Assembly: GCA_045630945.1 (NCBI GenBank)
Contig: JAZQTV010000113.1
Coordinates: forward strand, 8,700-72,699
Direction: 5' to 3'
Source of the DNA: Clostridia bacterium
Lineage (GTDB): Bacteria > Bacillota > Clostridia > Christensenellales > QALW01
Length of the DNA: 64,000 nucleotides
Shown here: piece after piece, positions 1 to 64,000 of the stretch
Layout of the letters: each line of letters begins with the position of its first letter
Numbering within the stretch: position 1 is the first letter of the stretch
Notes under the pieces: generated by a model
Database searches by the model: none
What the model saw: only the letters and a program-made list of their open reading frames with translations
What the model was told of the DNA's origin: nothing
Translations under genes and position numbers: made by a program

Positions 1-1
1 G

Positions 2-724
2 CCGTTCTTTTATCCCACACATTCAACCTCTATGGTGCTTTCGGCAACAAAGGCACATGCGGTAAAGGTTTCTGCATTCGGCTATGAGGATACTATGGAC
101 CCCGAAATTTTCGGCAAGGACAAAAATTGGTGGGACAATCCGTTTTCAAACTCCTCAATGCTTATTAAAATGAGTGATAATTCAATTGTAAGAATAAGCG
201 AAAACCGCCGTATTGCGTGGCACGTTCCCGAAACGTACATTACAAGCTTTAACGGCACCAAGGCTTCATACGAATGCTCTATTGCACAGCATAGCTTTGT
301 TAAGATGCACGATGACGGCTTAACCTTTGATTTTGAGGACGTGAGCGACCTGCTTAATCCCATTGAGGTTACAAAGCATAAAAACGAGCCTGATTTTACT
401 AAAAAGGTGTTTGACGGAAACTGGTCAACAGGCGAAGCACCCATTCAGCTTGCTAAACGACTTCCTAAGGAATACGAAAGTCTTTCCACAGGTCACGCAG
501 GTACGCATAAGTTTATGATTGACGATTTCTGTCAAGCGTATATGACGGGCAAATTATCACCTACAAACGCATGGCAGGCGGCACGTTATAATATCCCCGG
601 TCTTACCGCACACGATTGCGCTATGCAAGGGGGCGCTACTATGGACGTTTACGATTGCGGCGATCCGCCCAAGCATCTTGAGGTGTTGAGTGAGGACAGA
701 GAAGCTAACGAGGAGTGGAAGTAA
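2..724 (+). CDS. Gfo/Idh/MocA-type oxidoreductase, C-terminal portion (5' end outside window)
   Basis: Frame is open from nt 2, with no stop upstream of the listed ATG at 32. TAA at 722-724. C-terminal GHAGTHKFMIDDF...NAWQAARYNIPGLTAHDCAMQGGATMDV resembles the C-terminal domain of GH109-like Gfo/Idh/MocA proteins (by eye). Confidence 0.5.
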   Translation, partial: PFFYPTHSTSMVLSATKAHAVKVSAFGYEDTMDPEIFGKDKNWWDNPFSNSSMLIKMSDNSIVRISENRRIAWHVPETYITSFNGTKASYECSIAQHSFVKMHDDGLTFDFEDVSDLLNPIEVTKHKNEPDFTKKVFDGNWSTGEAPIQLAKRLPKEYESLSTGHAGTHKFMIDDFCQAYMTGKLSPTNAWQAARYNIPGLTAHDCAMQGGATMDVYDCGDPPKHLEVLSEDREANEEWK

Positions 725-725
725 T

Positions 726-1250
726 ATGCAAGAAAAATTACCGCAGCTTATAATGAGGCATCCCGATATTTCGAAGGTCCCTGAGCTTGTGTTGCCCGAA
801 GGCTTTACGTTAAAGTCGCACGAGGCGGGCGATGAAAAGGAATGGGAAAGAATAATCGAAAATTCCTTCGGTTATCATTTTGATTTTGATTTCTTAATAA
901 AAGCAGGTGACTATGCGCCTGAAAAGGTGCTTTACATTCTGAAGGATAACAAGTTTATTGCAACCACCACGGCAGTTGAAAATGCCAAGTATGCAGGCGA
1001 AGGCTGGGGCAGAATGGTTGGCGTTCATACCGACTCGCGCGGCTTGGGCGTAGGTAAAATGATTTCCGTTGCCGCACTTAATTCTTTAAAGGAAAGAGGC
1101 TACAAAACCTGCGTGCTTTCTACTGATGACCAGCGCATTCCCGCAATTTGCCTGTATCTTTCCGTAGGCTTCTTGCCTGTTTATGAACACGAAAGCCACA
1201 AAGAAAGATGGGAAAAGATATTTGAAATTATTAAGGATAGGAAAAAATAA
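726..1250 (+). CDS. GNAT family N-acetyltransferase
   Basis: ATG at 726 preferred over the listed 690 start, which overlaps the upstream gene. Motif-A-like RGLGVGKMISVAAL and a GNAT-like C-terminal half. TAA stop followed by a hairpin terminator. Confidence 0.8.
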   Translation: MQEKLPQLIMRHPDISKVPELVLPEGFTLKSHEAGDEKEWERIIENSFGYHFDFDFLIKAGDYAPEKVLYILKDNKFIATTTAVENAKYAGEGWGRMVGVHTDSRGLGVGKMISVAALNSLKERGYKTCVLSTDDQRIPAICLYLSVGFLPVYEHESHKERWEKIFEIIKDRKK

Positions 1251-1252
1251 TG

Positions 1253-1282
1253 AAAGCATCCCAAACGGGATGCTTTCTTTTT
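1253..1282. terminator. Rho-independent terminator between convergent genes
   Basis: Stem aaagcatccc / gggatgcttt with loop aaac, followed by a T-run. Confidence 0.7.
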
Positions 1283-2948
1283 AACGTATTTTCCTAATTT
1301 CAATTTTGATTTTTATGCAGTCGGTTCCTTTTGCGTAAAATATCTTATAATGTCCGTTTCGGTTAGATGCGATTCTTGAGGAATCTGTTATAGGCGCACT
1401 TGAGGTATAGATGCATTCCCAATCGCCAAAGCGCACCATAAGGCGATTACCGTTAAGTGTGATGTCAGAATAAGATTCACCGTCAAAATAGAATGCAGGA
1501 AGCATATATAAAACGTCACCGTCGGCTTGGTTTACAATAAAAACACCGTTCTTATTTACCTTGTAGTTGCTTAACGTCTGCTTTTTGCCAAAGTCGCATT
1601 TTAAGGCGAAGCTTACTGAATTAAAGCCTTTCTTTGTTTTTGCTACCGTGTATTCAATGGATTCATCGGTCGCAAAAACGGGAGTATCGCCATCCATTAT
1701 ACCTGTGCAAAGAGAAGCATCTTCCTTTTTTTCGTTGTGATATTGGGGTGCTTTTGCGCAAGGCATAGAAAGACATAAAAACGATGGGGCGTCCTTTTTG
1801 TGAATTCTTCCAAGACCGCTTGAATCGTAATCGGGGTCACCGCTAAAGTCAACCTCTAAATAATAATTGCCTGCACACGCAAAAAGCTTGTGGAAAGCAT
1901 CGGCGGTTTGCCAAATAAAAGGCTTTCGTTTCGTTTTCTTACTTGGCTTGATGGTGGTGTCACAAAATAGCTTTGCAACGTATAAGAACGATGCACAGGT
2001 TATCATATATTTATCAAAGTATGCATAGTCCTCACAACCCTGTTTGGTTGAAATGGGGAATCTGTTTTTTATGTGGTATATAGGTTCGTATTTAAGCCAT
2101 AAGCGTATGTTTTCGATGGCATCGTTTGCCGCCCTTTTAAAGACTCCTGCAAGAGCAGAATTGCCCTCATTGTTATAGCGGCTTGCTTCAAATTCAAAAA
2201 TAGCGGCAAGCCACGCTTCGTTATGTAAAAACTGATTACTTCTTCCGCCAAAGGCTAATTCACCGTTAACGGATTGCATATTAAGCGTTAAAACGCCTGC
2301 TTTTTTTAATATTGAATCTATTTCATTGTAATATTTGCCCCTGTAACCGCCGTAAATAATTAAGCACAGTAACCCACGGGAAACAAGATCGTACACTATC
2401 GGCTGATGACGTTTGTGGTTGGGGTTATCCTTGTACATACCGTTTTCGTCAAAGTATTTTAACTGTGAGAAAATCTGAACATCAATAAATTCATCGGACA
2501 CAGTAAGACCCATTTTCTTTTTAAAGAGCTCGCTTGCCGCGGCAAATAACGCCCAGTTGGTGTTAATTTGGTGGTCGTAGGAATCGGCAATGGGGAAATA
2601 GCATTTCCACGGATCTATTGACGACATTTGCTTTTTCCAATATTCAAGTTTTTCATTTTCGATAATGCCCGTATGCTCAAGCTCGTTTATTGCGCACATT
2701 ATTTCACGAACCGAAAAGTTGTTTCCTGCAAGCACGTTAGGGATGCTTTCACAGCAAAAATCCATCATTTCAATAAAAATGGGAAGAAGCTCCTTACGCA
2801 TACCGTTTGCAATAAGAATACCTATGTTTGAAGTAAGCCGAGGAAAGCCGTGCTCGGTAAGACCTTCAACCTTCACCCTGTTAAAATAGTCTTCAATGTG
2901 TTGGTTAGTGTAGGCGTCAAGCACCTTATTCATCAATTCTAAATGCAT
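1281..2948 (-). CDS. hypothetical protein, possibly a polysaccharide lyase/hydrolase (heparinase II/III-like guess)
   Basis: 555-aa ORF with AAGGAG 9 nt upstream of the ATG and a TAA stop. N-terminal half looks helical, C-terminal half beta-rich. Function is a guess from context. Confidence 0.55.
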   Translation of the reverse strand: MHLELMNKVLDAYTNQHIEDYFNRVKVEGLTEHGFPRLTSNIGILIANGMRKELLPIFIEMMDFCCESIPNVLAGNNFSVREIMCAINELEHTGIIENEKLEYWKKQMSSIDPWKCYFPIADSYDHQINTNWALFAAASELFKKKMGLTVSDEFIDVQIFSQLKYFDENGMYKDNPNHKRHQPIVYDLVSRGLLCLIIYGGYRGKYYNEIDSILKKAGVLTLNMQSVNGELAFGGRSNQFLHNEAWLAAIFEFEASRYNNEGNSALAGVFKRAANDAIENIRLWLKYEPIYHIKNRFPISTKQGCEDYAYFDKYMITCASFLYVAKLFCDTTIKPSKKTKRKPFIWQTADAFHKLFACAGNYYLEVDFSGDPDYDSSGLGRIHKKDAPSFLCLSMPCAKAPQYHNEKKEDASLCTGIMDGDTPVFATDESIEYTVAKTKKGFNSVSFALKCDFGKKQTLSNYKVNKNGVFIVNQADGDVLYMLPAFYFDGESYSDITLNGNRLMVRFGDWECIYTSSAPITDSSRIASNRNGHYKIFYAKGTDCIKIKIEIRKIR

Positions 2949-2961
2949 TATTTCGAACTCC

Positions 2962-4398
2962 TTAAGTGAAATTTACGTACTGTCTTTTTGAAACGCGGTC
3001 AACAATGCTTTGGTAGCTTACCGTGGGATCCCAGAAAAGCTCGGAACAAAGCACTAACGGATACCATGGGGTATCTGCAATGTGTGAAGCAATATTAAAG
3101 TTTATTTCGCCCGTAGCATCGTTAAGTACGATGTTTGCAAGGGTGTGTGCAAATTCACCCTTTGTAAGCCATTCGCTTTGCAGATATCGCCATATGGGCA
3201 GGAATATCTCCATATCCGTGCGGTGTGTGTTTGCGGTGGAATTTCCCATAACGTACGGACCGGGCTGATGCTCAAAGTACGGCCAATCCTGCTTAAGCAT
3301 ACCCTTAAATACCATTCCCACAGGCACGTTGGGACGTTGCTTTATAACAAGGTGGGTGAAATCGATGGCTTCCTGTTTAAGCGCATCGGTACTGCGAAAA
3401 TCGTGACTGTACGGGAATATTCCACAGTTTTCCCATATTATCTGAACTCTGGGATCAAGCTTTTTAAAATGCTCCGAATGCTCCTTTACGGAGTTTGCGT
3501 GCAAGCCGAACTGAATAAGCAGGTCGGGCTCCTTTTTAAGTAATGCGCCTGCGGTATCGTTGACGAAATCGGTAACTACCTGCGCAATAAGCTTGCCTTG
3601 AAGATTTGCATCGTTAAGCTCGGTAAACGACTGAAAATATATGCCGTCACCTTTGCCCTTATATACTGTTTCGTAGGTATTTATTACATCACTTTTCAGT
3701 TTATCAAGCTGTGAAAGGTCTACCCTTGTGCAATCGGGAAACCAACCCCACGCAAAGCCCCATATAACAGTCATACCAAAGCTGTGTGCGTAATCGTATA
3801 TTTCGTCGGCATTAACGGGCAGAAAATCGTTCCAAATGATTATCTGATTAAATTTTAACCTTGCAAGCGTTTCAATGCATTTGCGGTAATCGTTTATAGG
3901 GTGTCCCCATGTAAACAGACTGCGTGTTTTTGCCTTGGGTGCAGAAGAAAAACTGTATTCGGGCAGGCGACTTAAAAAGGTTTCATACTTAAAGCATAAG
4001 CCGTTACGGTTTACTGCAATACTGTTAAGATAATCGTCAATAAAATGTACCGCCGCATAAAAAACTGCGGCAGGGGTATCACCGCACAATAGCACAAGCT
4101 GATGCTCCTTACAAGCAGGCGAATTAACTATCTTTACAGTAAAACCATCCTTAAGCATTTCACTTTCCGAAATATATTTTTTAAAGAATGGGTGGCTATC
4201 GTAAGTACCTATAATTACGGAGTTGCGGTCGAACGCTTCGCTGAATTTTTCTGTTGCGGTTACGTGAATGGAATATATACCTGCATCACGCAGAATTAAT
4301 TCACCCATTTCACGAGAAACAAATTCAACCGCCCTGCGCACCGCACCTGTAAAATCGGTATATAAAATCTTCCAATTGCGCTTGTTTGCCTGCTCCAT
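2962..4398 (-). CDS. hypothetical protein, putative TIM-barrel glycoside-hydrolase-like
   Basis: 478-aa ORF with TAA stop, tightly packed with its neighbours. The N-terminal alpha/beta module resembles those preceding GH20/GH67/GH115 barrels (weak, by eye). Confidence 0.5.
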   Translation of the reverse strand: MEQANKRNWKILYTDFTGAVRRAVEFVSREMGELILRDAGIYSIHVTATEKFSEAFDRNSVIIGTYDSHPFFKKYISESEMLKDGFTVKIVNSPACKEHQLVLLCGDTPAAVFYAAVHFIDDYLNSIAVNRNGLCFKYETFLSRLPEYSFSSAPKAKTRSLFTWGHPINDYRKCIETLARLKFNQIIIWNDFLPVNADEIYDYAHSFGMTVIWGFAWGWFPDCTRVDLSQLDKLKSDVINTYETVYKGKGDGIYFQSFTELNDANLQGKLIAQVVTDFVNDTAGALLKKEPDLLIQFGLHANSVKEHSEHFKKLDPRVQIIWENCGIFPYSHDFRSTDALKQEAIDFTHLVIKQRPNVPVGMVFKGMLKQDWPYFEHQPGPYVMGNSTANTHRTDMEIFLPIWRYLQSEWLTKGEFAHTLANIVLNDATGEINFNIASHIADTPWYPLVLCSELFWDPTVSYQSIVDRVSKRQYVNFT

Positions 4399-4483
4399 AA
4401 AAATCTCCTAACTTATAACTAATAAAAAATATTATACAATAGTGATTAAATAAATTCAATACCATGCGCACAAAGCGCTCATC

Positions 4484-5569
4484 TTAATCAGATGAGTGCT
4501 CTTTAGTGCTTGGCTTGTAAATTAAAAGTGCAAGAATTATTGCCGTTACGCCTGAAATGACCTTTCCCACTATCATCGGCGCAATGTAATAGTTATCAAA
4601 CGCCATGGTAAAGGCAAGATGGCTTCCGAAAACGAAGGATGCGGAAACGGCAAATGCAGAGTTAAGAACAACGCCCTTTTTGTTCATTTTATCCATAACG
4701 CCAAAGGTAGAAGCATTGGTAACAAGGCTTCCTAAAAGCGCAATGGCGGAAACGCCGTCAATACCAACCTTATTGCTTAATTTGTTTAACGGCTTGTTTA
4801 AAAGCTTTGAAACGATAAACATAAACGGTAAAGCACCCGAAAGCGTTACACAGGCATTGGCACAGATAAATGCGGCATTTTCGAAGGTGTCAAGATAGGG
4901 CGATATCTGCTTTTTCGTAAGAAAGGTGAATATCGAAAGCACAAGACCTACAATTGCAAGCACCTTCATTATAAAGCCGAATACCGAAAAGCACTTTATT
5001 GCGCCTTCGGGCACTAAAAGAAGTGCGGCTATCAGTATTGCTGACAGTATGATAAGGGGAATAAGGTTAATTAAAAGGGGAAGAATGCTTATTTTGCACA
5101 TAAGCCCTGCAATAAGACTGCCCAAGGGGATAGTGATTATTCCGCACAAAAAGCCGAAAAACATTTCACGGTGTTGTTCCTTTTTTACGATTCCGATTGA
5201 AAAGGGAATGGTAAAGGACATTACGCAACCCATCATTGAAGAGATAATAAAGGCGTTGTAGCCGCCTATGCTTTGCGATTTTGCAATGCCTTGCACAAGG
5301 GGCATACCGCCCATATCGTTGGCAAAAAGCGATGCGGGTATTATGGAAGGGTCAATTTTAAAAAGACTATAAAAGCCTTCAAACATAGGTGTAAGCCATA
5401 CGCCTATTGCAGGCGCAATAATTATCATTCCAAGCATTGAAAGCGCCATAGGGCAGAAAAGGGAAAAAGCCTTTTCAAACTCCCTTCCCACACCAAGCCT
5501 GTTGCCGATTACGTAGTCAATGGCACCGAGAAGTGAAAATATTAAAATTACTATTGTTAAAGCGTTCAT
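4484..5569 (-). CDS. eutH: EutH-family (ethanolamine-utilisation-type) permease
   Basis: Polytopic 361-aa protein. ANDMGG, NSAFAVSASFVFGSHLAF and PMIVGKVISGVTAI match conserved EutH blocks recalled from E. coli EutH. Confidence 0.75.
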   Translation of the reverse strand: MNALTIVILIFSLLGAIDYVIGNRLGVGREFEKAFSLFCPMALSMLGMIIIAPAIGVWLTPMFEGFYSLFKIDPSIIPASLFANDMGGMPLVQGIAKSQSIGGYNAFIISSMMGCVMSFTIPFSIGIVKKEQHREMFFGFLCGIITIPLGSLIAGLMCKISILPLLINLIPLIILSAILIAALLLVPEGAIKCFSVFGFIMKVLAIVGLVLSIFTFLTKKQISPYLDTFENAAFICANACVTLSGALPFMFIVSKLLNKPLNKLSNKVGIDGVSAIALLGSLVTNASTFGVMDKMNKKGVVLNSAFAVSASFVFGSHLAFTMAFDNYYIAPMIVGKVISGVTAIILALLIYKPSTKEHSSD

Positions 5570-5578
5570 TTTAAAACC

Positions 5579-6553
5579 TCATTTCTTTTGTTGGGCAAAG
5601 GTTTTGATGCGGTGTCGCTCTTCACTGGGAGTTCTGCCTATAAATTGCTTAAAAACTCTGCCAAAGTAGCTTGGACTTGTAAAGCTTAATTTGTATGATA
5701 TTTCTTCAACCGAAAGGCTTGAGGAACGTAAAAACTCAACTGCGTGCAGGATTTTTACGTGGTTTATGTATTCCACAGGCGTCATATTAACGTCCTTACG
5801 GAAAAGCCTTATAAGGTGTTGTGCCGAAACGTTGGTTACCTTTTGCAGTTCTTCTATGGAGATTTTTTGGTCAAAATTCTTTCTTATGTATTCTATTGCA
5901 GGCTGAATGGGCGAATGTGACTGACGAGAAAGCGATGGGATTTTGCTTGATATAAAATGCTGTGAAAGTACGCTTTTTTGCATCATTAACAATAACTGCA
6001 CAACCGAAAGTGATGCTGAAATATGTGATGCCTTTGTGGCTTGACGGCAATCTTTGGATATTTCACTAAGCTTTTTAATGATTTCGTCAGCATTGCTTGA
6101 ACAGTGTGTTACCTGCGGCAGAAAAATTTCTTCAAAGTCAAGATCCTTTTCGTAGTACACCTTTTCGATGCGGTTTAACGTATCGTCGTAATCATCGTCA
6201 CTTATAAATGATACCGGCTTGGCAGTCTTAAAGTGAACGTACTGAAAACGGCAGGGTGTGTTTTCAATGGGCTTGCGGATGTAATCCTGCCCTGCAGGGA
6301 TAAGTATAGTATCACCTGCAGAGAGCTTGTAGGTCTTGCTTGCCAGTGTAAACGTGCACGAACCTTCAAGAACGGTTACCGTAATATTATTTTCGTCAGC
6401 ACAACGCCACACGGTCTGACGGGTTATTTCATAGGTTGAGATGATCTCGGGAATGGGAAAAATGCTTATTCTGTAATGCAATTTTACTGACACCCTCTTT
6501 ATAATGTTAAAATAGTGCGAGGTTATGTTAAAATAATTTCTTGCGCGTTGCAC
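5579..6553 (-). CDS. AraC family transcriptional regulator (cupin N-domain + HTH)
   Basis: C-terminal AraC HTH (AQHLIRLFRKDVNMTPVEYINHVKI...SPSYFGRVFKQFIGRTPSE). TGA stop. The listed GTG start lies only about 11 nt from the predicted transcription start, so the true start is uncertain. Confidence 0.8.
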   Translation of the reverse strand: MQRARNYFNITSHYFNIIKRVSVKLHYRISIFPIPEIISTYEITRQTVWRCADENNITVTVLEGSCTFTLASKTYKLSAGDTILIPAGQDYIRKPIENTPCRFQYVHFKTAKPVSFISDDDYDDTLNRIEKVYYEKDLDFEEIFLPQVTHCSSNADEIIKKLSEISKDCRQATKASHISASLSVVQLLLMMQKSVLSQHFISSKIPSLSRQSHSPIQPAIEYIRKNFDQKISIEELQKVTNVSAQHLIRLFRKDVNMTPVEYINHVKILHAVEFLRSSSLSVEEISYKLSFTSPSYFGRVFKQFIGRTPSEERHRIKTFAQQKK

Positions 6554-6570
6554 CTTGGTTACGTATAATT

Positions 6571-6599
6571 ATTATAGTGGGGAACGGGGCATATGTCAA
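6571..6599 (-). promoter_or_regulatory. sigma-70-type promoter for the AraC gene
   Basis: Minus strand reads TTGACA (6594-6599), a 17-nt spacer, then TATAAT (6571-6576). Confidence 0.6.
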
Positions 6600-6723
6600 C
6601 AGTAAGCCGTAATTTTATAAAAGAATTGGGCTTGCGGGCGTAAAACGTATTTTTTTATGGGCGCGTATCCTAAAAAACAGTAGAATGATAAAAAAGTGCT
6701 ACTAAAAGAACTAAAGCACAGGG

Positions 6724-6752
6724 TTGACGGGAACAAAATTCAGTTTTATAAT
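6724..6752 (+). promoter_or_regulatory. sigma-70-type promoter for the 6814 gene
   Basis: TTGACG (6724-6729), 17-nt spacer, TATAAT (6747-6752). Confidence 0.6.
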
Positions 6753-6813
6753 AATTATACACGGTGCTTAAAGGTCGCACCTATAAACAAATAACGGGAA
6801 AGGAGCGGTCACT

Positions 6814-8208
6814 GTGGGTTTGGAACGTAATTTTTTTGCCGAGGGTGATGCAACCCTTGAGGAGCAGAACGGTATTATAACGGTTAAAAACAGAACGGTT
6901 GCCCATTCTTCTTTAGGGGTAAACGTGCCTGAATACGAATACGGCAAAACACGTTTTTTGATTAAACTGGCAGATGGCGCCAAAGACGTGTGCATAACCC
7001 TTTATCATCGGGTTAAATATGAATATAACGGCAGAACGGTTACTGATTACGACGGCGGAACCAAGAAAAAAATAACCCATAATGAATGGACGTGGATAGA
7101 GGGTACGTACTGCACTCCTGCAGGTGCTGATGAAATAACCGCATACTTCATTCAGGATAAGGAAACACCGCTTTGTGACGTTCTTTTAAAGGAAATTACC
7201 GTTGAAGAAATTAAAAAAGAGGAAGCCTTAACTGAAATTAAGGAGCAACCCTTTACCGTAGGCGCAATCAGGTGGGATGCTTACTTTTCAACTGCGCATC
7301 CCGTGCGTAACGTTTCGCGTGAGGTGGCAAAGGCTCTTTCACCTGCGGAATTTCATTTCCGTGCACCCTTCTTTGCAAACGTAAACGGTGACGGAAAAAT
7401 AGAGTTTCCCGAGGAAACGCAGGAACAGTTTGATAAGGAAGCACAGCTTGCTATCGATGCAGGGATAGATTATTTTGCGTATTGCTGGTATAGCGAGGGT
7501 GACGTTATGCGGTATGCACGCAAGCGGCATTCTGCGTCTTCACTTCGCAACAAAATAAAAATGGCGGCAATAGTACACGTCACACAGCTTGACGATGAAA
7601 CGCTTAAGGATCTTGCTAAAACCGTAAAAGAGGATTTTTACGTTAAGTTTGACGGGCATCCCTTAATTTACGTGTTCGATGCAATTCGTACTGATGTTGA
7701 ATACAGAAAAAGGATTGACTCATTCATTGTAAACGAAGGAAGCTTAACACCCTATTTTGTCGGTATGAATGCTCAACCGCAACCTTATGCGTTATATAAG
7801 CTTAAAAACGAGGGCTTTGATGCAATCGGCTCGTACGGCTTTAATTCGTTGTGCGAGGGCGAGGAATTTTCTTCGTACGCACGGCGGAACAGGGAAATGG
7901 TAAAAATGCGTTATGAAATGGGCTTTCAAAACGTTCCGTTGCTTTCCTTGGGGCATGATTACAGACCTCGAATAAAAAACCCTGTATCGTGGATGGGTGG
8001 AAAAAATTACGCTTTTGCCGCAACCGCTGATGAAATTTATGAGCATTCCCGTGAAATGCTGAAAATAAAAAATCAGTACCAAAGCGGACCTAACACCCTT
8101 CTTATCTACGCTTGGAACGAGCATGACGAGGGCGGCTGGATGTGTCCCACGATTACAGATGACGGCTATTATCAGGCTGTGAAAAAGGCGATAAAGGACG
8201 TAAAGTAA
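6814..8208 (+). CDS. CBM-like beta-sandwich + WbsX/GH99-like domain protein
   Basis: GTG start 8 nt after AAGGAG; TAA stop. The C-terminal IYAWNEHDEGGW resembles the NEW/EG motif of WbsX/GH99-like domains (by eye). Confidence 0.55.
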   Translation: MGLERNFFAEGDATLEEQNGIITVKNRTVAHSSLGVNVPEYEYGKTRFLIKLADGAKDVCITLYHRVKYEYNGRTVTDYDGGTKKKITHNEWTWIEGTYCTPAGADEITAYFIQDKETPLCDVLLKEITVEEIKKEEALTEIKEQPFTVGAIRWDAYFSTAHPVRNVSREVAKALSPAEFHFRAPFFANVNGDGKIEFPEETQEQFDKEAQLAIDAGIDYFAYCWYSEGDVMRYARKRHSASSLRNKIKMAAIVHVTQLDDETLKDLAKTVKEDFYVKFDGHPLIYVFDAIRTDVEYRKRIDSFIVNEGSLTPYFVGMNAQPQPYALYKLKNEGFDAIGSYGFNSLCEGEEFSSYARRNREMVKMRYEMGFQNVPLLSLGHDYRPRIKNPVSWMGGKNYAFAATADEIYEHSREMLKIKNQYQSGPNTLLIYAWNEHDEGGWMCPTITDDGYYQAVKKAIKDVK

Positions 8209-8211
8209 AAT

Positions 8212-8238
8212 AAAAAAGCAGTTTCGAAACTGCTTTTT
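8212..8238. terminator. bidirectional rho-independent terminator
   Basis: Palindrome aaaagcagtttc/gaaactgctttt flanked by A- and T-runs, between convergent genes. Confidence 0.7.
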
Positions 8239-8244
8239 ATTTAT

Positions 8245-8943
8245 TCACTTATTCATATAGTTTGTGTACACCTTTATAAGCTCTTTGCTTGAACTGCGTT
8301 TTATCTGAAGCTCGGTATTATCTAAAAGAATAACGCTTGAGGATTGTATTTTCTTGATTTTCGATATATTGATAACGTAGCATTGATATATTTGTATAAA
8401 GCCAAAGGGCTTAAGCTCTTTTAATACCTTAAACAACGGCTTGCGTACGGAATATACGTTGTTTAAAGTATGATAGTAGCAGTATTTTCGTGAATATTCA
8501 ACGTACAGCACGTCATCTATTTGAATGCTTGAAATTTCGCTTCCTGTTTTCAGATTTATTTTTGAGTGAAGCTTTTTGTATCTAGATATAGCCTTTTCCA
8601 AGGTTTTTGTGAATTTATCCTGCTCACAACCCTTAAGCAGATATCCTGCCGCATTAAGCTCAAGCGCGTCAATTGAAATTTGCGGACATCCTGAAAGAAA
8701 AATAATTATGGCATCGGGTGAAAGTCTGTTAAGTGAAGCGCCTGTTTCAAGCCCGTTTGTTGCAGGCATATCTACGTCAAGAAAAACAAAATCAAAAAAG
8801 CTGCCGGCTTCAACTGCTTTAAGTAATTCTGCACCCGTTTCAAAAAAGGTGTAGTCGCTATCCTTAAAAAATTCAACGCTTGAAAGCTGAATTTCTGTTT
8901 TTTTACAATAAATCAAATTGTCATCACATATTGCAACGTTCAT
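8245..8943 (-). CDS. LytR/AlgR-family response regulator (receiver + LytTR DNA-binding domain)
   Basis: Receiver motifs (ICDDN...FLDVDMP...) and a C-terminal LytTR-like region (IQIDDVLYVEYSRKY...FIQIYQCYVINISKI). TGA stop. No adjacent histidine kinase. Confidence 0.8.
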   Translation of the reverse strand: MNVAICDDNLIYCKKTEIQLSSVEFFKDSDYTFFETGAELLKAVEAGSFFDFVFLDVDMPATNGLETGASLNRLSPDAIIIFLSGCPQISIDALELNAAGYLLKGCEQDKFTKTLEKAISRYKKLHSKINLKTGSEISSIQIDDVLYVEYSRKYCYYHTLNNVYSVRKPLFKVLKELKPFGFIQIYQCYVINISKIKKIQSSSVILLDNTELQIKRSSSKELIKVYTNYMNK

Positions 8944-9080
8944 AGTATAACCCCTCTGATTTTGTCTGTTTTAATTATACCATAAATCGTCAAAAAGAAC
9001 AATGTAATATTTTTGTAACAAATTACAAATTAGGGACAGAAAACTGCAAAACAGTACCAGATTCAAAAAAATGCGCTTAA

Positions 9081-10094
9081 CTACTTAAGATCAAGGGCGA
9101 TGGCGTTATGTATTGCCCGACGCATTTCTTTAACCTCGTCGTAGTTTTCCTTGCCGTATTTTTTCTCAACCGTTACGGTGGCATCGGAAAGAATTATTGC
9201 GTAAAGCTTGCTTTTAAGGTCAACGAATATACTTTGCCCCGTGTGCCCGCAATGACCGAAGCTTCCTACGGGGAAAAGGTCGCCCGTTTGCGTGTATTGT
9301 TCATCTACGTAAAGAAAGCCCAGTCCCCGTGCGGCAGACTTTCCTTTTGTGTGGTTTTGTACGGCAAGCATAAAGGTTTTTTCATCGATTATGGGCGCAC
9401 CGCAGGATAAAAGCATTTTCGCAAATTTTGTCATATCGTGTATAGAGGAAAATATTCCTGCATTACCTGCAACACCGCCAAGGTGTCTGCAGTTATAATC
9501 GTTTACCGTACCAAGAAGCTCGCTTTGGGTGTTGGCATTGACCGTATTGCTTTTATCGTTGGGGCAAAACGAGGTGTATAGCATATCAAGCTTTTTTGCA
9601 ACAAGGCGGTCAAACAGTACGTCAAGCGAATCGTTAAATGCCTGCTCAAGAATTTTTCCAAGAAGTATAAACGCAGGGCAGCTGTACAGTACGTCACTTC
9701 CTATGGGGATATCGTTCTTTATTGAAAGTATATGTTCAGCTATATTGTTGTAGTTGGTAGTGGGCAAGGCAAGCCACTTGTAGCCTATACCCATAGTATG
9801 TGTAAGCAGATTAAAAACAGTTATATCCTTGCTGCTTTCAGGGCAGGTATAAAAGTCAGAAACCTTTGTGTCTAAATTAAACAGTCCCATGTCAAAAGCA
9901 ATAAGGCAAAGGCTTGTGGTTGCCATAATTTTAGTTACCGAAGCCATATCAAAACGGGTAAATGAATCGATTTTTTGAACGTGGGAACGGTACGCTTCAC
10001 ACAATATATTATCACCCTGTCCAACCAATACTGCAAAGGAATTGGCGGTTTTGTTTTCTATAATGCGGTCAAGGCACCGGTTTAAATTCTCCAT
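9081..10094 (-). CDS. serine hydrolase, beta-lactamase/transpeptidase-like family
   Basis: S-x-x-K (ASVTK), a YSC element and HTG near the C-terminus. Ends at TAG, one of four TAG-terminated genes in the window. Confidence 0.8.
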   Translation of the reverse strand: MENLNRCLDRIIENKTANSFAVLVGQGDNILCEAYRSHVQKIDSFTRFDMASVTKIMATTSLCLIAFDMGLFNLDTKVSDFYTCPESSKDITVFNLLTHTMGIGYKWLALPTTNYNNIAEHILSIKNDIPIGSDVLYSCPAFILLGKILEQAFNDSLDVLFDRLVAKKLDMLYTSFCPNDKSNTVNANTQSELLGTVNDYNCRHLGGVAGNAGIFSSIHDMTKFAKMLLSCGAPIIDEKTFMLAVQNHTKGKSAARGLGFLYVDEQYTQTGDLFPVGSFGHCGHTGQSIFVDLKSKLYAIILSDATVTVEKKYGKENYDEVKEMRRAIHNAIALDLK

Positions 10095-10220
10095 AAATTT
10101 TACGTCCTTTTTTTATGCGCTGATACAAAAATAAATATATTAATATATGAGCATACAATAATATGATAGTGTTTGCCGTGGCTTTTCTTTTGTACAATGG
10201 TAGGAAAACTTAATAACGTT

Positions 10221-10811
10221 TCAAACTTCCCGTATCATTTTAAGCGCAGTATCAAGGGATAAATTAAATGAAGCATCGTCTTTAGTATCAAAAACCATAA
10301 ATTTATCCACTGCGTTTTCGGCTTTTAATTGGTAGGGAGGCTCGTAATTTATTTTTTTAACGTAGTCTTCCCAATTTAAAAGCTTTAACGTGTCACGGTC
10401 GGAATTCCGATTCTTCATTCTTTGAAAGCACACTTCAATTGGTGCGGTAACCCATATAAGTAAAAGTTCAGCACCCATTCGATTTGCTTTTTCTTTAACG
10501 TCTTTTATAAATTCGGTGTTACGTATTTCCTTGCCCAGCGGTGCGTTTAAAAGAACGGAGCTTTCATACCGCAGGGTAGAAAAGGCAATATGAAAAAGAG
10601 TGGAATATTCTGCAGGACGAATATTTTTGATATAAAAATCCCCGTCCATATCAAGCGGCTTATCCGAAACCTTAAATGCGGCACGGACAAGGTCGGTAAG
10701 GTCATCCTTGTCAAGATAAACAATATTTCCAAGTGTTTTAGAAATCAATTCCGAAACGTAGGTTTTTCCACAGGCAGGCGGTGCCGCCACAAGAATAAGC
10801 TTTTTGTTCAT
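10221..10811 (-). CDS. P-loop kinase-like ATP-binding protein (AAA_33/zeta-toxin-like)
   Basis: Walker A AAPPACGKTY, a DKDD segment and an arginine-rich lid RMKNRNSDRD. TGA stop. Confidence 0.65.
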   Translation of the reverse strand: MNKKLILVAAPPACGKTYVSELISKTLGNIVYLDKDDLTDLVRAAFKVSDKPLDMDGDFYIKNIRPAEYSTLFHIAFSTLRYESSVLLNAPLGKEIRNTEFIKDVKEKANRMGAELLLIWVTAPIEVCFQRMKNRNSDRDTLKLLNWEDYVKKINYEPPYQLKAENAVDKFMVFDTKDDASFNLSLDTALKMIREV

Positions 10812-10848
10812 TTTACGTACCTTTCTTTATAGCTCAATTTAGCGTAAG

Positions 10849-11814
10849 TTATCTTTCTTCAATTATCTTCTTTAACGAATAATCAAATTTAAGCACGTTT
10901 TTCTGCCTGCCGTGCACGTCGGTATTTGCACCGATACGAATAAGCGTAAGAGTATTGGTTCCGGTATCTACCGACATAACGTTAAAGCAGTCCTCCGAAC
11001 GCTCACCGATAACGCGCCTTGTATCGCCTAAGGCATCCCACGTGGTAGCGTTTTGTATAGCAATATTTAAGATGCCCTCACTTGTAAGCCCGAACTGATC
11101 AACGTGATCGTGTCCTGCAAGATTACATACGTACCTGCCGCCGTAAGAAATAAATTCCTTAATTACGTCCTAGTATAAAACTCTGCCGCGATGGTCAAAA
11201 TCGTAGTTAATTCGGTTTAATTCGTACTGCTTCCATTTTGAAACGTAATCTTCAACGGTTGAAAAAAGTGAACCGTATGTGTTTGAAATGTATCCCGTAG
11301 GCTCGTGCTGTGCGGTGATAACGTGCATATTTAAGGAATAGGCTTCCTTTAAAACCGAGCGCAGCCACGGGCGTGCAGGCCAGATATCATAATAATCGTC
11401 AAGCACGATAATGCGCAGGTCGTTGCAGTCTATATAATAGCACATGGAATAGGGACATTCAAAGAACGTAACGTTCCAGTCTTCTGTGTGATTAAAAAGA
11501 AGACTGTGCGCAACCTTTTTATCATTTAACAGCCACGCGCCCTCACCCGAATAACAGTCGTGATTGCCTACGCAGTTGTAAATGGGGCGTGAGCATTTTT
11601 TTAGGTACATATCAGCATAAACCTTTTGCGAGCCACCGCAGTAATCACCCGTGTGTAAGCCGAAGGAAATTACGTTTTTGTAGTGATCAATATATTCGGT
11701 AATTCTGTTCCATAATTCCGGCTTTGCGTGTACGTCCGAAAAATGAACAAAGCTGATGCCTGTTAATGCTAAAACGTCTCTTTCTGTGTCGCGGTTTAAC
11801 TCAATTACGTTCAT
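10849..11814 (-). pseudogene. metallophosphoesterase interrupted by one in-frame TAG (pseudogene or amber read-through)
   Basis: The listed 214-aa ORF ends at TAG (11170-11172). The same frame continues for 106 more codons to TAA (10849-10851): DVIKEFISYGGRYVCNLAGHDHVDQ... Motifs DVH, GDY, GNHD and an H lie before the TAG; the final GHDH motif lies after it. The downstream piece has no start codon or RBS. Confidence 0.75.
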
Positions 11815-11839
11815 TTTATATCTCCTGTGCGGTTAATTG

Positions 11840-13954
11840 TCACGTTGCTAAAGTAATTTTAATTTGAGGCGGATACGTTAAAATGGGTGCGGTGCCCTCA
11901 CTTTGCTTATATGTGATTTTGCCATATGGGGTTAAAAGCTCAATATTAACGTAGCTTAAGCCTAATAAATCGGGTGAAAGACGGATTTTCTTCATTTTTG
12001 GCTCAATAATTTCAATGCCTAATACTGCCTTGGGTAATGAATATAAGGGGGTACCGCCCCAAGCGTGACTGTGGTCAAATGAATAAGTTGGCTCGGGGGC
12101 AATAAAGCCTTCTACCAAACCTTTGGGAAATATTCTTACAGGCTCTTTCCATTTATCTAATATTTTCAAGGTATACTCTTTCCTTAAGCCTAAACGGTAT
12201 ACGGCCTCTAACAAATAATGCAAGAAGTACGGCTGACAGTCACCCTCAATATTGTCTGCCATGATTTTATGAATAAGTGACCTTCCGGTACTTTCGTCGC
12301 ATACGCCGAAATATGCCGCAAGAATGTTTGAATGCTTAAGATAGTAACGCTTTTCTACGTTTTGCGGCAACCATATTCCCTTTGCATCTTCAGGGGTATT
12401 AAGTCCCTCAAAATAGCAATCTTTTTCTTTGTTATAGAGCAGGCTGTTGATTGCGTTGCGCAAGCATTCCCTTTTTTTGTGACATTTTTGTGCTGAATCG
12501 TTTTCACCTAAAATGCCGTATATTTTTTTTGCATTATCCAATGCACCGAAATAAAACATATTCAAGCAGCTTTGACCAAGCGCCTTGGGAGGATGGTGCA
12601 TGGAAAGACCGTCAATATAAATCCAGTCTATAAACATATAGTCGGGTGGGTTATCTATAATGCCGTTTTCGCCCATATATTCTTCAAAACGCATTAAAAG
12701 AAGATCTAACGCCTTTTTTGATTGGTTTAAAAGCGCAAGATTGCCTGTAAGCATATATGTTTCATAAAGCATTTTTACCCATATAAGACTATACGTGGTA
12801 TGAAACATTCTTCCGTTTTCTCTTTCAAGCAAAACTGCAGTACGCAGGATATCAAATTCGGCAAGCCGCATATCACCGAATGAAAATGGTGTCATCAGGC
12901 TTTCGATGTAATAATCACCCGTGCATGCAAGGGGCTCACAATGACGGGTACTGTCAAGATGATGCGTCTGTCTGCAAATTTTAAGGGTGTGCTTACAAAC
13001 CTCAAGCACGCTGTTAAGGGCGTTATCACTTGTTACCGTGGTTGCTTCCTCGTAAACGGGGTAGTGGGTTTTAATAAATGAAACCTTAATACAGGCTTTA
13101 GCTTGCGACGTGTTTTTTGCGGTCAGCTTAATGTTTCCGGTGCTATGAATGCTGAAACCGCGATAGCTTTGCGGTGAATTGAAAATAAGCACCTCAGGCT
13201 CGGGCGAATCATCAGCCTCTCTGCAATAAGCAGCAACCTCTACCGTGGCAGAGTTTTTTGATTCTACCTTTAAAAATCCGCCCCATATTTTATCAAGCTC
13301 AAGAACCACCGTTTTTTCTTCAAGGGGAAGCAAAAAAATCTCTCCTTCATCAAAAAACAGCTCTTCCTCAAAGCGTGGGGGAATAGGGGCAACCGAAGCG
13401 TTCCAGATATCGTCAACAGTTTGGGCGTTAACGTATTCGTCAGGTAAAATTCTGCCGTCAAATGCCATTGGGGCATTAAATGCACCGTTTTTGCGGACAA
13501 GCCAATTTTCGTCGGTTTTTATATTTTCTATGGTTCCATCTTCAAAGGTAAGAACGGCGGAAAGCATAAAGCCGCCGTGCCCCATAGAATATTCGCAAAT
13601 ATGGTAAGGTAAAATATTGACGCGCGCAAAAAAATCAAGGGTTGATGATTGGGGGAAAACCGTCATTTCAAAGGCATAAAAATTATTGCGTTTAGTTTCG
13701 TTACCGATAAAATCGCCGCCAACACAGGCAGGACCGGTTGCAATGGCGTTGCCGTTTAAAAATAATTGAAATACCGCATCACCGCTAAAGCGAAGCTGTG
13801 CCTGAACAACCTTTTTTGAGAAAACGTATTCTTTTTTGAATTCGGCAACGGTGTGGTTAATTTCGCTTTTATCCGAAAAAGCACTAAAAACGGTTGCTTG
13901 ATCGTTTGGGTAGATATCTTCAGGAAGCCATATCCAACTATCCTTGCACTGCAT
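11840..13954 (-). CDS. glycoside hydrolase, alpha-L-rhamnosidase (GH78)-like
   Basis: 704-aa ORF with TGA stop. N-terminal SWIWLPE...LRFSGDAVFQLFLNGN and a helical C-terminal half resemble GH78-type proteins (by eye). Confidence 0.5.
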   Translation of the reverse strand: MQCKDSWIWLPEDIYPNDQATVFSAFSDKSEINHTVAEFKKEYVFSKKVVQAQLRFSGDAVFQLFLNGNAIATGPACVGGDFIGNETKRNNFYAFEMTVFPQSSTLDFFARVNILPYHICEYSMGHGGFMLSAVLTFEDGTIENIKTDENWLVRKNGAFNAPMAFDGRILPDEYVNAQTVDDIWNASVAPIPPRFEEELFFDEGEIFLLPLEEKTVVLELDKIWGGFLKVESKNSATVEVAAYCREADDSPEPEVLIFNSPQSYRGFSIHSTGNIKLTAKNTSQAKACIKVSFIKTHYPVYEEATTVTSDNALNSVLEVCKHTLKICRQTHHLDSTRHCEPLACTGDYYIESLMTPFSFGDMRLAEFDILRTAVLLERENGRMFHTTYSLIWVKMLYETYMLTGNLALLNQSKKALDLLLMRFEEYMGENGIIDNPPDYMFIDWIYIDGLSMHHPPKALGQSCLNMFYFGALDNAKKIYGILGENDSAQKCHKKRECLRNAINSLLYNKEKDCYFEGLNTPEDAKGIWLPQNVEKRYYLKHSNILAAYFGVCDESTGRSLIHKIMADNIEGDCQPYFLHYLLEAVYRLGLRKEYTLKILDKWKEPVRIFPKGLVEGFIAPEPTYSFDHSHAWGGTPLYSLPKAVLGIEIIEPKMKKIRLSPDLLGLSYVNIELLTPYGKITYKQSEGTAPILTYPPQIKITLAT

Positions 13955-14032
13955 ATGCCTACTCCTTTTTTAGTTGATAAAATGATACTATAATTATAAT
14001 TCATTATCAAAATATAATCAATAATCAAAATT

Positions 14033-14066
14033 AAAAAACGGCACGGAATTTAAGTTCCGTGCCGTT
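14033..14066 (-). terminator. rho-independent terminator
   Basis: Stem aacggcacggaa / ttccgtgccgtt followed on the minus strand by a T-run. Confidence 0.65.
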
Positions 14067-14070
14067 AATA

Positions 14071-15021
14071 TTATTTAAGTGTTTCGGGACAAACTTTCTT
14101 TCTTGCGTACCAAAGTCTTTCAACCGAATCCATTAAAAGATGTTCGTTTTCCTTTGTAACACGTTTCCAAGGTGCCATACAATAGCCTAAAAGCTGCTTA
14201 TCAGCAATAACTGTGGGGCAATAGATAAGTGTTTCACGGGGGTTTGCAGGTGAACTGCAGGTTGAACAGGTGGGTATCTGGTCAAAGCCTGCTTTATCGA
14301 AATCCTCAAAGCATTTAATAACGCGGCTTAACCAGCTTGTTGAGGGGTATTCCATAAAGCGACCGTAGAACCAGTTTGAAAGAATAACGTCCTTAGGCAT
14401 ATTTTCCATAAATACGTCGGGATGATTCCAATAGTAATCTGCCCAAACCCAAGGCCTTGCACCGTTTTTACGAACTGCGTCAAACATAATGTTAAAGTCC
14501 TCAAACATAAGCTTGGGTGAACGCATAATAGCAATTTCGCGCCACTGAATGCAGTCGAATGAATGCTCCTCATCCATACCTAAGTGGAAAATTTCGGGCT
14601 TGCCAAATATATCGCATACCTCGTTAATAAGGTCAACGCATACCTCGCGGTAGATATCGGAAGATACCATTCTTCTATACTGCTTAAGCCAGCAATGGTG
14701 GTCGGTTGAAAAATTAAGCTTGGGTATAAAATCAAAGCCTAAAGCACGTGCTCTGTCAAGTAATTCCTTAACCTCTTCAACCTCTAAAGCGTCATCAGCG
14801 GCAATTTCGGGGTGGGATTTGTACTTAATAGCATCACCAACGTCTATTAAAAGAGTGGTGTAACCACATTCTGCGGCTCTTTTAAGAAGATTATCCCAAA
14901 CCTCATAATCTACGTTGTTGCTGGGGGAGAAGGGTTCCTCGTACCAATAACGCTGTTTGCCGTTACCGTCTTCCCACATATGATTGCTTAACTGTATAAA
15001 ATAGATCCATTTTTTGTTCAT
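14071..15021 (-). CDS. TIM-barrel glycoside-hydrolase-like protein (GH20-like D-E motif)
   Basis: ATG at 15021 lies 8 nt after AAGGAG and is preferred over the listed GTG at 15030. FHLGMDEE resembles the GH20 catalytic pair. TAA stop. Confidence 0.5.
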   Translation of the reverse strand: MNKKWIYFIQLSNHMWEDGNGKQRYWYEEPFSPSNNVDYEVWDNLLKRAAECGYTTLLIDVGDAIKYKSHPEIAADDALEVEEVKELLDRARALGFDFIPKLNFSTDHHCWLKQYRRMVSSDIYREVCVDLINEVCDIFGKPEIFHLGMDEEHSFDCIQWREIAIMRSPKLMFEDFNIMFDAVRKNGARPWVWADYYWNHPDVFMENMPKDVILSNWFYGRFMEYPSTSWLSRVIKCFEDFDKAGFDQIPTCSTCSSPANPRETLIYCPTVIADKQLLGYCMAPWKRVTKENEHLLMDSVERLWYARKKVCPETLK

Positions 15022-15157
15022 TAAAATCACTCCTTTTCTAAGGTATTATATCAAACTGAAAACTAAAAGTAAATAAACGATTGCTTGAAAATATGCAAAT
15101 TTTTAAATTAACAGTTGAAAAAAAGCAGATAAAATGCTTTATCTGCCTTGTTTTTGT

Positions 15158-16708
15158 TTAATTTTCTTCAACCATCTTGGAAAGGCGCATCATATACATT
15201 GCCGTACCAACGTGACAGTTTATCCAGAAGTTTTCAAGATTTTCTGCACAGTCCTTCTTCATCCAATGGGTAGGAATAACGCCTGTTTCCTTGTTTTGCA
15301 TTCTTGTTATCATATCGCCTAACGCCTGCGCCTTTTCAAGAAGCAACGGCTCCTTTGTTACTGAATATACGTCAAGAAGCGTGTTCATTATTTTTGCGGT
15401 GCTTCCGTCAATGGGTACGTACCAGAAATACTGTTCAACACCTGCAGGCGAATACCAGAAATCCTTTTCGGGATTGTAGTGGGTGTTCCACGGTGAAAAT
15501 TTACCCCATACCACAAACTGATCTTCAACAAAGCGCATAAGCTCCTTTGCATCCTCTATTGCCTGCGCATCGTCGGAAAGATTTTGCGTAATATAGTTAA
15601 TAAGGCTGTCGGCATCAATGTGGGAAAGGTTTGCATAACTGCCCGAAAGTAAAATATCTTCAAACTGACCTTCCCAGTTATAGCATTCAAAACGCTTTGA
15701 ACGAAGGTTTTCGAAGTAGTTTTTCTCAAGAGTCTGCCAAATCTCATCCCCTGTTTTTTTATAGACCTGATGCATAAATTCAAGTATCTGGAATGAAGCA
15801 CAAACGTTGTCTGATTCAGGCTTGCCGTCGGTGACGGAAACAAGCAAATACCAGCTTCCGTTCTCAAGTACGTGGTTTTTATAGTATTCTGCGATACGCA
15901 TAGCCGCATCAAAATACTTTTTTTCGCCTGTTGCATCGCTTAAAGCAAAGTATGCAAGACCTGCCGATGCAGGATAAATAAGCATCAGCTTATCGGTACG
16001 GTTCTTTGCCATAGGCGCAGTTTTATCAACAGTATCAAAATCAAGACCCTCAAATGAATATGTGGGCGGAAGATAGGGCACAGGGGTATCCCCAGCGTAG
16101 CTTATGGAAAGAAGATAGTCTGCCGCATTCTGTGCAAGCTTTAATGCATCTTTACTGTTTTTGCTGTCAAGCTCGGCATAGCAAATCATTGCTTTTATAA
16201 TACTGCTTATGGTTTTTGAGGGATATACGTTGTGGGGGTACATTGGATCAGGCTTTGAGTGAAGAAGCCAATATTGGTTAAAATCCTCGCTGAACGCATA
16301 TTTTAAAGCCTTTGTGGCACATTCCTTGTATGAACAAGCCTTCTTGGGCAGGTTATCTCTTCCGGGGAAGCCGTCTGCCTTAAAGAACGTGCGCGCACCT
16401 GTAAGGAATTCAGGCTCACCGTTTTTATTTAAGGATTCTACCTTTAACGTAACCATACCCGTGGGAATATCCTTCCATATGGGTGCAAGGCTTTCGGTGG
16501 GCTTTTGGGCAACGAACGTGTGCACGTTATTGTTTGCGTCGGTAGCGGTAAAAAGATAACCGTTCGCCTTGGGTATAATGGGGAATGAAAAGCACGGCGT
16601 GAATATGAATTGTGTGGAATTAACGTTCCAGAATCCTCTGCCTGCCACTCCGCCGGGACGGATAGTAATATTATTATACTCGTTAAATGCCTGTTCTTTG
16701 TAATTCAT
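15158..16708 (-). CDS. hypothetical protein, putative alpha/alpha-toroid glycan-active enzyme
   Basis: 516-aa ORF with TAA stop. No motif I can name; function guessed from context only. Confidence 0.5.
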   Translation of the reverse strand: MNYKEQAFNEYNNITIRPGGVAGRGFWNVNSTQFIFTPCFSFPIIPKANGYLFTATDANNNVHTFVAQKPTESLAPIWKDIPTGMVTLKVESLNKNGEPEFLTGARTFFKADGFPGRDNLPKKACSYKECATKALKYAFSEDFNQYWLLHSKPDPMYPHNVYPSKTISSIIKAMICYAELDSKNSKDALKLAQNAADYLLSISYAGDTPVPYLPPTYSFEGLDFDTVDKTAPMAKNRTDKLMLIYPASAGLAYFALSDATGEKKYFDAAMRIAEYYKNHVLENGSWYLLVSVTDGKPESDNVCASFQILEFMHQVYKKTGDEIWQTLEKNYFENLRSKRFECYNWEGQFEDILLSGSYANLSHIDADSLINYITQNLSDDAQAIEDAKELMRFVEDQFVVWGKFSPWNTHYNPEKDFWYSPAGVEQYFWYVPIDGSTAKIMNTLLDVYSVTKEPLLLEKAQALGDMITRMQNKETGVIPTHWMKKDCAENLENFWINCHVGTAMYMMRLSKMVEEN

Positions 16709-16854
16709 AATATACTCCTTTATTAGTCATATACATATTTTACATTCAAAAACCGTATAAGAAAATAGAAAAAAGCAATGAATGTATGTAATTTTTCTAT
16801 TTTTTTATAAAAACAAGGAAAAATCAGCCCCTTTTAAAGAGCTGATTTTAAATA

Positions 16855-17106
16855 TTATAGCGTTACGGTAATAAGGTTATCTGACGAAGAAGAAACGTCT
16901 ATGATCTTTTTAACGGTTTTGCCGTTTGCGCTTATTTCAAGCTCGTACATTCCAAAGAAAACACGGAAAGCGCACGCGCCGTTATTATCGGTAACGGTAA
17001 TTGCCGCGTCACCCTTTCGGTATTTTTCGATACCCTCGTTAATTCTTTTGTCAAGCAGTTCCTTTTGCTCCTCAAAAAGCTCAAGAACCTTTTTTCTGTC
17101 ACTCAT
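16855..17106 (-). CDS. small hypothetical protein (83 aa)
   Basis: ATG at 17106 preceded by TAAGGAG (MSDRKKVLELFEEQ...). TAA stop, with a hairpin terminator downstream. Confidence 0.5.
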   Translation of the reverse strand: MSDRKKVLELFEEQKELLDKRINEGIEKYRKGDAAITVTDNNGACAFRVFFGMYELEISANGKTVKKIIDVSSSSDNLITVTL

Positions 17107-17160
17107 TTTTATCTCCTTACAGTAGCTGTTGCGTTTGTTAGGGTAAAGCATAAGCTTGAT

Positions 17161-18089
17161 TTAATCAAGATATTTCTTTAAAAAGTTAAGGTGGTTTTCA
17201 CCTGCAATTTTTTTAATTAACGTACTTGAATAGTTGCGTTTTTGCATTATTTCAAGCAAGCAATCGTGCATTGAACAGGATTCGCTTAATGGGGCGGGGT
17301 AGATACCGTCGCACCCGTCGATATCACAACCGAAGCCGATATTGTTTTCACCGCCAAGCTCAAGGCAGTGGTCAAGATGCCTGAAAAGATTTTCAGCGGT
17401 GCGCATATTTGGGATATCGTCAATAAATTCCGTGTACAGATTAAGCCCTATCATTCCGTCCTGCTTAATAATTTCCTTTGCCATTTCGTCGGTCAAATTG
17501 CGTGAATGACTGCAAAGGGAGCGAAAGTTAGAATGCGTTGCCATAATAGGCTTCTTTGATAATTCAAGCACTTGATAAAAGCTTCTGTCAGAAAGATGCG
17601 AAACGTCTAAAATCATTCCAAGACGGTTGCATTCCTTAACCGCTTCTATGCCCAATGGGGTAAGCCCCGTATCGTTGCCGAATTGGTCTAAACGGTTGCT
17701 TGTAGCAAGCTCGTTAGTAAGCCATGCAAGCCCGAATACGCGCACACCTCGGTTAAAAAAATACTCAAGATTTTTTATATCACCGTTTATTCCGCTACCA
17801 CCCTCCATTGTAAGCATAACTGCGTGCTTACCTTCGTTAAAGGCGGCTTCGATATCATTATAGCAGGTCACCTGCCTGATGTTTTCGTTTAAAAGACAGG
17901 CATTGAATTTTTCAAAATATCTGATCGTCCGCTGATAGCCTTTTTCAAGCTCAGCACCCGTCCACGGCGCAAAAAAGCCACAAACTGCAGCTGTTTGTGC
18001 TTCTTACTGAAATTATACGGGTTTACAAGGGGCAAAACACCCTCGTCAACACGCTGAATACTATCACAATGAGAATCAACAATAAACAT
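17161..18089 (-). pseudogene. membrane dipeptidase (peptidase M19) with a frameshift in a homopolymer run
   Basis: The N-terminal ORF (MFIVDSHCDS...LQFVAF) and the C-terminal ORF (DVSH, ATHSN, GFGCDIDG motifs) are in different frames. Adding one base to the A6 run at 17971-17976 (T6 on the coding strand) gives a continuous ...LQFVAFFAPWTGAELEKGYQRTIRYFEKFNACLLNENIRQVTCYND.... Confidence 0.8.
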
Positions 18090-18123
18090 AACGTAACCCT
18101 TTCGTTACTTGATATCACGGTAT

Positions 18124-18152
18124 ATTATCGCAAATAGGATAGCCTTTGTCAA
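18124..18152 (-). promoter_or_regulatory. promoter of the dipeptidase gene
   Basis: Minus strand reads TTGACA (18147-18152), 17-nt spacer, GATAAT (18124-18129) with an upstream TG (TGCGATAAT). Confidence 0.6.
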
Positions 18153-18153
18153 T

Positions 18154-18181
18154 AAAAAAAGCAGTTCGCAATGAACTGCTT
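18154..18181 (-). terminator. rho-independent terminator downstream of the YeiH-family gene
   Basis: Stem aagcagttc / gaactgctt followed on the minus strand by T7. Confidence 0.65.
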
Positions 18182-18357
18182 TCTTTATAATAATGCTTAT
18201 TTTAATATTGATATTGCTAGGAACGTCAACACCTCTGGTACGTGCCCGGATATCTGCCTTTGCGTTGTTACCGTCAATAGTGATGTTTGCAATAGTTACA
18301 TTGCTTACGAAAAAAGTCGGTAAATAATTTGTGTGGAAGGATGCCGCCATTAAAAGC

Positions 18358-19383
18358 TTATGCTAAACCCATGCACCAGATGACAACTAATGCGGTTAAA
18401 GTTACCAAGGTGTCTATGGTGATTCCGTAAAACATAGGCTTAAGACCTGCTTTTTTGAAATCAGCAATGCTTGTGCTTAAACCGATAGCGGCTAATGCGG
18501 CAACCATTAAGAACTTGCTTGTTCCTTTAAGAACGCTTGAAGCAACGGCAGGAATAAAGCCTATACTGTTGGCAATAGCCAATAACAAGAAGCCGCAGAT
18601 AAACCAAGGAATAATTTTTACGATGTTTACTTTTTTGCCATTGCTTGCCGCCTGCATTTCCTTTTGCTTAATGCGTGTGCTGATAAATGCAAAAACAAGA
18701 ACGGTGGGGATAATGGCAATTGTTCGGGTAAGCTTTACCATGGTCGCAAAATCACCTGCCGCCTCGGAAAAAGCGTATCCCGAAGCAACAACGCTTGCAG
18801 TATCATTGACTGAGGTTCCTGCCCAAATGCCGAAAGCAATATCGTTTAAGCCTAAAAGCCTGCCCATAATGGGGTATATGGCAATCATCACCATATCAAA
18901 CAGGAAGGTGGAAGACATTGCGAAAGCAACGTCCTTATCGTCGGCGTCAATTACGGGGGCGATAGCCGCAACGGCAGAACCGCCGCAAATGCCCGTTCCG
19001 GCAGAAATAAGGTTTGACAGCTTCCAGTTAAGCCCGAATGCTTTGCGAATAAAATAACCGCCGCCAAAGCACATTAAAAAGGTAAATATCATAACAAAAA
19101 ACGTCATTTTGCCAACGGACATAATGGTGTTTATTGATAAGGATGCACCCAATAAAATTATTGCAACCTTAAGTATTCTTTTTGACGTGAATTTAAGTGC
19201 AGGCTGTATCCACTTTGGATGAAAAAAACTATTGATTATGGTGCCCATAAAAAGCGCGATAATGGAAGCACCGATTATTCCGCCGGGAATAAGCGTTTCT
19301 AAAAGAATAGCCACCCCTGCAACTATAAAGCATATTGCAATGCCCAATAAAAACATAATACGATTTTTTGTCTTTGTTCCCAT
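18358..19383 (-). CDS. YeiH/UPF0324-family putative sulfate-exporter-type membrane protein
   Basis: 341-aa polytopic protein, glycine-rich with about 10 hydrophobic segments. AGGAGA RBS and TAA stop. Confidence 0.65.
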   Translation of the reverse strand: MGTKTKNRIMFLLGIAICFIVAGVAILLETLIPGGIIGASIIALFMGTIINSFFHPKWIQPALKFTSKRILKVAIILLGASLSINTIMSVGKMTFFVMIFTFLMCFGGGYFIRKAFGLNWKLSNLISAGTGICGGSAVAAIAPVIDADDKDVAFAMSSTFLFDMVMIAIYPIMGRLLGLNDIAFGIWAGTSVNDTASVVASGYAFSEAAGDFATMVKLTRTIAIIPTVLVFAFISTRIKQKEMQAASNGKKVNIVKIIPWFICGFLLLAIANSIGFIPAVASSVLKGTSKFLMVAALAAIGLSTSIADFKKAGLKPMFYGITIDTLVTLTALVVIWCMGLA

Positions 19384-19418
19384 AAGTGTTCTCCTAAAAA
19401 TTATGTTTTGTCCGATAT

Positions 19419-19447
19419 ATTATCGCAAAAAACGTGGCTTTTGTCAA
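19419..19447 (-). promoter_or_regulatory. promoter of the YeiH-family gene
   Basis: Minus strand reads TTGACA (19442-19447), 17-nt spacer, GATAAT (19419-19424) with TG. Its core is nearly identical to the promoter at 18124-18152. Confidence 0.6.
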
Positions 19448-19476
19448 CCACAAGAGGATTGAATTTTAGGTGTAAG

Positions 19477-19506
19477 GAAAAAATAAAGGGCATCTTCTGA
19501 TGCCCT
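19477..19506 (-). terminator. rho-independent terminator
   Basis: Stem agggcatc / gatgccct with loop ttct, followed on the minus strand by tttatttttt. Confidence 0.7.
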
Positions 19507-19514
19507 AATATTTA

Positions 19515-19625
19515 TTAGTTAATAGGATCTTCAGGGAAGGTGATTGCACCGTCTCCTGTGCTTTCGGTAAATACGTCGGCGGAAACGGAAGTTATTTCTA
19601 TCTGAGGTGCTTCGTATTTTTTCAT
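19515..19625 (-). CDS. unlisted small ORF (36 aa) immediately downstream of the large esterase gene
   Basis: AAGGAGG (19634-19640) lies 8 nt upstream of the ATG at 19625. Product MKKYEAPQIEITSVSADVFTESTGDGAITFPEDPIN. TAA at 19515-19517, with a terminator directly after. Confidence 0.45.
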   Translation of the reverse strand: MKKYEAPQIEITSVSADVFTESTGDGAITFPEDPIN

Positions 19626-19639
19626 AAACATGGCCTCCT

Positions 19640-22600
19640 TTAGTTTTTGTATGTGACTGCAGATGCACCGTAATTGCTGAGCGCCTTTATAATCGTGCCA
19701 ACGGATGCATCGGTGTTTTTATTGTTGATGTATGCGTTTACGTTGTATTCAACCTTTGAAACAACCTCGCCGTTAAGCTTGATTTCTACGGTGTGTACGT
19801 CGTCAAATCCGGTTGCCTTAATAGCGTTGGTGAAAACCTTGTTATCAACTATTTCTGCTTTTGTACCGTCAACGAAAACTTCAGCATCGTCGGCAAGGCT
19901 TACCGAGAAATAAATTTTAACTACGTTTTCTACACGAACACCAATACCCGTTACCTTGTTGCTTGCATCGTTCTTAATTACGTTTCTTACGACGTTAGCA
20001 GGCACGGTAAATTCGCTGGGTGCAAGCCAAGTGAGGCCTGCAGTTGCGTAATCGTTTTGCTTATACTTCATATAATCCTGTGAATTTTTACCGTAAACAA
20101 GCATATCGGAAAGAAGGGTGATAAGCTCGGTGTATTTTGCAGCGGTTAAATCAAGGTCTGCGGCAGTTTTTGATGCAAGGTTGTTTGCATAAGCCTTTAC
20201 GGAATATTCTTCCTTTGAAGCAATAAGCTTGTTGCCTGCCATAAGTGAAGCAGAAATATTATCCGTCATACACTGGGGGTTAATGCCTGTGTACTCATAG
20301 GTGTAATAGCCTGTTGCGCTGTCGTACGTGCCTATAAGTGTAACCGTTGAACCGTTACGCGTTACGTCAAGCGTTGCATCAAGGTTATCCCAAAGGCGTG
20401 CGTGATAGGTAAGGGTAAGGCTTGCACCGATATCAAGGGTTGCACCTGCGATTTTTTCTGTGGGAAGCTCCTTAATGGTGCTGTAAGTTGTTCCACCCCT
20501 CGGGTTTGTTCCCTTGGAAAGAGCCTTCATAGATATGTTCAGTACTGCAAAATCTGAGGAATCCTTAGGAACAATTATATATGAGGTTCCTGCAGGGATA
20601 ATTTCTTCCGAGCTGATTGAATGTACGATTTCGGTTCTGAAGGTCAAGGTGCTTAAATCAACCTTAGTGCCGTTTTTATGGGTTGCCATACCGTTTTCAT
20701 CCACCTTAAACTCAAGGGTAAAATCAGCCTTCTGACCCTTCTTTATAAATCTGTCTACCTTTGTGGTGGAATCTATAAGATCATCATAGCCTGTCTGCAA
20801 CCATATTCTTATGTTAGCGTCATATTTACCTACGTTATATACGGTGTAGTGCTTTGTAATATAACCGTTTTCGTCAGCCATAGATGCGGTAAGACCTGTT
20901 GCATTTGCGGCACTTGTTCTAAAGTAAGGATATGCGTGGTAAATATCCTCGGTTACGTTGAACTGCATAGCGTTTACGTAAGGCTCAACCTCGGGAACGG
21001 TGCCGTCTGAAATGTATGCATCAAGCACTGCAAAAAGCTTTTCTGTTGCCTTATCGTGTCCGGAAGGTGCGGGATGAAGGTCATCATAGCCACCCGGAAC
21101 ACCCCAGGTTGCAGAATCAATAAGGTAAACGTTTTCGTCAAACTGTGAAACGATCATTTTTATCTGTATCGCTTTTGAACCGTTAAAGGGAGTCATACAG
21201 AAAATTACAACGTCGGGATTTATAGCCTTCAAATCGTTTATAAATTTAGTATAGTTAGCAATAAAGGTGCTGTTGTCTTTTGATGAATCGTTGGTTCCAA
21301 GATTGATAACGATATAATCGGGTACGTAATTGTTGTCATACACACCTGCGGCCGCAAGGGCTGTTTCCCTTGTGGTACCGTCGGTAGCCTTTATATATTC
21401 TCTCTGTGTGAAGTATCTTTCGCCCATTGTAAGGGGATCGGGACTGCTGGTCAATACCATACCGATACCGCCAAAGGCAACTGTGTTAAAGCCCCAACCG
21501 TACTTTGCATTGATCAGTCTGCCTGTTTTTAATGCATATGAGTTAAGGTAGCTGTTTGACGGAAGATCCTCAAGCTTATCAGCGGGATCAACGTAGCCTT
21601 CGGTAATGGAGTCACCGATGAATTCGATTTTCTTGGGTTGGTTTATGGGAAGGGTTTTTGCACCCTTATCAAGCTTGAAGCCTGCAATTGTAAATCTTGA
21701 AGCCTGCGCCGTTGCAAAAATCTTTAATGTATGCTCACCGTTTGCGAGTCCAATTTTATTTAAGCCGCCAACAGCACTTGTTGTATGGCTTAAAACACCG
21801 TCGAGCTCATAGTAAACGTTTCCGCTTGAGCCTGCGGCAGATGCAATTGAAGTACCTGTAAACTTGATTTCAACGTAGCTTTCAAACGCTGCCTGCTTGC
21901 TTGTTTCATTTACTGTATAGAAACGTCCCGAATAGTTAATGTTCTTGTCTGTTGCAGGAACGTTGCCGCTTTCGTATGTAACTGAACCGTCAGCATTTAC
22001 GATTCCGTCGTCTTCGTCAGGTGCGGCGGGTGAGTATGCAGTATTTGTGATTGTAGACACGCTGTAAGACCCCCAATCAGCCGTTTTACCGTTTTCGTCG
22101 CATTCCATAGTTGGATTGTTAATAATGTTTTCACCGTAATATCCGTCTGCATCCTGCTTTGCAAGGAAAACGGCATCAAATTCAACGTTGCATTTGCTGC
22201 CTATTTTATTGTTGGATACAAGAACTGTATTTATAAAGGTTACGGCTCTGTCATATACCTTGTTGGTCGTAAAGGTACCGCTTATCTTGTGCCATTCAGT
22301 ATCGGAAATGGTTGTACCACCGCCGTTAACGCTAGGCCAGCTTACACCGCTACCGTTCAAAGTAAGCTCAATACCCAATGATATTTTTATGGGTTCAGCA
22401 GGTGTTTCTGTAAGGCGAACGTATGCGCTATAATAATGGGTTCCGTTTTCAAAACGGCCTGTAAGTATCTGTGAAGGACCTGCCGTAGCGCCACTTCTGC
22501 CTTCAACGTGAAGTGCACCGCCCTCCTGAACGGGTATTGTAAGTGAGTTAGTCTTTGTAAATGAGCCATACGAACCCCAAGAGGCTGTATTGCCTGAGGA

Positions 22601-23173
22601 GTTAATGTTACACTCGGGGTTTAAAATAATGTTATCGCTGTACGTACCGTCAGAATTAGCCTTATAAAGAACGACAGCATCCAATTCAAAGGAGCCGGTA
22701 TAGGAACCGTCATTACTTGACATACCTGCGTAAAGTGTTTGTATAAAGGTTTTTGCCTGTGTGATTGTTGAAACGTCACCAAAGGTCGATACCTTCAATT
22801 CTACACGACCACCGATCTTGTGCCACTCGGTATCATCTATAGTGGCTGTTGCACCGGGCCACGTTGTTCCTGTTTCTCCGCTAGCGGCGGTATACATGCA
22901 TTCGATGCCCAAGGTAAAGGTTATGGGCTTATCGGGCGTTTCTAACAGACGCACGTATGCGTAAAAGTAATAGTCGCCCAATCCGTTGTTTAAAATAGAA
23001 TTGGTAATTGTCTGTGAAGGACTACTGGATCTGAACGTTCTGTTTGTTACAATAATGCTTGCACCGCGTTGTGTTAAAGTAGGTGCAGTGGTATTGCCTG
23101 CTGCAAAGGTTATCATACTGAAAAGTGAAATAACCATTGCAAGAATGATGACTGCGCTGATGATTCTTTTCAT
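19640..23173 (-). CDS. secreted multidomain SGNH/GDSL hydrolase with repeated CBM-like modules
   Basis: N-terminal signal peptide and two similar CBM-like modules (...YVRLxETPxxPI...DTEWHKI...). SGNH blocks FIGDSITEG, INLGTNDS and DDLHPAPSGH. TAA stop. Confidence 0.8.
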   Translation of the reverse strand: MKRIISAVIILAMVISLFSMITFAAGNTTAPTLTQRGASIIVTNRTFRSSSPSQTITNSILNNGLGDYYFYAYVRLLETPDKPITFTLGIECMYTAASGETGTTWPGATATIDDTEWHKIGGRVELKVSTFGDVSTITQAKTFIQTLYAGMSSNDGSYTGSFELDAVVLYKANSDGTYSDNIILNPECNINSSGNTASWGSYGSFTKTNSLTIPVQEGGALHVEGRSGATAGPSQILTGRFENGTHYYSAYVRLTETPAEPIKISLGIELTLNGSGVSWPSVNGGGTTISDTEWHKISGTFTTNKVYDRAVTFINTVLVSNNKIGSKCNVEFDAVFLAKQDADGYYGENIINNPTMECDENGKTADWGSYSVSTITNTAYSPAAPDEDDGIVNADGSVTYESGNVPATDKNINYSGRFYTVNETSKQAAFESYVEIKFTGTSIASAAGSSGNVYYELDGVLSHTTSAVGGLNKIGLANGEHTLKIFATAQASRFTIAGFKLDKGAKTLPINQPKKIEFIGDSITEGYVDPADKLEDLPSNSYLNSYALKTGRLINAKYGWGFNTVAFGGIGMVLTSSPDPLTMGERYFTQREYIKATDGTTRETALAAAGVYDNNYVPDYIVINLGTNDSSKDNSTFIANYTKFINDLKAINPDVVIFCMTPFNGSKAIQIKMIVSQFDENVYLIDSATWGVPGGYDDLHPAPSGHDKATEKLFAVLDAYISDGTVPEVEPYVNAMQFNVTEDIYHAYPYFRTSAANATGLTASMADENGYITKHYTVYNVGKYDANIRIWLQTGYDDLIDSTTKVDRFIKKGQKADFTLEFKVDENGMATHKNGTKVDLSTLTFRTEIVHSISSEEIIPAGTSYIIVPKDSSDFAVLNISMKALSKGTNPRGGTTYSTIKELPTEKIAGATLDIGASLTLTYHARLWDNLDATLDVTRNGSTVTLIGTYDSATGYYTYEYTGINPQCMTDNISASLMAGNKLIASKEEYSVKAYANNLASKTAADLDLTAAKYTELITLLSDMLVYGKNSQDYMKYKQNDYATAGLTWLAPSEFTVPANVVRNVIKNDASNKVTGIGVRVENVVKIYFSVSLADDAEVFVDGTKAEIVDNKVFTNAIKATGFDDVHTVEIKLNGEVVSKVEYNVNAYINNKNTDASVGTIIKALSNYGASAVTYKN

Positions 23174-23204
23174 ATGGGCCTCTCCTTAATATTATAATAT
23201 ACAT

Positions 23205-23234
23205 ATTATATAATTACACGTTACACTTTGTCAA
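23205..23234 (-). promoter_or_regulatory. promoter of the SGNH hydrolase gene
   Basis: Minus strand reads TTGACA (23229-23234), 18-nt spacer, TATAAT (23205-23210). Confidence 0.55.
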
Positions 23235-23363
23235 TACTTTGTTTATCTAAAATACAAAAATACACGTAAACAGGTGAGTGGGTTAATAATACTCAATCAG
23301 CACTTGAACTTTTGAAAAACGGCTACTGATTTTTCATATCTCCTTGACAAAAAACATAAAATA

Positions 23364-23392
23364 TTGACTTTTTGAGGTTTGATTTATATAAT
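23364..23392 (+). promoter_or_regulatory. promoter of the creatininase-family gene
   Basis: TTGACT (23364-23369), 17-nt spacer, TATAAT (23387-23392). Confidence 0.6.
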
Positions 23393-23426
23393 AATCGTAA
23401 CTAATGAAAGTTAAGGAGATACTTTT

Positions 23427-24314
23427 ATGAAATGGGAAGATCTTACCTCGCCTGAGTTTGATGAGGCTATTGAAAAATCAAAGGGCGTATGTGTTATGCC
23501 TTTGGGGTGTCTTGAAAGACACGGTGAGCATCTGGTAGTAGGATGTGACAGCTACAGCGCAAATTATATTTCAAACCTTGCGGCAGAAAAGGAGTACGCG
23601 GTAGTATTTCCTGCAGGCTTCTGGCTTGGCGAGGTTATACCTAATCACTCTAACGACCCTGAGCTTTTGAAGAAAAAACAGATCCGCGGTTACGTTTCCA
23701 TAAAGCCTCAGACGCTTTTAACGATTCTTGAAGAGCTTTGCGACGAAATACACCGCAACGGATTTGAAAAAATTCTTATTGTAACCGGTCATGGCGGCAA
23801 TAGTTTTCTGTTAAATCTGTTTGCAAGAGGTATTTTATATGAAAAACGCGATTATGCAGTTTTATGGACAAAACTCAACTTAAATCGCGGTCCCGAGGAT
23901 ATGACTGAATATTATAATCAGATCGTAGCAGATAAAAAACGCTTCGATTACATTACCGATGCCGATCTTGAAGTGCTGAAGCGCTTTGGGGAAACAGGTG
24001 CAGGCGGTGGTCATGCGGATTTTATTGAAGTTGCCGATTTGATCGGACAAGATCCTAAATTAGTGCGTCCTGAAAAATTTTATCAGGAAGGTAAAAGCAT
24101 TCATCGGATGGATCATATAACAAGCTTAGGTATTAACTTTGGAGGCGCGTGGATGGCAGACCATCCCGATGCATATAGCGGTTATGCGCCTATCGGCTGC
24201 AGTGAAACGATCGGCGAAGCTTTTTGTGATCTTGCCTCAGATATCCTTGCAAATAAAATAAAGGCGGTAAAGGAAGACACCGAATGCTTGAAAATAGCAA
24301 GAAGAGAAGACTGA
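23427..24314 (+). CDS. creatininase (creatinine amidohydrolase) family protein
   Basis: MPLGCLERHGEHLVVGCD and ILIVTGHGGN match the family's metal-binding blocks. AAGGAG RBS and TGA stop. Confidence 0.75.
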   Translation: MKWEDLTSPEFDEAIEKSKGVCVMPLGCLERHGEHLVVGCDSYSANYISNLAAEKEYAVVFPAGFWLGEVIPNHSNDPELLKKKQIRGYVSIKPQTLLTILEELCDEIHRNGFEKILIVTGHGGNSFLLNLFARGILYEKRDYAVLWTKLNLNRGPEDMTEYYNQIVADKKRFDYITDADLEVLKRFGETGAGGGHADFIEVADLIGQDPKLVRPEKFYQEGKSIHRMDHITSLGINFGGAWMADHPDAYSGYAPIGCSETIGEAFCDLASDILANKIKAVKEDTECLKIARRED

Positions 24315-24345
24315 GGATAAAATTTTAATACACGGCAAAAAAACA

Positions 24346-24368
24346 AAGGGCATCGTTTGATGCCCTTT
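24346..24368 (+). terminator. hairpin terminator after the creatininase-family gene
   Basis: Stem aagggcatc / gatgccctt with loop gttt and a short T-run. The stem sequence is the same as in the terminator at 19477-19506. Confidence 0.55.
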
Positions 24369-24369
24369 C

Positions 24370-24428
24370 AGAGCACTGACAAACCCTTACAAACATAGCA
24401 CCCTGCAAAATTTTGCAGGGTGCTATTT
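24370..24428. repeat. 59-bp repeat element, copy A (contains a 15-bp perfect-stem hairpin)
   Basis: agagcactgacaaacccttacaaacatagcaccctgcaaaattttgcagggtgctattt. Nearly identical to 38071-38130, with one substitution and one loop indel. Confidence 0.85.
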
Positions 24429-24782
24429 TCATTTTGTATTCTCCTTAGCGGTTCTACAAGAAGCGATCAGCATAACACGCAAAGACGTACATTTTGCAGA
24501 AAGCGCTTTATATGATTGTTCATCGATGTAGTTGGTTTTGTGTAATAATTCAAGCCAATAGCCTGTTTCGCTTGCTTCTTTTAAGGCAATTTCAAGTTTT
24601 GAAACAAAGTCTTTCTTGCCTTGTGCGTACTGTGCTTCATGGATGTTGGCACCGATGCTCGTTCCGCTTCTGCCGATTTGGTTAGAAATAATAGATTCGT
24701 GGTTAGATTTTAAATGCTTTACAAGGTTGATAATATCAATAGAGAATTCCATTGACAGTTCTGCCAGCTTATTTTCCTTCAC
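24429..24782 (-). CDS. four-helix-bundle protein (23S rRNA intervening-sequence protein / Avd-like family)
   Basis: 117 aa; GTG start 7 nt after AGGAGG. IGRSGTSIGANIHEAQYAQGKKDFVSKLEIALKEASETGYWLELL is the hallmark of the TIGR02436-type family (recalled). TGA stop abuts repeat copy A. Confidence 0.8.
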   Translation of the reverse strand: MKENKLAELSMEFSIDIINLVKHLKSNHESIISNQIGRSGTSIGANIHEAQYAQGKKDFVSKLEIALKEASETGYWLELLHKTNYIDEQSYKALSAKCTSLRVMLIASCRTAKENTK

Positions 24783-24803
24783 GTAATCGCCTCCTTTAAA
24801 GAC

Positions 24804-24832
24804 ATTATATCATAAAATCCAGGATATTTCAA
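24804..24832 (-). promoter_or_regulatory. extended -10 promoter of the four-helix-bundle gene
   Basis: Minus strand reads TTGAAA (24827-24832), 17-nt spacer, TGATATAAT (24804-24812). Confidence 0.6.
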
Positions 24833-25002
24833 TGATGCATCGCCTACGGCGATATGATGCATTTGCTTTGCAAATATGATGTTGCTCCACTTCATTTTGC
24901 AATGATGCGATGTTTGCCATAAAATGTGGCGAAGCCACACATCATTTGCGAAGCGAACATCATTAGGCGAAGCCGTCATCATTTGCCGAAGGCAAACATC
25001 AT
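24832..25002. repeat. convergent array of eight ATGATG + short-hairpin units
   Basis: Plus strand has ATGATG at 24832, 24854, 24876 and 24902 (spacings 22, 22, 26). Its complement CATCAT is at 24940, 24958, 24977 and 24997 (spacings 18, 19, 20). Each hexamer sits next to a small hairpin; central palindrome tgtggcgaagccaca at 24925-24939. Confidence 0.8.
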
Positions 25003-25003
25003 T

Positions 25004-25040
25004 CAAAAAACGCACCTTTGTCAGTAGACAAAAGTGCGTT
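25004..25040 (-). terminator. terminator downstream of tRNA-Ala
   Basis: 13-14-bp stem (acgcacctttgtc / gacaaaagtgcgt, one G-U pair on the minus-strand RNA) with loop agta, then a T-run on the minus strand. Confidence 0.75.
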
Positions 25041-25046
25041 TTTTGT

Positions 25047-25122
25047 TGGTGGAGATAGGCGGACTCGAACCGCTGGCCTGTTACATGCGAAGCAACCGCT
25101 CTACCAACTGAGCTATATCCCC
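25047..25122 (-). tRNA. tRNA-Ala (anticodon CGC), CCA encoded
   Basis: 76-nt cloverleaf folded by hand. Acceptor GGGGATA/TATCTCC with the G3:U70 alanine identity pair, D arm GCTC/GAGC, anticodon stem GTTGC/GTAAC with loop TTCGCAT, T loop TTCGAGT. One A49-C65 mismatch at the base of the T stem. Confidence 0.93.
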
Positions 25123-25272
25123 GTTACGCATATTATTTTATCACAAAAAACAAAAAACGCAAGCAAATTATGAAAAAATTAGCAACAATATTTTATCGAA
25201 TTCGACAAATTAGTATGTACTTTCGATTAAATATATGTTATAATATAAAAAAACGTACGGGGAATTGGTAAT

Positions 25273-26496
25273 ATGCGAAGAATATTTAAAATTCTTATTG
25301 CGGCGATAATTTTGCCGTGCCTTCTTTTTGCAGGCTGTGCGAAGAACGTTATTATTGAGGTATACAGTGCCGAAAACAACGTTCTTGTAAATAAACACGT
25401 TAAGGTTGAAACACTTTCGCCTGAGGTTGTGTTGCAGCAACTTTCACTTGCAGGGATGATTTCTGAAAATATTACGGTCAATGATTTTAAAAGTGAGGGC
25501 GGAGATAACGGCAGATATCTTACCATTGACCTTGGCGGTGATTTTACATCGTGGCTTTCCTCGCAGGAAGCATCGCTTCAAAAACTTATTATGCAATCAC
25601 TTGCCAACACCTTTATACATAACTATTCTGCAACGGATATTCTTGTGCTTTCGGACGGCGCGCCCATAAAAACGGGGCTTAATGATTTTTCGGGCAAGCT
25701 TTATTACGTGCAGGTGGGTACGACTCTTGAACAGATAGTAACCACACCGCCTGCAACGGCTGAGGTAATAACACCCACACCAACGCCTGAAATTACCCCC
25801 GAAGCAACAAAAGCACCGGCAACAACACCGGGACAGACACCACAAGGTCCATTTGCAACCCCTGAACGTGCTGAAGGCAAAAAATACGTTGCCATAACTT
25901 TTGATGACGGACCGCACAGTAAATACACCACTATGTTAGTGGACAAGCTTAAGGAATACAATGCTTCGGCAACCTTCTTTATAGTCGGCAACAGGGTTGA
26001 TTCCACTACTGCATCTGCAATAAAGTACGTTACCGATAACGGTTCCGAGCTTGCAATTCACGGCTATACTCATACAAAGTATTACAATAAATGTACCGAT
26101 GCGGAGTTTAAGGAAGAGCTTTCCAAAACTGCCGATGCAATAAAAAATGCCACGGGTACGGTGCCTACCCTCATGCGCCCACCGGGTGGAAGCATTACTA
26201 ACGATCGCGTTAAGGCGTCGGGGTATTCAGTAATACTGTGGAACGTTGATTCTGAGGACTGGAAGCATAAGAAGAACGATCAGTCCGAAGTTGATGCGAT
26301 AGTAAGCAACGTAATGAATAACGTTAGTGACGGAAGTATAGTTTTAATGCACGAATTGTATGAAAATTCGTACAAGGCATTCTGCGTTATAATCGAACAG
26401 CTTTATGCACAGGGATATGAGGTTGTTACGGTTTCCGAACTTTTAGGTACGCAAAATACCGTGCCGGGAACGAAGTATTACAGTGCAAAGAAATAA
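25273..26496 (+). CDS. polysaccharide deacetylase (NodB domain) lipoprotein
   Basis: Lipobox LLFAGC, a Pro/Thr-rich linker and NodB motifs VAITFDDGP, HGYTH and MRPPGG. TAA stop plus terminator. Confidence 0.85.
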   Translation: MRRIFKILIAAIILPCLLFAGCAKNVIIEVYSAENNVLVNKHVKVETLSPEVVLQQLSLAGMISENITVNDFKSEGGDNGRYLTIDLGGDFTSWLSSQEASLQKLIMQSLANTFIHNYSATDILVLSDGAPIKTGLNDFSGKLYYVQVGTTLEQIVTTPPATAEVITPTPTPEITPEATKAPATTPGQTPQGPFATPERAEGKKYVAITFDDGPHSKYTTMLVDKLKEYNASATFFIVGNRVDSTTASAIKYVTDNGSELAIHGYTHTKYYNKCTDAEFKEELSKTADAIKNATGTVPTLMRPPGGSITNDRVKASGYSVILWNVDSEDWKHKKNDQSEVDAIVSNVMNNVSDGSIVLMHELYENSYKAFCVIIEQLYAQGYEVVTVSELLGTQNTVPGTKYYSAKK

Positions 26497-26500
26497 AATA

Positions 26501-26527
26501 AAAAGCGGAGAATTCTCCGCTTTTTTG
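26501..26527. terminator. bidirectional rho-independent terminator
   Basis: Palindrome gcggagaattctccgc flanked by an A-run and T6. Confidence 0.7.
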
Positions 26528-27898
26528 TTACAGTGTTACACCGTCTTTGAAGATGGAAATTTCTTCGTAGCCGTTTAATTCGTTCTTTGTTTTTTCACCC
26601 TAGGCAACGGAAATTACGTAGTCAAAAAGTTCTTTTGTAAGCTCGTTGCCTTCAAGGGTTTTAGAAGCATCAAAGTCTATCCAACCTGATTTTTTTGTAG
26701 CTAAAATATTGTTGGTTGCGATTTTTACCGTGGGAATTGCGCTTCCTAACGGTGTGCCTCTACCTGTGGTAAACAGTATAAGATGCACACCTGCAGCCAT
26801 AAGATTTGTAACTGCAACAATATCGTTACCGGGACCGTTTAACAGTGAAAGACCGTTCTTTGTTACAGTATCACCGTAATCGAGTACGTCAACAACCGCT
26901 GAAAGACCACCCTTTTGCACACAACCTAATGATTTTTCTTCAAGGGTGGTAATTCCGCCATCCTTATTGCCTGGCGAGGGATTTTCGTATATTACCTAAT
27001 TATGACTTTCAAAATACGCCTTAAAATTATTTATAAGCGAAACGGTTTTATCAAACACTTCTTTTGTAGTGCAGCGCTTCATAAGTAAATGCTCTGCGCC
27101 AAACATTTCGGGAACCTCGGTCAGTACACAGCTTCCGCCCATTGAAACAAGCATATCACAGAATCTGCCTACAAGTGGGTTTGCGGTTATGCCTGAAAAG
27201 CCGTCGCTTCCGCCGCATTTAAGACCGATTTTTAAGCGCGAAACGTTGATAGCCTCTCGCTTAAAGGCGCTTGCGTATTCCTTAAGCTCGTTTATAAGTT
27301 TTACGCCCTCCTGAATTTCATCTTCAACGTCCTGCGTGTTTAAAAATTTTACGCGCTTTTCGTTCCAAGTGCCAAGAACCTTTTTGAATTCAGTAATATT
27401 GTTGTTTTCGCAACCAAGTCCAAGCACTAGCACACCTGCGGCATTAGGGTGATTAACCATGCCCTTAAGTATCTTTTGCGTAACGCTTTGGTCGTCGCCA
27501 AGCTGTGAACAGCCAAAGGGATGCTCAAAGCACTTTGCACCTGTCAAAAGCGCAAGCTTCTTTGAAACCTTGTTCACACAGCCTACGGTGTTTATTATCC
27601 ATATATCGTTTCTTATGCCCACGTCACCGTTTTCGCGTATATAGCCGTAAAAGTAAAGGTCGGTTTCTTTGATTTTTACGTAGCTTTCACTTGGCGCATA
27701 CGTGTATTCGATTTTACCCGAAAGATTGGTCTTAAGGTTGTGGACGTGCACGTGCTCATCCTTTTTTATATCCTCGGTTGCGTGACCGATAGGCTGACCG
27801 TATTTTATGATATTTTCACCCTTTTTTATGTCAAAACGTGCATATTTGTGACCGTTTTCAGTATTAACGTATACGTTGTCAAGATTGTTTATTATCAT
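26528..27898 (-). pseudogene. uxaA: altronate dehydratase (UxaA) with two in-frame TAG codons (pseudogene or amber read-through)
   Basis: One frame reads ...[12 protein letters not shown](26996-26998)[30 protein letters not shown]...DYVISVA-TAG(26600-26602)-GEKTKNELNGYEEISIFKDGVTL-TAA(26528-26530). Hallmark UxaA blocks continue unbroken after both TAGs and there are no frameshifts. Confidence 0.85.
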
Positions 27899-28450
27899 AC
27901 CGTTTCCTCAAATTCGTTTAATAAATATGAAAGATTCCAATCCTTTGCGGTTTTTAAAATGCATTTTTTTAAGTTTTCACCGTTTTTGTCAATCAGCTCG
28001 CAGGGCAAAAACACAAAGCCGTCAAGCTTTAACAAAAAGCGCTTGTAAAGCAAGCGTAACCTTTGCAGGAAAGCTTTTTGCAGGGCGGTCGGAAAGCTTA
28101 TCACCCTCGTTACAGGCTATACCTGCTTCCGTGGTGTTCGAAATTATGTACTTAAGCTCCTTTTGTTCGGCCAATTTCAAGTATCCGTCAAAATCGGTGA
28201 ACGGGTTTAACGTGCGTGAAATTACGTCGATCTTCTTTACGTCAACACCCTCAATACCGCGGCAGACGTGGGTGTATTCACAGTTTTGCGCGGCAAGCAC
28301 GTTGCATAAGCCCTTTTTAATTGGCTGAACTACAACTACGCTTCCGTTAAAATTACTTTTTTCGTTTACTATCTGAAGCATCCAATCGGCAAAGCCGCGT
28401 AAGAAGCCGCCCTCACCGAACTGAATTACTTTTTCTGTTCTTAATGTCAT
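27895..28450 (-). pseudogene. uxaB: tagaturonate reductase/altronate oxidoreductase (UxaB) remnant: frameshifted and missing the C-terminal half
   Basis: N-terminus VIQFGEGGFLRGFADW...NTTEAGI matches UxaB. The frame breaks near 28055-28057 (KVT|RLLYKRF needs one extra base). The second frame ends at ...[17 protein letters not shown], about 213 aa versus about 480 aa for E. coli UxaB (recalled). Its stop overlaps the uxaA ATG. Confidence 0.75.
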
Positions 28451-28452
28451 TA

Positions 28453-29259
28453 TTATTTCTCCTTGTTTATTGCGCTGTACTTATGGGGCGTTATACCTGT
28501 TAAGCGCTTGAATTCACTTATAAAATAATTACTGTTATTAAAGCCGCATTTTAAAGCAATCTGCGTTATGGAATATTTACCTTCCTTTAAAAGCTTTTCG
28601 GCACAGTTAAGCCTTGTAAGCTTTATGAAATGGGAAACACCAATGCCCGTGTATTGCTTAAATGTGCGCGAAAAATGGCTTTCGCTCATTGCGTGCGCCT
28701 GCGCAAGCTTTTTTAAGGTGATGTCCTCGCATAAGTTTTCGGAAATATACCTTGCTGCGTTCTGAATAATAATTTCGTTTTCGGAAAGCTTATCTGCCTT
28801 AAGGTGCTTTTCGCTTCTGAAAAGAATTACTATAAGCTGACGCAAAAGATTTTTTGATTGCTCAAGATAGTAATCGTTTTTTTCGGTGTATTCCTTATAA
28901 AGCAGGGTGAACAGCGCCTTTACGTTATCAGCCTTTATAAAAAGTTTTTTCTTGCCAAGCTCGTTTAACATCTCCGCATATTCCTCACCTACAAATTCGG
29001 AAGAAAAGCTTAAAAGAATTCTTTCTGAATCACTTTCACTTTCGTAGGCGGTCTTGTGCACGTATCCGCTTTTTATAAAAACCGATTCACCCTCGTTTAC
29101 GTGAATTATTTCGTTATTGATAAAATACTTGGTTTTTCCACTTAAAAGAAAATAAAGTTCGTGATACGCATGAAAATGCTTTTGTACTACGGACTCGTTT
29201 TTTTTCTTTTTGTTCTGCTGCGCGTTAAAGCCTTCGTTATACGCTAAAAAGTTTTGCAC
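28453..29259 (-). CDS. AraC family transcriptional regulator (cupin + HTH)
   Basis: C-terminal AraC HTH (SESHFSRTFKQYTGIGVSHFIKLTRL...NSNYFISEFKRLTGITPHKY). TAA stop. Heads the uxaB/uxaA remnant operon. Confidence 0.85.
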   Translation of the reverse strand: MQNFLAYNEGFNAQQNKKKKNESVVQKHFHAYHELYFLLSGKTKYFINNEIIHVNEGESVFIKSGYVHKTAYESESDSERILLSFSSEFVGEEYAEMLNELGKKKLFIKADNVKALFTLLYKEYTEKNDYYLEQSKNLLRQLIVILFRSEKHLKADKLSENEIIIQNAARYISENLCEDITLKKLAQAHAMSESHFSRTFKQYTGIGVSHFIKLTRLNCAEKLLKEGKYSITQIALKCGFNNSNYFISEFKRLTGITPHKYSAINKEK

Positions 29260-29405
29260 CCTATCACCTCACAGATAAAATAACACAATAATCTGCCAAA
29301 GTCAAACAAAAAAATGAAGTTTTTGATGAAATTGGGCAATAAAATTATAGAAATATGATTAAAATAACGGTATAATAGAATGCGAAAAAACTGTAACGGG
29401 AGGCT

Positions 29406-30599
29406 ATGAATGTGAAAAAATACGTTCAGGTTGGTTGCGGAGTTCGCGGTGTTATGAGTTATTCCGTTCCGCTTGTGAAGGAATATGCCGAATACGGTGA
29501 GCTTTTGGGTGTGTACGACATAAACAGAAAACGCGCAAAATACGTTTCGGAAAGAACGGGTAAGGATATTCCCGTGTATGACGATTTTACAAAAATGCTT
29601 GAGGAGGTTAAACCCGATACGGTTATAGTTACCTCCATCGATTGCACGCACGATAAGTACACTATCGAAGCACTTAATTTCGGGTGTGACGTTATTTGCG
29701 AAAAACCGCTTACCACTACCTTTGAAAAAAGCCTTAAAATAAAAGAGGCTGAAGAAAAAAGCGGCAAAAAGGTTACCATTACCTTTAATTTAAGATTCCA
29801 TCCGTTTTATATGGAACTTAAAAGAGTTGTGGATTCGGGCGTGCTTGGTGACGTTTTAAGCGTTCATTACGAATGGATGCTCGGTCAGTCCCACGGAAGT
29901 GATTATTTCCACCGTTGGCATTCGGAAAGGGAAAAATCCGGATCACTTTTAATACACAAATCCACACATCACTTTGATATTGCAAACTGGCTTTTAAAGC
30001 AGGACCCCGTGAGCGTAAATGCTTTTGGCACAAGGCGCGTGTTCGGTGATTCGTTCCCTGCCCCTGCAAAGCGTTGCTATGAATGTGAAAATCATTGCAA
30101 TTACTACGTTGATATTTTAAAGAACGGCTTAAAGGAATTTTATCTTGACTGTGAGGATGAGGACGGTTACCTTCGCGACAGATGCGTATATTCTGAAAAG
30201 GTAGATATCGAGGATACTGTAAGCGTAAACGTTCTTTACAGCGGCGGCACGGTTATGAGCTATACTTTAAGCGCATTTTCGCCCTATGAAGCAATGCGCA
30301 TTGTGTTAAACGGCACAAAGGGAAGGATTGAAGCAAGCTCAAAAACCCGTACCATTGACGTGTTCGGTGTTGACGGAAGCCATGACACAACCAAGGTGCC
30401 TGTGGTTTCAAACAGCAACCACGGCGGTGCTGACGTTAATTTAAGGGACAATTTGTTTAAGAACGTTCCCACCGAAATGCCTGATCAGTCAGCAGATATT
30501 CGTGCAGGAATGATGTCACTTGGTATTGGTCTTGCGGCAAACCTTTCAATGAAGGAAAAACGCAGAGTAAATTTAGACGAATTTTATAAAGATATTTAA
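29406..30599 (+). CDS. Gfo/Idh/MocA family oxidoreductase
   Basis: N-terminal Rossmann VQVGCGVRG and EKP motif (VICEKPLTT). GGGAGG RBS and TAA stop. Confidence 0.8.
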   Translation: MNVKKYVQVGCGVRGVMSYSVPLVKEYAEYGELLGVYDINRKRAKYVSERTGKDIPVYDDFTKMLEEVKPDTVIVTSIDCTHDKYTIEALNFGCDVICEKPLTTTFEKSLKIKEAEEKSGKKVTITFNLRFHPFYMELKRVVDSGVLGDVLSVHYEWMLGQSHGSDYFHRWHSEREKSGSLLIHKSTHHFDIANWLLKQDPVSVNAFGTRRVFGDSFPAPAKRCYECENHCNYYVDILKNGLKEFYLDCEDEDGYLRDRCVYSEKVDIEDTVSVNVLYSGGTVMSYTLSAFSPYEAMRIVLNGTKGRIEASSKTRTIDVFGVDGSHDTTKVPVVSNSNHGGADVNLRDNLFKNVPTEMPDQSADIRAGMMSLGIGLAANLSMKEKRRVNLDEFYKDI

Positions 30600-30614
30600 T
30601 GGGAGGAATTTTTT

Positions 30615-31349
30615 ATGGAAATAAGAATTTGTAAGGACCGCTATGAATTAGGTAAAAGTGCGGCAAAATTTGTGGCAAACGAGATTAATCGTGTTATAAG
30701 CGAAAAGGGAAGCGCGCGCATTGCGCTTTCGACGGGTGCTTCACAGTTTGATACCCTTGCCAATTTAATAAACGAAGACGTTCAGTGGGATAAGGTAGAA
30801 ATGTTCCACCTTGATGAATACGTTAATCTTCCTGAATCGCACGTTGCAAGCTTCAGAAAATATTTAAAGGAAAAGTGCACCACAAAGGTGAACCTTAAAG
30901 CAGCATATTTTGTTGACGGTACCGAGGAAAACCGTAAGGAATTATGTAAAAAGATTTCAGAATCACCCATTGATATCGGTCTTATCGGTATCGGTGAAAA
31001 CGGACACATTGCATTTAATGATCCGCCTGCGGATTTTGATACGGAGGAGCCGTACATAGTTGTAAACCTTAACGATACCTGCAAGAAGCAACAGGTGGGC
31101 GAGGGCTGGTTCCAAACTGTTGACGACGTACCGAAGCAAGCAGTTTCAATGTCTGTTAAGCAGATTATGAAGTGCAACAAAATCGTAAGCTGTGTGCCCT
31201 ATGCAGTAAAGGCTGATGCAGTATTAAAAACTCTTTCGGGCGAGTTATCAAACCTTGTTCCCGCAACAATGCTTAAAACCCATCCCGAATTTACACTCTA
31301 TATTGATTGGGATTCGGCAAGCAAGCTTAATATGCCTGTTTTATGGTAA
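30615..31349 (+). CDS. glucosamine-6-phosphate deaminase/6-phosphogluconolactonase family protein (NagB-like)
   Basis: ALSTGASQ, FHLDEY and GIGENGHIAFNDPPADF blocks. TAA stop plus terminator. Confidence 0.75.
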   Translation: MEIRICKDRYELGKSAAKFVANEINRVISEKGSARIALSTGASQFDTLANLINEDVQWDKVEMFHLDEYVNLPESHVASFRKYLKEKCTTKVNLKAAYFVDGTEENRKELCKKISESPIDIGLIGIGENGHIAFNDPPADFDTEEPYIVVNLNDTCKKQQVGEGWFQTVDDVPKQAVSMSVKQIMKCNKIVSCVPYAVKADAVLKTLSGELSNLVPATMLKTHPEFTLYIDWDSASKLNMPVLW

Positions 31350-31353
31350 TATA

Positions 31354-31388
31354 AAAGATGCACGATAGATAATTCGTGCATCTTTTTT
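31354..31388. terminator. bidirectional rho-independent terminator
   Basis: Stem aagatgcacga / tcgtgcatctt followed by a T-run. Confidence 0.7.
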
Positions 31389-31394
31389 ATTCTT

Positions 31395-32033
31395 TTAACC
31401 GTGGGCAAAATATCGGTATGCCGTAACAATGCTTGTGCTTAATAAAATTCCGCCTATAATATCCGTAAGCCAATGCACGCCTGAAACGAGCCTGCCTGCT
31501 ACCATAAACAAGGTGAATACGCAAATCAGTACGCATACCGTTTTTTTGAAGACGGTGTTTTTAATTCGTATTTTAAGCTGTATTGCCGCGGTAGGCATAA
31601 TGCTTAACACAAGCAATGTAGTTGACGAGGGGTACGATGCTTCAAGGCTTCCGTTAATAAGCACGGGTCTGTAATTTATTATAACGTATTCGAATAATAA
31701 GTAAAATGCAAAGGCTAAAATATAAGATGCGCCAAGCACGAAAAGATTGCGGTCAACTAAAAAAAGTCGTTTCCTTTTTACCCACTGTAAAATACCAAGT
31801 AACGCAAAGCCTGCCGTAACGGAAACGGGAATAATGCTTAACCAATCGGTTATTACGTAAAGGTGCATATGCGTTCCGATTATGCGGTGAACAAAGCCGT
31901 TTAGTGAAGAAAATCCCACGTTGGTGCCGTTTTGACCTATGGGTGCTACGTCAATAAATTTCACTGCCACCGTCCATAAAATGAATGCTATCAGCAATAT
32001 TAAGGAAGCGTAAAGATGTTTTTTCTTTTTCAT
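31395..32033 (-). CDS. PAP2-family membrane phosphatase-like protein
   Basis: Polytopic protein with NYRP and GRLVSGVHWLTD matching PAP2 motifs 1 and 3. The central PSGH position reads YPSSTT, so the histidine is absent. Confidence 0.65.
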   Translation of the reverse strand: MKKKKHLYASLILLIAFILWTVAVKFIDVAPIGQNGTNVGFSSLNGFVHRIIGTHMHLYVITDWLSIIPVSVTAGFALLGILQWVKRKRLFLVDRNLFVLGASYILAFAFYLLFEYVIINYRPVLINGSLEASYPSSTTLLVLSIMPTAAIQLKIRIKNTVFKKTVCVLICVFTLFMVAGRLVSGVHWLTDIIGGILLSTSIVTAYRYFAHG

Positions 32034-32144
32034 TTTTCTACCTGCCTTTTTCTGTAATCGAGTTTTACCCTGTCACAGAATAGCGCAAGATATAAAAATG
32101 CACAAGAAACGGAAGCTCACAGCCGTGATACTTTTCGTGTCACG

Positions 32145-32747
32145 CTATTTTTTTATAAGTATTGATGCCTTTATTACTAAAAAAATCATTAAAAGAACTG
32201 CCGCATAGGGCTGTTGGCTTATAACGAATAAAAGCGTGCCTGCAATATTTAAAAGTAACGATATTTTGTACTTTAAGCTTAACCAGCTTGAATGCTCGCA
32301 TCCCTGAAGTGAAAGGGTAATAACGCCCCAAACGGTTGTTCCGATTACTACAATAAAATAAGCCGTTTTTAAATACACGGCAATATCCGCAAGCGTTAAA
32401 AGGGAAACGGCGTATATCATACCGTCAGCTTTTTTATTAAAGAACGGCAAAAATAAAAGCATGGCAACGCTTATATCAAGAAGCCCGAATATAACGTCGC
32501 GAAAACGGCTTTTTATGTTTTTTGTATCAGCCTGAGAAAGAATAAGCAATTCTTCGCCGGATAAAAGCTCGTCAACGGTTATACCGAAAAATTTTGATAT
32601 GGCTTTTAGTGATTCTATGTTGGGGTATCCTCTGCCCGATTCCCATTTTGAAATTGCGGTGCGCGAAACAAAAAGCTTTTCAGCCAATTCGTCCTGGGTT
32701 AACCCCCGTTGTTTTCTTAATTCCTGTAATTTTTCGTTAAATTCCAT
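32145..32747 (-). CDS. XRE-family helix-turn-helix regulator with C-terminal transmembrane region
   Basis: N-terminal LRKQRGLTQDELAEKLFVSRTAISKWESGRGYP followed by about 4 hydrophobic segments. Ends at TAG. Confidence 0.8.
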   Translation of the reverse strand: MEFNEKLQELRKQRGLTQDELAEKLFVSRTAISKWESGRGYPNIESLKAISKFFGITVDELLSGEELLILSQADTKNIKSRFRDVIFGLLDISVAMLLFLPFFNKKADGMIYAVSLLTLADIAVYLKTAYFIVVIGTTVWGVITLSLQGCEHSSWLSLKYKISLLLNIAGTLLFVISQQPYAAVLLMIFLVIKASILIKK

Positions 32748-32890
32748 AATATTGCTCTTTTGTTGATTTTTTTTATATTATATCACAGTTTGGTTGATAG
32801 TTAAAGAGTATATTGAAAATTAGCTTAAAACAAAATGCCCTGCAAGCTTGTGCAGGACATTGTTGCCGTGTTCGGTTTAAAGCGGTACTG

Positions 32891-33607
32891 TTATTTGCCC
32901 GAAAAGCTGCTCAAATAGCTTTGCGGATTAACTGCCTTTCCGTTTTTTAGTACCTCAAAATGCAAGTGAACGCCGTCGGCAGATTCGCTTGCACCTGAAT
33001 TACCCACGTTGCCTATTGCCTGTCCCCTTAATACCGAAGCGCCCTCTACGATGTTTTCGGGTACGGATTCAAGGCAGGAATATACGGTTTCAATACCGTT
33101 TTCGTGGCTTATTTTTACCGTAAGCCCCATAAGCGCATCATTGGTTACACTTGCAACTGTGCCGTCAAGCGCCGCAAGCACGGTAGCACCTTCACTTGCG
33201 GTAAAATCCATTGCGGTATGGGTTGCCCAATGTTTAAGGGTATTGGAATATACAAGGCTGTCAGAAGCATATCCTTTAAGCACGGAAGCATCGTTTATAG
33301 GGTTGAGCATTGCTTTTGTTACCGTGCTTTCTGCCGAAACGGATGAATCGGTTTCATCCTGACTTGGATTGGGCGCAGGTGTAACGGAAGGCTTTTCGAT
33401 GGTAATGCCGCCATCGTTTGAAGCAGGTGCTTCGGTGGGCGCAGGTGCTTCTAAAACAGGTGCCTGTTCTGCAGGCTGCGCGGTAAGCGCAACAAGATAC
33501 GTCACCGAAAGCGCCGCCACGCAAAAGACTGCCGTTACTGTAAAGATTCTTTTTACATTCTTCTTTTTTAATATTGATGATTTATCCTTGATTGATCCAA
33601 GATTCAT
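32891..33607 (-). CDS. M23 family metallopeptidase (membrane-anchored)
   Basis: ATG at 33607 follows GGAGGTG. N-terminal TM segment. C-terminal HTAMDF...GNSGASESADGVHLHFEV. TAA stop. Confidence 0.85.
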   Translation of the reverse strand: MNLGSIKDKSSILKKKNVKRIFTVTAVFCVAALSVTYLVALTAQPAEQAPVLEAPAPTEAPASNDGGITIEKPSVTPAPNPSQDETDSSVSAESTVTKAMLNPINDASVLKGYASDSLVYSNTLKHWATHTAMDFTASEGATVLAALDGTVASVTNDALMGLTVKISHENGIETVYSCLESVPENIVEGASVLRGQAIGNVGNSGASESADGVHLHFEVLKNGKAVNPQSYLSSFSGK

Positions 33608-33710
33608 AAAATCAACACCTCCGTTGTATATTTTTTCCGTTCTTGAAGCCAATATACGCGATTTTATGGAAAAACAATGAATAAATTACAAAATTTTTGT
33701 TTTCACAATA

Positions 33711-33739
33711 TTGACATCAGGTCCTTGATTTGTTAAAAT
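33711..33739 (+). promoter_or_regulatory. promoter of the glg operon
   Basis: TTGACA (33711-33716), 17-nt spacer, TAAAAT (33734-33739). Confidence 0.6.
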
Positions 33740-33780
33740 ATAATCAGCAATCAATATATACGTTAATAGGAGGCAACCGA

Positions 33781-35676
33781 ATGGGAAAAGAAAATTTTAC
33801 TAAAAGCAGAATGATAAGCGATTACGATCTGTATCTTGCCTGCGAAGGCACGCATAGAAATCTTGATGAAATTCTTGGCGCCCGTCCCGTTTTTAACAGT
33901 ACGGGGCTAATCGACGGCTTCTATTTTGCGCTGTGGGCACCTAACGCAAGGGCAGTAAGCGTTGTGGGTGATTTCAACGGTTGGAATTCAGAAGCAAATC
34001 CTATGCAAAAGATACCCGAAACGGATATCTGGGAAGCCTATATTGACGGTGTTGCAACAGGAAGTCTGTATAAATATTCAATAGTAAATGCTTCGGGGCA
34101 GACCGTTCTTAAAGCTGACCCTATGGCAAAATTCAGCGAATTAAGACCTAAAACTGCTTCGGTGACGTATCATGATAACTACCGTTGGCACGACCTTTCG
34201 TGGTGTCTTAAGCATACTAAAAAGCAGGCGAAGAACGTACCGATGGCTATTTATGAAATGCATATGGGCTCGTGGATGCGCGGTCACAATAACGAAATGC
34301 TTTCGTATGCCGAAGTGGTTGAAGCTTTGGTAAAATATCTTAAGGAAAACCGCTATACTCATATCGAAATAATGCCACTTGCCGAGCATCCGTACGATGG
34401 CTCGTGGGGATATCAGGCAACAGGTTATTTTTCGCCTACGTCCCGTTACGGTACGCCTGCAGAATTAAAATATTTTGTTGACGTGCTTCATCAAAATTCA
34501 ATAGGCGTTATTCTTGATTGGGTACCCGGTCACTTTATTAAGGATGCACACGGGCTTGCTGAATTTGACGGAACCTGCCTGTACGAAAAGGCGGGAACGG
34601 ATAATCAGTGGGGCACGTTAAAGTTTGATTTTGCAAAGCCGTGGGTAAAACAGTTCCTCATTTCAAACGCATTGTACTGGCTTAAGGAATTCCACTTTGA
34701 CGGCTTGCGCACCGATGCGGTAAGCAGTATACTTTACCTTGATTACTGTAAGAACGAGGGTGAATGGACGCCTAACGAAAACGGCGGTAATGAAGACCTT
34801 GCGGCTATTGAGTTTATTAAGGAGCTTAACCTTGCAGTTAAGGAAAAATTCCCCGGTGCAATAATGGTTGCCGAAGAATCCTCCAATTTCCCCAAGCTTA
34901 CCGCGCCTGTTGAAGAGGGTGGCTTAGGCTTTGACTTTAAGTGGAATATGGGTTGGATGAACGATACCCTTAAATATATGGAAACCGACCCCTTGTTCAG
35001 AAGCGGTATACACAATAAAATGAACTTCTCAATGATGTATGCGTTTAATGAGGATTACATTCTTCCTCTTTCACATGATGAGTGCGTACACGGCAAGAAG
35101 AGCCTTCTTGATAAAATGTACGGTGACTACTATCAAAAGTTTGCATCGTTAAAGGCGTATCTTGGATATATGTTTGCACATCCGGGCAAAAAACTTCTGT
35201 TTATGGGTGACGAAATAGGTCAGTTTATGGAATGGCGCTATTATGAGCAGATAGAATGGAAGCTTCTTCAGTACGAAACACACCGCGGTCTGTACGGCTT
35301 TACAAAGGAATTGTTGAACCTTTATAACGACCACAGTGCGTTCTGGCAGAAGGATGATTCGTGGGATGGCTTTAAATGGGCGAATGCTGACGATGCACAA
35401 AGCAGTGTTTATTCCTTTGAACGCTTCTCTGACGACGAAAACATCGTTGCGGTAGTTAATATGACGCCCGTTGAGCGTTATGATTATTGGGTATGCCTTA
35501 AGGAAGAGGGAACGTACACCCTGCTTTTAAACTCCGATGATAAAAAGTATTCGGGAGAGGGCGCAGTAAACGTGCTTGAAGAGGTTACAACCGATAACGA
35601 TTCGCCTGAATTTAAAAACAGAATACGCATAACATTACCGCCTATGTCGGTGCTCTATTATAAAAAGAATAAATAA
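33781..35676 (+). CDS. glgB: 1,4-alpha-glucan branching enzyme
   Basis: ATG at 33781 follows TAGGAGG. GH13 blocks DWVPGHF, GLRTDAVSS, MVAEESS and LSHDE. TAA stop. Confidence 0.93.
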   Translation: MGKENFTKSRMISDYDLYLACEGTHRNLDEILGARPVFNSTGLIDGFYFALWAPNARAVSVVGDFNGWNSEANPMQKIPETDIWEAYIDGVATGSLYKYSIVNASGQTVLKADPMAKFSELRPKTASVTYHDNYRWHDLSWCLKHTKKQAKNVPMAIYEMHMGSWMRGHNNEMLSYAEVVEALVKYLKENRYTHIEIMPLAEHPYDGSWGYQATGYFSPTSRYGTPAELKYFVDVLHQNSIGVILDWVPGHFIKDAHGLAEFDGTCLYEKAGTDNQWGTLKFDFAKPWVKQFLISNALYWLKEFHFDGLRTDAVSSILYLDYCKNEGEWTPNENGGNEDLAAIEFIKELNLAVKEKFPGAIMVAEESSNFPKLTAPVEEGGLGFDFKWNMGWMNDTLKYMETDPLFRSGIHNKMNFSMMYAFNEDYILPLSHDECVHGKKSLLDKMYGDYYQKFASLKAYLGYMFAHPGKKLLFMGDEIGQFMEWRYYEQIEWKLLQYETHRGLYGFTKELLNLYNDHSAFWQKDDSWDGFKWANADDAQSSVYSFERFSDDENIVAVVNMTPVERYDYWVCLKEEGTYTLLLNSDDKKYSGEGAVNVLEEVTTDNDSPEFKNRIRITLPPMSVLYYKKNK

Positions 35677-35684
35677 ATTTTAAG

Positions 35685-35716
35685 TTGGTCGAAACTGCAA
35701 CTGCGGTTTCGACCAA
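35685..35716 (+). other. intercistronic stem-loop between glgB and glgC
   Basis: 11-bp stem ttggtcgaaac / gtttcgaccaa with a 10-nt loop and no U-run after it. More likely a processing or stability element than a terminator. Confidence 0.4.
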
Positions 35717-35735
35717 AATATATGGGGGATATTAA

Positions 35736-36968
35736 ATGTATAGTGTTGAATGTGTAGCAATGTTGCTTGCCGGCGGACAAGGCAGCAGATTGGGTACGCT
35801 TACAAAAGAAATTGCAAAGCCTGCAGTTCCATTTGGCGGAAAGTACCGTATAATTGACTTTCCGTTAAGTAATTGCGCCAATTCGGGCATATATACCGTG
35901 GGTGTTTTGACGCAGTACAGACCCCTTGAACTTAATACGTATATCGGAAGCGGTCAGCCGTGGGATATGGACCGTTTACGCGGCGGTGCGTTCGTGCTTC
36001 CGCCCTACGTTAAGGGTAAGACGGGTGAGTGGTACAAGGGTACTGCAAATGCAATTTATCAGAATATTCCGTTTATTGAGCAGTTTAATCCCGAATACGT
36101 GCTGGTGCTTTCGGGTGATCACATTTATAAAATGGATTATCGTCGAATGCTTAACTATCACAAGGAAAAGGGTGCGGATTGTACTATTGCGGTGTTCAAC
36201 GTGCCGTTAGATGATGCAAGCCGCTACGGAATAATGTCGGCTTACGATGACGGCAGAATATACGATTTTACCGAAAAGCCTGAAAAGCCCAACAGTACGC
36301 TTGCAAGCATGGGCGTTTATATCTTTTCGTGGAAGGCGCTTAAAAAGTATCTTATAGCGGACGAGGCAAACGAAAATTCAAGCAAGGATTTTGGTAAGGA
36401 CGTGATCCCTGCAATGCTTGGCGACGGACTTAATATGTACGCATATGCCTTTGAAGGCTATTGGAAGGACGTGGGTACCGTTTACAGCTTGTGGGAAGCT
36501 AATATGGATTTGTTGGGTACGGTTCCCCTTTTAAATCTTTATGATGAGCATTGGCGCATCTATTCTCGCAACGATGGCTTGCCGGGACACTATATTTCAT
36601 CTGAAGCGGCTATAAAGAACTGTTGTATTTCCGAAGGCTGCAAGGTTTACGGCAAGGTTGAACACAGCGTGCTTTTTTCGGGTGCGGTGGTTGAAGAGGG
36701 CGCAGTTGTTACCGATTCCATCGTGCTTCCGTATTCCGTGATAAAGAAGGGTGCGGTAATTGATAAGGCGGTTATTTCAAATAATTGCGTTATAGGCGAA
36801 AATGCCGTTATCGGAAGTGATTCTCCTAATATTCCGTGGGTGAAAAATAAGATGTGCACAGGCGGTATTACTCTTGTAGGCGATAGGGTGAATATTGCTT
36901 CGGGCGTGCGCGTTGGCAGAGAAATGATGGTTGAACAGGATATTCAAGGAGGTGGCTTGAATGAATAA
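35736..36968 (+). CDS. glgC: glucose-1-phosphate adenylyltransferase
   Basis: [28 protein letters not shown] and a C-terminal left-handed beta-helix repeat region. TAA stop overlaps the glgD start. Confidence 0.93.
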
Positions 36969-38067
36969 TACCTTGGGTATTATAATGGCGGGCAATAGCG
37001 GTCTTGAACTTGGCGAAATAACGAAAAACCGCCCCGTAGGTGCAGTGCCTATGGCTTCAAGATACAGGCTTGTGGATTTTATACTTTCAAATATGGTAAA
37101 CTCGGGAATCGATAGGGTGGGTATTCCCACACAGGCGCATTACCGTTCGCTTATGGATCATCTTGGCTCAGGTGCGGCGTGGGATCTTAACCGCAAACGC
37201 CACGGTCTTGTGGTGCTTCCCCCTTATACAGGCGGCGGTGACGTGCAAGGCGACCTTGACGTGCTTAACAGTATAAACGATTATATTTCCGCTTCGCACA
37301 GGCGTTACGTTATTATTTGCGGAAGCGATATTCTTTATAAGACCACCTATGATGAAATGCTTGAAGCACATAAAAATAATTCGGCTGATATTACCGTAAT
37401 GTATCATAATATGCCCGATTGCAGTGAGTTTGCTCACCACGTGGGTATCAAAACCGATACGGAGGGCAGAGTGGTTGACGTTGAAATAGACCCTTCACGT
37501 CCCTTCTCGTCACAGGTTTCTATGGGCACGTACATTATGGAACGTGAATTTTTAGAATATCACCTTAACCGTTGTCTTTCAAGAGGTCTGCACGATTTTG
37601 CGAAGGATATTTTGCTTCACGAAAAGGATAGGCTCAGAATATTCGGCTACGAATATAAGGGGTACGTAGGCAGGGTGCATAACGTTGCTTCGTATTATAA
37701 GTGCAATATGGATATTCTTAAGCCTGAGATAAGTGAAGAAATTTTTGCACTTGGCGATCCCGTATACACAAAGGTAAAGGATGAGGTGCCCACTATTTAC
37801 GGCGAAAAGGCAAATATCAAAAATTCAATGGTTGCCGACGGATGCATCATTAACGGTACGGTGGAAAATTCAATTATCTTCCGTGGCGTGCAGATAGAAG
37901 AAGGTGCCGTTGTTAAAAACAGCATTATTATGCAAAATTCCTTGGTTCAGGCGGGCGTAAATCTTAACCACGCAATAATCGATAAATCAGTTATAATCCG
38001 CAAGAACAAAACTCTTGTGGGGCAGGATAATTACCCTGTGGTTGTTGGCAAAAATGCTGTGGTATAA
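36961..38067 (+). CDS. glgD: glucose-1-phosphate adenylyltransferase subunit GlgD
   Basis: A GlgC paralog lacking the canonical GGxGxRL (has [13 protein letters not shown]). Its position after glgC is typical of Firmicutes. TAA stop. Confidence 0.85.
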
Positions 38068-38070
38068 AAA

Positions 38071-38130
38071 AGAGCACTGACAAACCCTTACAAACATAGC
38101 ACCCTGTAAAATTTTTGCAGGGTGCTATTT
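38071..38130. repeat. 60-bp repeat element, copy B
   Basis: agagcactgacaaacccttacaaacatagcaccctgtaaaatttttgcagggtgctattt, matching 24370-24428. Probably serves as the glgD terminator. Confidence 0.85.
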
Positions 38131-38446
38131 CCATCGTTGCATTCACTTGCAAAATGAGAGCACTTCGTTCTATTGAAGTGCTCTTTTATGCTTCGGGATT
38201 ACATATGGTTTTCAAAGGTAGGAGCAAGAGGTTGCTCACAATGCGGGCACTTAATGTTTTGCTGTAACATTATTTAATACCTTCAAGTACTTTTTATGTC
38301 ATAAATTGCAGCATGGTCTACGGCAAAAGTCAACATAAAATGAAAAATCGTATATAAAGATACTATAATTGCGGAGTTGATAAAAAATTCTCGCAAAATT
38401 ATATAATTATGGTATAATTTAATAAAATAGTGCTTGGGGGAATTTT

Positions 38447-39664
38447 ATGAAGCAGTTCGACCAAAAAATATGGAAGCTGATGTTTAATAAGCTTTTTTCA
38501 GATAAAACCCATCTGTTTTATGACTTCGGCATTGAGGGAATGGAAAGAAAGGATTTTCTGCCCACGCCTGAAATTATAAATGCGCAAATTCCCAATCCTT
38601 GCGGCTGGTGCACGGGTATGGAGGACGGAATGATAAACGGCGGTGTAATGCTTGATGCCGCAGTTGAGGGCGAAAAGCTTGGCTATAAAAATATGAAGGA
38701 ATACGCAAGCAAGATATTTAAAGGCTTTGTCACCTGCGCAACCGTTTCTGAAAGCGAAGGGTTTTTGGCAAGAACTGTTTCTGAAATTGACGGCTGTGCG
38801 CATTATATGGATAGCTCGCGCGATCAGTACACCCATTGGATATTTTCGGGGGCGAATTACCTTGGGAGCGGAATGGCTTCGGCTGAGGAGGCGGAATTCA
38901 TTAAAAAAACGCTTTGCGCCTTTGCTTACCGTGCTAAAAGAAACGTTATAAAAGAAAACGATTACAATCTTCTGCGCGAGGATAACAAAAAGGGCATTGC
39001 GGTAAAAATGTGGGACGTTAATGCGCACGAGTGGATGCGCCTGCCCATGATATATCTTGCGGCATGGAAAATAGGCAAGGACGATTCCTTTAAGGATGAG
39101 TATTATAGATATCGTGATGCGGCACTTGAAAATTCGGAAAAGGTTCAGCTTGAAAATTATAAACGCCTTTTTGCATTGCATCAGATGCAAATTTCATTGC
39201 GTTTTGTGTACGATTACGATACTGATGAGGATTTCCGTGCACGCTGTCTTTTGCTTATGAAAAGGACTGCCGAATATTGCCGTAAAAAAGTGCTTGAAGC
39301 AGTAAACGCCCACAAGGAAAACGATTTACTTAAGGATAAACTTTTTGTAACAACACCGTGGAACGAGCTTAATGCGGAATTCTGGGGCTTTAACGAGGGA
39401 TATGCATATTACGTGCCAAAGTCGTATAAAAGTGACTTTACCTGCACCGTGGCAGACCTTCAAATATGCAACGTGGGTGACGGTGCATCAACGCACGTGC
39501 TTGTGCCGGATGCGGCATTTGATGCGGCGCTTTATGATGCGCTTAACGTGATTGGAAATTCCATTGACTATAATACGTATCTTACCGATACGGTCAGTCA
39601 TCTTCTGTACCCGTATTATGCGCTTGAAAGAATAAAAAACGCTTGCAAAAATACTGAAATATGA
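38447..39664 (+). CDS. hypothetical protein
   Basis: 405-aa ORF with GGGGGA RBS and an upstream TGGTATAAT extended -10. TGA stop. No motif I can name. Confidence 0.55.
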   Translation: MKQFDQKIWKLMFNKLFSDKTHLFYDFGIEGMERKDFLPTPEIINAQIPNPCGWCTGMEDGMINGGVMLDAAVEGEKLGYKNMKEYASKIFKGFVTCATVSESEGFLARTVSEIDGCAHYMDSSRDQYTHWIFSGANYLGSGMASAEEAEFIKKTLCAFAYRAKRNVIKENDYNLLREDNKKGIAVKMWDVNAHEWMRLPMIYLAAWKIGKDDSFKDEYYRYRDAALENSEKVQLENYKRLFALHQMQISLRFVYDYDTDEDFRARCLLLMKRTAEYCRKKVLEAVNAHKENDLLKDKLFVTTPWNELNAEFWGFNEGYAYYVPKSYKSDFTCTVADLQICNVGDGASTHVLVPDAAFDAALYDALNVIGNSIDYNTYLTDTVSHLLYPYYALERIKNACKNTEI

Positions 39665-39704
39665 TATAATTTTTTTATCAATCTCGATTAAGGAGAGAAT
39701 AAAA

Positions 39705-40991
39705 ATGATTGATATTAAATTTTTAAGGGAAAATCCCGAGGTAGTAAAACAGAACATTAAAAATAAGTTTCAGGATTCAAAGCTTCCCCTTGTGGATGAA
39801 GTTATTGCGCTTGACGTTGAGCACCGTAAAAACCTTCAGGTAGCTGAAGAATTAAGGGCAAACCGCAACAAGTATTCAAAGATGATCGGTGCACTTATGG
39901 CACAGGGCAAGAAGGACGAGGCTATGGAAATGAAGAACCTTGTTACAACACAGGGCGAACAGCTTGCCGAAGCCGAGAAAAAGGAAGCCGAGCTTTCTGA
40001 AAAGATTAAAAATATAATGATGATAATCCCCAACATTATCGATCCTACCGTGCCTATCGGTAAGGACGATTCTGAAAACGTTGAGGTTCAGAGATACGGT
40101 GAACCCGTTGTACCCGAATTTGAAATTCCTTATCATTCGGACATTATGGAACGCTTTAACGGTATCGATCTTGACAGCGCACGCCGCGTTGCAGGCAACG
40201 GCTTCTATTACCTTATGGGTGATATTGCTCGTCTTCATTCTGCAGTTATTTCCTATGCACGCGATTTTATGATTGACCGTGGCTTTACTTACTGCGTACC
40301 GCCCTTTATGATTCGTTCTGACGTTGTTACAGGCGTTATGAGCTTTGCTGAAATGGATGCTATGATGTACAAGATTGAGGGTGAAGACCTTTATCTTATC
40401 GGTACAAGTGAACATTCAATGATTGGTAAGTTCATCGATCAGATGCTTTATGAGGAAAATTTACCCTACACTCTTACAAGCTATTCACCCTGTTTCCGTA
40501 AGGAAAAGGGCGCACACGGTATTGAAGAGCGTGGCGTTTACCGTATACATCAGTTCGAAAAACAGGAAATGATCGTTGTTTGTAAGCCTGAGGACAGCAA
40601 AATGTGGTTTGATAAATTATGGCAGAACACCGTTGACCTGTTCAGAACTCTTGATATCCCCGTTCGTACTCTTGAATGCTGCTCAGGCGACCTTGCTGAC
40701 CTTAAGGTTAAGTCTATCGACGTTGAAGCATGGTCACCCAGACAGAAGAAGTATTTTGAGGTTGGCTCCTGCTCTAACCTTGGTGATGCACAGGCACGCC
40801 GCTTACGCATCCGTGTTTCAGGTGAAAACGGAAAGTACTTTGCACATACGCTTAATAATACCGTTGTTGCGCCGCCCAGAATGCTTATTGCTTTCCTTGA
40901 AAACAACCTTAATGAAGACGGAAGCGTAAATATTCCCGTTGCACTTCGTCCTTATATGGGCAACAAGGAAAAGCTTGTTCCTGTAAAATAA
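39705..40991 (+). CDS. serS: serine--tRNA ligase
   Basis: N-terminal coiled-coil arm and class II motifs (FRKEKGAHG...RGVYRIHQFEKQE, GSCSNLGDAQARR). TAA stop. Confidence 0.93.
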   Translation: MIDIKFLRENPEVVKQNIKNKFQDSKLPLVDEVIALDVEHRKNLQVAEELRANRNKYSKMIGALMAQGKKDEAMEMKNLVTTQGEQLAEAEKKEAELSEKIKNIMMIIPNIIDPTVPIGKDDSENVEVQRYGEPVVPEFEIPYHSDIMERFNGIDLDSARRVAGNGFYYLMGDIARLHSAVISYARDFMIDRGFTYCVPPFMIRSDVVTGVMSFAEMDAMMYKIEGEDLYLIGTSEHSMIGKFIDQMLYEENLPYTLTSYSPCFRKEKGAHGIEERGVYRIHQFEKQEMIVVCKPEDSKMWFDKLWQNTVDLFRTLDIPVRTLECCSGDLADLKVKSIDVEAWSPRQKKYFEVGSCSNLGDAQARRLRIRVSGENGKYFAHTLNNTVVAPPRMLIAFLENNLNEDGSVNIPVALRPYMGNKEKLVPVK

Positions 40992-41006
40992 TAAAAAGCT
41001 ATAAAC

Positions 41007-41036
41007 AAAAAATCCTGCAAATTGCAGGATTTTTTT
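41007..41036. terminator. bidirectional rho-independent terminator
   Basis: Stem atcctgcaa / ttgcaggat flanked by an A-run and a T-run, between convergent genes. Confidence 0.75.
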
Positions 41037-43170
41037 ATTTATTAAGCTTGTAGACCGTTGCGCTGTTTTCATTAAACACGAGTGTGGCAATGGCACTTAA
41101 CCCGTCGTAATTGACCGAATAAACGGATTTTTCTTCATTACCGATATAGACGTAATCAACGCTGTATTTTTCAAAAAGGGTAAGACTGCCTGCAGGGTCT
41201 GAATACATCTGTCTTACATCCTGCTGGCGCGAACCAAAATCGGGCAGACCGTGCATTGAATAGAACCATTCGCCGGAGCAAACGGTGCTTCTTCCGGTTA
41301 GATCGGTAATACCGTTGTGGTAACGGGGGCCTGTAAGAACAACGTCGTTACCGTCGGTGTTTTTATCAATCCACTCTGCCGCACAGATTTCCTGATAGGA
41401 GAGCATTTCGTATTCATCGGCAACGTATTCTCTGCCCATTGAAAGCATACCCGAGAAAACACAGGCAACTATCACGCCGCCGGCTAACACTCTTCTGCCG
41501 CCAATATTGGCTTCCTTAAGTTTATCGTATATCTTTACCATATAATCCGCAACAACGCCTATGCAAAGCACGTATGCAGGATAAATAAGCTTGTTGTTGT
41601 CGTAGGGGTTAGGCTGAAGCTGGAACGTATCGGCAATAAGCATCAATACTGCGAGGGGCGCAACCACGGCAAGATTTCTTTTTGAAGAACCCAGCACCGC
41701 AGGTATCAGTAACAGTGCAGGCACGCCCATGTTTTTAACGTAGAACCAGAAATACGAATCTTGATTGTTTACCCAGTTAAAGTGAGGTTGTAAGAAGCCT
41801 TCGCCCGAGCTTTGCTTAAAGGTGAAGCACATAAGCTGGGGCAGGGCAAGTATAAGCACGGTAATAAGGAATATTCCCCAGGTTTTAAAGATTTCCTTAA
41901 AGTGACCGTTCAAAAGCGCAATAACAAGCATGGAGAAGTATATGAAGCCGATAATACTGCCCACAATGTAAAGCACGCTTGCACCTGCTTGGTCGTAACG
42001 GTTAGGTGATGCGTTTTCGGGGGTGGTATAGAACGTGTATAAAAACGTTATTATTCCAAGCGCTAACAGAGCGCAAGCAGTCCATAAGGCATACTTTGGC
42101 TTATAGTTAAGCGTTACGTAAAGCCTTGAAATCATCCATACCGCCGCAATAATTCCTACTGCAAGGAACACGTGCGTACTTATAAGGGGCGTTAAGCCTG
42201 CCAATATGCCTGCAGGGATAAACAATTCCTTTTCATTTAAGAATACGGCGCGGTAAAGCAGATAGATTATTGCAAACAGCATCATCCAACCGAACAGGGT
42301 TGCGCGTTGGGGAATCATCATATCGCAGAAGGTGTTTGCCCAGCGTATCATATTCTCGTTAAGGTTGGTGGGCGTTTCGTAAAGGGAGTCGAATATCCTT
42401 GTAAAGTTATCGGGATTTGATTTAAAGCCGTCAAGGAAATAAAAGAAGCCGAAGCCGCCGTTAAAGGTGAACAGAAGCCAGGCAATAAGTGCCTTTGAAA
42501 AGCGCTTAAGCCAGGTGCGGAAGAAAAGCATTGCACCAAGATAAATATTGAATGCGCCCATTATCGTGGGAACGATATACGACCACCTGAGTGATGCGCC
42601 GAAAATGTATATTGACGAGGATACCGTATCACTTAAGAATGGGTATGAAACCTGCACGTGCGGTGCAATATTATAGCTGAAGGGCACGGTTCCCTGTGCA
42701 ATGGGTGCGGTAATAAAGCTTAAATGAATATGTACGTCAGCATAGGTGCTTTGACCGAATATCATACCGCCGCTTTCCGATGGCTGCATAATGTGGCTTG
42801 TTTCCACGATGCCGTAAAACAGCGTCATTATAATTACGGGGATAAGGGTGATAATATCGTCAAGGGAGAATGAAAAATTACTTTCCCAAAGCTTTGGCTT
42901 TTTTGAAAGGAAAAAGCTTAACACCGAAATTCCTGCAAGCAGCAGTAGGGCAATAATATGCGAAACGATATTAAAGCCGAATATAAACGATACGGCAATG
43001 GGAAGCCACATTAAAAGCACCGTTCCAACGGTTGTGCCAAGCCAGAGCCTTGTTATAAACGAAAGCTTGTTAAAAATGTTGTTGGAAACGTAGATGCCGC
43101 CAACTATAAATACGGTAAAATAAAGGAAACCCATAAGGTTTCCTGAAAAGGTTCCGTTAAACATAAACAT
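41035..43170 (-). CDS. large polytopic membrane protein, possibly a GT-C-type glycosyltransferase
   Basis: About 711 aa with more than 12 hydrophobic segments and a soluble C-terminal domain. Starts within 15 nt of the dnaA stop. Function is a guess. Confidence 0.5.
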   Translation of the reverse strand: MFMFNGTFSGNLMGFLYFTVFIVGGIYVSNNIFNKLSFITRLWLGTTVGTVLLMWLPIAVSFIFGFNIVSHIIALLLLAGISVLSFFLSKKPKLWESNFSFSLDDIITLIPVIIMTLFYGIVETSHIMQPSESGGMIFGQSTYADVHIHLSFITAPIAQGTVPFSYNIAPHVQVSYPFLSDTVSSSIYIFGASLRWSYIVPTIMGAFNIYLGAMLFFRTWLKRFSKALIAWLLFTFNGGFGFFYFLDGFKSNPDNFTRIFDSLYETPTNLNENMIRWANTFCDMMIPQRATLFGWMMLFAIIYLLYRAVFLNEKELFIPAGILAGLTPLISTHVFLAVGIIAAVWMISRLYVTLNYKPKYALWTACALLALGIITFLYTFYTTPENASPNRYDQAGASVLYIVGSIIGFIYFSMLVIALLNGHFKEIFKTWGIFLITVLILALPQLMCFTFKQSSGEGFLQPHFNWVNNQDSYFWFYVKNMGVPALLLIPAVLGSSKRNLAVVAPLAVLMLIADTFQLQPNPYDNNKLIYPAYVLCIGVVADYMVKIYDKLKEANIGGRRVLAGGVIVACVFSGMLSMGREYVADEYEMLSYQEICAAEWIDKNTDGNDVVLTGPRYHNGITDLTGRSTVCSGEWFYSMHGLPDFGSRQQDVRQMYSDPAGSLTLFEKYSVDYVYIGNEEKSVYSVNYDGLSAIATLVFNENSATVYKLNK

Positions 43171-43184
43171 CAAATCCTTTGAAT

Positions 43185-44522
43185 TTATTCGCCACGCAGA
43201 CGCATTGTAATATCTTCAACTGCATTTTTAAGCTCAACGTCCGTTTTTAACTGGGTGCGTATTTTGCCAATGCCGTTTATGATGGTTGCGTGGTCACGGC
43301 CGTTGAATTCGTCGCCTATGCGCTTGTTTGAAAGCGAAGTAAGCTCGCGGCACAGATAGTATGCAATATGTCTTGGATGTACGATAGGCTTATCACGTCT
43401 TGGACCTAATATGTCCTCTGCCGTCAAGCCAAAGTATTCGGCTACGGTAGAAATTATCATTTCGGGTGTGCAATGCTTTTGAATTTCAGCATTGTAATCC
43501 CTTAATACCTTTGAAGCAAGGTCAAGGGTAACGGGCTGACCGGTGGTTGATGCAAACACGGTTATACGCTTAAGTGCGCCTTCAAGCTCACGCACGTTGT
43601 CGCTTGCCTTTTCCGCAATGTATAAAATGATGTTGTCATCAATTTCAACCTTGTCAATTTCCGCTTTCTTACGCAGGATTGCGGCACGGGTTTCAAGGTC
43701 GGGGGGAGTGATATCCACCAAAAGACCGCCTTCAAAGCGTGAGCAAAGCCTGTCTGAAAGAGTCTGAATACTCTTGGGCGGACGGTCGCTGGAAAGAATT
43801 ATCTGCTTGTTTGATGCAAAAAGATCGTTAATGTTATGGAATATTTCTTCCTGTGTTCTGTCCTTTTGCGTCAGGAACTGAATATCGTCGATCATCAGCA
43901 CGTCAACGTCCTCACGGAACTTGTCCCTAAAAACGTCAATCTGATGCTTGGAAAGTGCACGGATATATTCGTTTGTGTACTTTTCGCAGGTTATGTAAAG
44001 CACCTTTGTGTCGGGCTTATATTTTAATATATGGTTGCCGATAGCGTGCATAAGATGGGTTTTACCCAAACCAACACCACCGTAAATAAACAGGGGATTG
44101 TTTATGGTTGCGGGTGCTTCAGCAACACTTAACGCTGCGGCATAGGCAAAATGATTGCCTGCACCGATAACGAAGTTTTCAAATGTATAACGCTCGTTAA
44201 GCATTGGGTGGGGGATAGAGGTCTTTTCCTGAATAGTGCTGTCCATAATGGAAGCGGCTTCACTTTCAAGCACAAGCACAACGTCCGCACCGGGTGAATC
44301 GATAGCAATGTTAAGCGCTGAAATAAGGAATGCGTGCATCATCGTAACAGTCATAAGATGACGGCGGTGCATATCCGAGGGCGCTATTAAATATAAGGTA
44401 TTATTCTTAAAGGTAAGGGGCTTTAAGGTTGCAATAAATGCTTTATACGATATGGGATTTATTTCTTGCGGTGATTGCTCAATGATCTGACACACCTTTT
44501 GAAAAAGCTCAACTGCGTCCAT
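43185..44522 (-). CDS. dnaA: chromosomal replication initiator protein DnaA
   Basis: ATG at 44522 follows GGAAGGAGG (MDAVELFQK...). Walker A GGVGLGKTHL, DDIQFL, and a C-terminal DNA-binding domain ...FNGRDHATI. TAA stop. Confidence 0.95.
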   Translation of the reverse strand: MDAVELFQKVCQIIEQSPQEINPISYKAFIATLKPLTFKNNTLYLIAPSDMHRRHLMTVTMMHAFLISALNIAIDSPGADVVLVLESEAASIMDSTIQEKTSIPHPMLNERYTFENFVIGAGNHFAYAAALSVAEAPATINNPLFIYGGVGLGKTHLMHAIGNHILKYKPDTKVLYITCEKYTNEYIRALSKHQIDVFRDKFREDVDVLMIDDIQFLTQKDRTQEEIFHNINDLFASNKQIILSSDRPPKSIQTLSDRLCSRFEGGLLVDITPPDLETRAAILRKKAEIDKVEIDDNIILYIAEKASDNVRELEGALKRITVFASTTGQPVTLDLASKVLRDYNAEIQKHCTPEMIISTVAEYFGLTAEDILGPRRDKPIVHPRHIAYYLCRELTSLSNKRIGDEFNGRDHATIINGIGKIRTQLKTDVELKNAVEDITMRLRGE

Positions 44523-44581
44523 AATAAAACCTCCTTCCTTAATTTTGACGGGTGCGATTATAATAACACAAAACCAAACTT

Positions 44582-44590
44582 TTATCAACA
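44582..44590. promoter_or_regulatory. DnaA-box-like site (one mismatch)
   Basis: TTATCAACA versus consensus TTATCCACA. Overlaps a candidate -35 of dnaA. Confidence 0.5.
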
Positions 44591-44626
44591 AAAAAAACGC
44601 AAGTTTTTAAAGAATTTTTCAAAAAT

Positions 44627-44635
44627 TGTGGATAA
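44627..44635. promoter_or_regulatory. perfect DnaA box
   Basis: TGTGGATAA, the complement of TTATCCACA, in an AT-rich region upstream of dnaA. Confidence 0.7.
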
Positions 44636-44741
44636 CTTTTTTTTATATACAAGATATTGTACTTATGAATTTTTGTGCATATTTGGCTATTGACAAATAC
44701 CCGTTTTAACAATATGATAAGTATGAAAGAGGGTTGAAAAT

Positions 44742-45674
44742 ATGACGGATTTTTATTTTTGTGACGTTAAGCCGTATCAGGCGCCTGACAGTATAAAAGG
44801 CGGTTCGGTTGATGACGAAATAAAGCTTACTGAATGCGGGCACAAGCTTATATACAATATGTACGACAGGCTTTTGGTGGAATTTCCGCAGTTTGTTACT
44901 AAAACTGTGCTTGGACAGGCGTTTTCGAATGATATTAACAGCTATACAATTAAAAATCATTCGCTTGAAAATTTCTCTGATATCCCTTACAAGCCGTTTA
45001 AACTTATAGTTCTTACGTCAATTCACGGGTATGAGCAGGGCTCGGCATATACTGCGGCACTGTTTTTTGAAGAGATGCTGCGCAGTAATGATGAAAAACT
45101 GAAGTTTATTCAAAGAAACGTGCAGTTTGAGATTATTCCCGTGTTAAATCCGTGGGGCTTTGACAGAAACGACAGAAAGAACGGCAACAGTGTTGACCTT
45201 AACAGAAACTTTGAACAAGGCTTTACGGGGATAAAAGATAAGGAATCAGAGATATATTCTGGAACGGAACCGTTTTCTGAAGTGGAAACAAGAATAATAA
45301 GAGAGTTTGTTGAAAAACATTCCGATGCGCAGGCAGTACTTGATTACCATAACATTTACGGTGGATATCCTCTGTTTTACGTTTATCAGGAAAAGGATAT
45401 TCAGCTTGCAAACGCGGTATTCTCACTTTTGTCACCCTATTGGCAGGAAAAGTATGATGCGTTTCCCAAGGACAGATTGTTGGGTCTTGTACGCCCTAAC
45501 GGTAATTCGGGTATGCTTGCCGATTTCCTGTTAAGCAAAAATATGTGGGTGCTTACAATGGAAACGCCTTGGTGTATGCCTGAGGTTGGAAAAAAGCAGT
45601 ACGATGCGCCCACAATATCGTGCGCGCTTGAGTTTTTTGCAAATACGGTTTATACCATAGCCAACAAACGATAA
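44742..45674 (+). CDS. M14-family zinc carboxypeptidase-like protein
   Basis: SIHGYEQGS (HxxE), NPWG and RKNGNSVDLNRNF blocks. TAA stop. Confidence 0.7.
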   Translation: MTDFYFCDVKPYQAPDSIKGGSVDDEIKLTECGHKLIYNMYDRLLVEFPQFVTKTVLGQAFSNDINSYTIKNHSLENFSDIPYKPFKLIVLTSIHGYEQGSAYTAALFFEEMLRSNDEKLKFIQRNVQFEIIPVLNPWGFDRNDRKNGNSVDLNRNFEQGFTGIKDKESEIYSGTEPFSEVETRIIREFVEKHSDAQAVLDYHNIYGGYPLFYVYQEKDIQLANAVFSLLSPYWQEKYDAFPKDRLLGLVRPNGNSGMLADFLLSKNMWVLTMETPWCMPEVGKKQYDAPTISCALEFFANTVYTIANKR

Positions 45675-45681
45675 ATTTCAT

Positions 45682-45710
45682 TTGACACAAACGCAAGGTT
45701 TGTATATAAT
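45682..45710 (+). promoter_or_regulatory. promoter of the rpmH operon
   Basis: TTGACA (45682-45687), 17-nt spacer, TATAAT (45705-45710). Confidence 0.65.
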
Positions 45711-45779
45711 AGATACGCTATTGTGCGATATTATGTAAATTTGCGCCCATCGGGCGATTATGAAAGGATGAAATAAATT

Positions 45780-45914
45780 ATGTTACGCACTTATCAACCC
45801 AACAGACGTAAAAGAAAAAAGGTACATGGCTTCCGTAAAAGAATGCAGACCAAGAATGGCAGAAACGTTCTTCAGAGACGTCGCCGCAGAGGTAGAAAGG
45901 TACTCAGCGCTTAA
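45780..45914 (+). CDS. rpmH: 50S ribosomal protein L34 (absent from the ORF track because it is under 60 aa)
   Basis: Hand translation gives [44 protein letters not shown], 44 aa. TAA stop. Confidence 0.95.
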
Positions 45915-45929
45915 TTGGAGGTGGACCTC

Positions 45930-46274
45930 TTGAAAAAACAGGATATGCTTAAAAAAAATAAGGACTTCCGCTACGTTGTTTCAAGGGGAAAATCCGTCAG
46001 TGCACCTGCGCTGGTGCTAATTACCGCAAAATCTAGGACGGGCGTTAAAATAGGGCTTTCAGTAAGCTCAAAATTAGGTAACGCAGTTGTCCGCAACAGA
46101 ACAAAACGTATAATGCGCGGGGGTATTACGCCGCTTCTGCCTGTTTTAAAGCAGAACACGTATTATCTTTTTATAGCGCGTCGCGGGCTTGTTGGTGAAA
46201 AAAGCACCTTCTGTTACGAGGAGATGCTTTCTCTTTTGAAAAGGGCAGGTATGATAAATGAAGAATCCTGTTAA
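45930..46274 (+). CDS. rnpA: ribonuclease P protein component
   Basis: [10 protein letters not shown]...[19 protein letters not shown] motif. TTG at 45930 lies 7 nt after GGAGGT; ATG at 45945 is an alternative start. TAA stop. Confidence 0.88.
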
Positions 46275-46506
46275 AGCCTTTTGCCTATGGGCGATACGCG
46301 GCTATAAAAAGAATATATCACCTATGCTTCCCCCTGCGTGTAGGTTTGTTCCTACGTGCTCCGAATACGCATATACTGCCATAGAAAGATTTGGCGTTAT
46401 AAAAGGCGGGGCACTTTCGTTATGGCGCATTATGCGCTGTAACCCCTTTTGCAAAGGCGGGTACGACCCCGTGCCCGAAAAAAAAGGACAGGAGAGTTCC
46501 AAGTGA
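46258..46506 (+). CDS. yidD: membrane protein insertion efficiency factor YidD
   Basis: [19 protein letters not shown]...RCNPF hallmark. TGA stop overlaps the yidC GTG. Confidence 0.9.
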
Positions 46507-47510
46507 GCTATATCAGTGAATTTTTTGGATCCGTTTTTGGTTGGATCAACAATTTCACGGGCAATTACGGTATTTCTATTATCCTGTTTACCATTTTATT
46601 CAGACTTGTGCTTCTTCCCTTTGATGTGCGCAGTCGCGTAGGTCAGCGTGAATATACCGCAAAGCTTAAGAAGATTCAGCCTGAGCTTGATATGATAAAC
46701 AAGGCATACAGTAAAAATCCCGAAAAGGCACAGCAGATGGCGATGGAGATAAGAAAACGCGAGGGCATCGGTTTAATGCCCAAGGGTTGTGGAACAATGC
46801 TTCTTACTTATCCCATTCTTATTGCTTTCTTTGCGGTATTCCGTAACCTTGCCGCTGAAAAGATGGTTGAGCTTTCAACACTTACAGATCCTGCTCAAAT
46901 CAGCAATTGGTTTGATACTAATGGATTTTTATGGGTAAAGAATATCTGGCAGCCCGACGTGCTTTTTAATTTCAATGACGTTTATCTTGTAAGAAAAATT
47001 CCGCTTATCGGCGGTATTGACGGGCCTATTTTGCCGCTTGCGCAGGACCTTACTGCAGTAATTCAGCCGGCATTTAAAAACGGCTTGCTTGCAGAGGTTG
47101 CTTCAAGCTATCAGTATACCGACCTTAACAGCCTTGTTCAATGTGTGGCAGGCGGTCTTGATAACGTAAGAAATATTATTACCACAAACGGAATCCTGAA
47201 CATTAACGCAGGAAACGGTTTCTATATTTTACCCATACTTGCAGGCGCCGTGCAGGTGTTGAGCTTTAGGTTCTCAAGCCAGCAGCAGCCCACAGGTAAT
47301 GATGCTGCAGCACAGCAGGCACAAAAGAGCGGTAAGTTTATGAAAATATTCTTCCCCGCATTGTTTGTGTATTTCTGCCTTGTTTCAAGTAGCGCACTTG
47401 CTATTTACTGGATAACCTCAAGCCTTTGCATGCTCCTGGTAAACTTTATTATTGATAAGGTTCTTACCGCCAAGGAAAACAAAAAGTTAGAAGCTGAAGG
47501 AGAAAAATAA
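46503..47510 (+). CDS. yidC: membrane protein insertase YidC
   Basis: GTG at 46503 (GTGA overlap with yidD). [20 protein letters not shown] and a basic C-terminus. TAA stop. Confidence 0.88.
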
Positions 47511-48277
47511 TGGCAAGAGTTATTGAGATCGAGGGTAAAACTGTCGATGAAGCTCTGTACATGGGTCTTGATCAGTTAAAACTTTCCATTGATGAAGTTG
47601 AGATGGAAGTTCTTGATTACGGTCAGAAAGGCTTTATGGGTATAGGCTATAAGCCTGTAAAAATAAAGCTGACCGAGCGTGAGGAAGCCGTTGTTCCCGA
47701 TTTTATTCTTAATAAAGATAAAGAAAAGGAAAAGGCACCCCGTAAGGAAAGAAAAGAAAAGCCCCACAGAGAAAAAGCAAAGACCGAAAATGATGAGGTA
47801 GTAAAGGGTGAATATTTCCCCGAGGGTACCGAGTTTGTTGAGAACGAGGTTACCGAGTTCCTTAAAGGTCTTATGGAAAAGGTAGGCATCAACGGCACAG
47901 TTAAGGCGGCAAATACCGATAACGGCTTACTCGTAAACCTTGAGGGTGACGATATGGGCATTTTAATCGGCAGACGCGGCGAAACACTTGATGCGGTACA
48001 GTATCTTGCTTCCCTTGTTTATAATAAGGGCAAGGATGATTACCATCGTGTAACCGTTGACACTGAAAACTACCGCAAAAAGAGAGAAAACACACTTATC
48101 AAACTTGCGAGAAAGAAAGCAGGTCAGGTGGCTAAAACAGGCAAAAGAGTTGTTCTTGAGCCCATGAGTCCCTTTGAACGCAGAATAATTCATTTTGCGC
48201 TTCAGAATGATAAGTACGTTACTACGTATTCTGAAGGTGAAGAGCCTAACAGACATATTGTAATTGACAAAAAGTAA
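47510..48277 (+). CDS. jag: RNA-binding protein Jag/KhpB
   Basis: TAATG overlap with yidC. Jag_N, a Lys/Glu-rich linker and KH/R3H-like domains (GRRGETLDAVQYL...FERRIIHFAL). TAA stop. Confidence 0.88.
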   Translation: MARVIEIEGKTVDEALYMGLDQLKLSIDEVEMEVLDYGQKGFMGIGYKPVKIKLTEREEAVVPDFILNKDKEKEKAPRKERKEKPHREKAKTENDEVVKGEYFPEGTEFVENEVTEFLKGLMEKVGINGTVKAANTDNGLLVNLEGDDMGILIGRRGETLDAVQYLASLVYNKGKDDYHRVTVDTENYRKKRENTLIKLARKKAGQVAKTGKRVVLEPMSPFERRIIHFALQNDKYVTTYSEGEEPNRHIVIDKK

Positions 48278-48282
48278 TTTTT

Positions 48283-48310
48283 AAAGCCTGCAAGTAATTG
48301 CAGGCTTTTT
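48283..48310. terminator. bidirectional rho-independent terminator
   Basis: Stem aaagcctgcaa / ttgcaggcttt followed by a T-run. Confidence 0.75.
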
Positions 48311-48311
48311 A

Positions 48312-48995
48312 TTATTTCTTGATTTTGTTTTTTACGTATCTGGTGAGTAGTGAGATTATCAGCACACCGATATAGTAAATAAACGGCATTATAACAAGTA
48401 TTGTTGTAAAGTTAGAATCCGTATAATCGTCGGTAAGCACGTTCACAAAGAAGGATTCTAAAACAAATATCACAAGCTGTACCGCGGCAAATACGGGAAT
48501 GGGTAATATCCACGAATCAGTAAGCAAAACCGAATATACACCATAAAGCACAAGATAAACGATAAGCGTAAGTATCATACACTTCATTTTAATGCTTTCG
48601 GGAACGGTAAAATAAAGGAAACTGAATAAGGAAATTGCGGTAAAATGTGTTGCGGCTAATTTTAATATTTCGGAAAGCTTCTTTGTTTTTTTGCTTTTTA
48701 AAAGGGAAAGATTAAAAAGAAGTGCAGGCACCGCCGAAAGAATGAGCGCAAGCGGCATAAGCTGATTTAACGGCTTAATTGCTATAATAACGGCAGATAC
48801 GATTACTGAAGCAAGGCTTGGCAAAAACGCAAGTTGCTTTTTAAGATAAACGGTTGCAAGAAAGCTTATAATTGGTATTCCTGCAGTAATAACGTATGCA
48901 GGGGAAATGGCTTCAACGTTTGCAGTTAATAAAAAGCAGATTATAAGCGCAAAAAATATCGCTGATAATGCGGCAAATATTTTCTTAAGCATCAT
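48312..48995 (-). CDS. hypothetical polytopic membrane protein
   Basis: 227 aa with about 7 hydrophobic segments. ATGA overlap with the upstream gene. TAA stop. Confidence 0.5.
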   Translation of the reverse strand: MMLKKIFAALSAIFFALIICFLLTANVEAISPAYVITAGIPIISFLATVYLKKQLAFLPSLASVIVSAVIIAIKPLNQLMPLALILSAVPALLFNLSLLKSKKTKKLSEILKLAATHFTAISLFSFLYFTVPESIKMKCMILTLIVYLVLYGVYSVLLTDSWILPIPVFAAVQLVIFVLESFFVNVLTDDYTDSNFTTILVIMPFIYYIGVLIISLLTRYVKNKIKK

Positions 48996-51061
48996 TGTTC
49001 CTCCTTTAAATAAAGGTCAATAACGGTGATTCCCGCAGGCGGAATTTTAATCTGGAAGTTGTGTTTGTTTTCCGGATTATCCTTAAATACGTAGTGCAAT
49101 GCACTTGATGCAGTTTCCATCCACTTGGGCGGAAGAATGGGGAAATGGGTGACGGTTTTATGGTCGGCAATATTACTTTTTGATTTTACAAAAGCACGGG
49201 AGTAACCTAATACGCTGTCGTTTAAGATATGCAAGCGATAGGCACCGTCAGCCTGTCTTGTTACTATTGAAGGCTTGTCAATTTTAAACGGCATATCACA
49301 AATATCCTTAAGCACCAAAGCCATTGCTTTAACAAAGCCTTGGGTAACCTTTGAGAAGGTAAGCGTATCGTGAAGCACGTATGAAGGCTCTTTCGCATTA
49401 AGTATATCGGTAAGGTTTTCGGTGCCGTCGTCAACCTTAAGAAGCTCATCCACCTGCGCTTTTATTTCTTCCGAAACGTCAGCGTTAAGTGTAAATGCCT
49501 TTAATGAATAATTACTGAAGCTATCGCTGAAAACGTATTTTGCAGGAATGCCACTAAGGTCAAAATCAGGTGATGCGGTACACATTACGGGACCGTTGTA
49601 GCTGAGCACGGCTTCAAATTCGTCTTGTGGAAGCATATCAATATTCGGTACAAGTAATGCACCGTCGTGATTTTTTAAGCCCTCGGGTTTGATTGTAGCA
49701 CCGCACATTGTACCTTGTTCGGAAAGTGAATAGAAATGCTTGTGCGGAGTCCATCTTCTTGTTTTTATGTATTCGCGAAGCATTCTTTTATGCGCTTCCT
49801 CGGACCAGAGCATTACAGGAGAAAGCACCTTTTCGGCCTTTGCGGATAAGCCTCTTTCAAGGCGCTCACGCTCCCATGCCCAATCTTCCTTTGTAAGTCC
49901 GTCACCGAGGCAAAGAAAATATCCGTCAAGCGCACGGCTTGTGCCATCCCCGTCGATAAGTGAATAAGCCATCATGGTGTATAAATCGCGCTCGTGACGG
50001 GTGGGTGCGTGGTGCATAATACTATATTCTTCGGTTGCGTCGTGCAGACCGAGCATTGAAACAAGCTTCCCCTTGGGAATGTGCGCTGCTGTGGTGGAAG
50101 CAATAGCCATTTGCTTATAGAAGGGATCGTACTTTTTGTTACCACAAACAACGTTGCCTGCGGGCAGAATGTTGGCGGTTATGTAGTCAACGCCTGCTTC
50201 TACTATTTTTCTTAAATCGGTGCCAAGGCAGTAAAGCGTTTCAAAGGGATCGGTGCAGTACATTGCAAGGGTGGTAACCTCCTTGTCAATGGCGTGCAGT
50301 CTTGTGCAAAGCTTTTTAAAGAATTGCTCCCACCGCCAAGCACTGAATTCTATCCATTCGGCACGAAGCTGGGTGTAAATGTATTTTGAACGTATTTTTT
50401 CGCTTTTTTCAGAATTATCGCCCATTGTAGCCATTATTTCTTCAGGAAGCGTAAGCTTTGTGTGCATTAAAAACTGATCCACGAAGTCGGTTGAAAAATC
50501 AATATCGTACATCATACCGCCAAATGCGGGGGAAATGTTATCAGCAAAATGAACACCCTTCATACCGTAATCGGTGAGTGTCTGGCAAATTTTATTAATG
50601 AAAAAGTCCTCGTAATAAGTGCCGTCGTTAAAGCGCTTAAGCACAAAGGTAACACCGTGGGTGCCAAAGCCGCCGTCACCGTCACGGAAGATTTCCTTAT
50701 GATCCTCAATCCATTCGCGGTGGAAACTGCTATCCATATAATTACCGAAAATACTTGCGTAGGTGTTGGTACCCTTCTTTTTAAGGTTTTCGGTAAGTGT
50801 TCTTAAATCGTAGTTAGTCCAGGGTTGACGCTCACGCTCAGCGTTTCTCGGAATACCCCAGTATGCACAGTTATCGGGGGGGAGTACGTATTCCTCATCC
50901 ATGCCGCGATGCAGATTAAAGAAATCCACGTTGCATACAAGAAGGCTTATACCCTCGGGGATAAAGCCTGTCTGATTAAGATAGCGCTCAACACCCTTAT
51001 CTTCATCGTCACGGTTAAAACCGAGAAGATTCATCCAGATAAATACTTTGCCATCTTTCAT
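48992..51061 (-). CDS. hypothetical protein (large, probably glycan-active)
   Basis: 689-aa ORF in an operon with a GH-like gene. TGA stop. No motif I can name. Confidence 0.55.
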   Translation of the reverse strand: MKDGKVFIWMNLLGFNRDDEDKGVERYLNQTGFIPEGISLLVCNVDFFNLHRGMDEEYVLPPDNCAYWGIPRNAERERQPWTNYDLRTLTENLKKKGTNTYASIFGNYMDSSFHREWIEDHKEIFRDGDGGFGTHGVTFVLKRFNDGTYYEDFFINKICQTLTDYGMKGVHFADNISPAFGGMMYDIDFSTDFVDQFLMHTKLTLPEEIMATMGDNSEKSEKIRSKYIYTQLRAEWIEFSAWRWEQFFKKLCTRLHAIDKEVTTLAMYCTDPFETLYCLGTDLRKIVEAGVDYITANILPAGNVVCGNKKYDPFYKQMAIASTTAAHIPKGKLVSMLGLHDATEEYSIMHHAPTRHERDLYTMMAYSLIDGDGTSRALDGYFLCLGDGLTKEDWAWERERLERGLSAKAEKVLSPVMLWSEEAHKRMLREYIKTRRWTPHKHFYSLSEQGTMCGATIKPEGLKNHDGALLVPNIDMLPQDEFEAVLSYNGPVMCTASPDFDLSGIPAKYVFSDSFSNYSLKAFTLNADVSEEIKAQVDELLKVDDGTENLTDILNAKEPSYVLHDTLTFSKVTQGFVKAMALVLKDICDMPFKIDKPSIVTRQADGAYRLHILNDSVLGYSRAFVKSKSNIADHKTVTHFPILPPKWMETASSALHYVFKDNPENKHNFQIKIPPAGITVIDLYLKEEQ

Positions 51062-51071
51062 AAAATATCTC

Positions 51072-52364
51072 CTATTTAACGTTAAACACTAAAACTGAAT
51101 TTGCAGGCAGGTAACCGTTAAAATCGTAATTTTTAAAGCCGTTTTTGCCGATTATCTTGCATTCGGTAACGTTGCTTAAGCCGCAAAAATCAATGGTTAA
51201 ATTAACCTTTTTCGTGTTAGTGTTTGCAATAACAAGGGTGCCTGTGATATCCTTTGCCGCTACCGCATAAACGTTCCTGGGAAGCTCGCCTACAAAAACC
51301 TGAGCGCCCTTTGAATAAAGCTCACCAAACGCCTTGAAGCTATAGTATGCAGGAAGCGGCTTATAGGTCATACAGTTAAACATACCTGCGTAAGTGCCCA
51401 TTCCAAGACGTGCATCGTAGAACATAGCCATATCAAGCGATGAATTTTGAAGCGCAAGCATATTTCCCATGGAAAGTGCCGCGTGACGAAGCGTGCCCTT
51501 AAGGTCGGGTGAAACGTTCCACTCGTTTAAGTTGTGCTCACAATCCTTGTAGCCTGCTTCATCAAGCATTTTGCGTGCATATTCTGCCCATACTATATTG
51601 TCTTCAATGCCTGCATAGCTATGCCATGAAAAGAAATCCATAGGAGTTTTGCGTTCTTTTATGTATTGCAAAAAGCCTTCGAAAAATTCAATAAAGAATT
51701 CAAATCTTGATGAGCTGTTTCCAAATTCGTTCTTTGCTTGAGTAAGTGCGTAAAAGCCGCAGCTTGCGAATCCGCCTATTTTAAGGTGGGGGAAGCAAGC
51801 CTTTAAGTGCTTTGCGGTAACGTCATAAAGCTGATAGTACTGTAAGGGTGTGCCTGTCCACATTTGATTGTCTTCAGGGCTTTCAAAGTTATCAGGCTCG
51901 TTCCAGATTTCCCAATAGGTAATATTATAATTGAAGCCGCCTGCCCAGCCCTCTGTATAGTGACGGATAACGTGCTCGCAAATTCTTGCCCATTTCAAGT
52001 TATCTTTCGGGGGATCAATATGGTATGCCTTTATTTTTGCGTAGTTTTCAATGGTAACGCCAAGGCGGAAGAATGGTTCAACACCCCGTTCCACAAGCGC
52101 GGTAATAAGGCGGTCGGTAAAAGCAAAATCGTATGATTCGGGGGCATTCTCATCCGCATCAAAATCCCTGAACAGATTGGGTATATCAACAAATACGTTC
52201 CTTCCGTAAGCGCCGCCCACGTCGTGAAGGCGTGAATAGGGAATATTCGCATCTTTAAGATAATCTATATATTTAAAATTCATACCGATAAACGGTGGCT
52301 GACCTACTGCGTGCATTGGCTTTACGGTGCCTACAACCCTTGAAAAATCTACGGAAACGTTCAT
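51072..52364 (-). CDS. TIM-barrel glycoside hydrolase (GH39/GH5-like)
   Basis: YWEIWNEPD acid/base-type motif and a beta-sandwich C-terminus. Ends at TAG, which lies within the next gene's RBS (TAGGAG). Confidence 0.6.
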   Translation of the reverse strand: MNVSVDFSRVVGTVKPMHAVGQPPFIGMNFKYIDYLKDANIPYSRLHDVGGAYGRNVFVDIPNLFRDFDADENAPESYDFAFTDRLITALVERGVEPFFRLGVTIENYAKIKAYHIDPPKDNLKWARICEHVIRHYTEGWAGGFNYNITYWEIWNEPDNFESPEDNQMWTGTPLQYYQLYDVTAKHLKACFPHLKIGGFASCGFYALTQAKNEFGNSSSRFEFFIEFFEGFLQYIKERKTPMDFFSWHSYAGIEDNIVWAEYARKMLDEAGYKDCEHNLNEWNVSPDLKGTLRHAALSMGNMLALQNSSLDMAMFYDARLGMGTYAGMFNCMTYKPLPAYYSFKAFGELYSKGAQVFVGELPRNVYAVAAKDITGTLVIANTNTKKVNLTIDFCGLSNVTECKIIGKNGFKNYDFNGYLPANSVLVFNVK

Positions 52365-52474
52365 GAAAATCCTCCCTGAATTTATTATAAGTATTTTAAT
52401 TTAAAAAGAATGGTATGTCAATATTAAATTCACTGTGTTTGTTTCCTGCCCTGCAAAAAATCCCCGCCTAAATA

Positions 52475-52503
52475 TTGACTTTTAAGGGGAGTGAGGGTAT
52501 AAT
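52475..52503 (+). promoter_or_regulatory. promoter of the 52522 operon
   Basis: TTGACT (52475-52480), 17-nt spacer, TATAAT (52498-52503). Confidence 0.6.
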
Positions 52504-52521
52504 TGAGAGGAGGTGAATTTG

Positions 52522-53172
52522 ATGATTAAGTTTATAAGCGATAACCACGCTTTTGATTTTATTGGAGAACTTGAAAGCTATAAGCCTGAAAATGAGGACG
52601 ATCTTCTGATTGTTTTAGGCGATACGTGCTTTAAACTTGCGGATATTGAAAAGTATAATGAATTTGATAAGTGGCTTTTAAGCCGTGATTATAAGATTGC
52701 TGTTGTTGAGGGCAATCACGAGAATTATGAGTATTTAGACGGGTGCAAGGAAGAAATATGGTGCGGCGGCAAGGTGAACAGAATAAACGAAAACGTTGTG
52801 CGGTTAAGGCGCGGTGAGATATACACAATTGAGGGCAATACGTTCTTTGCGTTTGGCGGGTGTGATTCAAGCGAAAAGTGGAAGGCAAAGGGCTTGTGGC
52901 ACGAAGGGGATATTCCTACACGCGAACAGCTTGACAACGCATACGAAAACCTTAAAAAAGCAGGATACAAGGTAGATTACGTGCTTACGCACAAGTATTT
53001 CTGCAATCAATGCTTTGTGCATCCCGGTGAAAACGAGCATACGCTTTTTATGCTTAATCGATTCATTGATAATAATGTTTCGTTTAAACGGTGGTATTCG
53101 GGACACAGGCACGAGGACAGAGATATTGACGATAAACACAGAGTAGTGTACAACAAATTAAGGGGGCTTTAA
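52522..53172 (+). CDS. metallophosphoesterase family protein
   Basis: ATG at 52522 follows GGAGG. LIVLGDTCF, VVEGNHEN and a later HRHE motif. TAA stop. Confidence 0.65.
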   Translation: MIKFISDNHAFDFIGELESYKPENEDDLLIVLGDTCFKLADIEKYNEFDKWLLSRDYKIAVVEGNHENYEYLDGCKEEIWCGGKVNRINENVVRLRRGEIYTIEGNTFFAFGGCDSSEKWKAKGLWHEGDIPTREQLDNAYENLKKAGYKVDYVLTHKYFCNQCFVHPGENEHTLFMLNRFIDNNVSFKRWYSGHRHEDRDIDDKHRVVYNKLRGL

Positions 53173-53173
53173 A

Positions 53174-53980
53174 ATGTTATTAAGCAGAAATTCACAAGGT
53201 AGAGGACTTGAATATTATAAAATGCTTAAGGAGGCAGGCTGGCAGGCGATAGATATAAACGAAACCTGCGATCCTTCCAAGTTTTATGAATATAGCGAGG
53301 AAGCATACAATTACGTTAAAGAGGTAATAAAAAATATTACGGATGCAGGGCTTATCGTTGGGCAATGCCACGCGCCTATGGCTGAATGGTACAACGGCAA
53401 GACTGAAGAAGAAATTGAACGGCGCATTGTAAGTGTTGTTAATTGCACCCGCATAGCAGGTGAATTGAATATTCCCTGCACCATCATGCATCCTTTCATA
53501 TACTCGTGGTCAGAGGATGACCCCGACCCTGAACGCACGTTTAACCTTAACGCAGAATATCTTAAAAGAGTGTGCGCAGTGGCAGGCAATACCAGGGTGT
53601 GCCTTGAAAATATGCCGGGATACCATGGCTTTATAACCAACGGCACTGAAATGAAGAAAATGCTTGAGGCGGTTGGCGAAAATTTATATGTGTGCGTTGA
53701 TACGGGACACGCCGCTTCAAACAGGGTGAAAATGAGTGATTTTGCGGAGAACGTAGGCGAAAAAATCATTGCGCTTCACGTTCACGATAGCTTGCTTGGC
53801 GCAGATAAGCACGTTCTGCCGTATACGGGCGATTTTGATTGGCAGGATTTTAAGGAATTCCTTAAAAGCTATAAAGGTACCCTTAACAGCGAAACAAGCT
53901 TTTCAGTAAAATTACCTAACGAAAGACGGCTCGAATGGGAAACCTGTGAGCGTAAGGTTTTTGAAACGCTTATGATGTGA
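53174..53980 (+). CDS. sugar phosphate isomerase/epimerase (xylose isomerase-like TIM barrel)
   Basis: CLENMPG, VDTGHA and LHVHD metal-ligand blocks. TGA stop. Confidence 0.7.
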   Translation: MLLSRNSQGRGLEYYKMLKEAGWQAIDINETCDPSKFYEYSEEAYNYVKEVIKNITDAGLIVGQCHAPMAEWYNGKTEEEIERRIVSVVNCTRIAGELNIPCTIMHPFIYSWSEDDPDPERTFNLNAEYLKRVCAVAGNTRVCLENMPGYHGFITNGTEMKKMLEAVGENLYVCVDTGHAASNRVKMSDFAENVGEKIIALHVHDSLLGADKHVLPYTGDFDWQDFKEFLKSYKGTLNSETSFSVKLPNERRLEWETCERKVFETLMM

Positions 53981-54083
53981 AAATAAAAGATGCTGATTCA
54001 ATTAAAATCAGCATCTTACATAAAATGAATATATGCGCATAAGTGCATATGCGGCTTAAATAGGGGGATTTAAGCGGTGATAA

Positions 54084-54110
54084 TAAAAAAACGGCAGATT
54101 TCTGCCGTTT
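54084..54110 (-). terminator. rho-independent terminator of yqeY
   Basis: Stem aaacggcaga / tctgccgttt followed by a T-run on the minus strand. Confidence 0.7.
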
Positions 54111-54127
54111 AGTTTTTTACGTATGAA

Positions 54128-54565
54128 TTACTTGCAAAGGTCAGCAACAATTTGATTGATAAGCTTGCCGTCAGCCTTGCCCTTAAGCTGAGCCATCGCG
54201 GTACGCATTATCATACCCTTGTTTTTTGCTTCGATAAGCTCACTGCAGTTTGCTTTAAGGAATTCAACTATCTCGCTTTCGCTCATAAGCTTGGGTGCGT
54301 AGGCTTCAACAGCGTTAAGCTTCTGCGTATATTCATCTAAAAGATCCTGTCTTTCCTTGGGACAGGTATCAACCTGTTCCTTTAATGACTTAACTTCTTT
54401 TAAAATAACGCGGTCAACCAATTCTTCAGGAATGTTATCACGAACACCCTCGTCAATAGCAACCTTCTTAACAGCGGCGATAAGTGCAGAAACAGCATCC
54501 TTTTTGATTTTGTCCTTCGCCTTCATTGCGGCGATCATTTCCTTTTGAAGCATTTCAAATTGCAT
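54128..54565 (-). CDS. yqeY: GatB/YqeY domain-containing protein
   Basis: ATG at 54565 follows AAGGAGGAA (MQFEMLQKEMIAAMKAKDK...). Typical YqeY helical sequence. TAA stop. Confidence 0.85.
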   Translation of the reverse strand: MQFEMLQKEMIAAMKAKDKIKKDAVSALIAAVKKVAIDEGVRDNIPEELVDRVILKEVKSLKEQVDTCPKERQDLLDEYTQKLNAVEAYAPKLMSESEIVEFLKANCSELIEAKNKGMIMRTAMAQLKGKADGKLINQIVADLCK

Positions 54566-54696
54566 ATATAATTCCTCCTTTAAGGATATATTTTTAAATA
54601 TTATATTATTAACTTGAAAAATCGTCAATAAACTAATTGCAAAATATCATAAATTTTGGTACAATACTGTAAATACTTTTAGAAAAGGTGTATTTT

Positions 54697-56343
54697 ATGG
54701 AAGAAACAAGAAAGAATTTTATTCAGGAAATCGTTGAGAACGATATAAAGGAAAGCGATGGCAAAATAAACATCGTTACCCGTTTTCCTCCCGAGCCTAA
54801 CGGATATTTACATATCGGTCACGCAAAGGCTATATGCGTTGACTTTGGTATTGCAAGAAAATATAACGGCAAGTGCAATCTTCGCATGGATGATACCAAT
54901 CCCGCAAAGGAAGATAACTTCTACGTTGAAGCTATTAAGAAGGACGTTGAGTGGCTTGGCTTCAAGTACGATAACTTCTGCTTTGCGGCAGACTATTTTG
55001 AAGAAATGTACAATCAGGCGGTTGTTCTTATTAAAAAAGGCCTTGCATTCGTTTGCGATATGACCGCTGATGAAATTAAGGAAAGCCGCGGCACACTTAC
55101 CGAGCCCGGCAAGGAAAGCCCCTACCGCAACAGAAGCGTTGAAGAAAACCTTGATTTGTTCAAGCGTATGCGCGCAGGTGAATTTGAGGACGGCGCAAAG
55201 GTGCTTCGTGCAAAAATCGATATGGCTTCACCTAATATCAATATGCGTGACCCCATCATCTACCGTATTTTAAGAATGGAACATTATCGTACGGGCAACG
55301 ATTGGTTGATCTATCCCATGTATGACTATGCTCATCCCATTGAGGATATGCTTGAAAACGTTACACATTCTATTTGTACGCTTGAGTTTGAGGATCACCG
55401 TCCCCTTTACGATTGGGTTGTTCAGAACGTTGATATTGATGCAAAGCCCAGACAGATAGAATTTGCACGTCTTAATATGACGCGTACCATTATGAGTAAG
55501 CGTTATCTTAAAAAGCTTGTTGATGAACAGAGCGTATCAGGCTGGGATGACCCCCGTATGCCTACCATTGCAGGCTTGAGAAGACGCGGTTATACTCCTG
55601 AAGCTATCCGCGATTTCTGTGACCGCATCGGTGTTGCAAAGAGCAATTCCGTTGTTGAAGCCGCACTTCTTGAGCATTGTGTCCGTGAGGATCTTCAGGC
55701 AAAGACCGAGCGCAGAATGGCTGTGCTCGACCCCATAAAGCTTGTTATTGATAACTATCCCGAAAACGAAACAGAGTATCTTTCCACCGAAAACGGAAGT
55801 GAAGAAGAAAACGGCACAAGACTTGTTCCTTTTTCACGTGAGCTTTATATCGGCGGTGATGATTTTATGATCGATCCCCCCAAGAAGTTCTTCCGTCTTT
55901 TCGTTGGCGGTGAGGTTCGCTTAAAGAGTGCTTACATCGTTAAGTGCACAAGCTACGAAACCGATGAAAACGGCAACGTTACCGTTGTACATTGTGAATA
56001 TGATCCCGAAACAAAATCCGGTATGAGCGGTGCTGATCGCAAGGTTAAGGGTACGCTTCATTGGGTGGATGCAAAGACGGCAGTTCCTTTCGAAGCAAGA
56101 CTTTACGATTATCTTCTTGATGAGCGTGAGGGCGAGGGACTTGATTTCTCCGAACGCGTAAACGAATATTCACTTATTGTTAAGAACGGTTTTGCCGAAG
56201 AAAGCCTTAAGGATGCTAACGTGGGCGATTCATTCCAGTTTATCCGCGTAGGCTATTTCCGTAAGGATGAGGATAGCGCCGCAACCCCCGTATTTAATCG
56301 TATTGTGGGGCTTAGGGATACTTGGGCAAAACTCAATAAGTAA
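54697..56343 (+). CDS. glnS: glutamine--tRNA ligase
   Basis: [17 protein letters not shown] (HIGH) and IMSKR (KMSKS) motifs, plus a C-terminal anticodon-binding beta-barrel region. TAA stop. Confidence 0.93.
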
Positions 56344-56350
56344 AAAATCC

Positions 56351-56393
56351 AATATTCCGCTTTAAACAAGCCCACGCGACCGCGTGGGCTTTT
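56351..56393 (+). repeat. glnS terminator module, copy 1 of a 43-bp direct repeat
   Basis: aatattccgctttaaacaagcccacgcgaccgcgtgggctttt. Hairpin cccacgc/gcgtggg plus a T-run. Confidence 0.85.
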
Positions 56394-56505
56394 CCTGTGT
56401 TGCACGCGGTATAAAAGCGCGGTCATTTACCAAAATGTAAACTCCCTTGCTTTTAACCGAGTGCGCCTTGGCTTAAAGCGTTTATTGGATTTTTTTGAAG
56501 ATTGG

Positions 56506-56548
56506 AATATTCCGCTTTAAACAAGCCCACGCGGTCGCGTGGGCTTTT
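56506..56548 (+). repeat. terminator module, copy 2 of the 43-bp direct repeat
   Basis: aatattccgctttaaacaagcccacgcggtcgcgtgggctttt. Identical to copy 1 except for the two central loop bases (ac versus gt). Confidence 0.85.
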
Positions 56549-56567
56549 TATTTTGTAGAATCCATCA

Positions 56568-56598
56568 CAAAAAAACAGCGCCGTAAAGACGCTGTTTA
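56568..56598 (-). terminator. rho-independent terminator of the TIR cassette
   Basis: Stem aaacagcg / cgctgttt followed by T7 on the minus strand, directly after the TAA of the TIR-GNAT gene. Confidence 0.7.
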
Positions 56599-56601
56599 TT
56601 A

Positions 56602-57954
56602 TTATACCTTGGTATAAATGACACAACTGCATACGCAGGGGTTGCCGCATTGGGGACAATTAAAGCCTTCGCGAATGCTTGATTCGTACCAATATTTAGG
56701 TATTTCAAGCTCCTTTGTAAAGCCTAAGTTTTCAAGCACCGAACCGATGTTGATAATTCCTGCGTGCTTCCAGGCGGTGCTGATAAAGCAGTTGATTCCC
56801 TTTTCCTTCATATTTGAAATGCTTTTTTCAATTAGAGCGGTGCCGATACCGTACTTTTTAAAACATTCGTCGGTGGCAACGGTAGCAATATAGCCGATAG
56901 CGGATGCAAACATCATATTGCGGAACTGATGTCCTTTGGAAATTTCTTCTGCATCCTCGTATGAAATGTGCTTATAAAGGCTGAAACCGATGATGCTTTT
57001 GGTTGAATTGTGCTCCGCAACGATTATTTCGTCAGAAAGGTCTTCATCAAGGGTTTTCTTGAGGCGTTCCTTTGTGAGATAGCCGCTGCCAAGCTGTTCA
57101 TCGGCAATACGTATCACTGTGGGAAAATCTTCAATGGTGGCTTTGCGTATGGTGTAATCCTTGAACTTCCTTTTAAAAATATACTTGCCTGTTGTAATGG
57201 TGTTATTAACGTTATCGTAGCCTGACCAGAAGCCTTCAAGTGTGTTTGCATCAACCACGTTAAGAAAGAACGTGCCGATGCCGTCGTCAAGTGAAGAATT
57301 GGCAAAGTAAGTGCCCACAAGCCTCTTTTTGCCGTACATTCTTGCACGGATATTCCACGCCTGCGATGAACCGAACCACGTTTTGCCGGTAATGTATCCC
57401 ATAAAGCTTTTTAATACTACGGGTGCGCGGCGCATAACCACGTGACCGTCCTCAATATCCTCGTAATATGAAACGTATTCGTCGTTTATCTTAAAGCGCT
57501 TTGATTCTGCACCGTATATCTGCTGACTGTCCTTTTGTTTAGCGCGTTGCAGGGATTCGGCTAATATATCAAGGCGTGAGGAAATAGTTTGCTCCGAATA
57601 CTCTATTGCCTGAAACATTCTTAATACGTCAAGGTCTTCCCTCAAGTCTTCGGGGTAGGTGAAGCCTTCCTCAATCAAGACTATTACGTTAAGGTTATAT
57701 TCGATGGCAGTTTTTATTTCCTTATAAACCCAATCATCGTCATTGTTGCACCTGTCAAGCGCGCCCTTTGAAAGAATAAGCACGTAGTTAAGTGCGTGAA
57801 TAAGATTGTTCTTTAATTGCTCGTCAAAACGCCCCGAGCTCATTCCCGTTATATCGTAAAACGGATTATAACCCTTTAATTTTAAATAGTCATATACTCT
57901 TGCGGCTATTGCACCGCCGCCTACACGACGATAGCTTATAAAGGTATCAAACAT
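56602..57954 (-). CDS. TIR domain - unknown middle domain - GNAT acetyltransferase - Cys-cluster fusion protein
   Basis: ATG at 57954 follows GAGGAA (MFDTFISYRRVGG...). TIR-like blocks FISYRR...DDWVYKEIKTAI. C-terminal GNAT motif A KKYGIGTALIEK. Terminal CPQCGNPCVCSC. TAA stop. Confidence 0.75.
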   Translation of the reverse strand: MFDTFISYRRVGGGAIAARVYDYLKLKGYNPFYDITGMSSGRFDEQLKNNLIHALNYVLILSKGALDRCNNDDDWVYKEIKTAIEYNLNVIVLIEEGFTYPEDLREDLDVLRMFQAIEYSEQTISSRLDILAESLQRAKQKDSQQIYGAESKRFKINDEYVSYYEDIEDGHVVMRRAPVVLKSFMGYITGKTWFGSSQAWNIRARMYGKKRLVGTYFANSSLDDGIGTFFLNVVDANTLEGFWSGYDNVNNTITTGKYIFKRKFKDYTIRKATIEDFPTVIRIADEQLGSGYLTKERLKKTLDEDLSDEIIVAEHNSTKSIIGFSLYKHISYEDAEEISKGHQFRNMMFASAIGYIATVATDECFKKYGIGTALIEKSISNMKEKGINCFISTAWKHAGIINIGSVLENLGFTKELEIPKYWYESSIREGFNCPQCGNPCVCSCVIYTKV

Positions 57955-57977
57955 TATTATATTCCTCAAAAAACATC

Positions 57978-59120
57978 CTAATTTTTTATTACCCAAGTGT
58001 CTTTGGGAAAGGTTCTGCCAAAGAATTTCTTATATTCCGTTTTCTTGTACACGTATGCTTTTTGTAATTTGCGGCATTCTTCAAAGGCGCAGGCGCCGAT
58101 TTCCGTTACGGTTTCGGGAATGGCTATGGTTTGAAGGTTAATGCAAGCTGAAAAGCTATTATCTAAGATGGTTTCAAGCCCGTGCGAAAGCGTTACACTT
58201 TCAAGGCTGTCGCAAAATGCAAAGGCAAATTGATCAATAATTTTTACACTTTGGGGGATGACGATGGATTTAAGTTTATGGCATAATGAGAACATATTGT
58301 TTGCTATAAGCGTCAGACCCTCACCCAACGTAACGTCAGAAAGCTTTGTGCAGCCAAGGAATATTGCGTTTCCAAGCGTAGCTACGCTACCGGGAATATT
58401 AACGCTTGTAAGCTCCGTGCACGATTGGAATGCGGCTTGACCGATTTCACGAACACTGTCGGGAATAAAAACCTTGGTTACACTTGTTGAACTAAATGCC
58501 GAGTGACCGATTACGGTAATTCCGTCGGGAATTATTACCTCACCGCCGCTTCCTTTGTATTCAAGCAAAACGTTATTCTGTATAAGAAAGTCACCGTCGT
58601 TGTTATGTAATGAAGTTTGCGTTTTTTGCTGTGCCTGAGGCGTTACTTTAGCACTATCATCCTGCGGAATTTTGTTCAGGCAGGGGGTAAGCATTTCAGA
58701 AAGTGAAAGCTCATCAATAAATGAATCAAGATTTGCGTGGCGGTAGTAAAACATTGCCTGCGAAAGACCAAGGCGCATACGCATACCGCCCGTAAGCTCA
58801 AATTCATCAAGGTAAACCGTCATGGTGGGCTTACCAAGGTCTATTGCATAATTGATTTCCTGACGGCAATTAAATGAAGCAACTGCCGCAGGCGATAAAA
58901 AAGCAATCACGCACGTGGCATCCTCAAGGCGCTTTGCTATATAATCGGGCCATTCCGTTCCTGCTTTAATGCCTTCATCATACCAAACGTTAAAGCCAAG
59001 CGCGGAAAGCCTTTTTATAATGGGCAAAACGCGGTCACTATCCTTGTGTGCATAGCTTATAAATATGTATTGTTCGCTTTTTTTGATAAGCGTTTCCTGC
59101 AAAACGTCGCTTGCAGCCAT
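57978..59120 (-). CDS. TIR domain protein with seven BspA-type leucine-rich repeats
   Basis: N-terminal IFISYAHKDSDRV...WYDEGIKAGTEW...FLSPAAVASFNCRQEINYAI (TIR_2-like). Seven 23-aa repeats of pattern IPxSVxxIGxxAFxxCxxLxxV. No signal peptide. Ends at TAG. Confidence 0.8.
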   Translation of the reverse strand: MAASDVLQETLIKKSEQYIFISYAHKDSDRVLPIIKRLSALGFNVWYDEGIKAGTEWPDYIAKRLEDATCVIAFLSPAAVASFNCRQEINYAIDLGKPTMTVYLDEFELTGGMRMRLGLSQAMFYYRHANLDSFIDELSLSEMLTPCLNKIPQDDSAKVTPQAQQKTQTSLHNNDGDFLIQNNVLLEYKGSGGEVIIPDGITVIGHSAFSSTSVTKVFIPDSVREIGQAAFQSCTELTSVNIPGSVATLGNAIFLGCTKLSDVTLGEGLTLIANNMFSLCHKLKSIVIPQSVKIIDQFAFAFCDSLESVTLSHGLETILDNSFSACINLQTIAIPETVTEIGACAFEECRKLQKAYVYKKTEYKKFFGRTFPKDTWVIKN

Positions 59121-59140
59121 AAAATCACCGCCTTTTTCTT

Positions 59141-59169
59141 ATTATAGCATAAAAAGAAAATAACTGCAA
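59141..59169 (-). promoter_or_regulatory. promoter of the TIR cassette
   Basis: Minus strand reads TTGCAG (59164-59169), 17-nt spacer, TATAAT (59141-59146). Confidence 0.55.
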
Positions 59170-59321
59170 CATTTGAAGCACAACGAAATTTGATTGTTGG
59201 CAGGCTAAAATAACATTGCATCTTTTTTAAGCTGGTATAACAATATAGCAAGATTTGCAATGGTGTAATTAAAAAAATTTTAGTATAATAAAATTACGTG
59301 ATAATATGGGAGGATTTTTTT

Positions 59322-60944
59322 ATGAAAAAGCTTTTGGCAGTTTTGCTTGTATTTGCTTTGGCTATTTCTGTGGCGGTTACCGTATCGGCGACAGGCGATA
59401 CAACAAAGGTTACTGCAGAGTGGAAAAAGCTTCATGGCAATACTGACGTAACAAAGACAACAGAAGGCGGAACAACCGTTTATACGTTTGGCGGAATTGA
59501 GGCGGCATATCATTCTGCTTCAGTAAACCTTTTTTCTGACCTTCAAAGTCTTATTAAGGGTAAATCATCCATTACCGTTAAGGTAACAATGAATGCAAAA
59601 ATCGCTTATAACGAAGGTTATGAGGATGAAGAATTCCCTGTAACGATGCTTATAAGAGTTGGCGGAAGAACTTCTTTAGTTGCAAGTATGGATTCTTTTA
59701 AGGCTAACTTCAAGGAGAAGGTTGAATCATCTTCAATTGCAAGCATTGACGGCAGCAACATAGGTATTGTTTTCGAACAAAAGGATTATCTTACAGGCGA
59801 GTGGGCAACCATTGAAACACCCGAGTTTGAAATCACACCTGACGATCTTAATACGGAGTTCTGGACACAGCTTAATCTTTGCTTCCACAGAATGAACGAT
59901 TTTGAGATATGCAAGTCCATCAGTATCAAGAACACCTCTATCGTAATTGTTGACGGTACAACGGGCAGCGATAAGCCCACCATCGATAACAGCAATGCAG
60001 ATAGCGGCAATTCAGGCGATACTGTTGTTGGCAACGGTGAGGATACGCCCGAATTACCCGAAGGAAACTTCCTTACGGCTACGTGGGGAAAGGGTCTTGG
60101 TGCAACCACTATTTCCACGGGCGAATTCAACGGTCAGACTACTCACGTATTCAAGGGTATGAATAATAGCTACGCATCACCTTACCTTAATATTTACGAT
60201 GCAGTTAAGAGCGCTATGGGCGGCGAAGAAGACGTTACCTTGTGGTTTGTTCTTGACGTACGCGTTGCAAATAAAGCAAGTAATGCAGGTAAAGAGCATA
60301 AGTTTGGTATGAAGATACGTCCTACCAAGGCAGGCAAGATTCTTAATGCTGAAGATGCGCTTGACAGCTATGACGGTTCAATGTTCAATTTTGCAACCGG
60401 CGGTGTAAACAAGACCATTCTTGGCAGTAGCGATATGACGCTTAGTGAAAACTGGCAGAGAATTGAAATTGATCTTATTGTTACAAGTGACGATATTAAC
60501 GATGAAGTTTTTGATGCATGGAACGTTTGCTTTGATAATATGGATACGTTCGCTGACATTGTAGAAATTCAGGTTAAAAATGCAGGTATCTTCCTTGAGG
60601 ACGCTTACGAGCCTATCGAGGTGGAAGAAGAGGAAGAGGATGAAGGCGGCGCTGCTATTACCACCACACCCAAGCCTGTTACCATTTATAAGCCCTATAA
60701 CTATGATAAGTATCAGGTTACCTTCAGAGATGCTGTTTCATCAGAAAGCACCCCTGCTCCTACACCCGATGCTAACGGCAACATTCCCACAGTAACAGAC
60801 GGTGTACAGGTAAGCGATAGTAATCAGGATAGCGGCTCAAACGCAATAATCATCGCAGTTGTTGCGGTTTCGGTAATAGTGCTTGCAGGTGCCGTAGCGA
60901 TATTCTTTATTCTTAAGACTAAAAAAGGAGGAAAGGCAGAATGA
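59322..60944 (+). CDS. cell-surface protein with two CBM-like modules and a C-terminal membrane anchor
   Basis: ATG at 59322 follows GGGAGG. Signal peptide, two similar modules, an acidic/Pro-rich linker and a C-terminal TM plus KTKKGGK. ATGA overlap with the next gene. Confidence 0.7.
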   Translation: MKKLLAVLLVFALAISVAVTVSATGDTTKVTAEWKKLHGNTDVTKTTEGGTTVYTFGGIEAAYHSASVNLFSDLQSLIKGKSSITVKVTMNAKIAYNEGYEDEEFPVTMLIRVGGRTSLVASMDSFKANFKEKVESSSIASIDGSNIGIVFEQKDYLTGEWATIETPEFEITPDDLNTEFWTQLNLCFHRMNDFEICKSISIKNTSIVIVDGTTGSDKPTIDNSNADSGNSGDTVVGNGEDTPELPEGNFLTATWGKGLGATTISTGEFNGQTTHVFKGMNNSYASPYLNIYDAVKSAMGGEEDVTLWFVLDVRVANKASNAGKEHKFGMKIRPTKAGKILNAEDALDSYDGSMFNFATGGVNKTILGSSDMTLSENWQRIEIDLIVTSDDINDEVFDAWNVCFDNMDTFADIVEIQVKNAGIFLEDAYEPIEVEEEEEDEGGAAITTTPKPVTIYKPYNYDKYQVTFRDAVSSESTPAPTPDANGNIPTVTDGVQVSDSNQDSGSNAIIIAVVAVSVIVLAGAVAIFFILKTKKGGKAE

Positions 60945-62776
60945 AAAAATTAATAGCTATTCTTTTATCCTTAATTTCAATTTTTGCAATTTTCTCAGGC
61001 TGCAGTCAGACACCTACACAGGATGGTGATAATTCAGGCACCGCAAGTGTAACACCTACACCTCAGCCCACACCTATGCTTCCTGATATCACCGAAAAAA
61101 CCAACTATGTTACTGATGTTTGGGTTGCAGTTGAAATTGAATTTGAAGCTACCGTAGAGGTAAAGGACTTTAATGATGCAGTTCTTGACGTTACCTTCAC
61201 AAACCGTGAAACAGGCACACAGTTAGTAATGCCCGGCTTCTGGGACGGCGAAAAGTCTTGGAAGGTTCGTTTTGCACCTACAGAGCACGGCGTTTGGGAA
61301 TTCGTTACTGCTACAAGCGGTGCAACCGATATCGGTATTAACGGTCAGACAGGTACCGTTGCCGCTAACAACTACAAGGGCGACCTTGATATTTACAAGC
61401 ACGGCTTTGTAAAAACACAGGAAAACGTTCGCTATTTCGTATATGCTGACGGTACACCCTTCTTCTACTTAGGTGATACACACTGGAATATGATAACCGA
61501 GGAATTTGATTCCGCAGGTAACCGTGCAGGCGATATTCAGACAAATTCACACTTCAAGTATATTGTTGACCGTCGTGCCGCACAGGGTTTTACCGTATAT
61601 CAGTCAGAGCCTATCGGCGCAAGCTATAACGTAGAAGACGGTAAAATCAGTAAGACCGATATCAAGGGCTTCCAGAAGATGGATAAGTACTTCCAATATA
61701 TTGCACAAAAGGGACTTGTTCACGCTAACGCTGAACTTATCTTCCCCTCTGCTGCAACACAGCCGGGATTTTCAAATAACGTAGAAGCACTTACTCGTTA
61801 TTGGGTTGCACGTTACGGTGCATATCCTGTAATGTGGACGCTTGGTCAGGAAGTTGACGACGCTACAAACCAGAAGGCAGGCACGCTTTTAGTATATCAG
61901 AGAATGTGCTTGCAGCTTGCTGCTTGCGATCCCTATAAAAACCCCATTTCCGCACACCAGCTTAACGGTTCAAGCATTACAGTTGACGGTTACGTTGTTG
62001 TTGCAGGCATTGACGGCGGTTACAATAACTACGATCCCACAGCTACACAGCGTAAAAGCTTTACAAGACCTTCAAAGTTTAAGGACGTTGCAGGTCATTC
62101 GTGGTGGGCAAACCAGTGGAGACCGGTTGTTGACCAACAGTTCAACTTTGGTATTCCCAAGGATTATTGGGATAACGGACAAAACAAGCCTATCGTAAAC
62201 TACGAAGCACGATATCACTTCCTTTACGGCGGTGACTTCTGTATGCGTGCACAGGCTTGGATAGTATATCTTACAGGTCACGTAGGTCACGGCTACGGCG
62301 GAGCAGATATGTGGTTGTATCAGGGCTCATATGCTACCGATTCCGATGGCTTTGACGGTGTTGATGTCATTACTATCGAGCAGAAGACAACTACCTATTG
62401 GTCAGATCTTATCGACGCTAATATAAGCGATGAGCTTATCTATCTCAGAGGCTTTATGGAAAGCGTTGGCTGGTATAATCTTACACCTGACTTTGATAAT
62501 GGAAATGCTTTCAAGAAGGCAGATAACAAGGAAGGCTATTATGCATGCGCATACACAGGTGATGAGGTTTACGTTGTTTACCTTTACAACCGTACCACTG
62601 ATTCGGCAGGTTCGCTTGTAAATATGGATAAGAACGCAACCTACACTGCACAGTGGTTTGATACAAGAACAGGCAAATATACGCTTATCAGCAAGGAACT
62701 TAAAGTTGACGGCACCTATGATATTCCGCAAAAGCCTGTTGCTGACGATATGGTACTTTTGGTAACAAAAAATTAA
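60941..62776 (+). CDS. lipoprotein with DUF5060-like N-domain and DUF4038/GH140-like TIM barrel
   Basis: Lipobox IFSGC. FWDGEKSWKVRFAPTEHGVWEF, then YFVYADGTPFFYLGDTHWN...WTLGQEVDD. TAA stop. Confidence 0.65.
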   Translation: MKKLIAILLSLISIFAIFSGCSQTPTQDGDNSGTASVTPTPQPTPMLPDITEKTNYVTDVWVAVEIEFEATVEVKDFNDAVLDVTFTNRETGTQLVMPGFWDGEKSWKVRFAPTEHGVWEFVTATSGATDIGINGQTGTVAANNYKGDLDIYKHGFVKTQENVRYFVYADGTPFFYLGDTHWNMITEEFDSAGNRAGDIQTNSHFKYIVDRRAAQGFTVYQSEPIGASYNVEDGKISKTDIKGFQKMDKYFQYIAQKGLVHANAELIFPSAATQPGFSNNVEALTRYWVARYGAYPVMWTLGQEVDDATNQKAGTLLVYQRMCLQLAACDPYKNPISAHQLNGSSITVDGYVVVAGIDGGYNNYDPTATQRKSFTRPSKFKDVAGHSWWANQWRPVVDQQFNFGIPKDYWDNGQNKPIVNYEARYHFLYGGDFCMRAQAWIVYLTGHVGHGYGGADMWLYQGSYATDSDGFDGVDVITIEQKTTTYWSDLIDANISDELIYLRGFMESVGWYNLTPDFDNGNAFKKADNKEGYYACAYTGDEVYVVYLYNRTTDSAGSLVNMDKNATYTAQWFDTRTGKYTLISKELKVDGTYDIPQKPVADDMVLLVTKN

Positions 62777-62788
62777 GGAGCACGTAAA

Positions 62789-64000
62789 ATGAGAAAAATA
62801 CAGAAATGGGTATCGGATGAGCTTGAATTCAATGCTCGCATTAAAGTAAATGATATTTTTGAAGCAGAAGCAGACCTTATCCTTGTTCATCAGGAAACGA
62901 AAAAGGAGTATAAGGTGCCAATGTTCTGGGACGGCGGCTTCTCATGGAAGGCACGTTACGTGCTTACCGAGCTTGGCGCTTGGGATTTTGCCGTTAAGGA
63001 ATCAGGCGAGCTTAATCTAGGTATTGATGGTATTTCGGGCACAGTATCCTGCGTGGAGTATGAAGGTGACCTTGAAATTTATAAGCGCGGCTTTGTAAAA
63101 ACACAGGAAAACGTCCGCTATTTCACATACGCTGACGGCACACCGTTCTTCTATTTGGGTGATACCCATTGGAATATGGTTAAAGAAGAATTTGATTCTG
63201 CAGGCGAAGGCGCAGGAAATATCGAAACCGATTCTCATTTTAAATACATTGTTGACCGCAGAGTTGAACAGGGATTTACCGTTTATCAGTCAGAGCCCAT
63301 CGGCGCAAACTACAACGTTCGCGACGGTGTTATCAGCGATGAAGACCTTGCGGGATTCAAAGAGCTTGATAAGTATTTTAAATATATTGCAGAAAAGGGT
63401 CTTGTTCACGCAAATGCTGAACTTGAATTCCCCAGTGCCGCAAAGCACGAAGACTTCTGCAAGAATATTAAGCCTCTTACACGTTATTGGGTAGCACGTT
63501 ACTGCTCATATCCTGTTATGTGGACGCTTGGTCAGGAAGTTGACGATGCACGTAACTTTGGCGAGGGCATTTTTGAAACCTATAAGATTATGTGTGAGCA
63601 CATTGCTGAAATAGATCCTTACAACAGCCCCATTTCTGCACATCAGCTTAATGCACAGGGCGTTGGTGTTGACGGCGGCGTGCCTGTTGCAGGTATTGAC
63701 GGCGGCTATAACAACTATAACCCCGAAGCAACTACCCGTAGCGGACTTACACGTGCTTCCGAGTTCAAGAACGTTAAGGGACACACTTGGTGGGCAAATC
63801 AGTGGCGTCCTGTTGTTGATCAGCAGTTCAACTTCGGCATTCCCAGGGATTATTGGGAAAACGGTCAGAAGAAGCCCGTTGTTGATTACGAAGCAAGATA
63901 TCACTTCCTTTACGGCGGTGACTTCTGTATGCGTGCACAGGCTTGGATTGGTTATATGTGCTTTATGGGTCACGCTTACGGCGGCGCTGATATGTGGCTT
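62789..64000 (+). CDS. cytoplasmic paralog of the DUF5060/DUF4038 (GH140-like) protein, 3' end outside the window (absent from the ORF track)
   Basis: ATG at 62789 lies 8 nt after AAGGAG. Hand translation gives 404 codons open to the window edge with no stop. MFWDGGFSWKARYVLTELGAWDF...YFTYADGTPFFYLGDTHWN...WTLGQEVDD parallels the upstream gene. No signal peptide. Confidence 0.75.
   Translation, partial: MRKIQKWVSDELEFNARIKVNDIFEAEADLILVHQETKKEYKVPMFWDGGFSWKARYVLTELGAWDFAVKESGELNLGIDGISGTVSCVEYEGDLEIYKRGFVKTQENVRYFTYADGTPFFYLGDTHWNMVKEEFDSAGEGAGNIETDSHFKYIVDRRVEQGFTVYQSEPIGANYNVRDGVISDEDLAGFKELDKYFKYIAEKGLVHANAELEFPSAAKHEDFCKNIKPLTRYWVARYCSYPVMWTLGQEVDDARNFGEGIFETYKIMCEHIAEIDPYNSPISAHQLNAQGVGVDGGVPVAGIDGGYNNYNPEATTRSGLTRASEFKNVKGHTWWANQWRPVVDQQFNFGIPRDYWENGQKKPVVDYEARYHFLYGGDFCMRAQAWIGYMCFMGHAYGGADMWL

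Follow-up and report, generated by a model that had tools for sequence, protein, structure and literature searches.

A hairpin-punctuated repeat array at tRNA 3' ends in gut Clostridia as a candidate binding-site array for an Avd-like protein

Results and discussion

The spacer between tRNA-Ala(CGC) and a gene for a small four-helix-bundle (4HB) protein holds eight short repeats in two inverted sets of four, which we propose to be the cognate binding-site array of this adjacent PF05635 (Avd-like) protein, operator-like and punctuated by hairpins; from sequence comparisons we put the probability of this reading at roughly 0.6. Comparison of related loci shows conservation of the arrangement, concerted changes of the repeats, covariation of the repeats with the protein and of paired hairpin arms with each other, a 7-nt register of the repeats, and abutment of the array on the −35 element. 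The original prediction for this DNA had called the arrangement operator-like or iteron-like, and this remains the favoured description, given the covariation of the repeats with two residues of the neighbouring protein and the position of the −35 element at the end of the array. Coordinates are given in Table 1.

Table 1. Features of the module and its immediate surroundings
Feature	Position	Strand	Details
tRNA-Ala(CGC)	25047..25122	-	ARAGORN; Rfam tRNA 60.8 bits; 3' CCA is the upstream module boundary
Bidirectional intrinsic terminator	25004..25045	.	A-run, 19-bp stem, T-run; core TTTGTCTACTGACAAA; terminator scan and inverted repeat search
tRNA-proximal half-array	24940..25002	-	four ATGATG repeats on the gene strand
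ATGATG repeats, tRNA-proximal half	25002..24997, 24982..24977, 24963..24958, 24945..24940		gene strand
Hairpins, tRNA-proximal half	h1 24982-24996; h2 core 24966-24974; h3 24946-24956		h1 tttgcc-gaa-ggcaaa
Hairpin h4	24925..24939	.	tgtggc-gaa-gccaca
Array centre	24908..24918	-	GGCAAACATCG; true symmetry centre
Promoter-proximal half-array	24832..24907	-	four CATCAT repeats on the gene strand (ATGATG on +)
Hairpins, promoter-proximal half	h5 24882-24901; h6 24861-24875; h7 24839-24853		h6 atttgc-ttt-gcaaat; h7 atcgcc-tac-ggcgat
Predicted sigma-70 promoter	24804..24832	-	TTGAAA (24832..24827), 17 nt with TG, TATAAT (24809..24804); 11/12 match
4HB protein gene	24429..24782	-	117 aa; GTG start; AGGAGG 24795..24790; PF05635/TIGR02436, Avd-like
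Flanking bidirectional terminator	24395..24426	.	outside the repeated module; terminator scan

Layout of the array and its flanks

The 171 nt of the array contain eight ATGATG/CATCAT hexamers compared to 0.077 expected (Poisson P(≥8) ~3e-14), the background being the 39 copies, counted on both strands, in the rest of the window (the whole 64-kb stretch of DNA that was analysed). It is the only part of the window with at least six copies of any hexamer per 200 nt. All eight hexamers lie where they were first reported, ATGATG on the + strand at 24832, 24854, 24876 and 24902 and CATCAT at 24940, 24958, 24977 and 24997, at distances of 18–26 nt. The 'central palindrome' of the original prediction, in contrast, is not the centre of symmetry but h4, the fourth hairpin of the tRNA-proximal half. 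The true centre is GGCAAACATCG (24918..24908), which repeats in inverted orientation the 3' portion of repeat 1 and the 5' arm of hairpin 1 (GATGTTTGCC) and thus offers an alternative long-range stem; the same relation to repeat 1 and hairpin 1 recurs with different sequences in other repeat families.

On the tRNA side the array is preceded by an intrinsic terminator, recognizable by its 19-bp stem with 7 GC pairs and its flanking A-run and T-run, which is the first conserved part of the module: its sequence is kept after different tRNAs, with compensatory changes in the outer stem. The terminator beyond the 4HB gene may be the original tRNA terminator. In a 99%-identical strain the contig breaks off within this hairpin shortly before the stop codon of the 4HB gene, consistent with an assembly that stopped at a multicopy module. 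On the gene side, the leftmost hexamer shares one base with the −35 TTGAAA, in line with the overlap first reported, and in 69 of 86 distinct related promoters the end of the last repeat falls between −1 and +2 nt from the −35.

A multicopy module at tRNA 3' ends

The search of relatives recommended with the original prediction recovered the same layout at >130 loci, in Oscillospirales genomes and gut metagenomes. Of 80 genome and 80 metagenome loci, nearly all share the terminator, the 4+4 array, the promoter and the PF05635 gene, in the conserved order tRNA 3' CCA, bidirectional terminator, four repeats, centre, four inverted repeats, sigma-70 promoter, PF05635 gene. Repeat positions are conserved in 55–56 of 59 related arrays in the tRNA-proximal half and in 51–58 of 59 in the promoter-proximal half, and the repeats are lineage-specific and uniform within an array (ATGATG, GTGATG, ATGATA, GTGATA, ATGAAA, GTGAAA or ATGAAT). 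That array, promoter and gene make up one conserved multicopy module had escaped the original prediction. The module adjoins the CCA of 17 kinds of tRNA and of tmRNA in varied genomic contexts, is present more than once per genome and also at contig ends, and has tandem, truncated and geneless units among relatives; left and right half-array variants are co-inherited.

Other copies carry cargo genes that are small, highly variable and translationally coupled to the 4HB gene. Cargo and 4HB gene are mosaic with respect to each other (cargo 96–100% identical, 4HB merely 79–88%), and the breakpoints between them lie at varying positions, as is expected of homologous recombination between conserved flanks and not of a fixed crossover point. 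A blastn search of the 661-bp module against plasmids and phages gave no match, and the module is not phage-borne, because its centre motif occurs in only 3 of 2.9 M viral contigs. The literature on PF05635, TIGR02436, IVS protein, Avd-like proteins and tRNA-linked cassettes contained no description of the array or module, and a tRNA-end module with a repeat array in gut Clostridia is undescribed in the literature searched.

Hairpin spacers and a 7-nt register

The palindromes originally described (h1, h4, h6 and h7 in Table 1) are present as reported. Array palindromes are 13–16 nt long and hypervariable in sequence among relatives, and the spacers of the window array are 12–20 nt. Perfect stems summed over the seven spacers come to 30, compared to 15.3 ± 2.0 in the shuffled controls that had been called for, and 0 of 5000 shuffles reach 30. 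Selection on structure rather than sequence, as first suggested, is well supported: when hairpin arms from the same locus were compared with arms swapped between loci in a permutation test of 59 related arrays, same-locus arms paired better at 7/7 spacers, with many compensatory stem changes. In h4 the sequence varies among relatives while the palindrome is kept, and h7 has numerous compensatory stem swaps among the 59 arrays. The stems are almost purely Watson-Crick, G.T pairs being rare and alike on both strands (3.3% and 3.5%).

Across arrays the spacers range from 10 to 40 nt, and 1 nt is left once the hairpin is removed in 164 of 283 distinct spacers; removal of the hairpins from the sequence thus brings the repeats into a 7-nt register. 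In a subfamily that has lost two hairpins the repeats lie exactly 7 nt apart; contiguous TATCACA/TATCACT heptads at this distance are seen in the G2 subfamily. The placing of the repeats in this register by the hairpins is a feature that the original prediction had missed.

The loops are GNA or GNRA overall and strand-asymmetric, with GNA on the strand where the repeat is inverted; those of the tRNA-proximal half-array are TTC on the gene strand, that is GAA on the + strand, and the two half-arrays are inverted copies of each other, loops included. DNA mini-hairpins whose GNA triloop is closed by C-G (GCGAAGC) are unusually stable.

The adjacent protein and its covariation with the repeats

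The 4HB gene product falls within the PF05635/TIGR02436 four-helix-bundle family by its profile matches (PF05635 99.1 bits, 2e-28, cut-off 33.8; TIGR02436 of NCBIfam 108.4 bits, 2e-31, cut-off 24) and by its fold, the AF2 model having four helices (pLDDT 90.9). PDB 2RLD is a sequence match (9e-30), and Foldseek matches of the model include 2RLD (TM 0.90), 2GSC and the DGR Avd entries 8UB7/4DWL, with TM 0.74–0.79 to 8UB7 Avd chains. Of these closest structures, 2RLD and 2GSC are crystal entries with five chains and DGR Avd is a pentamer, and by analogy with its solved relatives the 4HB protein is probably a pentamer. Exact-sequence look-ups of the 4HB and neighbouring proteins returned no record, and PADLOC defence models gave no match. 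PF05635/TIGR02436 proteins ('23S rRNA IVS protein', 'S23p', Avd-like) are very common in bacteria, and we know of no function for them outside DGRs.

Two residues of this protein track the first base of the repeats. Residue 4 is Asn with A-starting repeats in 84/84 cases and Ser with G-starting repeats in 47/48, while residue 7 is small and hydrophobic with A-type and Arg/Lys with G-type repeats; the window protein, with Asn4 and Ala7, agrees with the A-type repeat upstream. The normalised mutual information between protein columns and repeat base 1, calculated from 111 unique proteins, reaches 0.93 at residue 4 and 0.86 at residue 7, compared to 0.58 for the next best column. Residue and repeat switch together inside three separate clusters of at least 78% identity, and on a protein tree that leaves out residues 1–10 there are ~8–9 co-switches, with 110/111 tips concordant. 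Asn and Ser codons are two bases apart (AAY vs TCN), and Ser is encoded by various synonymous codons. Since A/G switches are found within each repeat-body family, transfer of a linked array and N-terminus from another family cannot explain them. Linkage was likewise rejected as the cause of the residue-4 rule, only residues 4 and 7 standing out among the N-terminal columns. At repeat positions 5–6 many protein columns score high and the covariation is confounded by phylogeny.

As repeats and residues 4/7 have switched together ~8 times, the 4HB protein most likely reads the repeats. The covariation is one of protein–repeat co-evolution, and leaves dsDNA, an extruded cruciform, ssDNA or RNA as the ligand. 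In the AF2 model residues 4 and 7 share one face at the start of helix 1, probably at the barrel end opposite the RNA site of Avd, and the binding mode would therefore not simply be that of Avd, whose RNA site is at its narrow end.

Proposed mechanism

We envisage the array as two inverted groups of four sites, eight in all, each a heptad made up of ATGATG and one further base, with short self-complementary spacers between the sites; were the spacers folded out as mini-hairpins, the sites would come into contiguous 7-nt register. The base at the first position of a site would be read by the start of helix 1: A by Asn4 combined with a small hydrophobic residue at position 7, and G by Ser4 combined with Arg/Lys7. 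The identical reading heads of the probable pentamer would engage the four sites of one half-array, so that two oligomers would occupy each array. Because the array sits between the tRNA terminator and the promoter, with the −35 touching the last site, occupancy most likely controls the promoter, setting (probably repressing) and insulating transcription of the protein's own gene, and in other copies would also control the translationally coupled variable cargo gene. In this scheme we infer physical binding, the oligomeric state, extrusion of the hairpins in vivo and the sign of regulation.

Some observations count against a regulatory role, and promoter control may therefore not be the primary one. 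The gap between array and −35 is 6–40 nt in 17/86 distinct related promoters, D-type arrays have their two halves in reversed order, and some cassettes have a promoter without an array or only half an array. Other observations count against the structural side of the model: stems of 3–6 bp make energetically poor cruciforms in duplex DNA, the strand-asymmetric GNA loops are unexplained by a purely duplex operator, residues 4/7 probably lie away from the end at which Avd binds RNA, and in the first unit of locus L017 the array is followed by a non-4HB gene.

Alternative explanations

A more speculative idea, which we think rather unlikely, is that PF05635 protein, array and terminator form the core of a self-propagating gene-cassette platform targeting any tRNA/tmRNA 3' end. 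An Avd-like pentamer would then grip the array as extruded or single-stranded DNA, with the repeats wound on the barrel end and the hairpins as spokes, and would in this way drive or direct insertion and the exchange of cargo, with no conventional integrase, transposase or RT encoded in cis.

We also consider it unlikely that the array is a folded ssDNA recombination or integration site, functionally attC-like, to which either the 4HB protein or a recombinase acting in trans would bind. The module or its cargo would enter tRNA 3' ends and pass from copy to copy through this site, and its nearness to the promoter would be secondary. Such a site would suit the attachment of the module to so many kinds of tRNA and tmRNA in differing contexts, its multiple and contig-end copies, its tandem, truncated and geneless units, mosaic cargo as diverse as integron cassettes, and pure Watson-Crick hairpins with GNA triloops closed by C-G. 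However, no recombinase, transposase or RT is conserved beside the module and the flanks differ between loci; neither an integron integrase nor a large conserved ORF was seen adjoining the module in relatives. The varying cargo/4HB breakpoints, the co-inheritance of left and right half-array variants and the absence of attC boxes also speak against it, and no empty site or circular form was recovered when orthologues of the flanking creatininase were searched (homologues at 72–74% are not syntenic, and the contig of the 99% strain breaks at the module).

A structured RNA, one of the original suggestions, is improbable. The array would on this account be transcribed by tRNA read-through or as an antisense sRNA, and the 4HB protein would bind (C)AUCAU/AUGAUG on RNA, as Avd-family proteins do RNA stem-loops. 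The region folds well (z about −5), the terminator is bidirectional, and a + strand promoter-like match (9/12, TTGCAA-17-TAAAAT, 24897-24925) could yield a ~110-nt RNA with four CAUCAU-plus-GAA hairpins and the terminator. However, this promoter is present only in the window and in ~1/3 of relatives, and a conserved antisense promoter driving a small RNA was rejected on that count; the sole consensus promoter lies downstream of the array, and a strong terminator stands between tRNA and array. The Rfam check gave only the tRNA above threshold (cmscan of 24000-25600), the best array hits on both strands, at E up to 10, being Tombus_IRE (22.2 bits, GA 45) and Gut-1 (20.9 bits, GA 50). With halves that are inverted copies, loops included, half the units would be wrongly oriented on any single transcript, and some lineages have the halves in the opposite order with respect to the gene. 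The predicted long hairpin lacks covariation, and the strand symmetry of the G.T pairs argues against an RNA from one strand, where G.U-type pairs would be expected on that strand only.

Very improbable is one large cruciform or long hairpin with paired halves that would need no dedicated protein and would serve as terminator, insulator or replication pause site. The 196-nt region does fold whole on either strand (−72.7/−70.8 kcal/mol, z −5.0/−5.6) and contains a 37-nt inverted repeat (70%), but this structure, predicted by folding, was rejected by the permutation test of arms: seg1 x seg7 pairing is no better within loci (−14.02) than between them (−13.98), and seg2 x seg6 and seg3 x seg5 are slightly worse than permuted. 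One-arm stem swaps go unmatched, as in L011, where h7 has become GGC...GCC while h1 is unchanged, and the protein covariation would be left unexplained. As to pairing of repeat i with repeat 9−i, A-family repeats are invariant and single-site deviations uncompensated; the mixed array of the second unit of L028, a single case, fits nested repeat pairing. Finally, chance low complexity of an AT-rich spacer, or genuine coding by the 78-aa ORF (24779-25015) that covers the array, can be dismissed given the hexamer statistics, the shuffle controls and the conservation at >130 loci, and the ORF, rightly taken from the start for the repeat read as protein, has no Pfam match and is no conserved reading frame, because the spacers of relatives differ in length by non-multiples of three.

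Implications

If the array is the binding-site array of its neighbour, one large branch of PF05635/TIGR02436 gains a defined (predicted) ligand and a first functional clue, and a testable rule of recognition (Asn4 with A; Ser4 and Arg7 with G) follows from comparative data by themselves. The cis element would be unusual in that its sites are in register only if the intervening mini-hairpins fold out, and occupancy would thereby depend on DNA supercoiling or strandedness. The module sits exactly at the 3' ends of tRNA genes in hundreds of species of gut Oscillospirales, and, because it carries highly variable, mosaic small cargo, may contribute to gene flux in the gut microbiome by a route so far overlooked. 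The pairing of an Avd-like protein with GNA/GNRA hairpins bears on the question of what reads the target-site hairpin in DGRs, and the cassette platform, if real, would hint at what recognises the GRNA hairpin at these sites.

Comparison with known systems

Two familiar kinds of array are excluded. CRISPR arrays have direct repeats of ~23–50 nt with unique spacers of similar length, whereas here repeats of 6–7 nt in two inverted sets are separated by palindromes of 12–20 nt. Iteron origins combine, on a replicon, iterons of 17–22 bp with a gene for a Rep initiator and a region that is AT-rich or contains DnaA boxes; with its 6–7-nt repeats and no Rep gene, the module is chromosomal and multicopy and has no plasmid or phage match.

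REP/BIME elements and REPINs (RAYT transposases) are groups of short extragenic palindromes, often near terminators, that occur as inverted pairs and have a short conserved motif beside them. The array is likewise an extragenic set of short palindromes with a short conserved motif, inverted sets and a terminator beside it. The module itself has, however, no RAYT/Y1 gene and a fixed 4+4 architecture tied to one gene family, and its unit is 6–7 nt plus a variable hairpin (hypervariable palindromes of 13–16 nt) instead of a conserved ~35-nt palindrome with a GTAG-type motif. Integron attC sites are imperfect inverted repeats that conserve structure rather than sequence and act by folding of single strands. 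The array also keeps structure over sequence, and is associated with very diverse small cassette-like cargo genes, but reading its sequence revealed no R''-L''...L'-R' boxes (RYYYAAC / GTTRRRY), no intI was seen beside related loci, and each unit has its own promoter and terminator, with the array upstream of the promoter whereas attC lies at the 3' end of a promoterless ORF.

The 23S rRNA intervening sequences with an S23p/PF05635 ORF in Coxiella and Leptospira (PMC4990558) resemble the module in being small, selfish-looking elements at a stable-RNA gene with the same protein family. The abstract of that paper mentions no repeat array for them. They lie inside rRNA, whereas the module follows a tRNA 3' end and has its own terminator, promoter and repeat array.

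Omega (ribbon-helix-helix) operators of inc18 plasmids such as pSM19035 consist of direct and inverted 7-bp units (WATCACW) at Firmicutes promoters, and the autoregulatory Omega repressor binds cooperatively at heptads just upstream of or over promoters. The array resembles these operators in having direct and inverted repeats beside a promoter and in the proposed autoregulatory logic. Its repeats are contiguous in G2 only; most arrays have hairpin-interrupted units, 18–26 nt apart in the window, which reach 7-nt register only after hairpin removal. The only conserved gene encodes an all-helical PF05635 protein and not an RHH repressor, and the module is chromosomal and tRNA-linked, unlike plasmid copy-control or partition systems.

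Diversity-generating retroelements (DGRs), with their accessory variability determinant (Avd), offer a further parallel. No ORF of at least 200 aa with YxDD, as in a DGR reverse transcriptase, was found in the 64-kb window. PF05635 resembles Avd (PMC10053308), and the 4HB protein has the same fold and family neighbourhood. The Avd pentamer binds a stem-loop via equivalent residues of all five protomers, at the narrow end of the barrel (bioRxiv 10.1101/2023.10.23.563531), whereas we propose that the array is read by residues 4 and 7, where helix 1 begins. At DGR target sites a DNA hairpin or cruciform is required, with free stem sequence and a 5'-GRNA loop on one strand (PMC3240598), and the array hairpins likewise have free stems and GNA/GNRA loops. 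In contrast to the single stem-loop, the array presents eight short repeated sites, and with its strand-symmetric Watson-Crick stems the partner of the 4HB protein looks like DNA.

Organisation of the locus

The array of eight ATGATG/CATCAT hexamers with mini-hairpins is best supported as a putative binding-site array of the Avd-like protein encoded by the adjoining four-helix-bundle (4HB) gene. All eight hexamers of the original prediction were found in place, and the 78-aa ORF that it dismissed as the repeat read as protein has no match in Pfam.

Features of the locus in order along the gene strand (minus strand of the window)
Feature	Position	Strand	Details
tRNA-Ala(CGC)	25122..25047	-	First part of the locus
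Bidirectional intrinsic terminator	25045..25004		Follows the tRNA
tRNA-proximal half-array		gene strand	Four ATGATG; after each come 1 nt and a mini-hairpin (loop TTC)
Array centre		gene strand	GGCAAACATCG, between the half-arrays
Promoter-proximal half-array		gene strand	Four CATCAT with hairpins, loops AAA or GTA
Sigma-70 promoter		gene strand	11/12 match; -35 TTGAAA has one base in common with the last repeat
AGGAGG, then GTG start		gene strand	Ahead of the 4HB gene
Four-helix-bundle (4HB) gene	24782..24429	-	117 aa, PF05635/TIGR02436
Second terminator	24426..24395		After the 4HB gene; unique flank, outside the repeated unit

The centre (window 24908-24918) reproduces, in inverted orientation, the 3' part of repeat 1 and the 5' arm of hairpin 1 (24991-25000), a relation present with differing sequences in every repeat family (related loci L123, L166, L110 and L127); an alternative long-range stem formed by the centre and this arm would close the tRNA-proximal half. 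The inner stem and loop of the first terminator, TTTGTCTACCnGACAAA, are conserved in sequence across the ATGATG-type (A) family and the G2 subfamily, while its outer stem covaries in the window and related loci, and this conservation exceeds what a terminator needs.

Covariation of protein and repeats

A metagenome scan using an alignment of divergent relatives recovered PF05635 genes only 45–60% identical to that of the window, preceded by the same hairpin-punctuated 4+4 array but built of other repeats (ATGATA, GTGATA, ATGAAA, GTGAAA and ATGAAT). Genes with a repeat beginning in A encode Asn at residue 4 without exception (84/84), and those with a repeat beginning in G encode Ser there in 47/48, while residue 7 is Ala, Val, Leu or Ile with A repeats and Arg or Lys with G repeats. 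With the first base of the repeat, residue 4 has a normalised mutual information of 0.93, residue 7 one of 0.86 and the next column one of 0.58 (111 unique proteins), and the co-switch is found within three separate clusters of at least 78% identity. A simple neighbour-joining tree of this short, recombining protein, built with residues 1–10 left out, implies 8 changes of base 1, 9 of residue 4 and only 9 of the joint state, with 110/111 tips concordant. Two codon positions separate Asn from Ser, and synonymous variation is seen among the Ser codons, so it is the amino acid that is under selection.

Linkage of the 5' end of the gene to the array was rejected as an explanation, since A/G switches occur inside each repeat-body family and the eight copies switch together in situ. 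Contacts of Asn with adenine and of Arg with guanine are ordinary recognition chemistry, which the A/Asn and G/Arg pairing fits. We regard this co-evolution as the decisive result, and put the probability that the adjacent 4HB protein reads the repeats at roughly 0.8.

The AlphaFold2 model of the protein is confident (pLDDT 90.9; helices 2-26, 30-51, 56-82 and 88-114) and places residues 4 and 7 on one common face where helix 1 begins. Among solved structures, the nearest are BT_0352 (2RLD, E 9e-30) and Xcc0516 (2GSC), each with five chains, followed by the DGR accessory protein Avd (8UB7, 4DWL), a resemblance already noted for PF05635 (PMC10053308). Avd is a pentameric barrel whose narrow end is the binding site of an RNA stem-loop, flipped-out bases being touched by the same residues of all five protomers (bioRxiv 10.1101/2023.10.23.563531).

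Relation to the promoter

A sigma-70 match of at least 8/12 (mean 10.4/12) follows the last repeat in 86 distinct sequences, 69 of which have the end of the repeat at -1 to +2 nt relative to the -35. The exceptions are gaps of 6–40 nt, D-type arrays (halves in reversed order), half arrays, and cassette promoters lacking an array. The overlap with the -35 originally noted in the window holds, and the operator-like reading proposed with it gains from both this placement and the co-evolution. That promoter control is the main purpose of the array is a tentative suggestion from sequence, to which we would give slightly less than even odds.

A module at tRNA ends

Scanning one genome per species with the protein as guide gave at least 557 relatives of 82–95% identity in Oscillospirales MAGs, including Acutalibacteraceae, Ruminococcus, Faecousia, Limivicinus and others. 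Nearly all of 80 loci keep the terminator, 4+4 array and promoter in the 260 nt upstream, so the array is not unique to this strain. Among 113 arrays with enough upstream sequence, 92 start directly 3' of the CCA of a same-strand tRNA or tmRNA; 17 kinds of tRNA are abutted, the gene starts a median of 259 nt beyond the tRNA end, and arrays without an adjoining tRNA are mostly second units of tandem modules. Neighbouring genes differ between loci, which have no common flanks. Two copies are present in several MAGs, and many of the matches fall at contig ends. In a strain whose neighbouring creatininase gene is 99% identical, a JGI metagenome contig (L084:4850-4996, aligned to window 24276-24470) stops within the flanking terminator hairpin, just before the 4HB stop codon, consistent with assembly breaking off at a multicopy repeat. 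From this end and the other signs of multiple copies, we place the repeated unit of the window at ~25046..24427. Plasmid and phage collections contained no match to the module, and the centre motif occurred in only 3 viral contigs.

In the window a terminator lies directly 3' of the 4HB stop, whereas relatives (L001-L080) mostly carry one more ORF, whose start overlaps this stop as ATGA in 35/63. This cargo is extremely diverse (nucleotidyltransferase, DUF4279, histidine phosphatase, pyrophosphatase, NUDIX, DUF218, SAM methyltransferase, EEP nuclease, GDSL lipase, glyoxalase, and many small unknown or membrane proteins) and mosaic relative to the 4HB gene, with cargo of 96–100% identity beside 4HB genes of 79–88% (in L001/L015, 100% and 84–85%) and the reverse also seen. 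Cargo-bearing units end just ahead of the next terminator in a pyrimidine-rich motif of ~60 nt with two direct repeats, gtACTTTTAGTCGTTCTTACC and gCACCTTTTAGTCGCTCTTTCGCAAC, between cargo stop codon and terminator; the terminator 5' arm, ACGCACTTTTGTC, resembles a third copy. This right-end motif was seen in L001, L002, L017:3670-3745, L026, L045, L053, L055, L062, L063 and L066, and not in the window.

Approximately 30 near-identical loci from human gut metagenome contigs (L127-L154, L159, L161) combine a GTGATA-type array with a Ser4/Arg7 4HB gene after tRNA-Arg(ACG), a copy apparently fixed in an abundant human-gut species. In an IMG/VR contig (L081:1-130), a further hairpin-punctuated array with repeat ATTTCA is joined to ATGATG arrays that are truncated and to units without a gene, showing that these modules rearrange rapidly. 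Another locus (L028:4760-5180) holds a degenerate geneless array, inverted relative to the adjoining complete module and enclosed by a long split inverted repeat, in which G-type and A-type repeats are mixed in nested-complementary order (G,G,A,A | T,T,C,x).

The first-ranked rival reading is that the array is a folded-DNA recombination site serving the spread of this module.

Hairpins and the form of the nucleic acid

Across 59 arrays of the ATGATG type, 51–58 have the exact hexamer at any given repeat position, and there are 43 distinct sequences of spacer 2 and 37 of spacer 3. Hairpin arms of the same locus pair better than arms swapped between loci in 7/7 spacers (spacer 3, -3.80 vs -1.85 kcal/mol); the local hairpins are therefore real, in agreement with the early suggestion of selection on structure rather than sequence.

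Second among the rivals is an RNA bound by the protein. The stems are nearly all Watson-Crick, with G.T pairs at 3.3% and 3.5% on the two strands (345 distinct spacers), an equal rarity that argues against RNA read from one strand; an Rfam search of the locus returned the tRNA only, and the structured RNA initially considered is thus disfavoured. One large cruciform, the third, is suggested by a predicted long hairpin across the whole array (folding z ~-5), but was rejected because half-to-half pairing within a locus is no better than in permuted loci. Chance, the last, is opposed by both shuffle controls anticipated in the original prediction: 8 of the window's 47 ATGATG copies (both strands) fall inside 171 nt where 0.077 are expected (dinucleotide shuffles; Poisson P ~3e-14), and perfect stems in the seven spacers sum to 30 bp vs 15.3 +/- 2.0 in shuffled spacers (0/5000 reach 30). 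Nowhere else in the window does any hexamer occur six or more times per 200 nt.

The loops are asymmetric, with TNC on the strand that carries the repeat as xTGAyz and GNA or GNRA on the opposite strand. A common hairpin core is GCGAAGC, an unusually stable DNA mini-hairpin. Spacers range from 10 to 40 nt, yet removal of the hairpin leaves exactly 1 nt in 164/283 distinct spacers and 0–3 nt in 223/283, and in one subfamily that has lost two hairpins the repeats lie exactly 7 nt apart, so the repeats would form contiguous heptads once the hairpins fold out.

Returning to binding by the 4HB protein, an oligomer, probably a pentamer, may engage the four heptads of each half-array, with the mini-hairpins extruded either as cruciforms in negatively supercoiled DNA or on DNA that is transiently single-stranded, and the occupied array would control and insulate the abutting promoter. 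This proposed mechanism, like the rest of the analysis, is drawn from comparisons of sequences.

Comparison with known systems

In the literature searched, neither the array nor the tRNA-end module is described, nor is DNA recognition by PF05635 proteins. One large clustering study names '23S rRNA IVP' in a figure legend as one of the domains associated with CRISPR(-like) arrays (PMC10910872), and this entry may represent arrays of the present type, taken as CRISPR-like. The locus fits the definition of none of the omega operator, DGR Avd or target sites, attC, REP/BIME, CRISPR and iteron origins, and is not a DGR since the window contains no RT-like ORF. DGR target sites require a DNA hairpin or cruciform in which the stem sequence is unconstrained and the loop is a strand-specific 5'-GRNA (PMC3240598), rules shared by the hairpins of the array, just as DGR Avd has its fold in common with the 4HB protein. 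In its working, the array is closest to heptad operator arrays, those of the omega repressor being an example.

What the first reader, a model, noticed from the sequence alone, without database searches (positions are those of the whole stretch)
26528..27898. uxaA (altronate dehydratase) carries two in-frame TAG codons yet remains full-length and motif-complete
- The ORF track splits this gene into a 300-aa piece and a 106-aa piece and misses the last 23 codons.
- Read in one frame, it gives ...[40 protein letters not shown]...LFDYVISVA-TAG-GEKTKNELNGYEEISIFKDGVTL-TAA, about 456 codons.
- The segment after each TAG contains hallmark UxaA blocks, including the canonical C-terminal ...IFKDGVTL.
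- Very little decay has therefore followed the stop codons, if they act as stops at all.
Basis: seen in the sequence. Interest (0 to 1): 0.6.

Follow-up and report, generated by a model that had tools for sequence, protein, structure and literature searches.

The report
Recently broken altronate dehydratase gene (pseudogene)
The two in-frame TAG codons in uxaA are real, but they are most likely ordinary, very recent nonsense mutations in a sugar-acid operon that this gut Clostridia species is losing, because the partner gene uxaB next door is frameshifted and half deleted and a sister strain has deleted uxaA altogether.

Summary
On the minus strand, 26528..27898 reads as a 456-codon UxaA-family gene. 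It has TAG at codon 301 (26996-26998) and at codon 433 (26600-26602), and its length and C-terminus match 120 intact homologues.

The hint that TAG may not act as a stop is not supported:
- **uxaB is destroyed.** The co-transcribed upstream gene uxaB (tagaturonate reductase) has a 2-bp deletion and has lost about 237 codons.
- **A sister strain lost uxaA.** A 99 %-identical strain (JGI contig L139) carries a different deletion that removes uxaA except for its last codons.
- **TAG is an ordinary terminator here.** At least four good genes in the window end at TAG.
- **No single amino acid fits.** A third in-frame TAG, in a metallophosphoesterase gene, is GAG (Glu) in the sister strain. uxaA codon 301 is an invariant Gln.
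- **No recoding machinery was found.** The window holds no suppressor tRNA and no recoding RNA element.

The lack of decay is real: 178 of 179 invariant columns are kept. It is explained by age, since all lesions arose within about 1 % sequence divergence.

Verdict: a young pseudogene in a decaying operon. This is ordinary and of low interest. Reads were not available, so assembly error cannot be formally excluded.

The parts
26528..27898 (-). uxaA pseudogene (UxaA/GarD-family dehydratase, altronate dehydratase type). It has 456 codons plus TAA and is otherwise intact.
   Evidence: It is 76-85 % identical to intact homologues of 455-467 aa (nearly all 455-457) that sources name altronate dehydratase.
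26996..26998 (-). In-frame TAG number 1, codon 301. It replaces a Gln that is invariant in 120 of 120 homologues. Relatives use CAG in 67 loci and CAA in 11.
   Evidence: A single C-to-T transition from CAG is enough.
26600..26602 (-). In-frame TAG number 2, codon 433. The column is variable (Asn 57, Asp 23, Ser 19, Gly 11, Glu 9, Ala 1). The closest relatives use AAC or AAT.
26500..26525 (-). Intrinsic terminator hairpin plus T-run just after the uxaA stop codon. It lies between uxaA and the convergent deacetylase gene.
   Evidence: 11-pair stem. The hairpin is conserved in the sister strain L139.
27895..28450 (-). uxaB remnant (tagaturonate reductase). It keeps only the N-terminal Rossmann part. 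The called ORF 28022..28450 is 142 aa, against 420-422 aa in relatives.
   Evidence: Mannitol_dh profile positions 2-91 of 199; NF002969 tagaturonate reductase, positions 14-151 of 482.
28053..28054 (-). Site of a 2-bp deletion in uxaB (AA is missing relative to sister strain L139). It shifts the frame at about codon 132.
   Evidence: nucleotide alignment with L139; tblastn switches from frame -1 to frame -2.
27930..27931 (-). Junction of an internal deletion of about 0.7 kb in uxaB. Codon about 172 (...KDWNL) is joined to the last 11 codons ([11 protein letters not shown]), so the whole Mannitol_dh_C domain is gone.
   Evidence: (L001 positions 9233-9999 have no counterpart).
28453..29259 (-). 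AraC-family regulator, intact. It is the first gene of the AraC-uxaB-uxaA cluster, which is conserved in relatives.

Best explanation
uxaA is a young pseudogene. The ancestor of this uncultured Clostridia (Oscillospirales-like) species carried the cluster AraC-uxaB-uxaA, encoding tagaturonate reductase and altronate dehydratase, as its relatives still do. Within this species the pathway has stopped being needed, and the operon is being lost by independent lesions in different strains. In the window strain, uxaB took a 2-bp frameshift and an internal deletion of about 0.7 kb, and uxaA took two nonsense substitutions to TAG. One of these is a simple CAG-to-TAG transition at an invariant Gln. In a sister strain that is 99 % identical, a deletion between two 13-bp direct repeats fused the end of uxaB to the last 17 codons of uxaA and removed the rest of uxaA. 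TAG is read as stop, so at most a 300-residue N-terminal fragment lacking most of the catalytic C-terminal domain would be made. The rest of the reading frame still looks perfect only because too little time has passed for further substitutions. The lesions, the sister-strain allele, and the use of TAG as a terminator are shown by the data. That the pathway became dispensable, and that the TAGs terminate translation in vivo, are inferred.
For: - **Relatives have an intact cluster.** They carry AraC, uxaB (421-422 aa) and uxaA (456 aa).
- **uxaB is broken in the window.** Only 554 bp lie between AraC and uxaA. uxaB homology covers residues 3-132 in one frame and 123-172 in another, then stops. 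Alignment with the same-species contig L139 shows a 2-bp deletion and the deletion junction at 27930/27931.
- **A sister strain has a different disabling allele.** L139 is 98.9-99.0 % identical to window 24928-26588 and 27931-33756. It lacks window 26589-27930, which is uxaA. Instead it has a 420-aa uxaB::uxaA' fusion ending ...ILKNELNGYEEISIFKDGVTL, joined at the shared sequence AAAGAACGAATTA.
- **TAG is a working terminator.** It ends genes for a beta-lactamase-like protein, a GH39-like protein, an HTH_3 protein and a TIR-LRR protein. The next in-frame stop follows only 3-23 codons later, or the next gene starts immediately. TAG accounts for 7 of 59 stops of ORFs of at least 150 codons.
- **A third in-frame TAG points to ordinary mutation.** The TAG at 11170-11172 in a metallophosphoesterase gene is GAG (Glu) in sister strain L138, and Glu in 110 of 113 homologues. 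In-frame TAGs in this strain therefore replace Gln, Glu and a variable Asn/Asp/Ser site.
- **Other disabling lesions occur nearby and in the sister strain.** The Peptidase_M19 gene is frameshifted at a T6 run. The sister strain's beta-lactamase-like gene carries GGA-to-TGA, a 1-bp indel and a 369-bp deletion.
- **Three TAGs out of three nonsense codons is not unusual.** The expected TAG share of random nonsense mutations with this codon usage is 0.37-0.45, which gives p of about 0.05-0.09.
- **No recoding machinery was found.** The only tRNA in the window is tRNA-Ala(CGC), and there is no other Rfam hit.
Against: - uxaA shows no sign of relaxed constraint apart from the TAGs. It keeps 178 of 179 invariant columns and deviates from conserved columns less than the average intact homologue.
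- dN/dS downstream of each TAG is 0.04-0.07, the same as upstream and the same as in intact-versus-intact pairs. That test has no power for a lesion younger than about 1 % divergence, because dS to the nearest other species is saturated above 1.
- Two nonsense mutations with no other damage in the same gene is somewhat more than a rough estimate predicts. About 0.3-0.6 nonsense events are expected for 0.5-1 % neutral divergence.
- All three nonsense codons in the window are amber.
- No reads were available, so the base calls themselves are unverified.
- No second assembly covering the two TAG positions exists in the collections searched.
Confidence: 0.85

Rival explanations
1. Assembly or sequencing error: the true sequence has sense codons at both sites and uxaA is intact.
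For: - The window comes from an NCBI assembly (contig of 79,893 bp) that is probably metagenome-derived. No reads could be inspected.
- One other broken gene, Peptidase_M19, is frameshifted in a T6 homopolymer, which is a typical place for sequencing errors.
- uxaA is otherwise flawless.
Against: - Over 22 kb aligned to the sister-strain contigs, the differences look evolutionary rather than random: 75 synonymous, 63 non-synonymous and 33 outside the listed genes, with transitions dominant.
- The few indels in those alignments are not in otherwise intact genes. The only one scored inside a listed gene (window 9704) lies in the gene that is decayed in the sister strain, and the 2-bp deletion lies in the uxaB remnant.
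- Only about 3-4 % of random substitutions create stops. Three stop-creating errors would imply roughly 85 other substitution errors in the window.
- The 2-bp deletion and the 0.7-kb deletion in the adjacent uxaB are not typical sequencing errors. They already make the operon non-functional, so real nonsense mutations in uxaA are expected.
Confidence: 0.08
2. Amber suppression or partial read-through: the strain carries a suppressor tRNA, for example from a TAG-recoded prophage, or has weak RF1 activity. Full-length UxaA and the metallophosphoesterase would then still be made at some level, and the TAG-containing genes would remain under selection.
For: - All three nonsense codons in the window are TAG, and all three are followed by G.
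- The sequences downstream remain open and conserved. The metallophosphoesterase keeps its GHDH motif after the TAG.
- Gut phages are known to recode TAG to Gln with their own suppressor tRNAs (papers listed, e.g. PMC7886860 and 10.1101/2021.08.26.457843).
Against: - TAG terminates at least four well-supported genes in the window.
- The TAGs replace Gln, Glu and a variable Asn/Asp/Ser site, so no single inserted residue restores all of them.
- There is no tRNA(CUA) in the window.
- Three of three being TAG has p of about 0.05-0.09 by chance.
- UxaA would lack a supply of altronate from tagaturonate, because UxaB is destroyed, unless another copy exists elsewhere in the genome.
- The sister strain has lost uxaA, so there is no selection for it in the species.
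- The literature retrieved describes amber recoding in phages whose hosts use the standard code.
Confidence: 0.03
3. Genome-wide reassignment of TAG to an amino acid (Gln as in code-15-like systems, or pyrrolysine).
For: TAG number 1 sits exactly on an invariant Gln, which is the residue that TAG encodes in recoded phages.
Against: - Only 3 in-frame TAGs occur in about 17,000 codons, and they sit in 2 genes.
- TAG is 12 % of terminators, with proper gene ends.
- The sister strain has GAG (Glu) where the metallophosphoesterase has TAG.
- Intact homologues never carry TAG at these sites.
- No Pyl genes or recoding RNA element were seen in the window.
Confidence: 0.01

Closest known systems
Strain-specific pseudogenes from recent nonsense and frameshift mutations and deletions in bacterial catabolic operons (known from Salmonella Typhi, Shigella and Yersinia pestis; from general knowledge)
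   Same: The gene is a homologue of a functional enzyme gene and carries disabling point lesions. The neighbouring gene of the same pathway is also disabled. The lesions are polymorphic between strains of one species. The rest of the ORF is still pristine because the lesions are young.
   Different: Nothing differs in kind. Here the evidence comes from metagenome-derived contigs, and the loss of function is not tested by phenotype.
UxaA altronate dehydratase / GarD galactarate dehydratase family (Pfam SAF + GD_AH_second + GD_AH_C; E. coli GarD structure 6U7L)
   Same: The full three-domain architecture is present and the length is 456 aa. The NPSPGNK block and the C-terminus are conserved. The gene sits directly downstream of uxaB (tagaturonate reductase), as in relatives.
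   Different: The reading frame is interrupted twice, and translation to the first TAG would give only 300 residues. The NCBIfam galactarate dehydratase equivalog scores below its cut-off (241 against 731 bits). The altronate dehydratase assignment therefore rests on names given to homologues and on gene context, not on an assay.
TAG-to-Gln stop-codon recoding in gut phages (Crassvirales, Lak and others) with phage-encoded suppressor tRNAs
   Same: An in-frame TAG sits at a position where homologues have an invariant Gln, and the setting is a gut-type Clostridia community.
   Different: This is a chromosomal region near dnaA and oriC, not a phage. There are very few in-frame TAGs. TAG is used as a terminator. 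Another TAG replaces Glu. No suppressor tRNA was seen.
Pyrrolysine decoding of UAG (pylTSBCD, methylamine methyltransferases)
   Same: There is an in-frame UAG in an enzyme gene of a Firmicute.
   Different: The enzyme family is different. Homologues have ordinary residues (Gln, Asn) rather than UAG at these sites. No pyl genes were seen in the window.

Membership tests
UxaA/GarD dehydratase family | SAF + GD_AH_second + GD_AH_C domain architecture over the full length | tested here: met
   SAF residues 17-56; GD_AH_second residues 85-209 (E = 4e-42); GD_AH_C residues 219-454, covering profile positions 1-241 of 242 (E = 4e-100).
UxaA/GarD dehydratase family | Uninterrupted reading frame encoding the whole enzyme | tested here: not met
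   TAG at codons 301 and 433. All 120 homologues are intact.
UxaA/GarD dehydratase family | Altronate dehydratase specificity (UxaA rather than GarD) | tested here: inconclusive
   Homologues are named altronate dehydratase by NCBI, and the gene follows tagaturonate reductase. NCBIfam offers only the GarD equivalog, which scores below its cut-off. There is no assay.
Bacterial pseudogene | Disabling lesions that are absent from orthologues | tested here: met
   the two TAGs fall where 120 homologues have Gln, or Asn/Asp/Ser/Gly/Glu/Ala.
Bacterial pseudogene | Independent evidence that the function is dispensable or lost (pathway partners decayed, or the gene absent in close relatives) | tested here: met
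   uxaB is frameshifted and has lost about 237 codons. The sister strain L139 lacks uxaA.
Bacterial pseudogene | Relaxed constraint (raised dN/dS, substitutions at conserved sites) in the gene itself | tested here: not met
   178 of 179 invariant columns are kept; omega is 0.04-0.08 in all segments. This is expected if the lesions are younger than about 1 % divergence, and the test has no power at that age.
Bacterial pseudogene | The lesions are real in the DNA rather than assembly errors, and no full-length protein is made | not testable with these tools
   No reads or proteomics were available. No second assembly covers the sites.
TAG sense-codon reassignment or amber suppression | TAG is rare or absent as a terminator of conserved genes | tested here: not met
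   7 of 59 long ORFs end in TAG. Four Pfam-supported genes end at TAG, with 3-23 codons to the next in-frame stop.
TAG sense-codon reassignment or amber suppression | In-frame TAGs align with one consistent amino acid across genes | tested here: not met
   Gln (invariant), Glu (110 of 113 homologues; GAG in the sister strain), and a variable Asn/Asp/Ser site.
TAG sense-codon reassignment or amber suppression | Presence of tRNA(CUA), and loss or alteration of RF1 | tested here: inconclusive
   No tRNA(CUA) is present in the 64-kb window. The rest of the genome is not available.

The most novel reading that the evidence does not exclude
The strain carries a low-efficiency amber suppressor, for instance a tRNA(CUA) acquired from a TAG-recoded phage. 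That would let amber mutations persist in non-essential genes such as uxaA and the metallophosphoesterase while those genes stay partly expressed. It would explain why all three nonsense codons in the window are TAG and why the downstream sequences are still perfect.
Probability: 0.03. Interest if true: 0.6.

Novelty: already known. Interest (0 to 1): 0.1.

Why it matters
It matters little beyond annotation. The locus should be annotated as a uxaA pseudogene next to a uxaB pseudogene, not as two short proteins and not as a recoding candidate.

It is a tidy small example of a catabolic operon, the tagaturonate/altronate branch of galacturonate use, being lost within one gut Clostridia species. 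Two strains carry independent and roughly reciprocal lesions: one keeps uxaA and loses uxaB, and the other does the opposite.

It also shows that a perfect-looking sequence after a stop codon is not evidence of read-through when the lesion is younger than about 1 % divergence. If the minority reading of amber suppression in a chromosomal bacterial background were true, it would be of real interest, but nothing here requires it.

Tried and rejected
- **Same-strain or same-species copies of uxaA.** I searched for these to see whether the TAGs are shared.
  - The exact 300-aa piece, the deacetylase and AraC are not on record in the contig index.
  - The GTDB species representatives give at best 84 % identity.
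  - The metagenome contigs give at best 77 %.
  - The 300-aa and 106-aa pieces are singleton clusters.
  - Only the flanks were recovered, through cluster mates of neighbouring proteins. These gave L138 and L139.
- **5-methylcytosine deamination at Dcm-type CCAGG sites.** I considered this as the source of the ambers, because two of the TAGs sit in CTAGG and CCWGG is under-represented (13 observed against 35 expected). I rejected it as a general explanation. The metallophosphoesterase TAG derives from GAG, a G-to-T change. uxaA TAG number 1 would come from TCAGG. The closest relatives have AAC or AAT at TAG number 2.
It is uninformative because dS to the nearest species is saturated.
- **Antisense ORFs** overlapping uxaA and uxaB (27876..28328, 27740..28048, 26646..26879, 27069..27314). 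None has a Pfam hit.
- **Other in-frame stop read-through candidates** from the mechanical scan.
  - 4484..6568 (TGA) is two separate genes, AraC and EutH.
  - 63099..64000 (TAG) translates to low-complexity nonsense.
  - 16855..17151, after a TAA, has no family hit.
- **Rfam scan of the whole window.** Only the tRNA was found.

Full report
**1. Observation**

The minus strand of window 26528-27898 translates in one frame to 456 codons plus TAA. There are exactly two internal stops, and both are TAG: codon 301 (26996-26998) and codon 433 (26600-26602).

With X placed at the two stops, the product matches SAF, GD_AH_second and GD_AH_C over their full lengths. It also matches 120 intact proteins of 455-467 aa (nearly all 455-457) at 76-85 % identity, best E = 2e-260. 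Where a source names them, they are called altronate dehydratase, from Clostridia or Oscillospiraceae MAGs.

**2. What the TAGs replace**

- In an alignment with the 120 homologues, codon 301 is Gln in 120 of 120. Codon 433 is variable: Asn 57, Asp 23, Ser 19, Gly 11, Glu 9, Ala 1.
- At the DNA level, relatives have CAG (67) or CAA (11) at codon 301, so one C-to-T transition is enough. The closest relatives have AAC or AAT at codon 433.
- In the solved E. coli GarD structure (6U7L), the aligned residues are Thr and Ser. Neither site is universally conserved across the wider family.

**3. Surroundings: the operon is wrecked**

- In relatives the cluster is AraC, then uxaB (421-422 aa, with Mannitol_dh and Mannitol_dh_C), then uxaA (456 aa).
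- In the window only 554 bp lie between the AraC stop (28453) and the uxaA start (27898).
- The 142-aa ORF at 28022..28450 matches only the N-terminal Rossmann part of Mannitol_dh. It also matches only positions 14-151 of 482 of the tagaturonate reductase model NF002969.
- tblastn with the relatives' UxaB shows residues 3-132 in frame -1, residues 123-172 in frame -2, and nothing after that.
- At the nucleotide level, L001 positions 9233-9999 have no counterpart in the window.

**4. A same-species sister strain**

The window's own proteins exist in the protein collection as singletons from one NCBI contig of 79,893 bp. Cluster mates of neighbouring proteins led to two JGI contigs from metagenome 3300041665. 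Both are about 99 % identical to the window.
- L138 corresponds to window 3884-15328.
- L139 corresponds to window 24928-26588 plus 27931-33756.

L139 has the deacetylase gene, then a 420-aa uxaB ORF, then AraC, with no uxaA. Its uxaB ORF ends ...FIKNASVQDILKNELNGYEEISIFKDGVTL*. This is the uxaB body fused to the last 17 codons of uxaA at a shared 13-bp sequence, AAAGAACGAATTA (KNEL). That pattern indicates a deletion between short direct repeats. The repeat is too short to be an assembler mis-join.

Aligning the window's uxaB remnant with L139 pinpoints two lesions in the window strain:
- a 2-bp deletion (AA, between 28054 and 28053);
- a deletion junction at 27931/27930 that joins ...KDWNL to [11 protein letters not shown], the native uxaB tail, which overlaps the uxaA ATG.

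Two strains of one species therefore carry independent, mutually exclusive disabling alleles of the same operon. Together they allow the intact ancestral operon to be inferred.

**5. Is TAG a stop in this organism?**

Among ORFs of at least 150 codons, the stops are TAA 37, TGA 15 and TAG 7. Four Pfam-supported genes end in TAG: the beta-lactamase-like, GH39-like, HTH_3 and TIR-LRR genes. In each, the next in-frame stop lies only 3-23 codons beyond, or the next gene's ribosome-binding site and ATG follow immediately. The only tRNA in the window is tRNA-Ala(CGC), and Rfam finds nothing else.

The scan did reveal one more interrupted gene. A metallophosphoesterase gene (ATG at 11814) has TAG at 11170-11172, followed by 106 more open codons that contain the GHDH metallophosphatase motif. 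In the sister strain L138 this codon is GAG (Glu), and it is Glu in 110 of 113 homologues.

The in-frame TAGs in this strain thus replace Gln, Glu and a variable polar residue. That is the signature of independent nonsense mutations, not of a codon with a meaning.

With this genome's codon usage, 37-45 % of random nonsense mutations are expected to give TAG. Three of three being amber therefore has p of about 0.05-0.09.

**6. Why so little decay?**

The window's uxaA keeps 178 of 179 columns that are invariant in the 120 homologues, and 226 of 228 columns conserved at 97 % or more. It deviates less than the average intact homologue. dN/dS against relatives is 0.04-0.08 both upstream and downstream of the TAGs, the same as for intact-versus-intact pairs.

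These comparisons are with species whose dS exceeds 1, so they mostly record the long period of purifying selection before the lesions. The sister strain differs from the window by only about 1 % (172 differences in 22 kb: 75 synonymous, 63 non-synonymous, 33 outside the listed genes). The operon lesions differ between the two strains.

If constraint was lost within that time span, I estimate only about 2-4 changes across the 179 invariant columns and about 0.3-0.6 nonsense mutations. The observed values (one change, which is the TAG itself, and two nonsense mutations) are within reach of this, especially since the locus was picked because it looked striking. Pristine downstream sequence is what a young pseudogene looks like.

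**7. Error or real mutation?**

Reads were not available. Several points argue against error.
- The strain-to-strain differences have an evolutionary spectrum, with transitions dominant and synonymous changes at least as common as non-synonymous ones.
- The few indels in the 22 kb of alignments are not in otherwise intact genes. The one scored inside a listed gene (window 9704) lies in the gene that is decayed in the sister strain, and the 2-bp deletion lies in the uxaB remnant.
- Only about 3-4 % of random substitutions create stops.
- The neighbouring lesions (a 2-bp deletion and a 0.7-kb deletion) are not typical sequencing artefacts.

I give error about 8 %.

**8. Comparison with known systems**

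This behaves like, and is, an ordinary strain-specific pseudogene in a decaying catabolic operon. It belongs by sequence to the UxaA/GarD family but fails the intact-ORF criterion.

It is not an instance of TAG recoding. In gut ecosystems such recoding is documented for phages whose hosts use the standard code (papers retrieved, e.g. PMC7886860 and 10.1101/2021.08.26.457843). This window is chromosomal: dnaA lies at 43185-44591 and rnpA-yidD-yidC-jag at 45915-48277. It is not pyrrolysine decoding either, because homologues have ordinary residues at these sites.

**9. Verdict**

The description is right, but the read-through hint is not supported.
- The best explanation is a young pseudogene (0.85). 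The rivals are assembly error (0.08), amber suppression (0.03) and reassignment (0.01).
- Novelty is "already known"; interest is about 0.1.

Noticed in passing
window 10849-11814 (-), TAG at 11170-11172: A second gene is interrupted by an in-frame TAG. It is a metallophosphoesterase gene of 321 codons, called as a 214-aa ORF, and its GHDH motif lies after the TAG. The 99 %-identical sister strain (L138, protein P0241) has GAG (Glu) there, and 110 of 113 homologues have Glu.
   Followed up: yes
window 17161-18089 (-), T6 run at 17971-17976: The Peptidase_M19 (membrane dipeptidase) gene is split by a frameshift at a T6 homopolymer. The N-terminal 66-aa ORF (MFIVDSHCDS...) is in one frame, and the remaining 280 codons (Pfam profile positions 60-318 of 319) are in another. 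It could be a real slippage mutation or a homopolymer sequencing error.
   Followed up: partly
L139 1806-3068 (-) (JGI Ga0451923_2884257): The sister strain carries a uxaB::uxaA' fusion ORF of 420 aa. It was created by a deletion between two copies of AAAGAACGAATTA. uxaA is gone, and uxaB keeps nearly its normal length with a foreign 17-residue tail.
   Followed up: yes
L138 about 5108-6015, corresponding to window 9081-10112: In the sister strain the beta-lactamase-like gene, which is intact in the window (337 aa), is decayed by a GGA-to-TGA nonsense change, a 1-bp indel and a 369-bp deletion. Each strain therefore has its own set of pseudogenes.
   Followed up: partly
whole window: Short palindromes and methylation-type motifs are strongly under-represented against a Markov expectation: CTAG 18 against 76, CCGG 102 against 392, GATC 180 against 336, and CCWGG 13 against 35 (counts over both strands). 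This suggests restriction-modification pressure or methylation-linked mutation.
   Followed up: no
window 56602-59120 (-): Two adjacent, overlapping genes encode TIR-domain proteins: TIR plus BspA-type LRR (380 aa) and TIR plus GNAT (464 aa). They have weak PADLOC hits to ThsB-like and other TIR defence proteins. This may be a defence locus.
   Followed up: partly
window 24429-25122 (-): A gene for a 23S rRNA-intervening-sequence protein family member (117 aa) overlaps by 4 nt a 78-aa ORF of unknown function. Both lie next to tRNA-Ala(CGC) at 25047-25122.
   Followed up: no
window 1281-4398, 38447-39664, 41035-43173, 48312-51061, 59298-60944: Several long ORFs (405-712 aa, plus a 227-aa ORF at 48312-48995) have no Pfam hit at E <= 0.001. 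They include a 712-aa ORF directly next to dnaA.
   Followed up: no
window 43185-48277: This is the chromosomal origin region. dnaA is on the minus strand, and rnpA, yidD, yidC and jag are on the plus strand. serS, glgB and glgC/D lie nearby, and a GlnRS-type synthetase gene lies at 54688-56343. The window is therefore bacterial chromosome, not a mobile element.
   Followed up: partly
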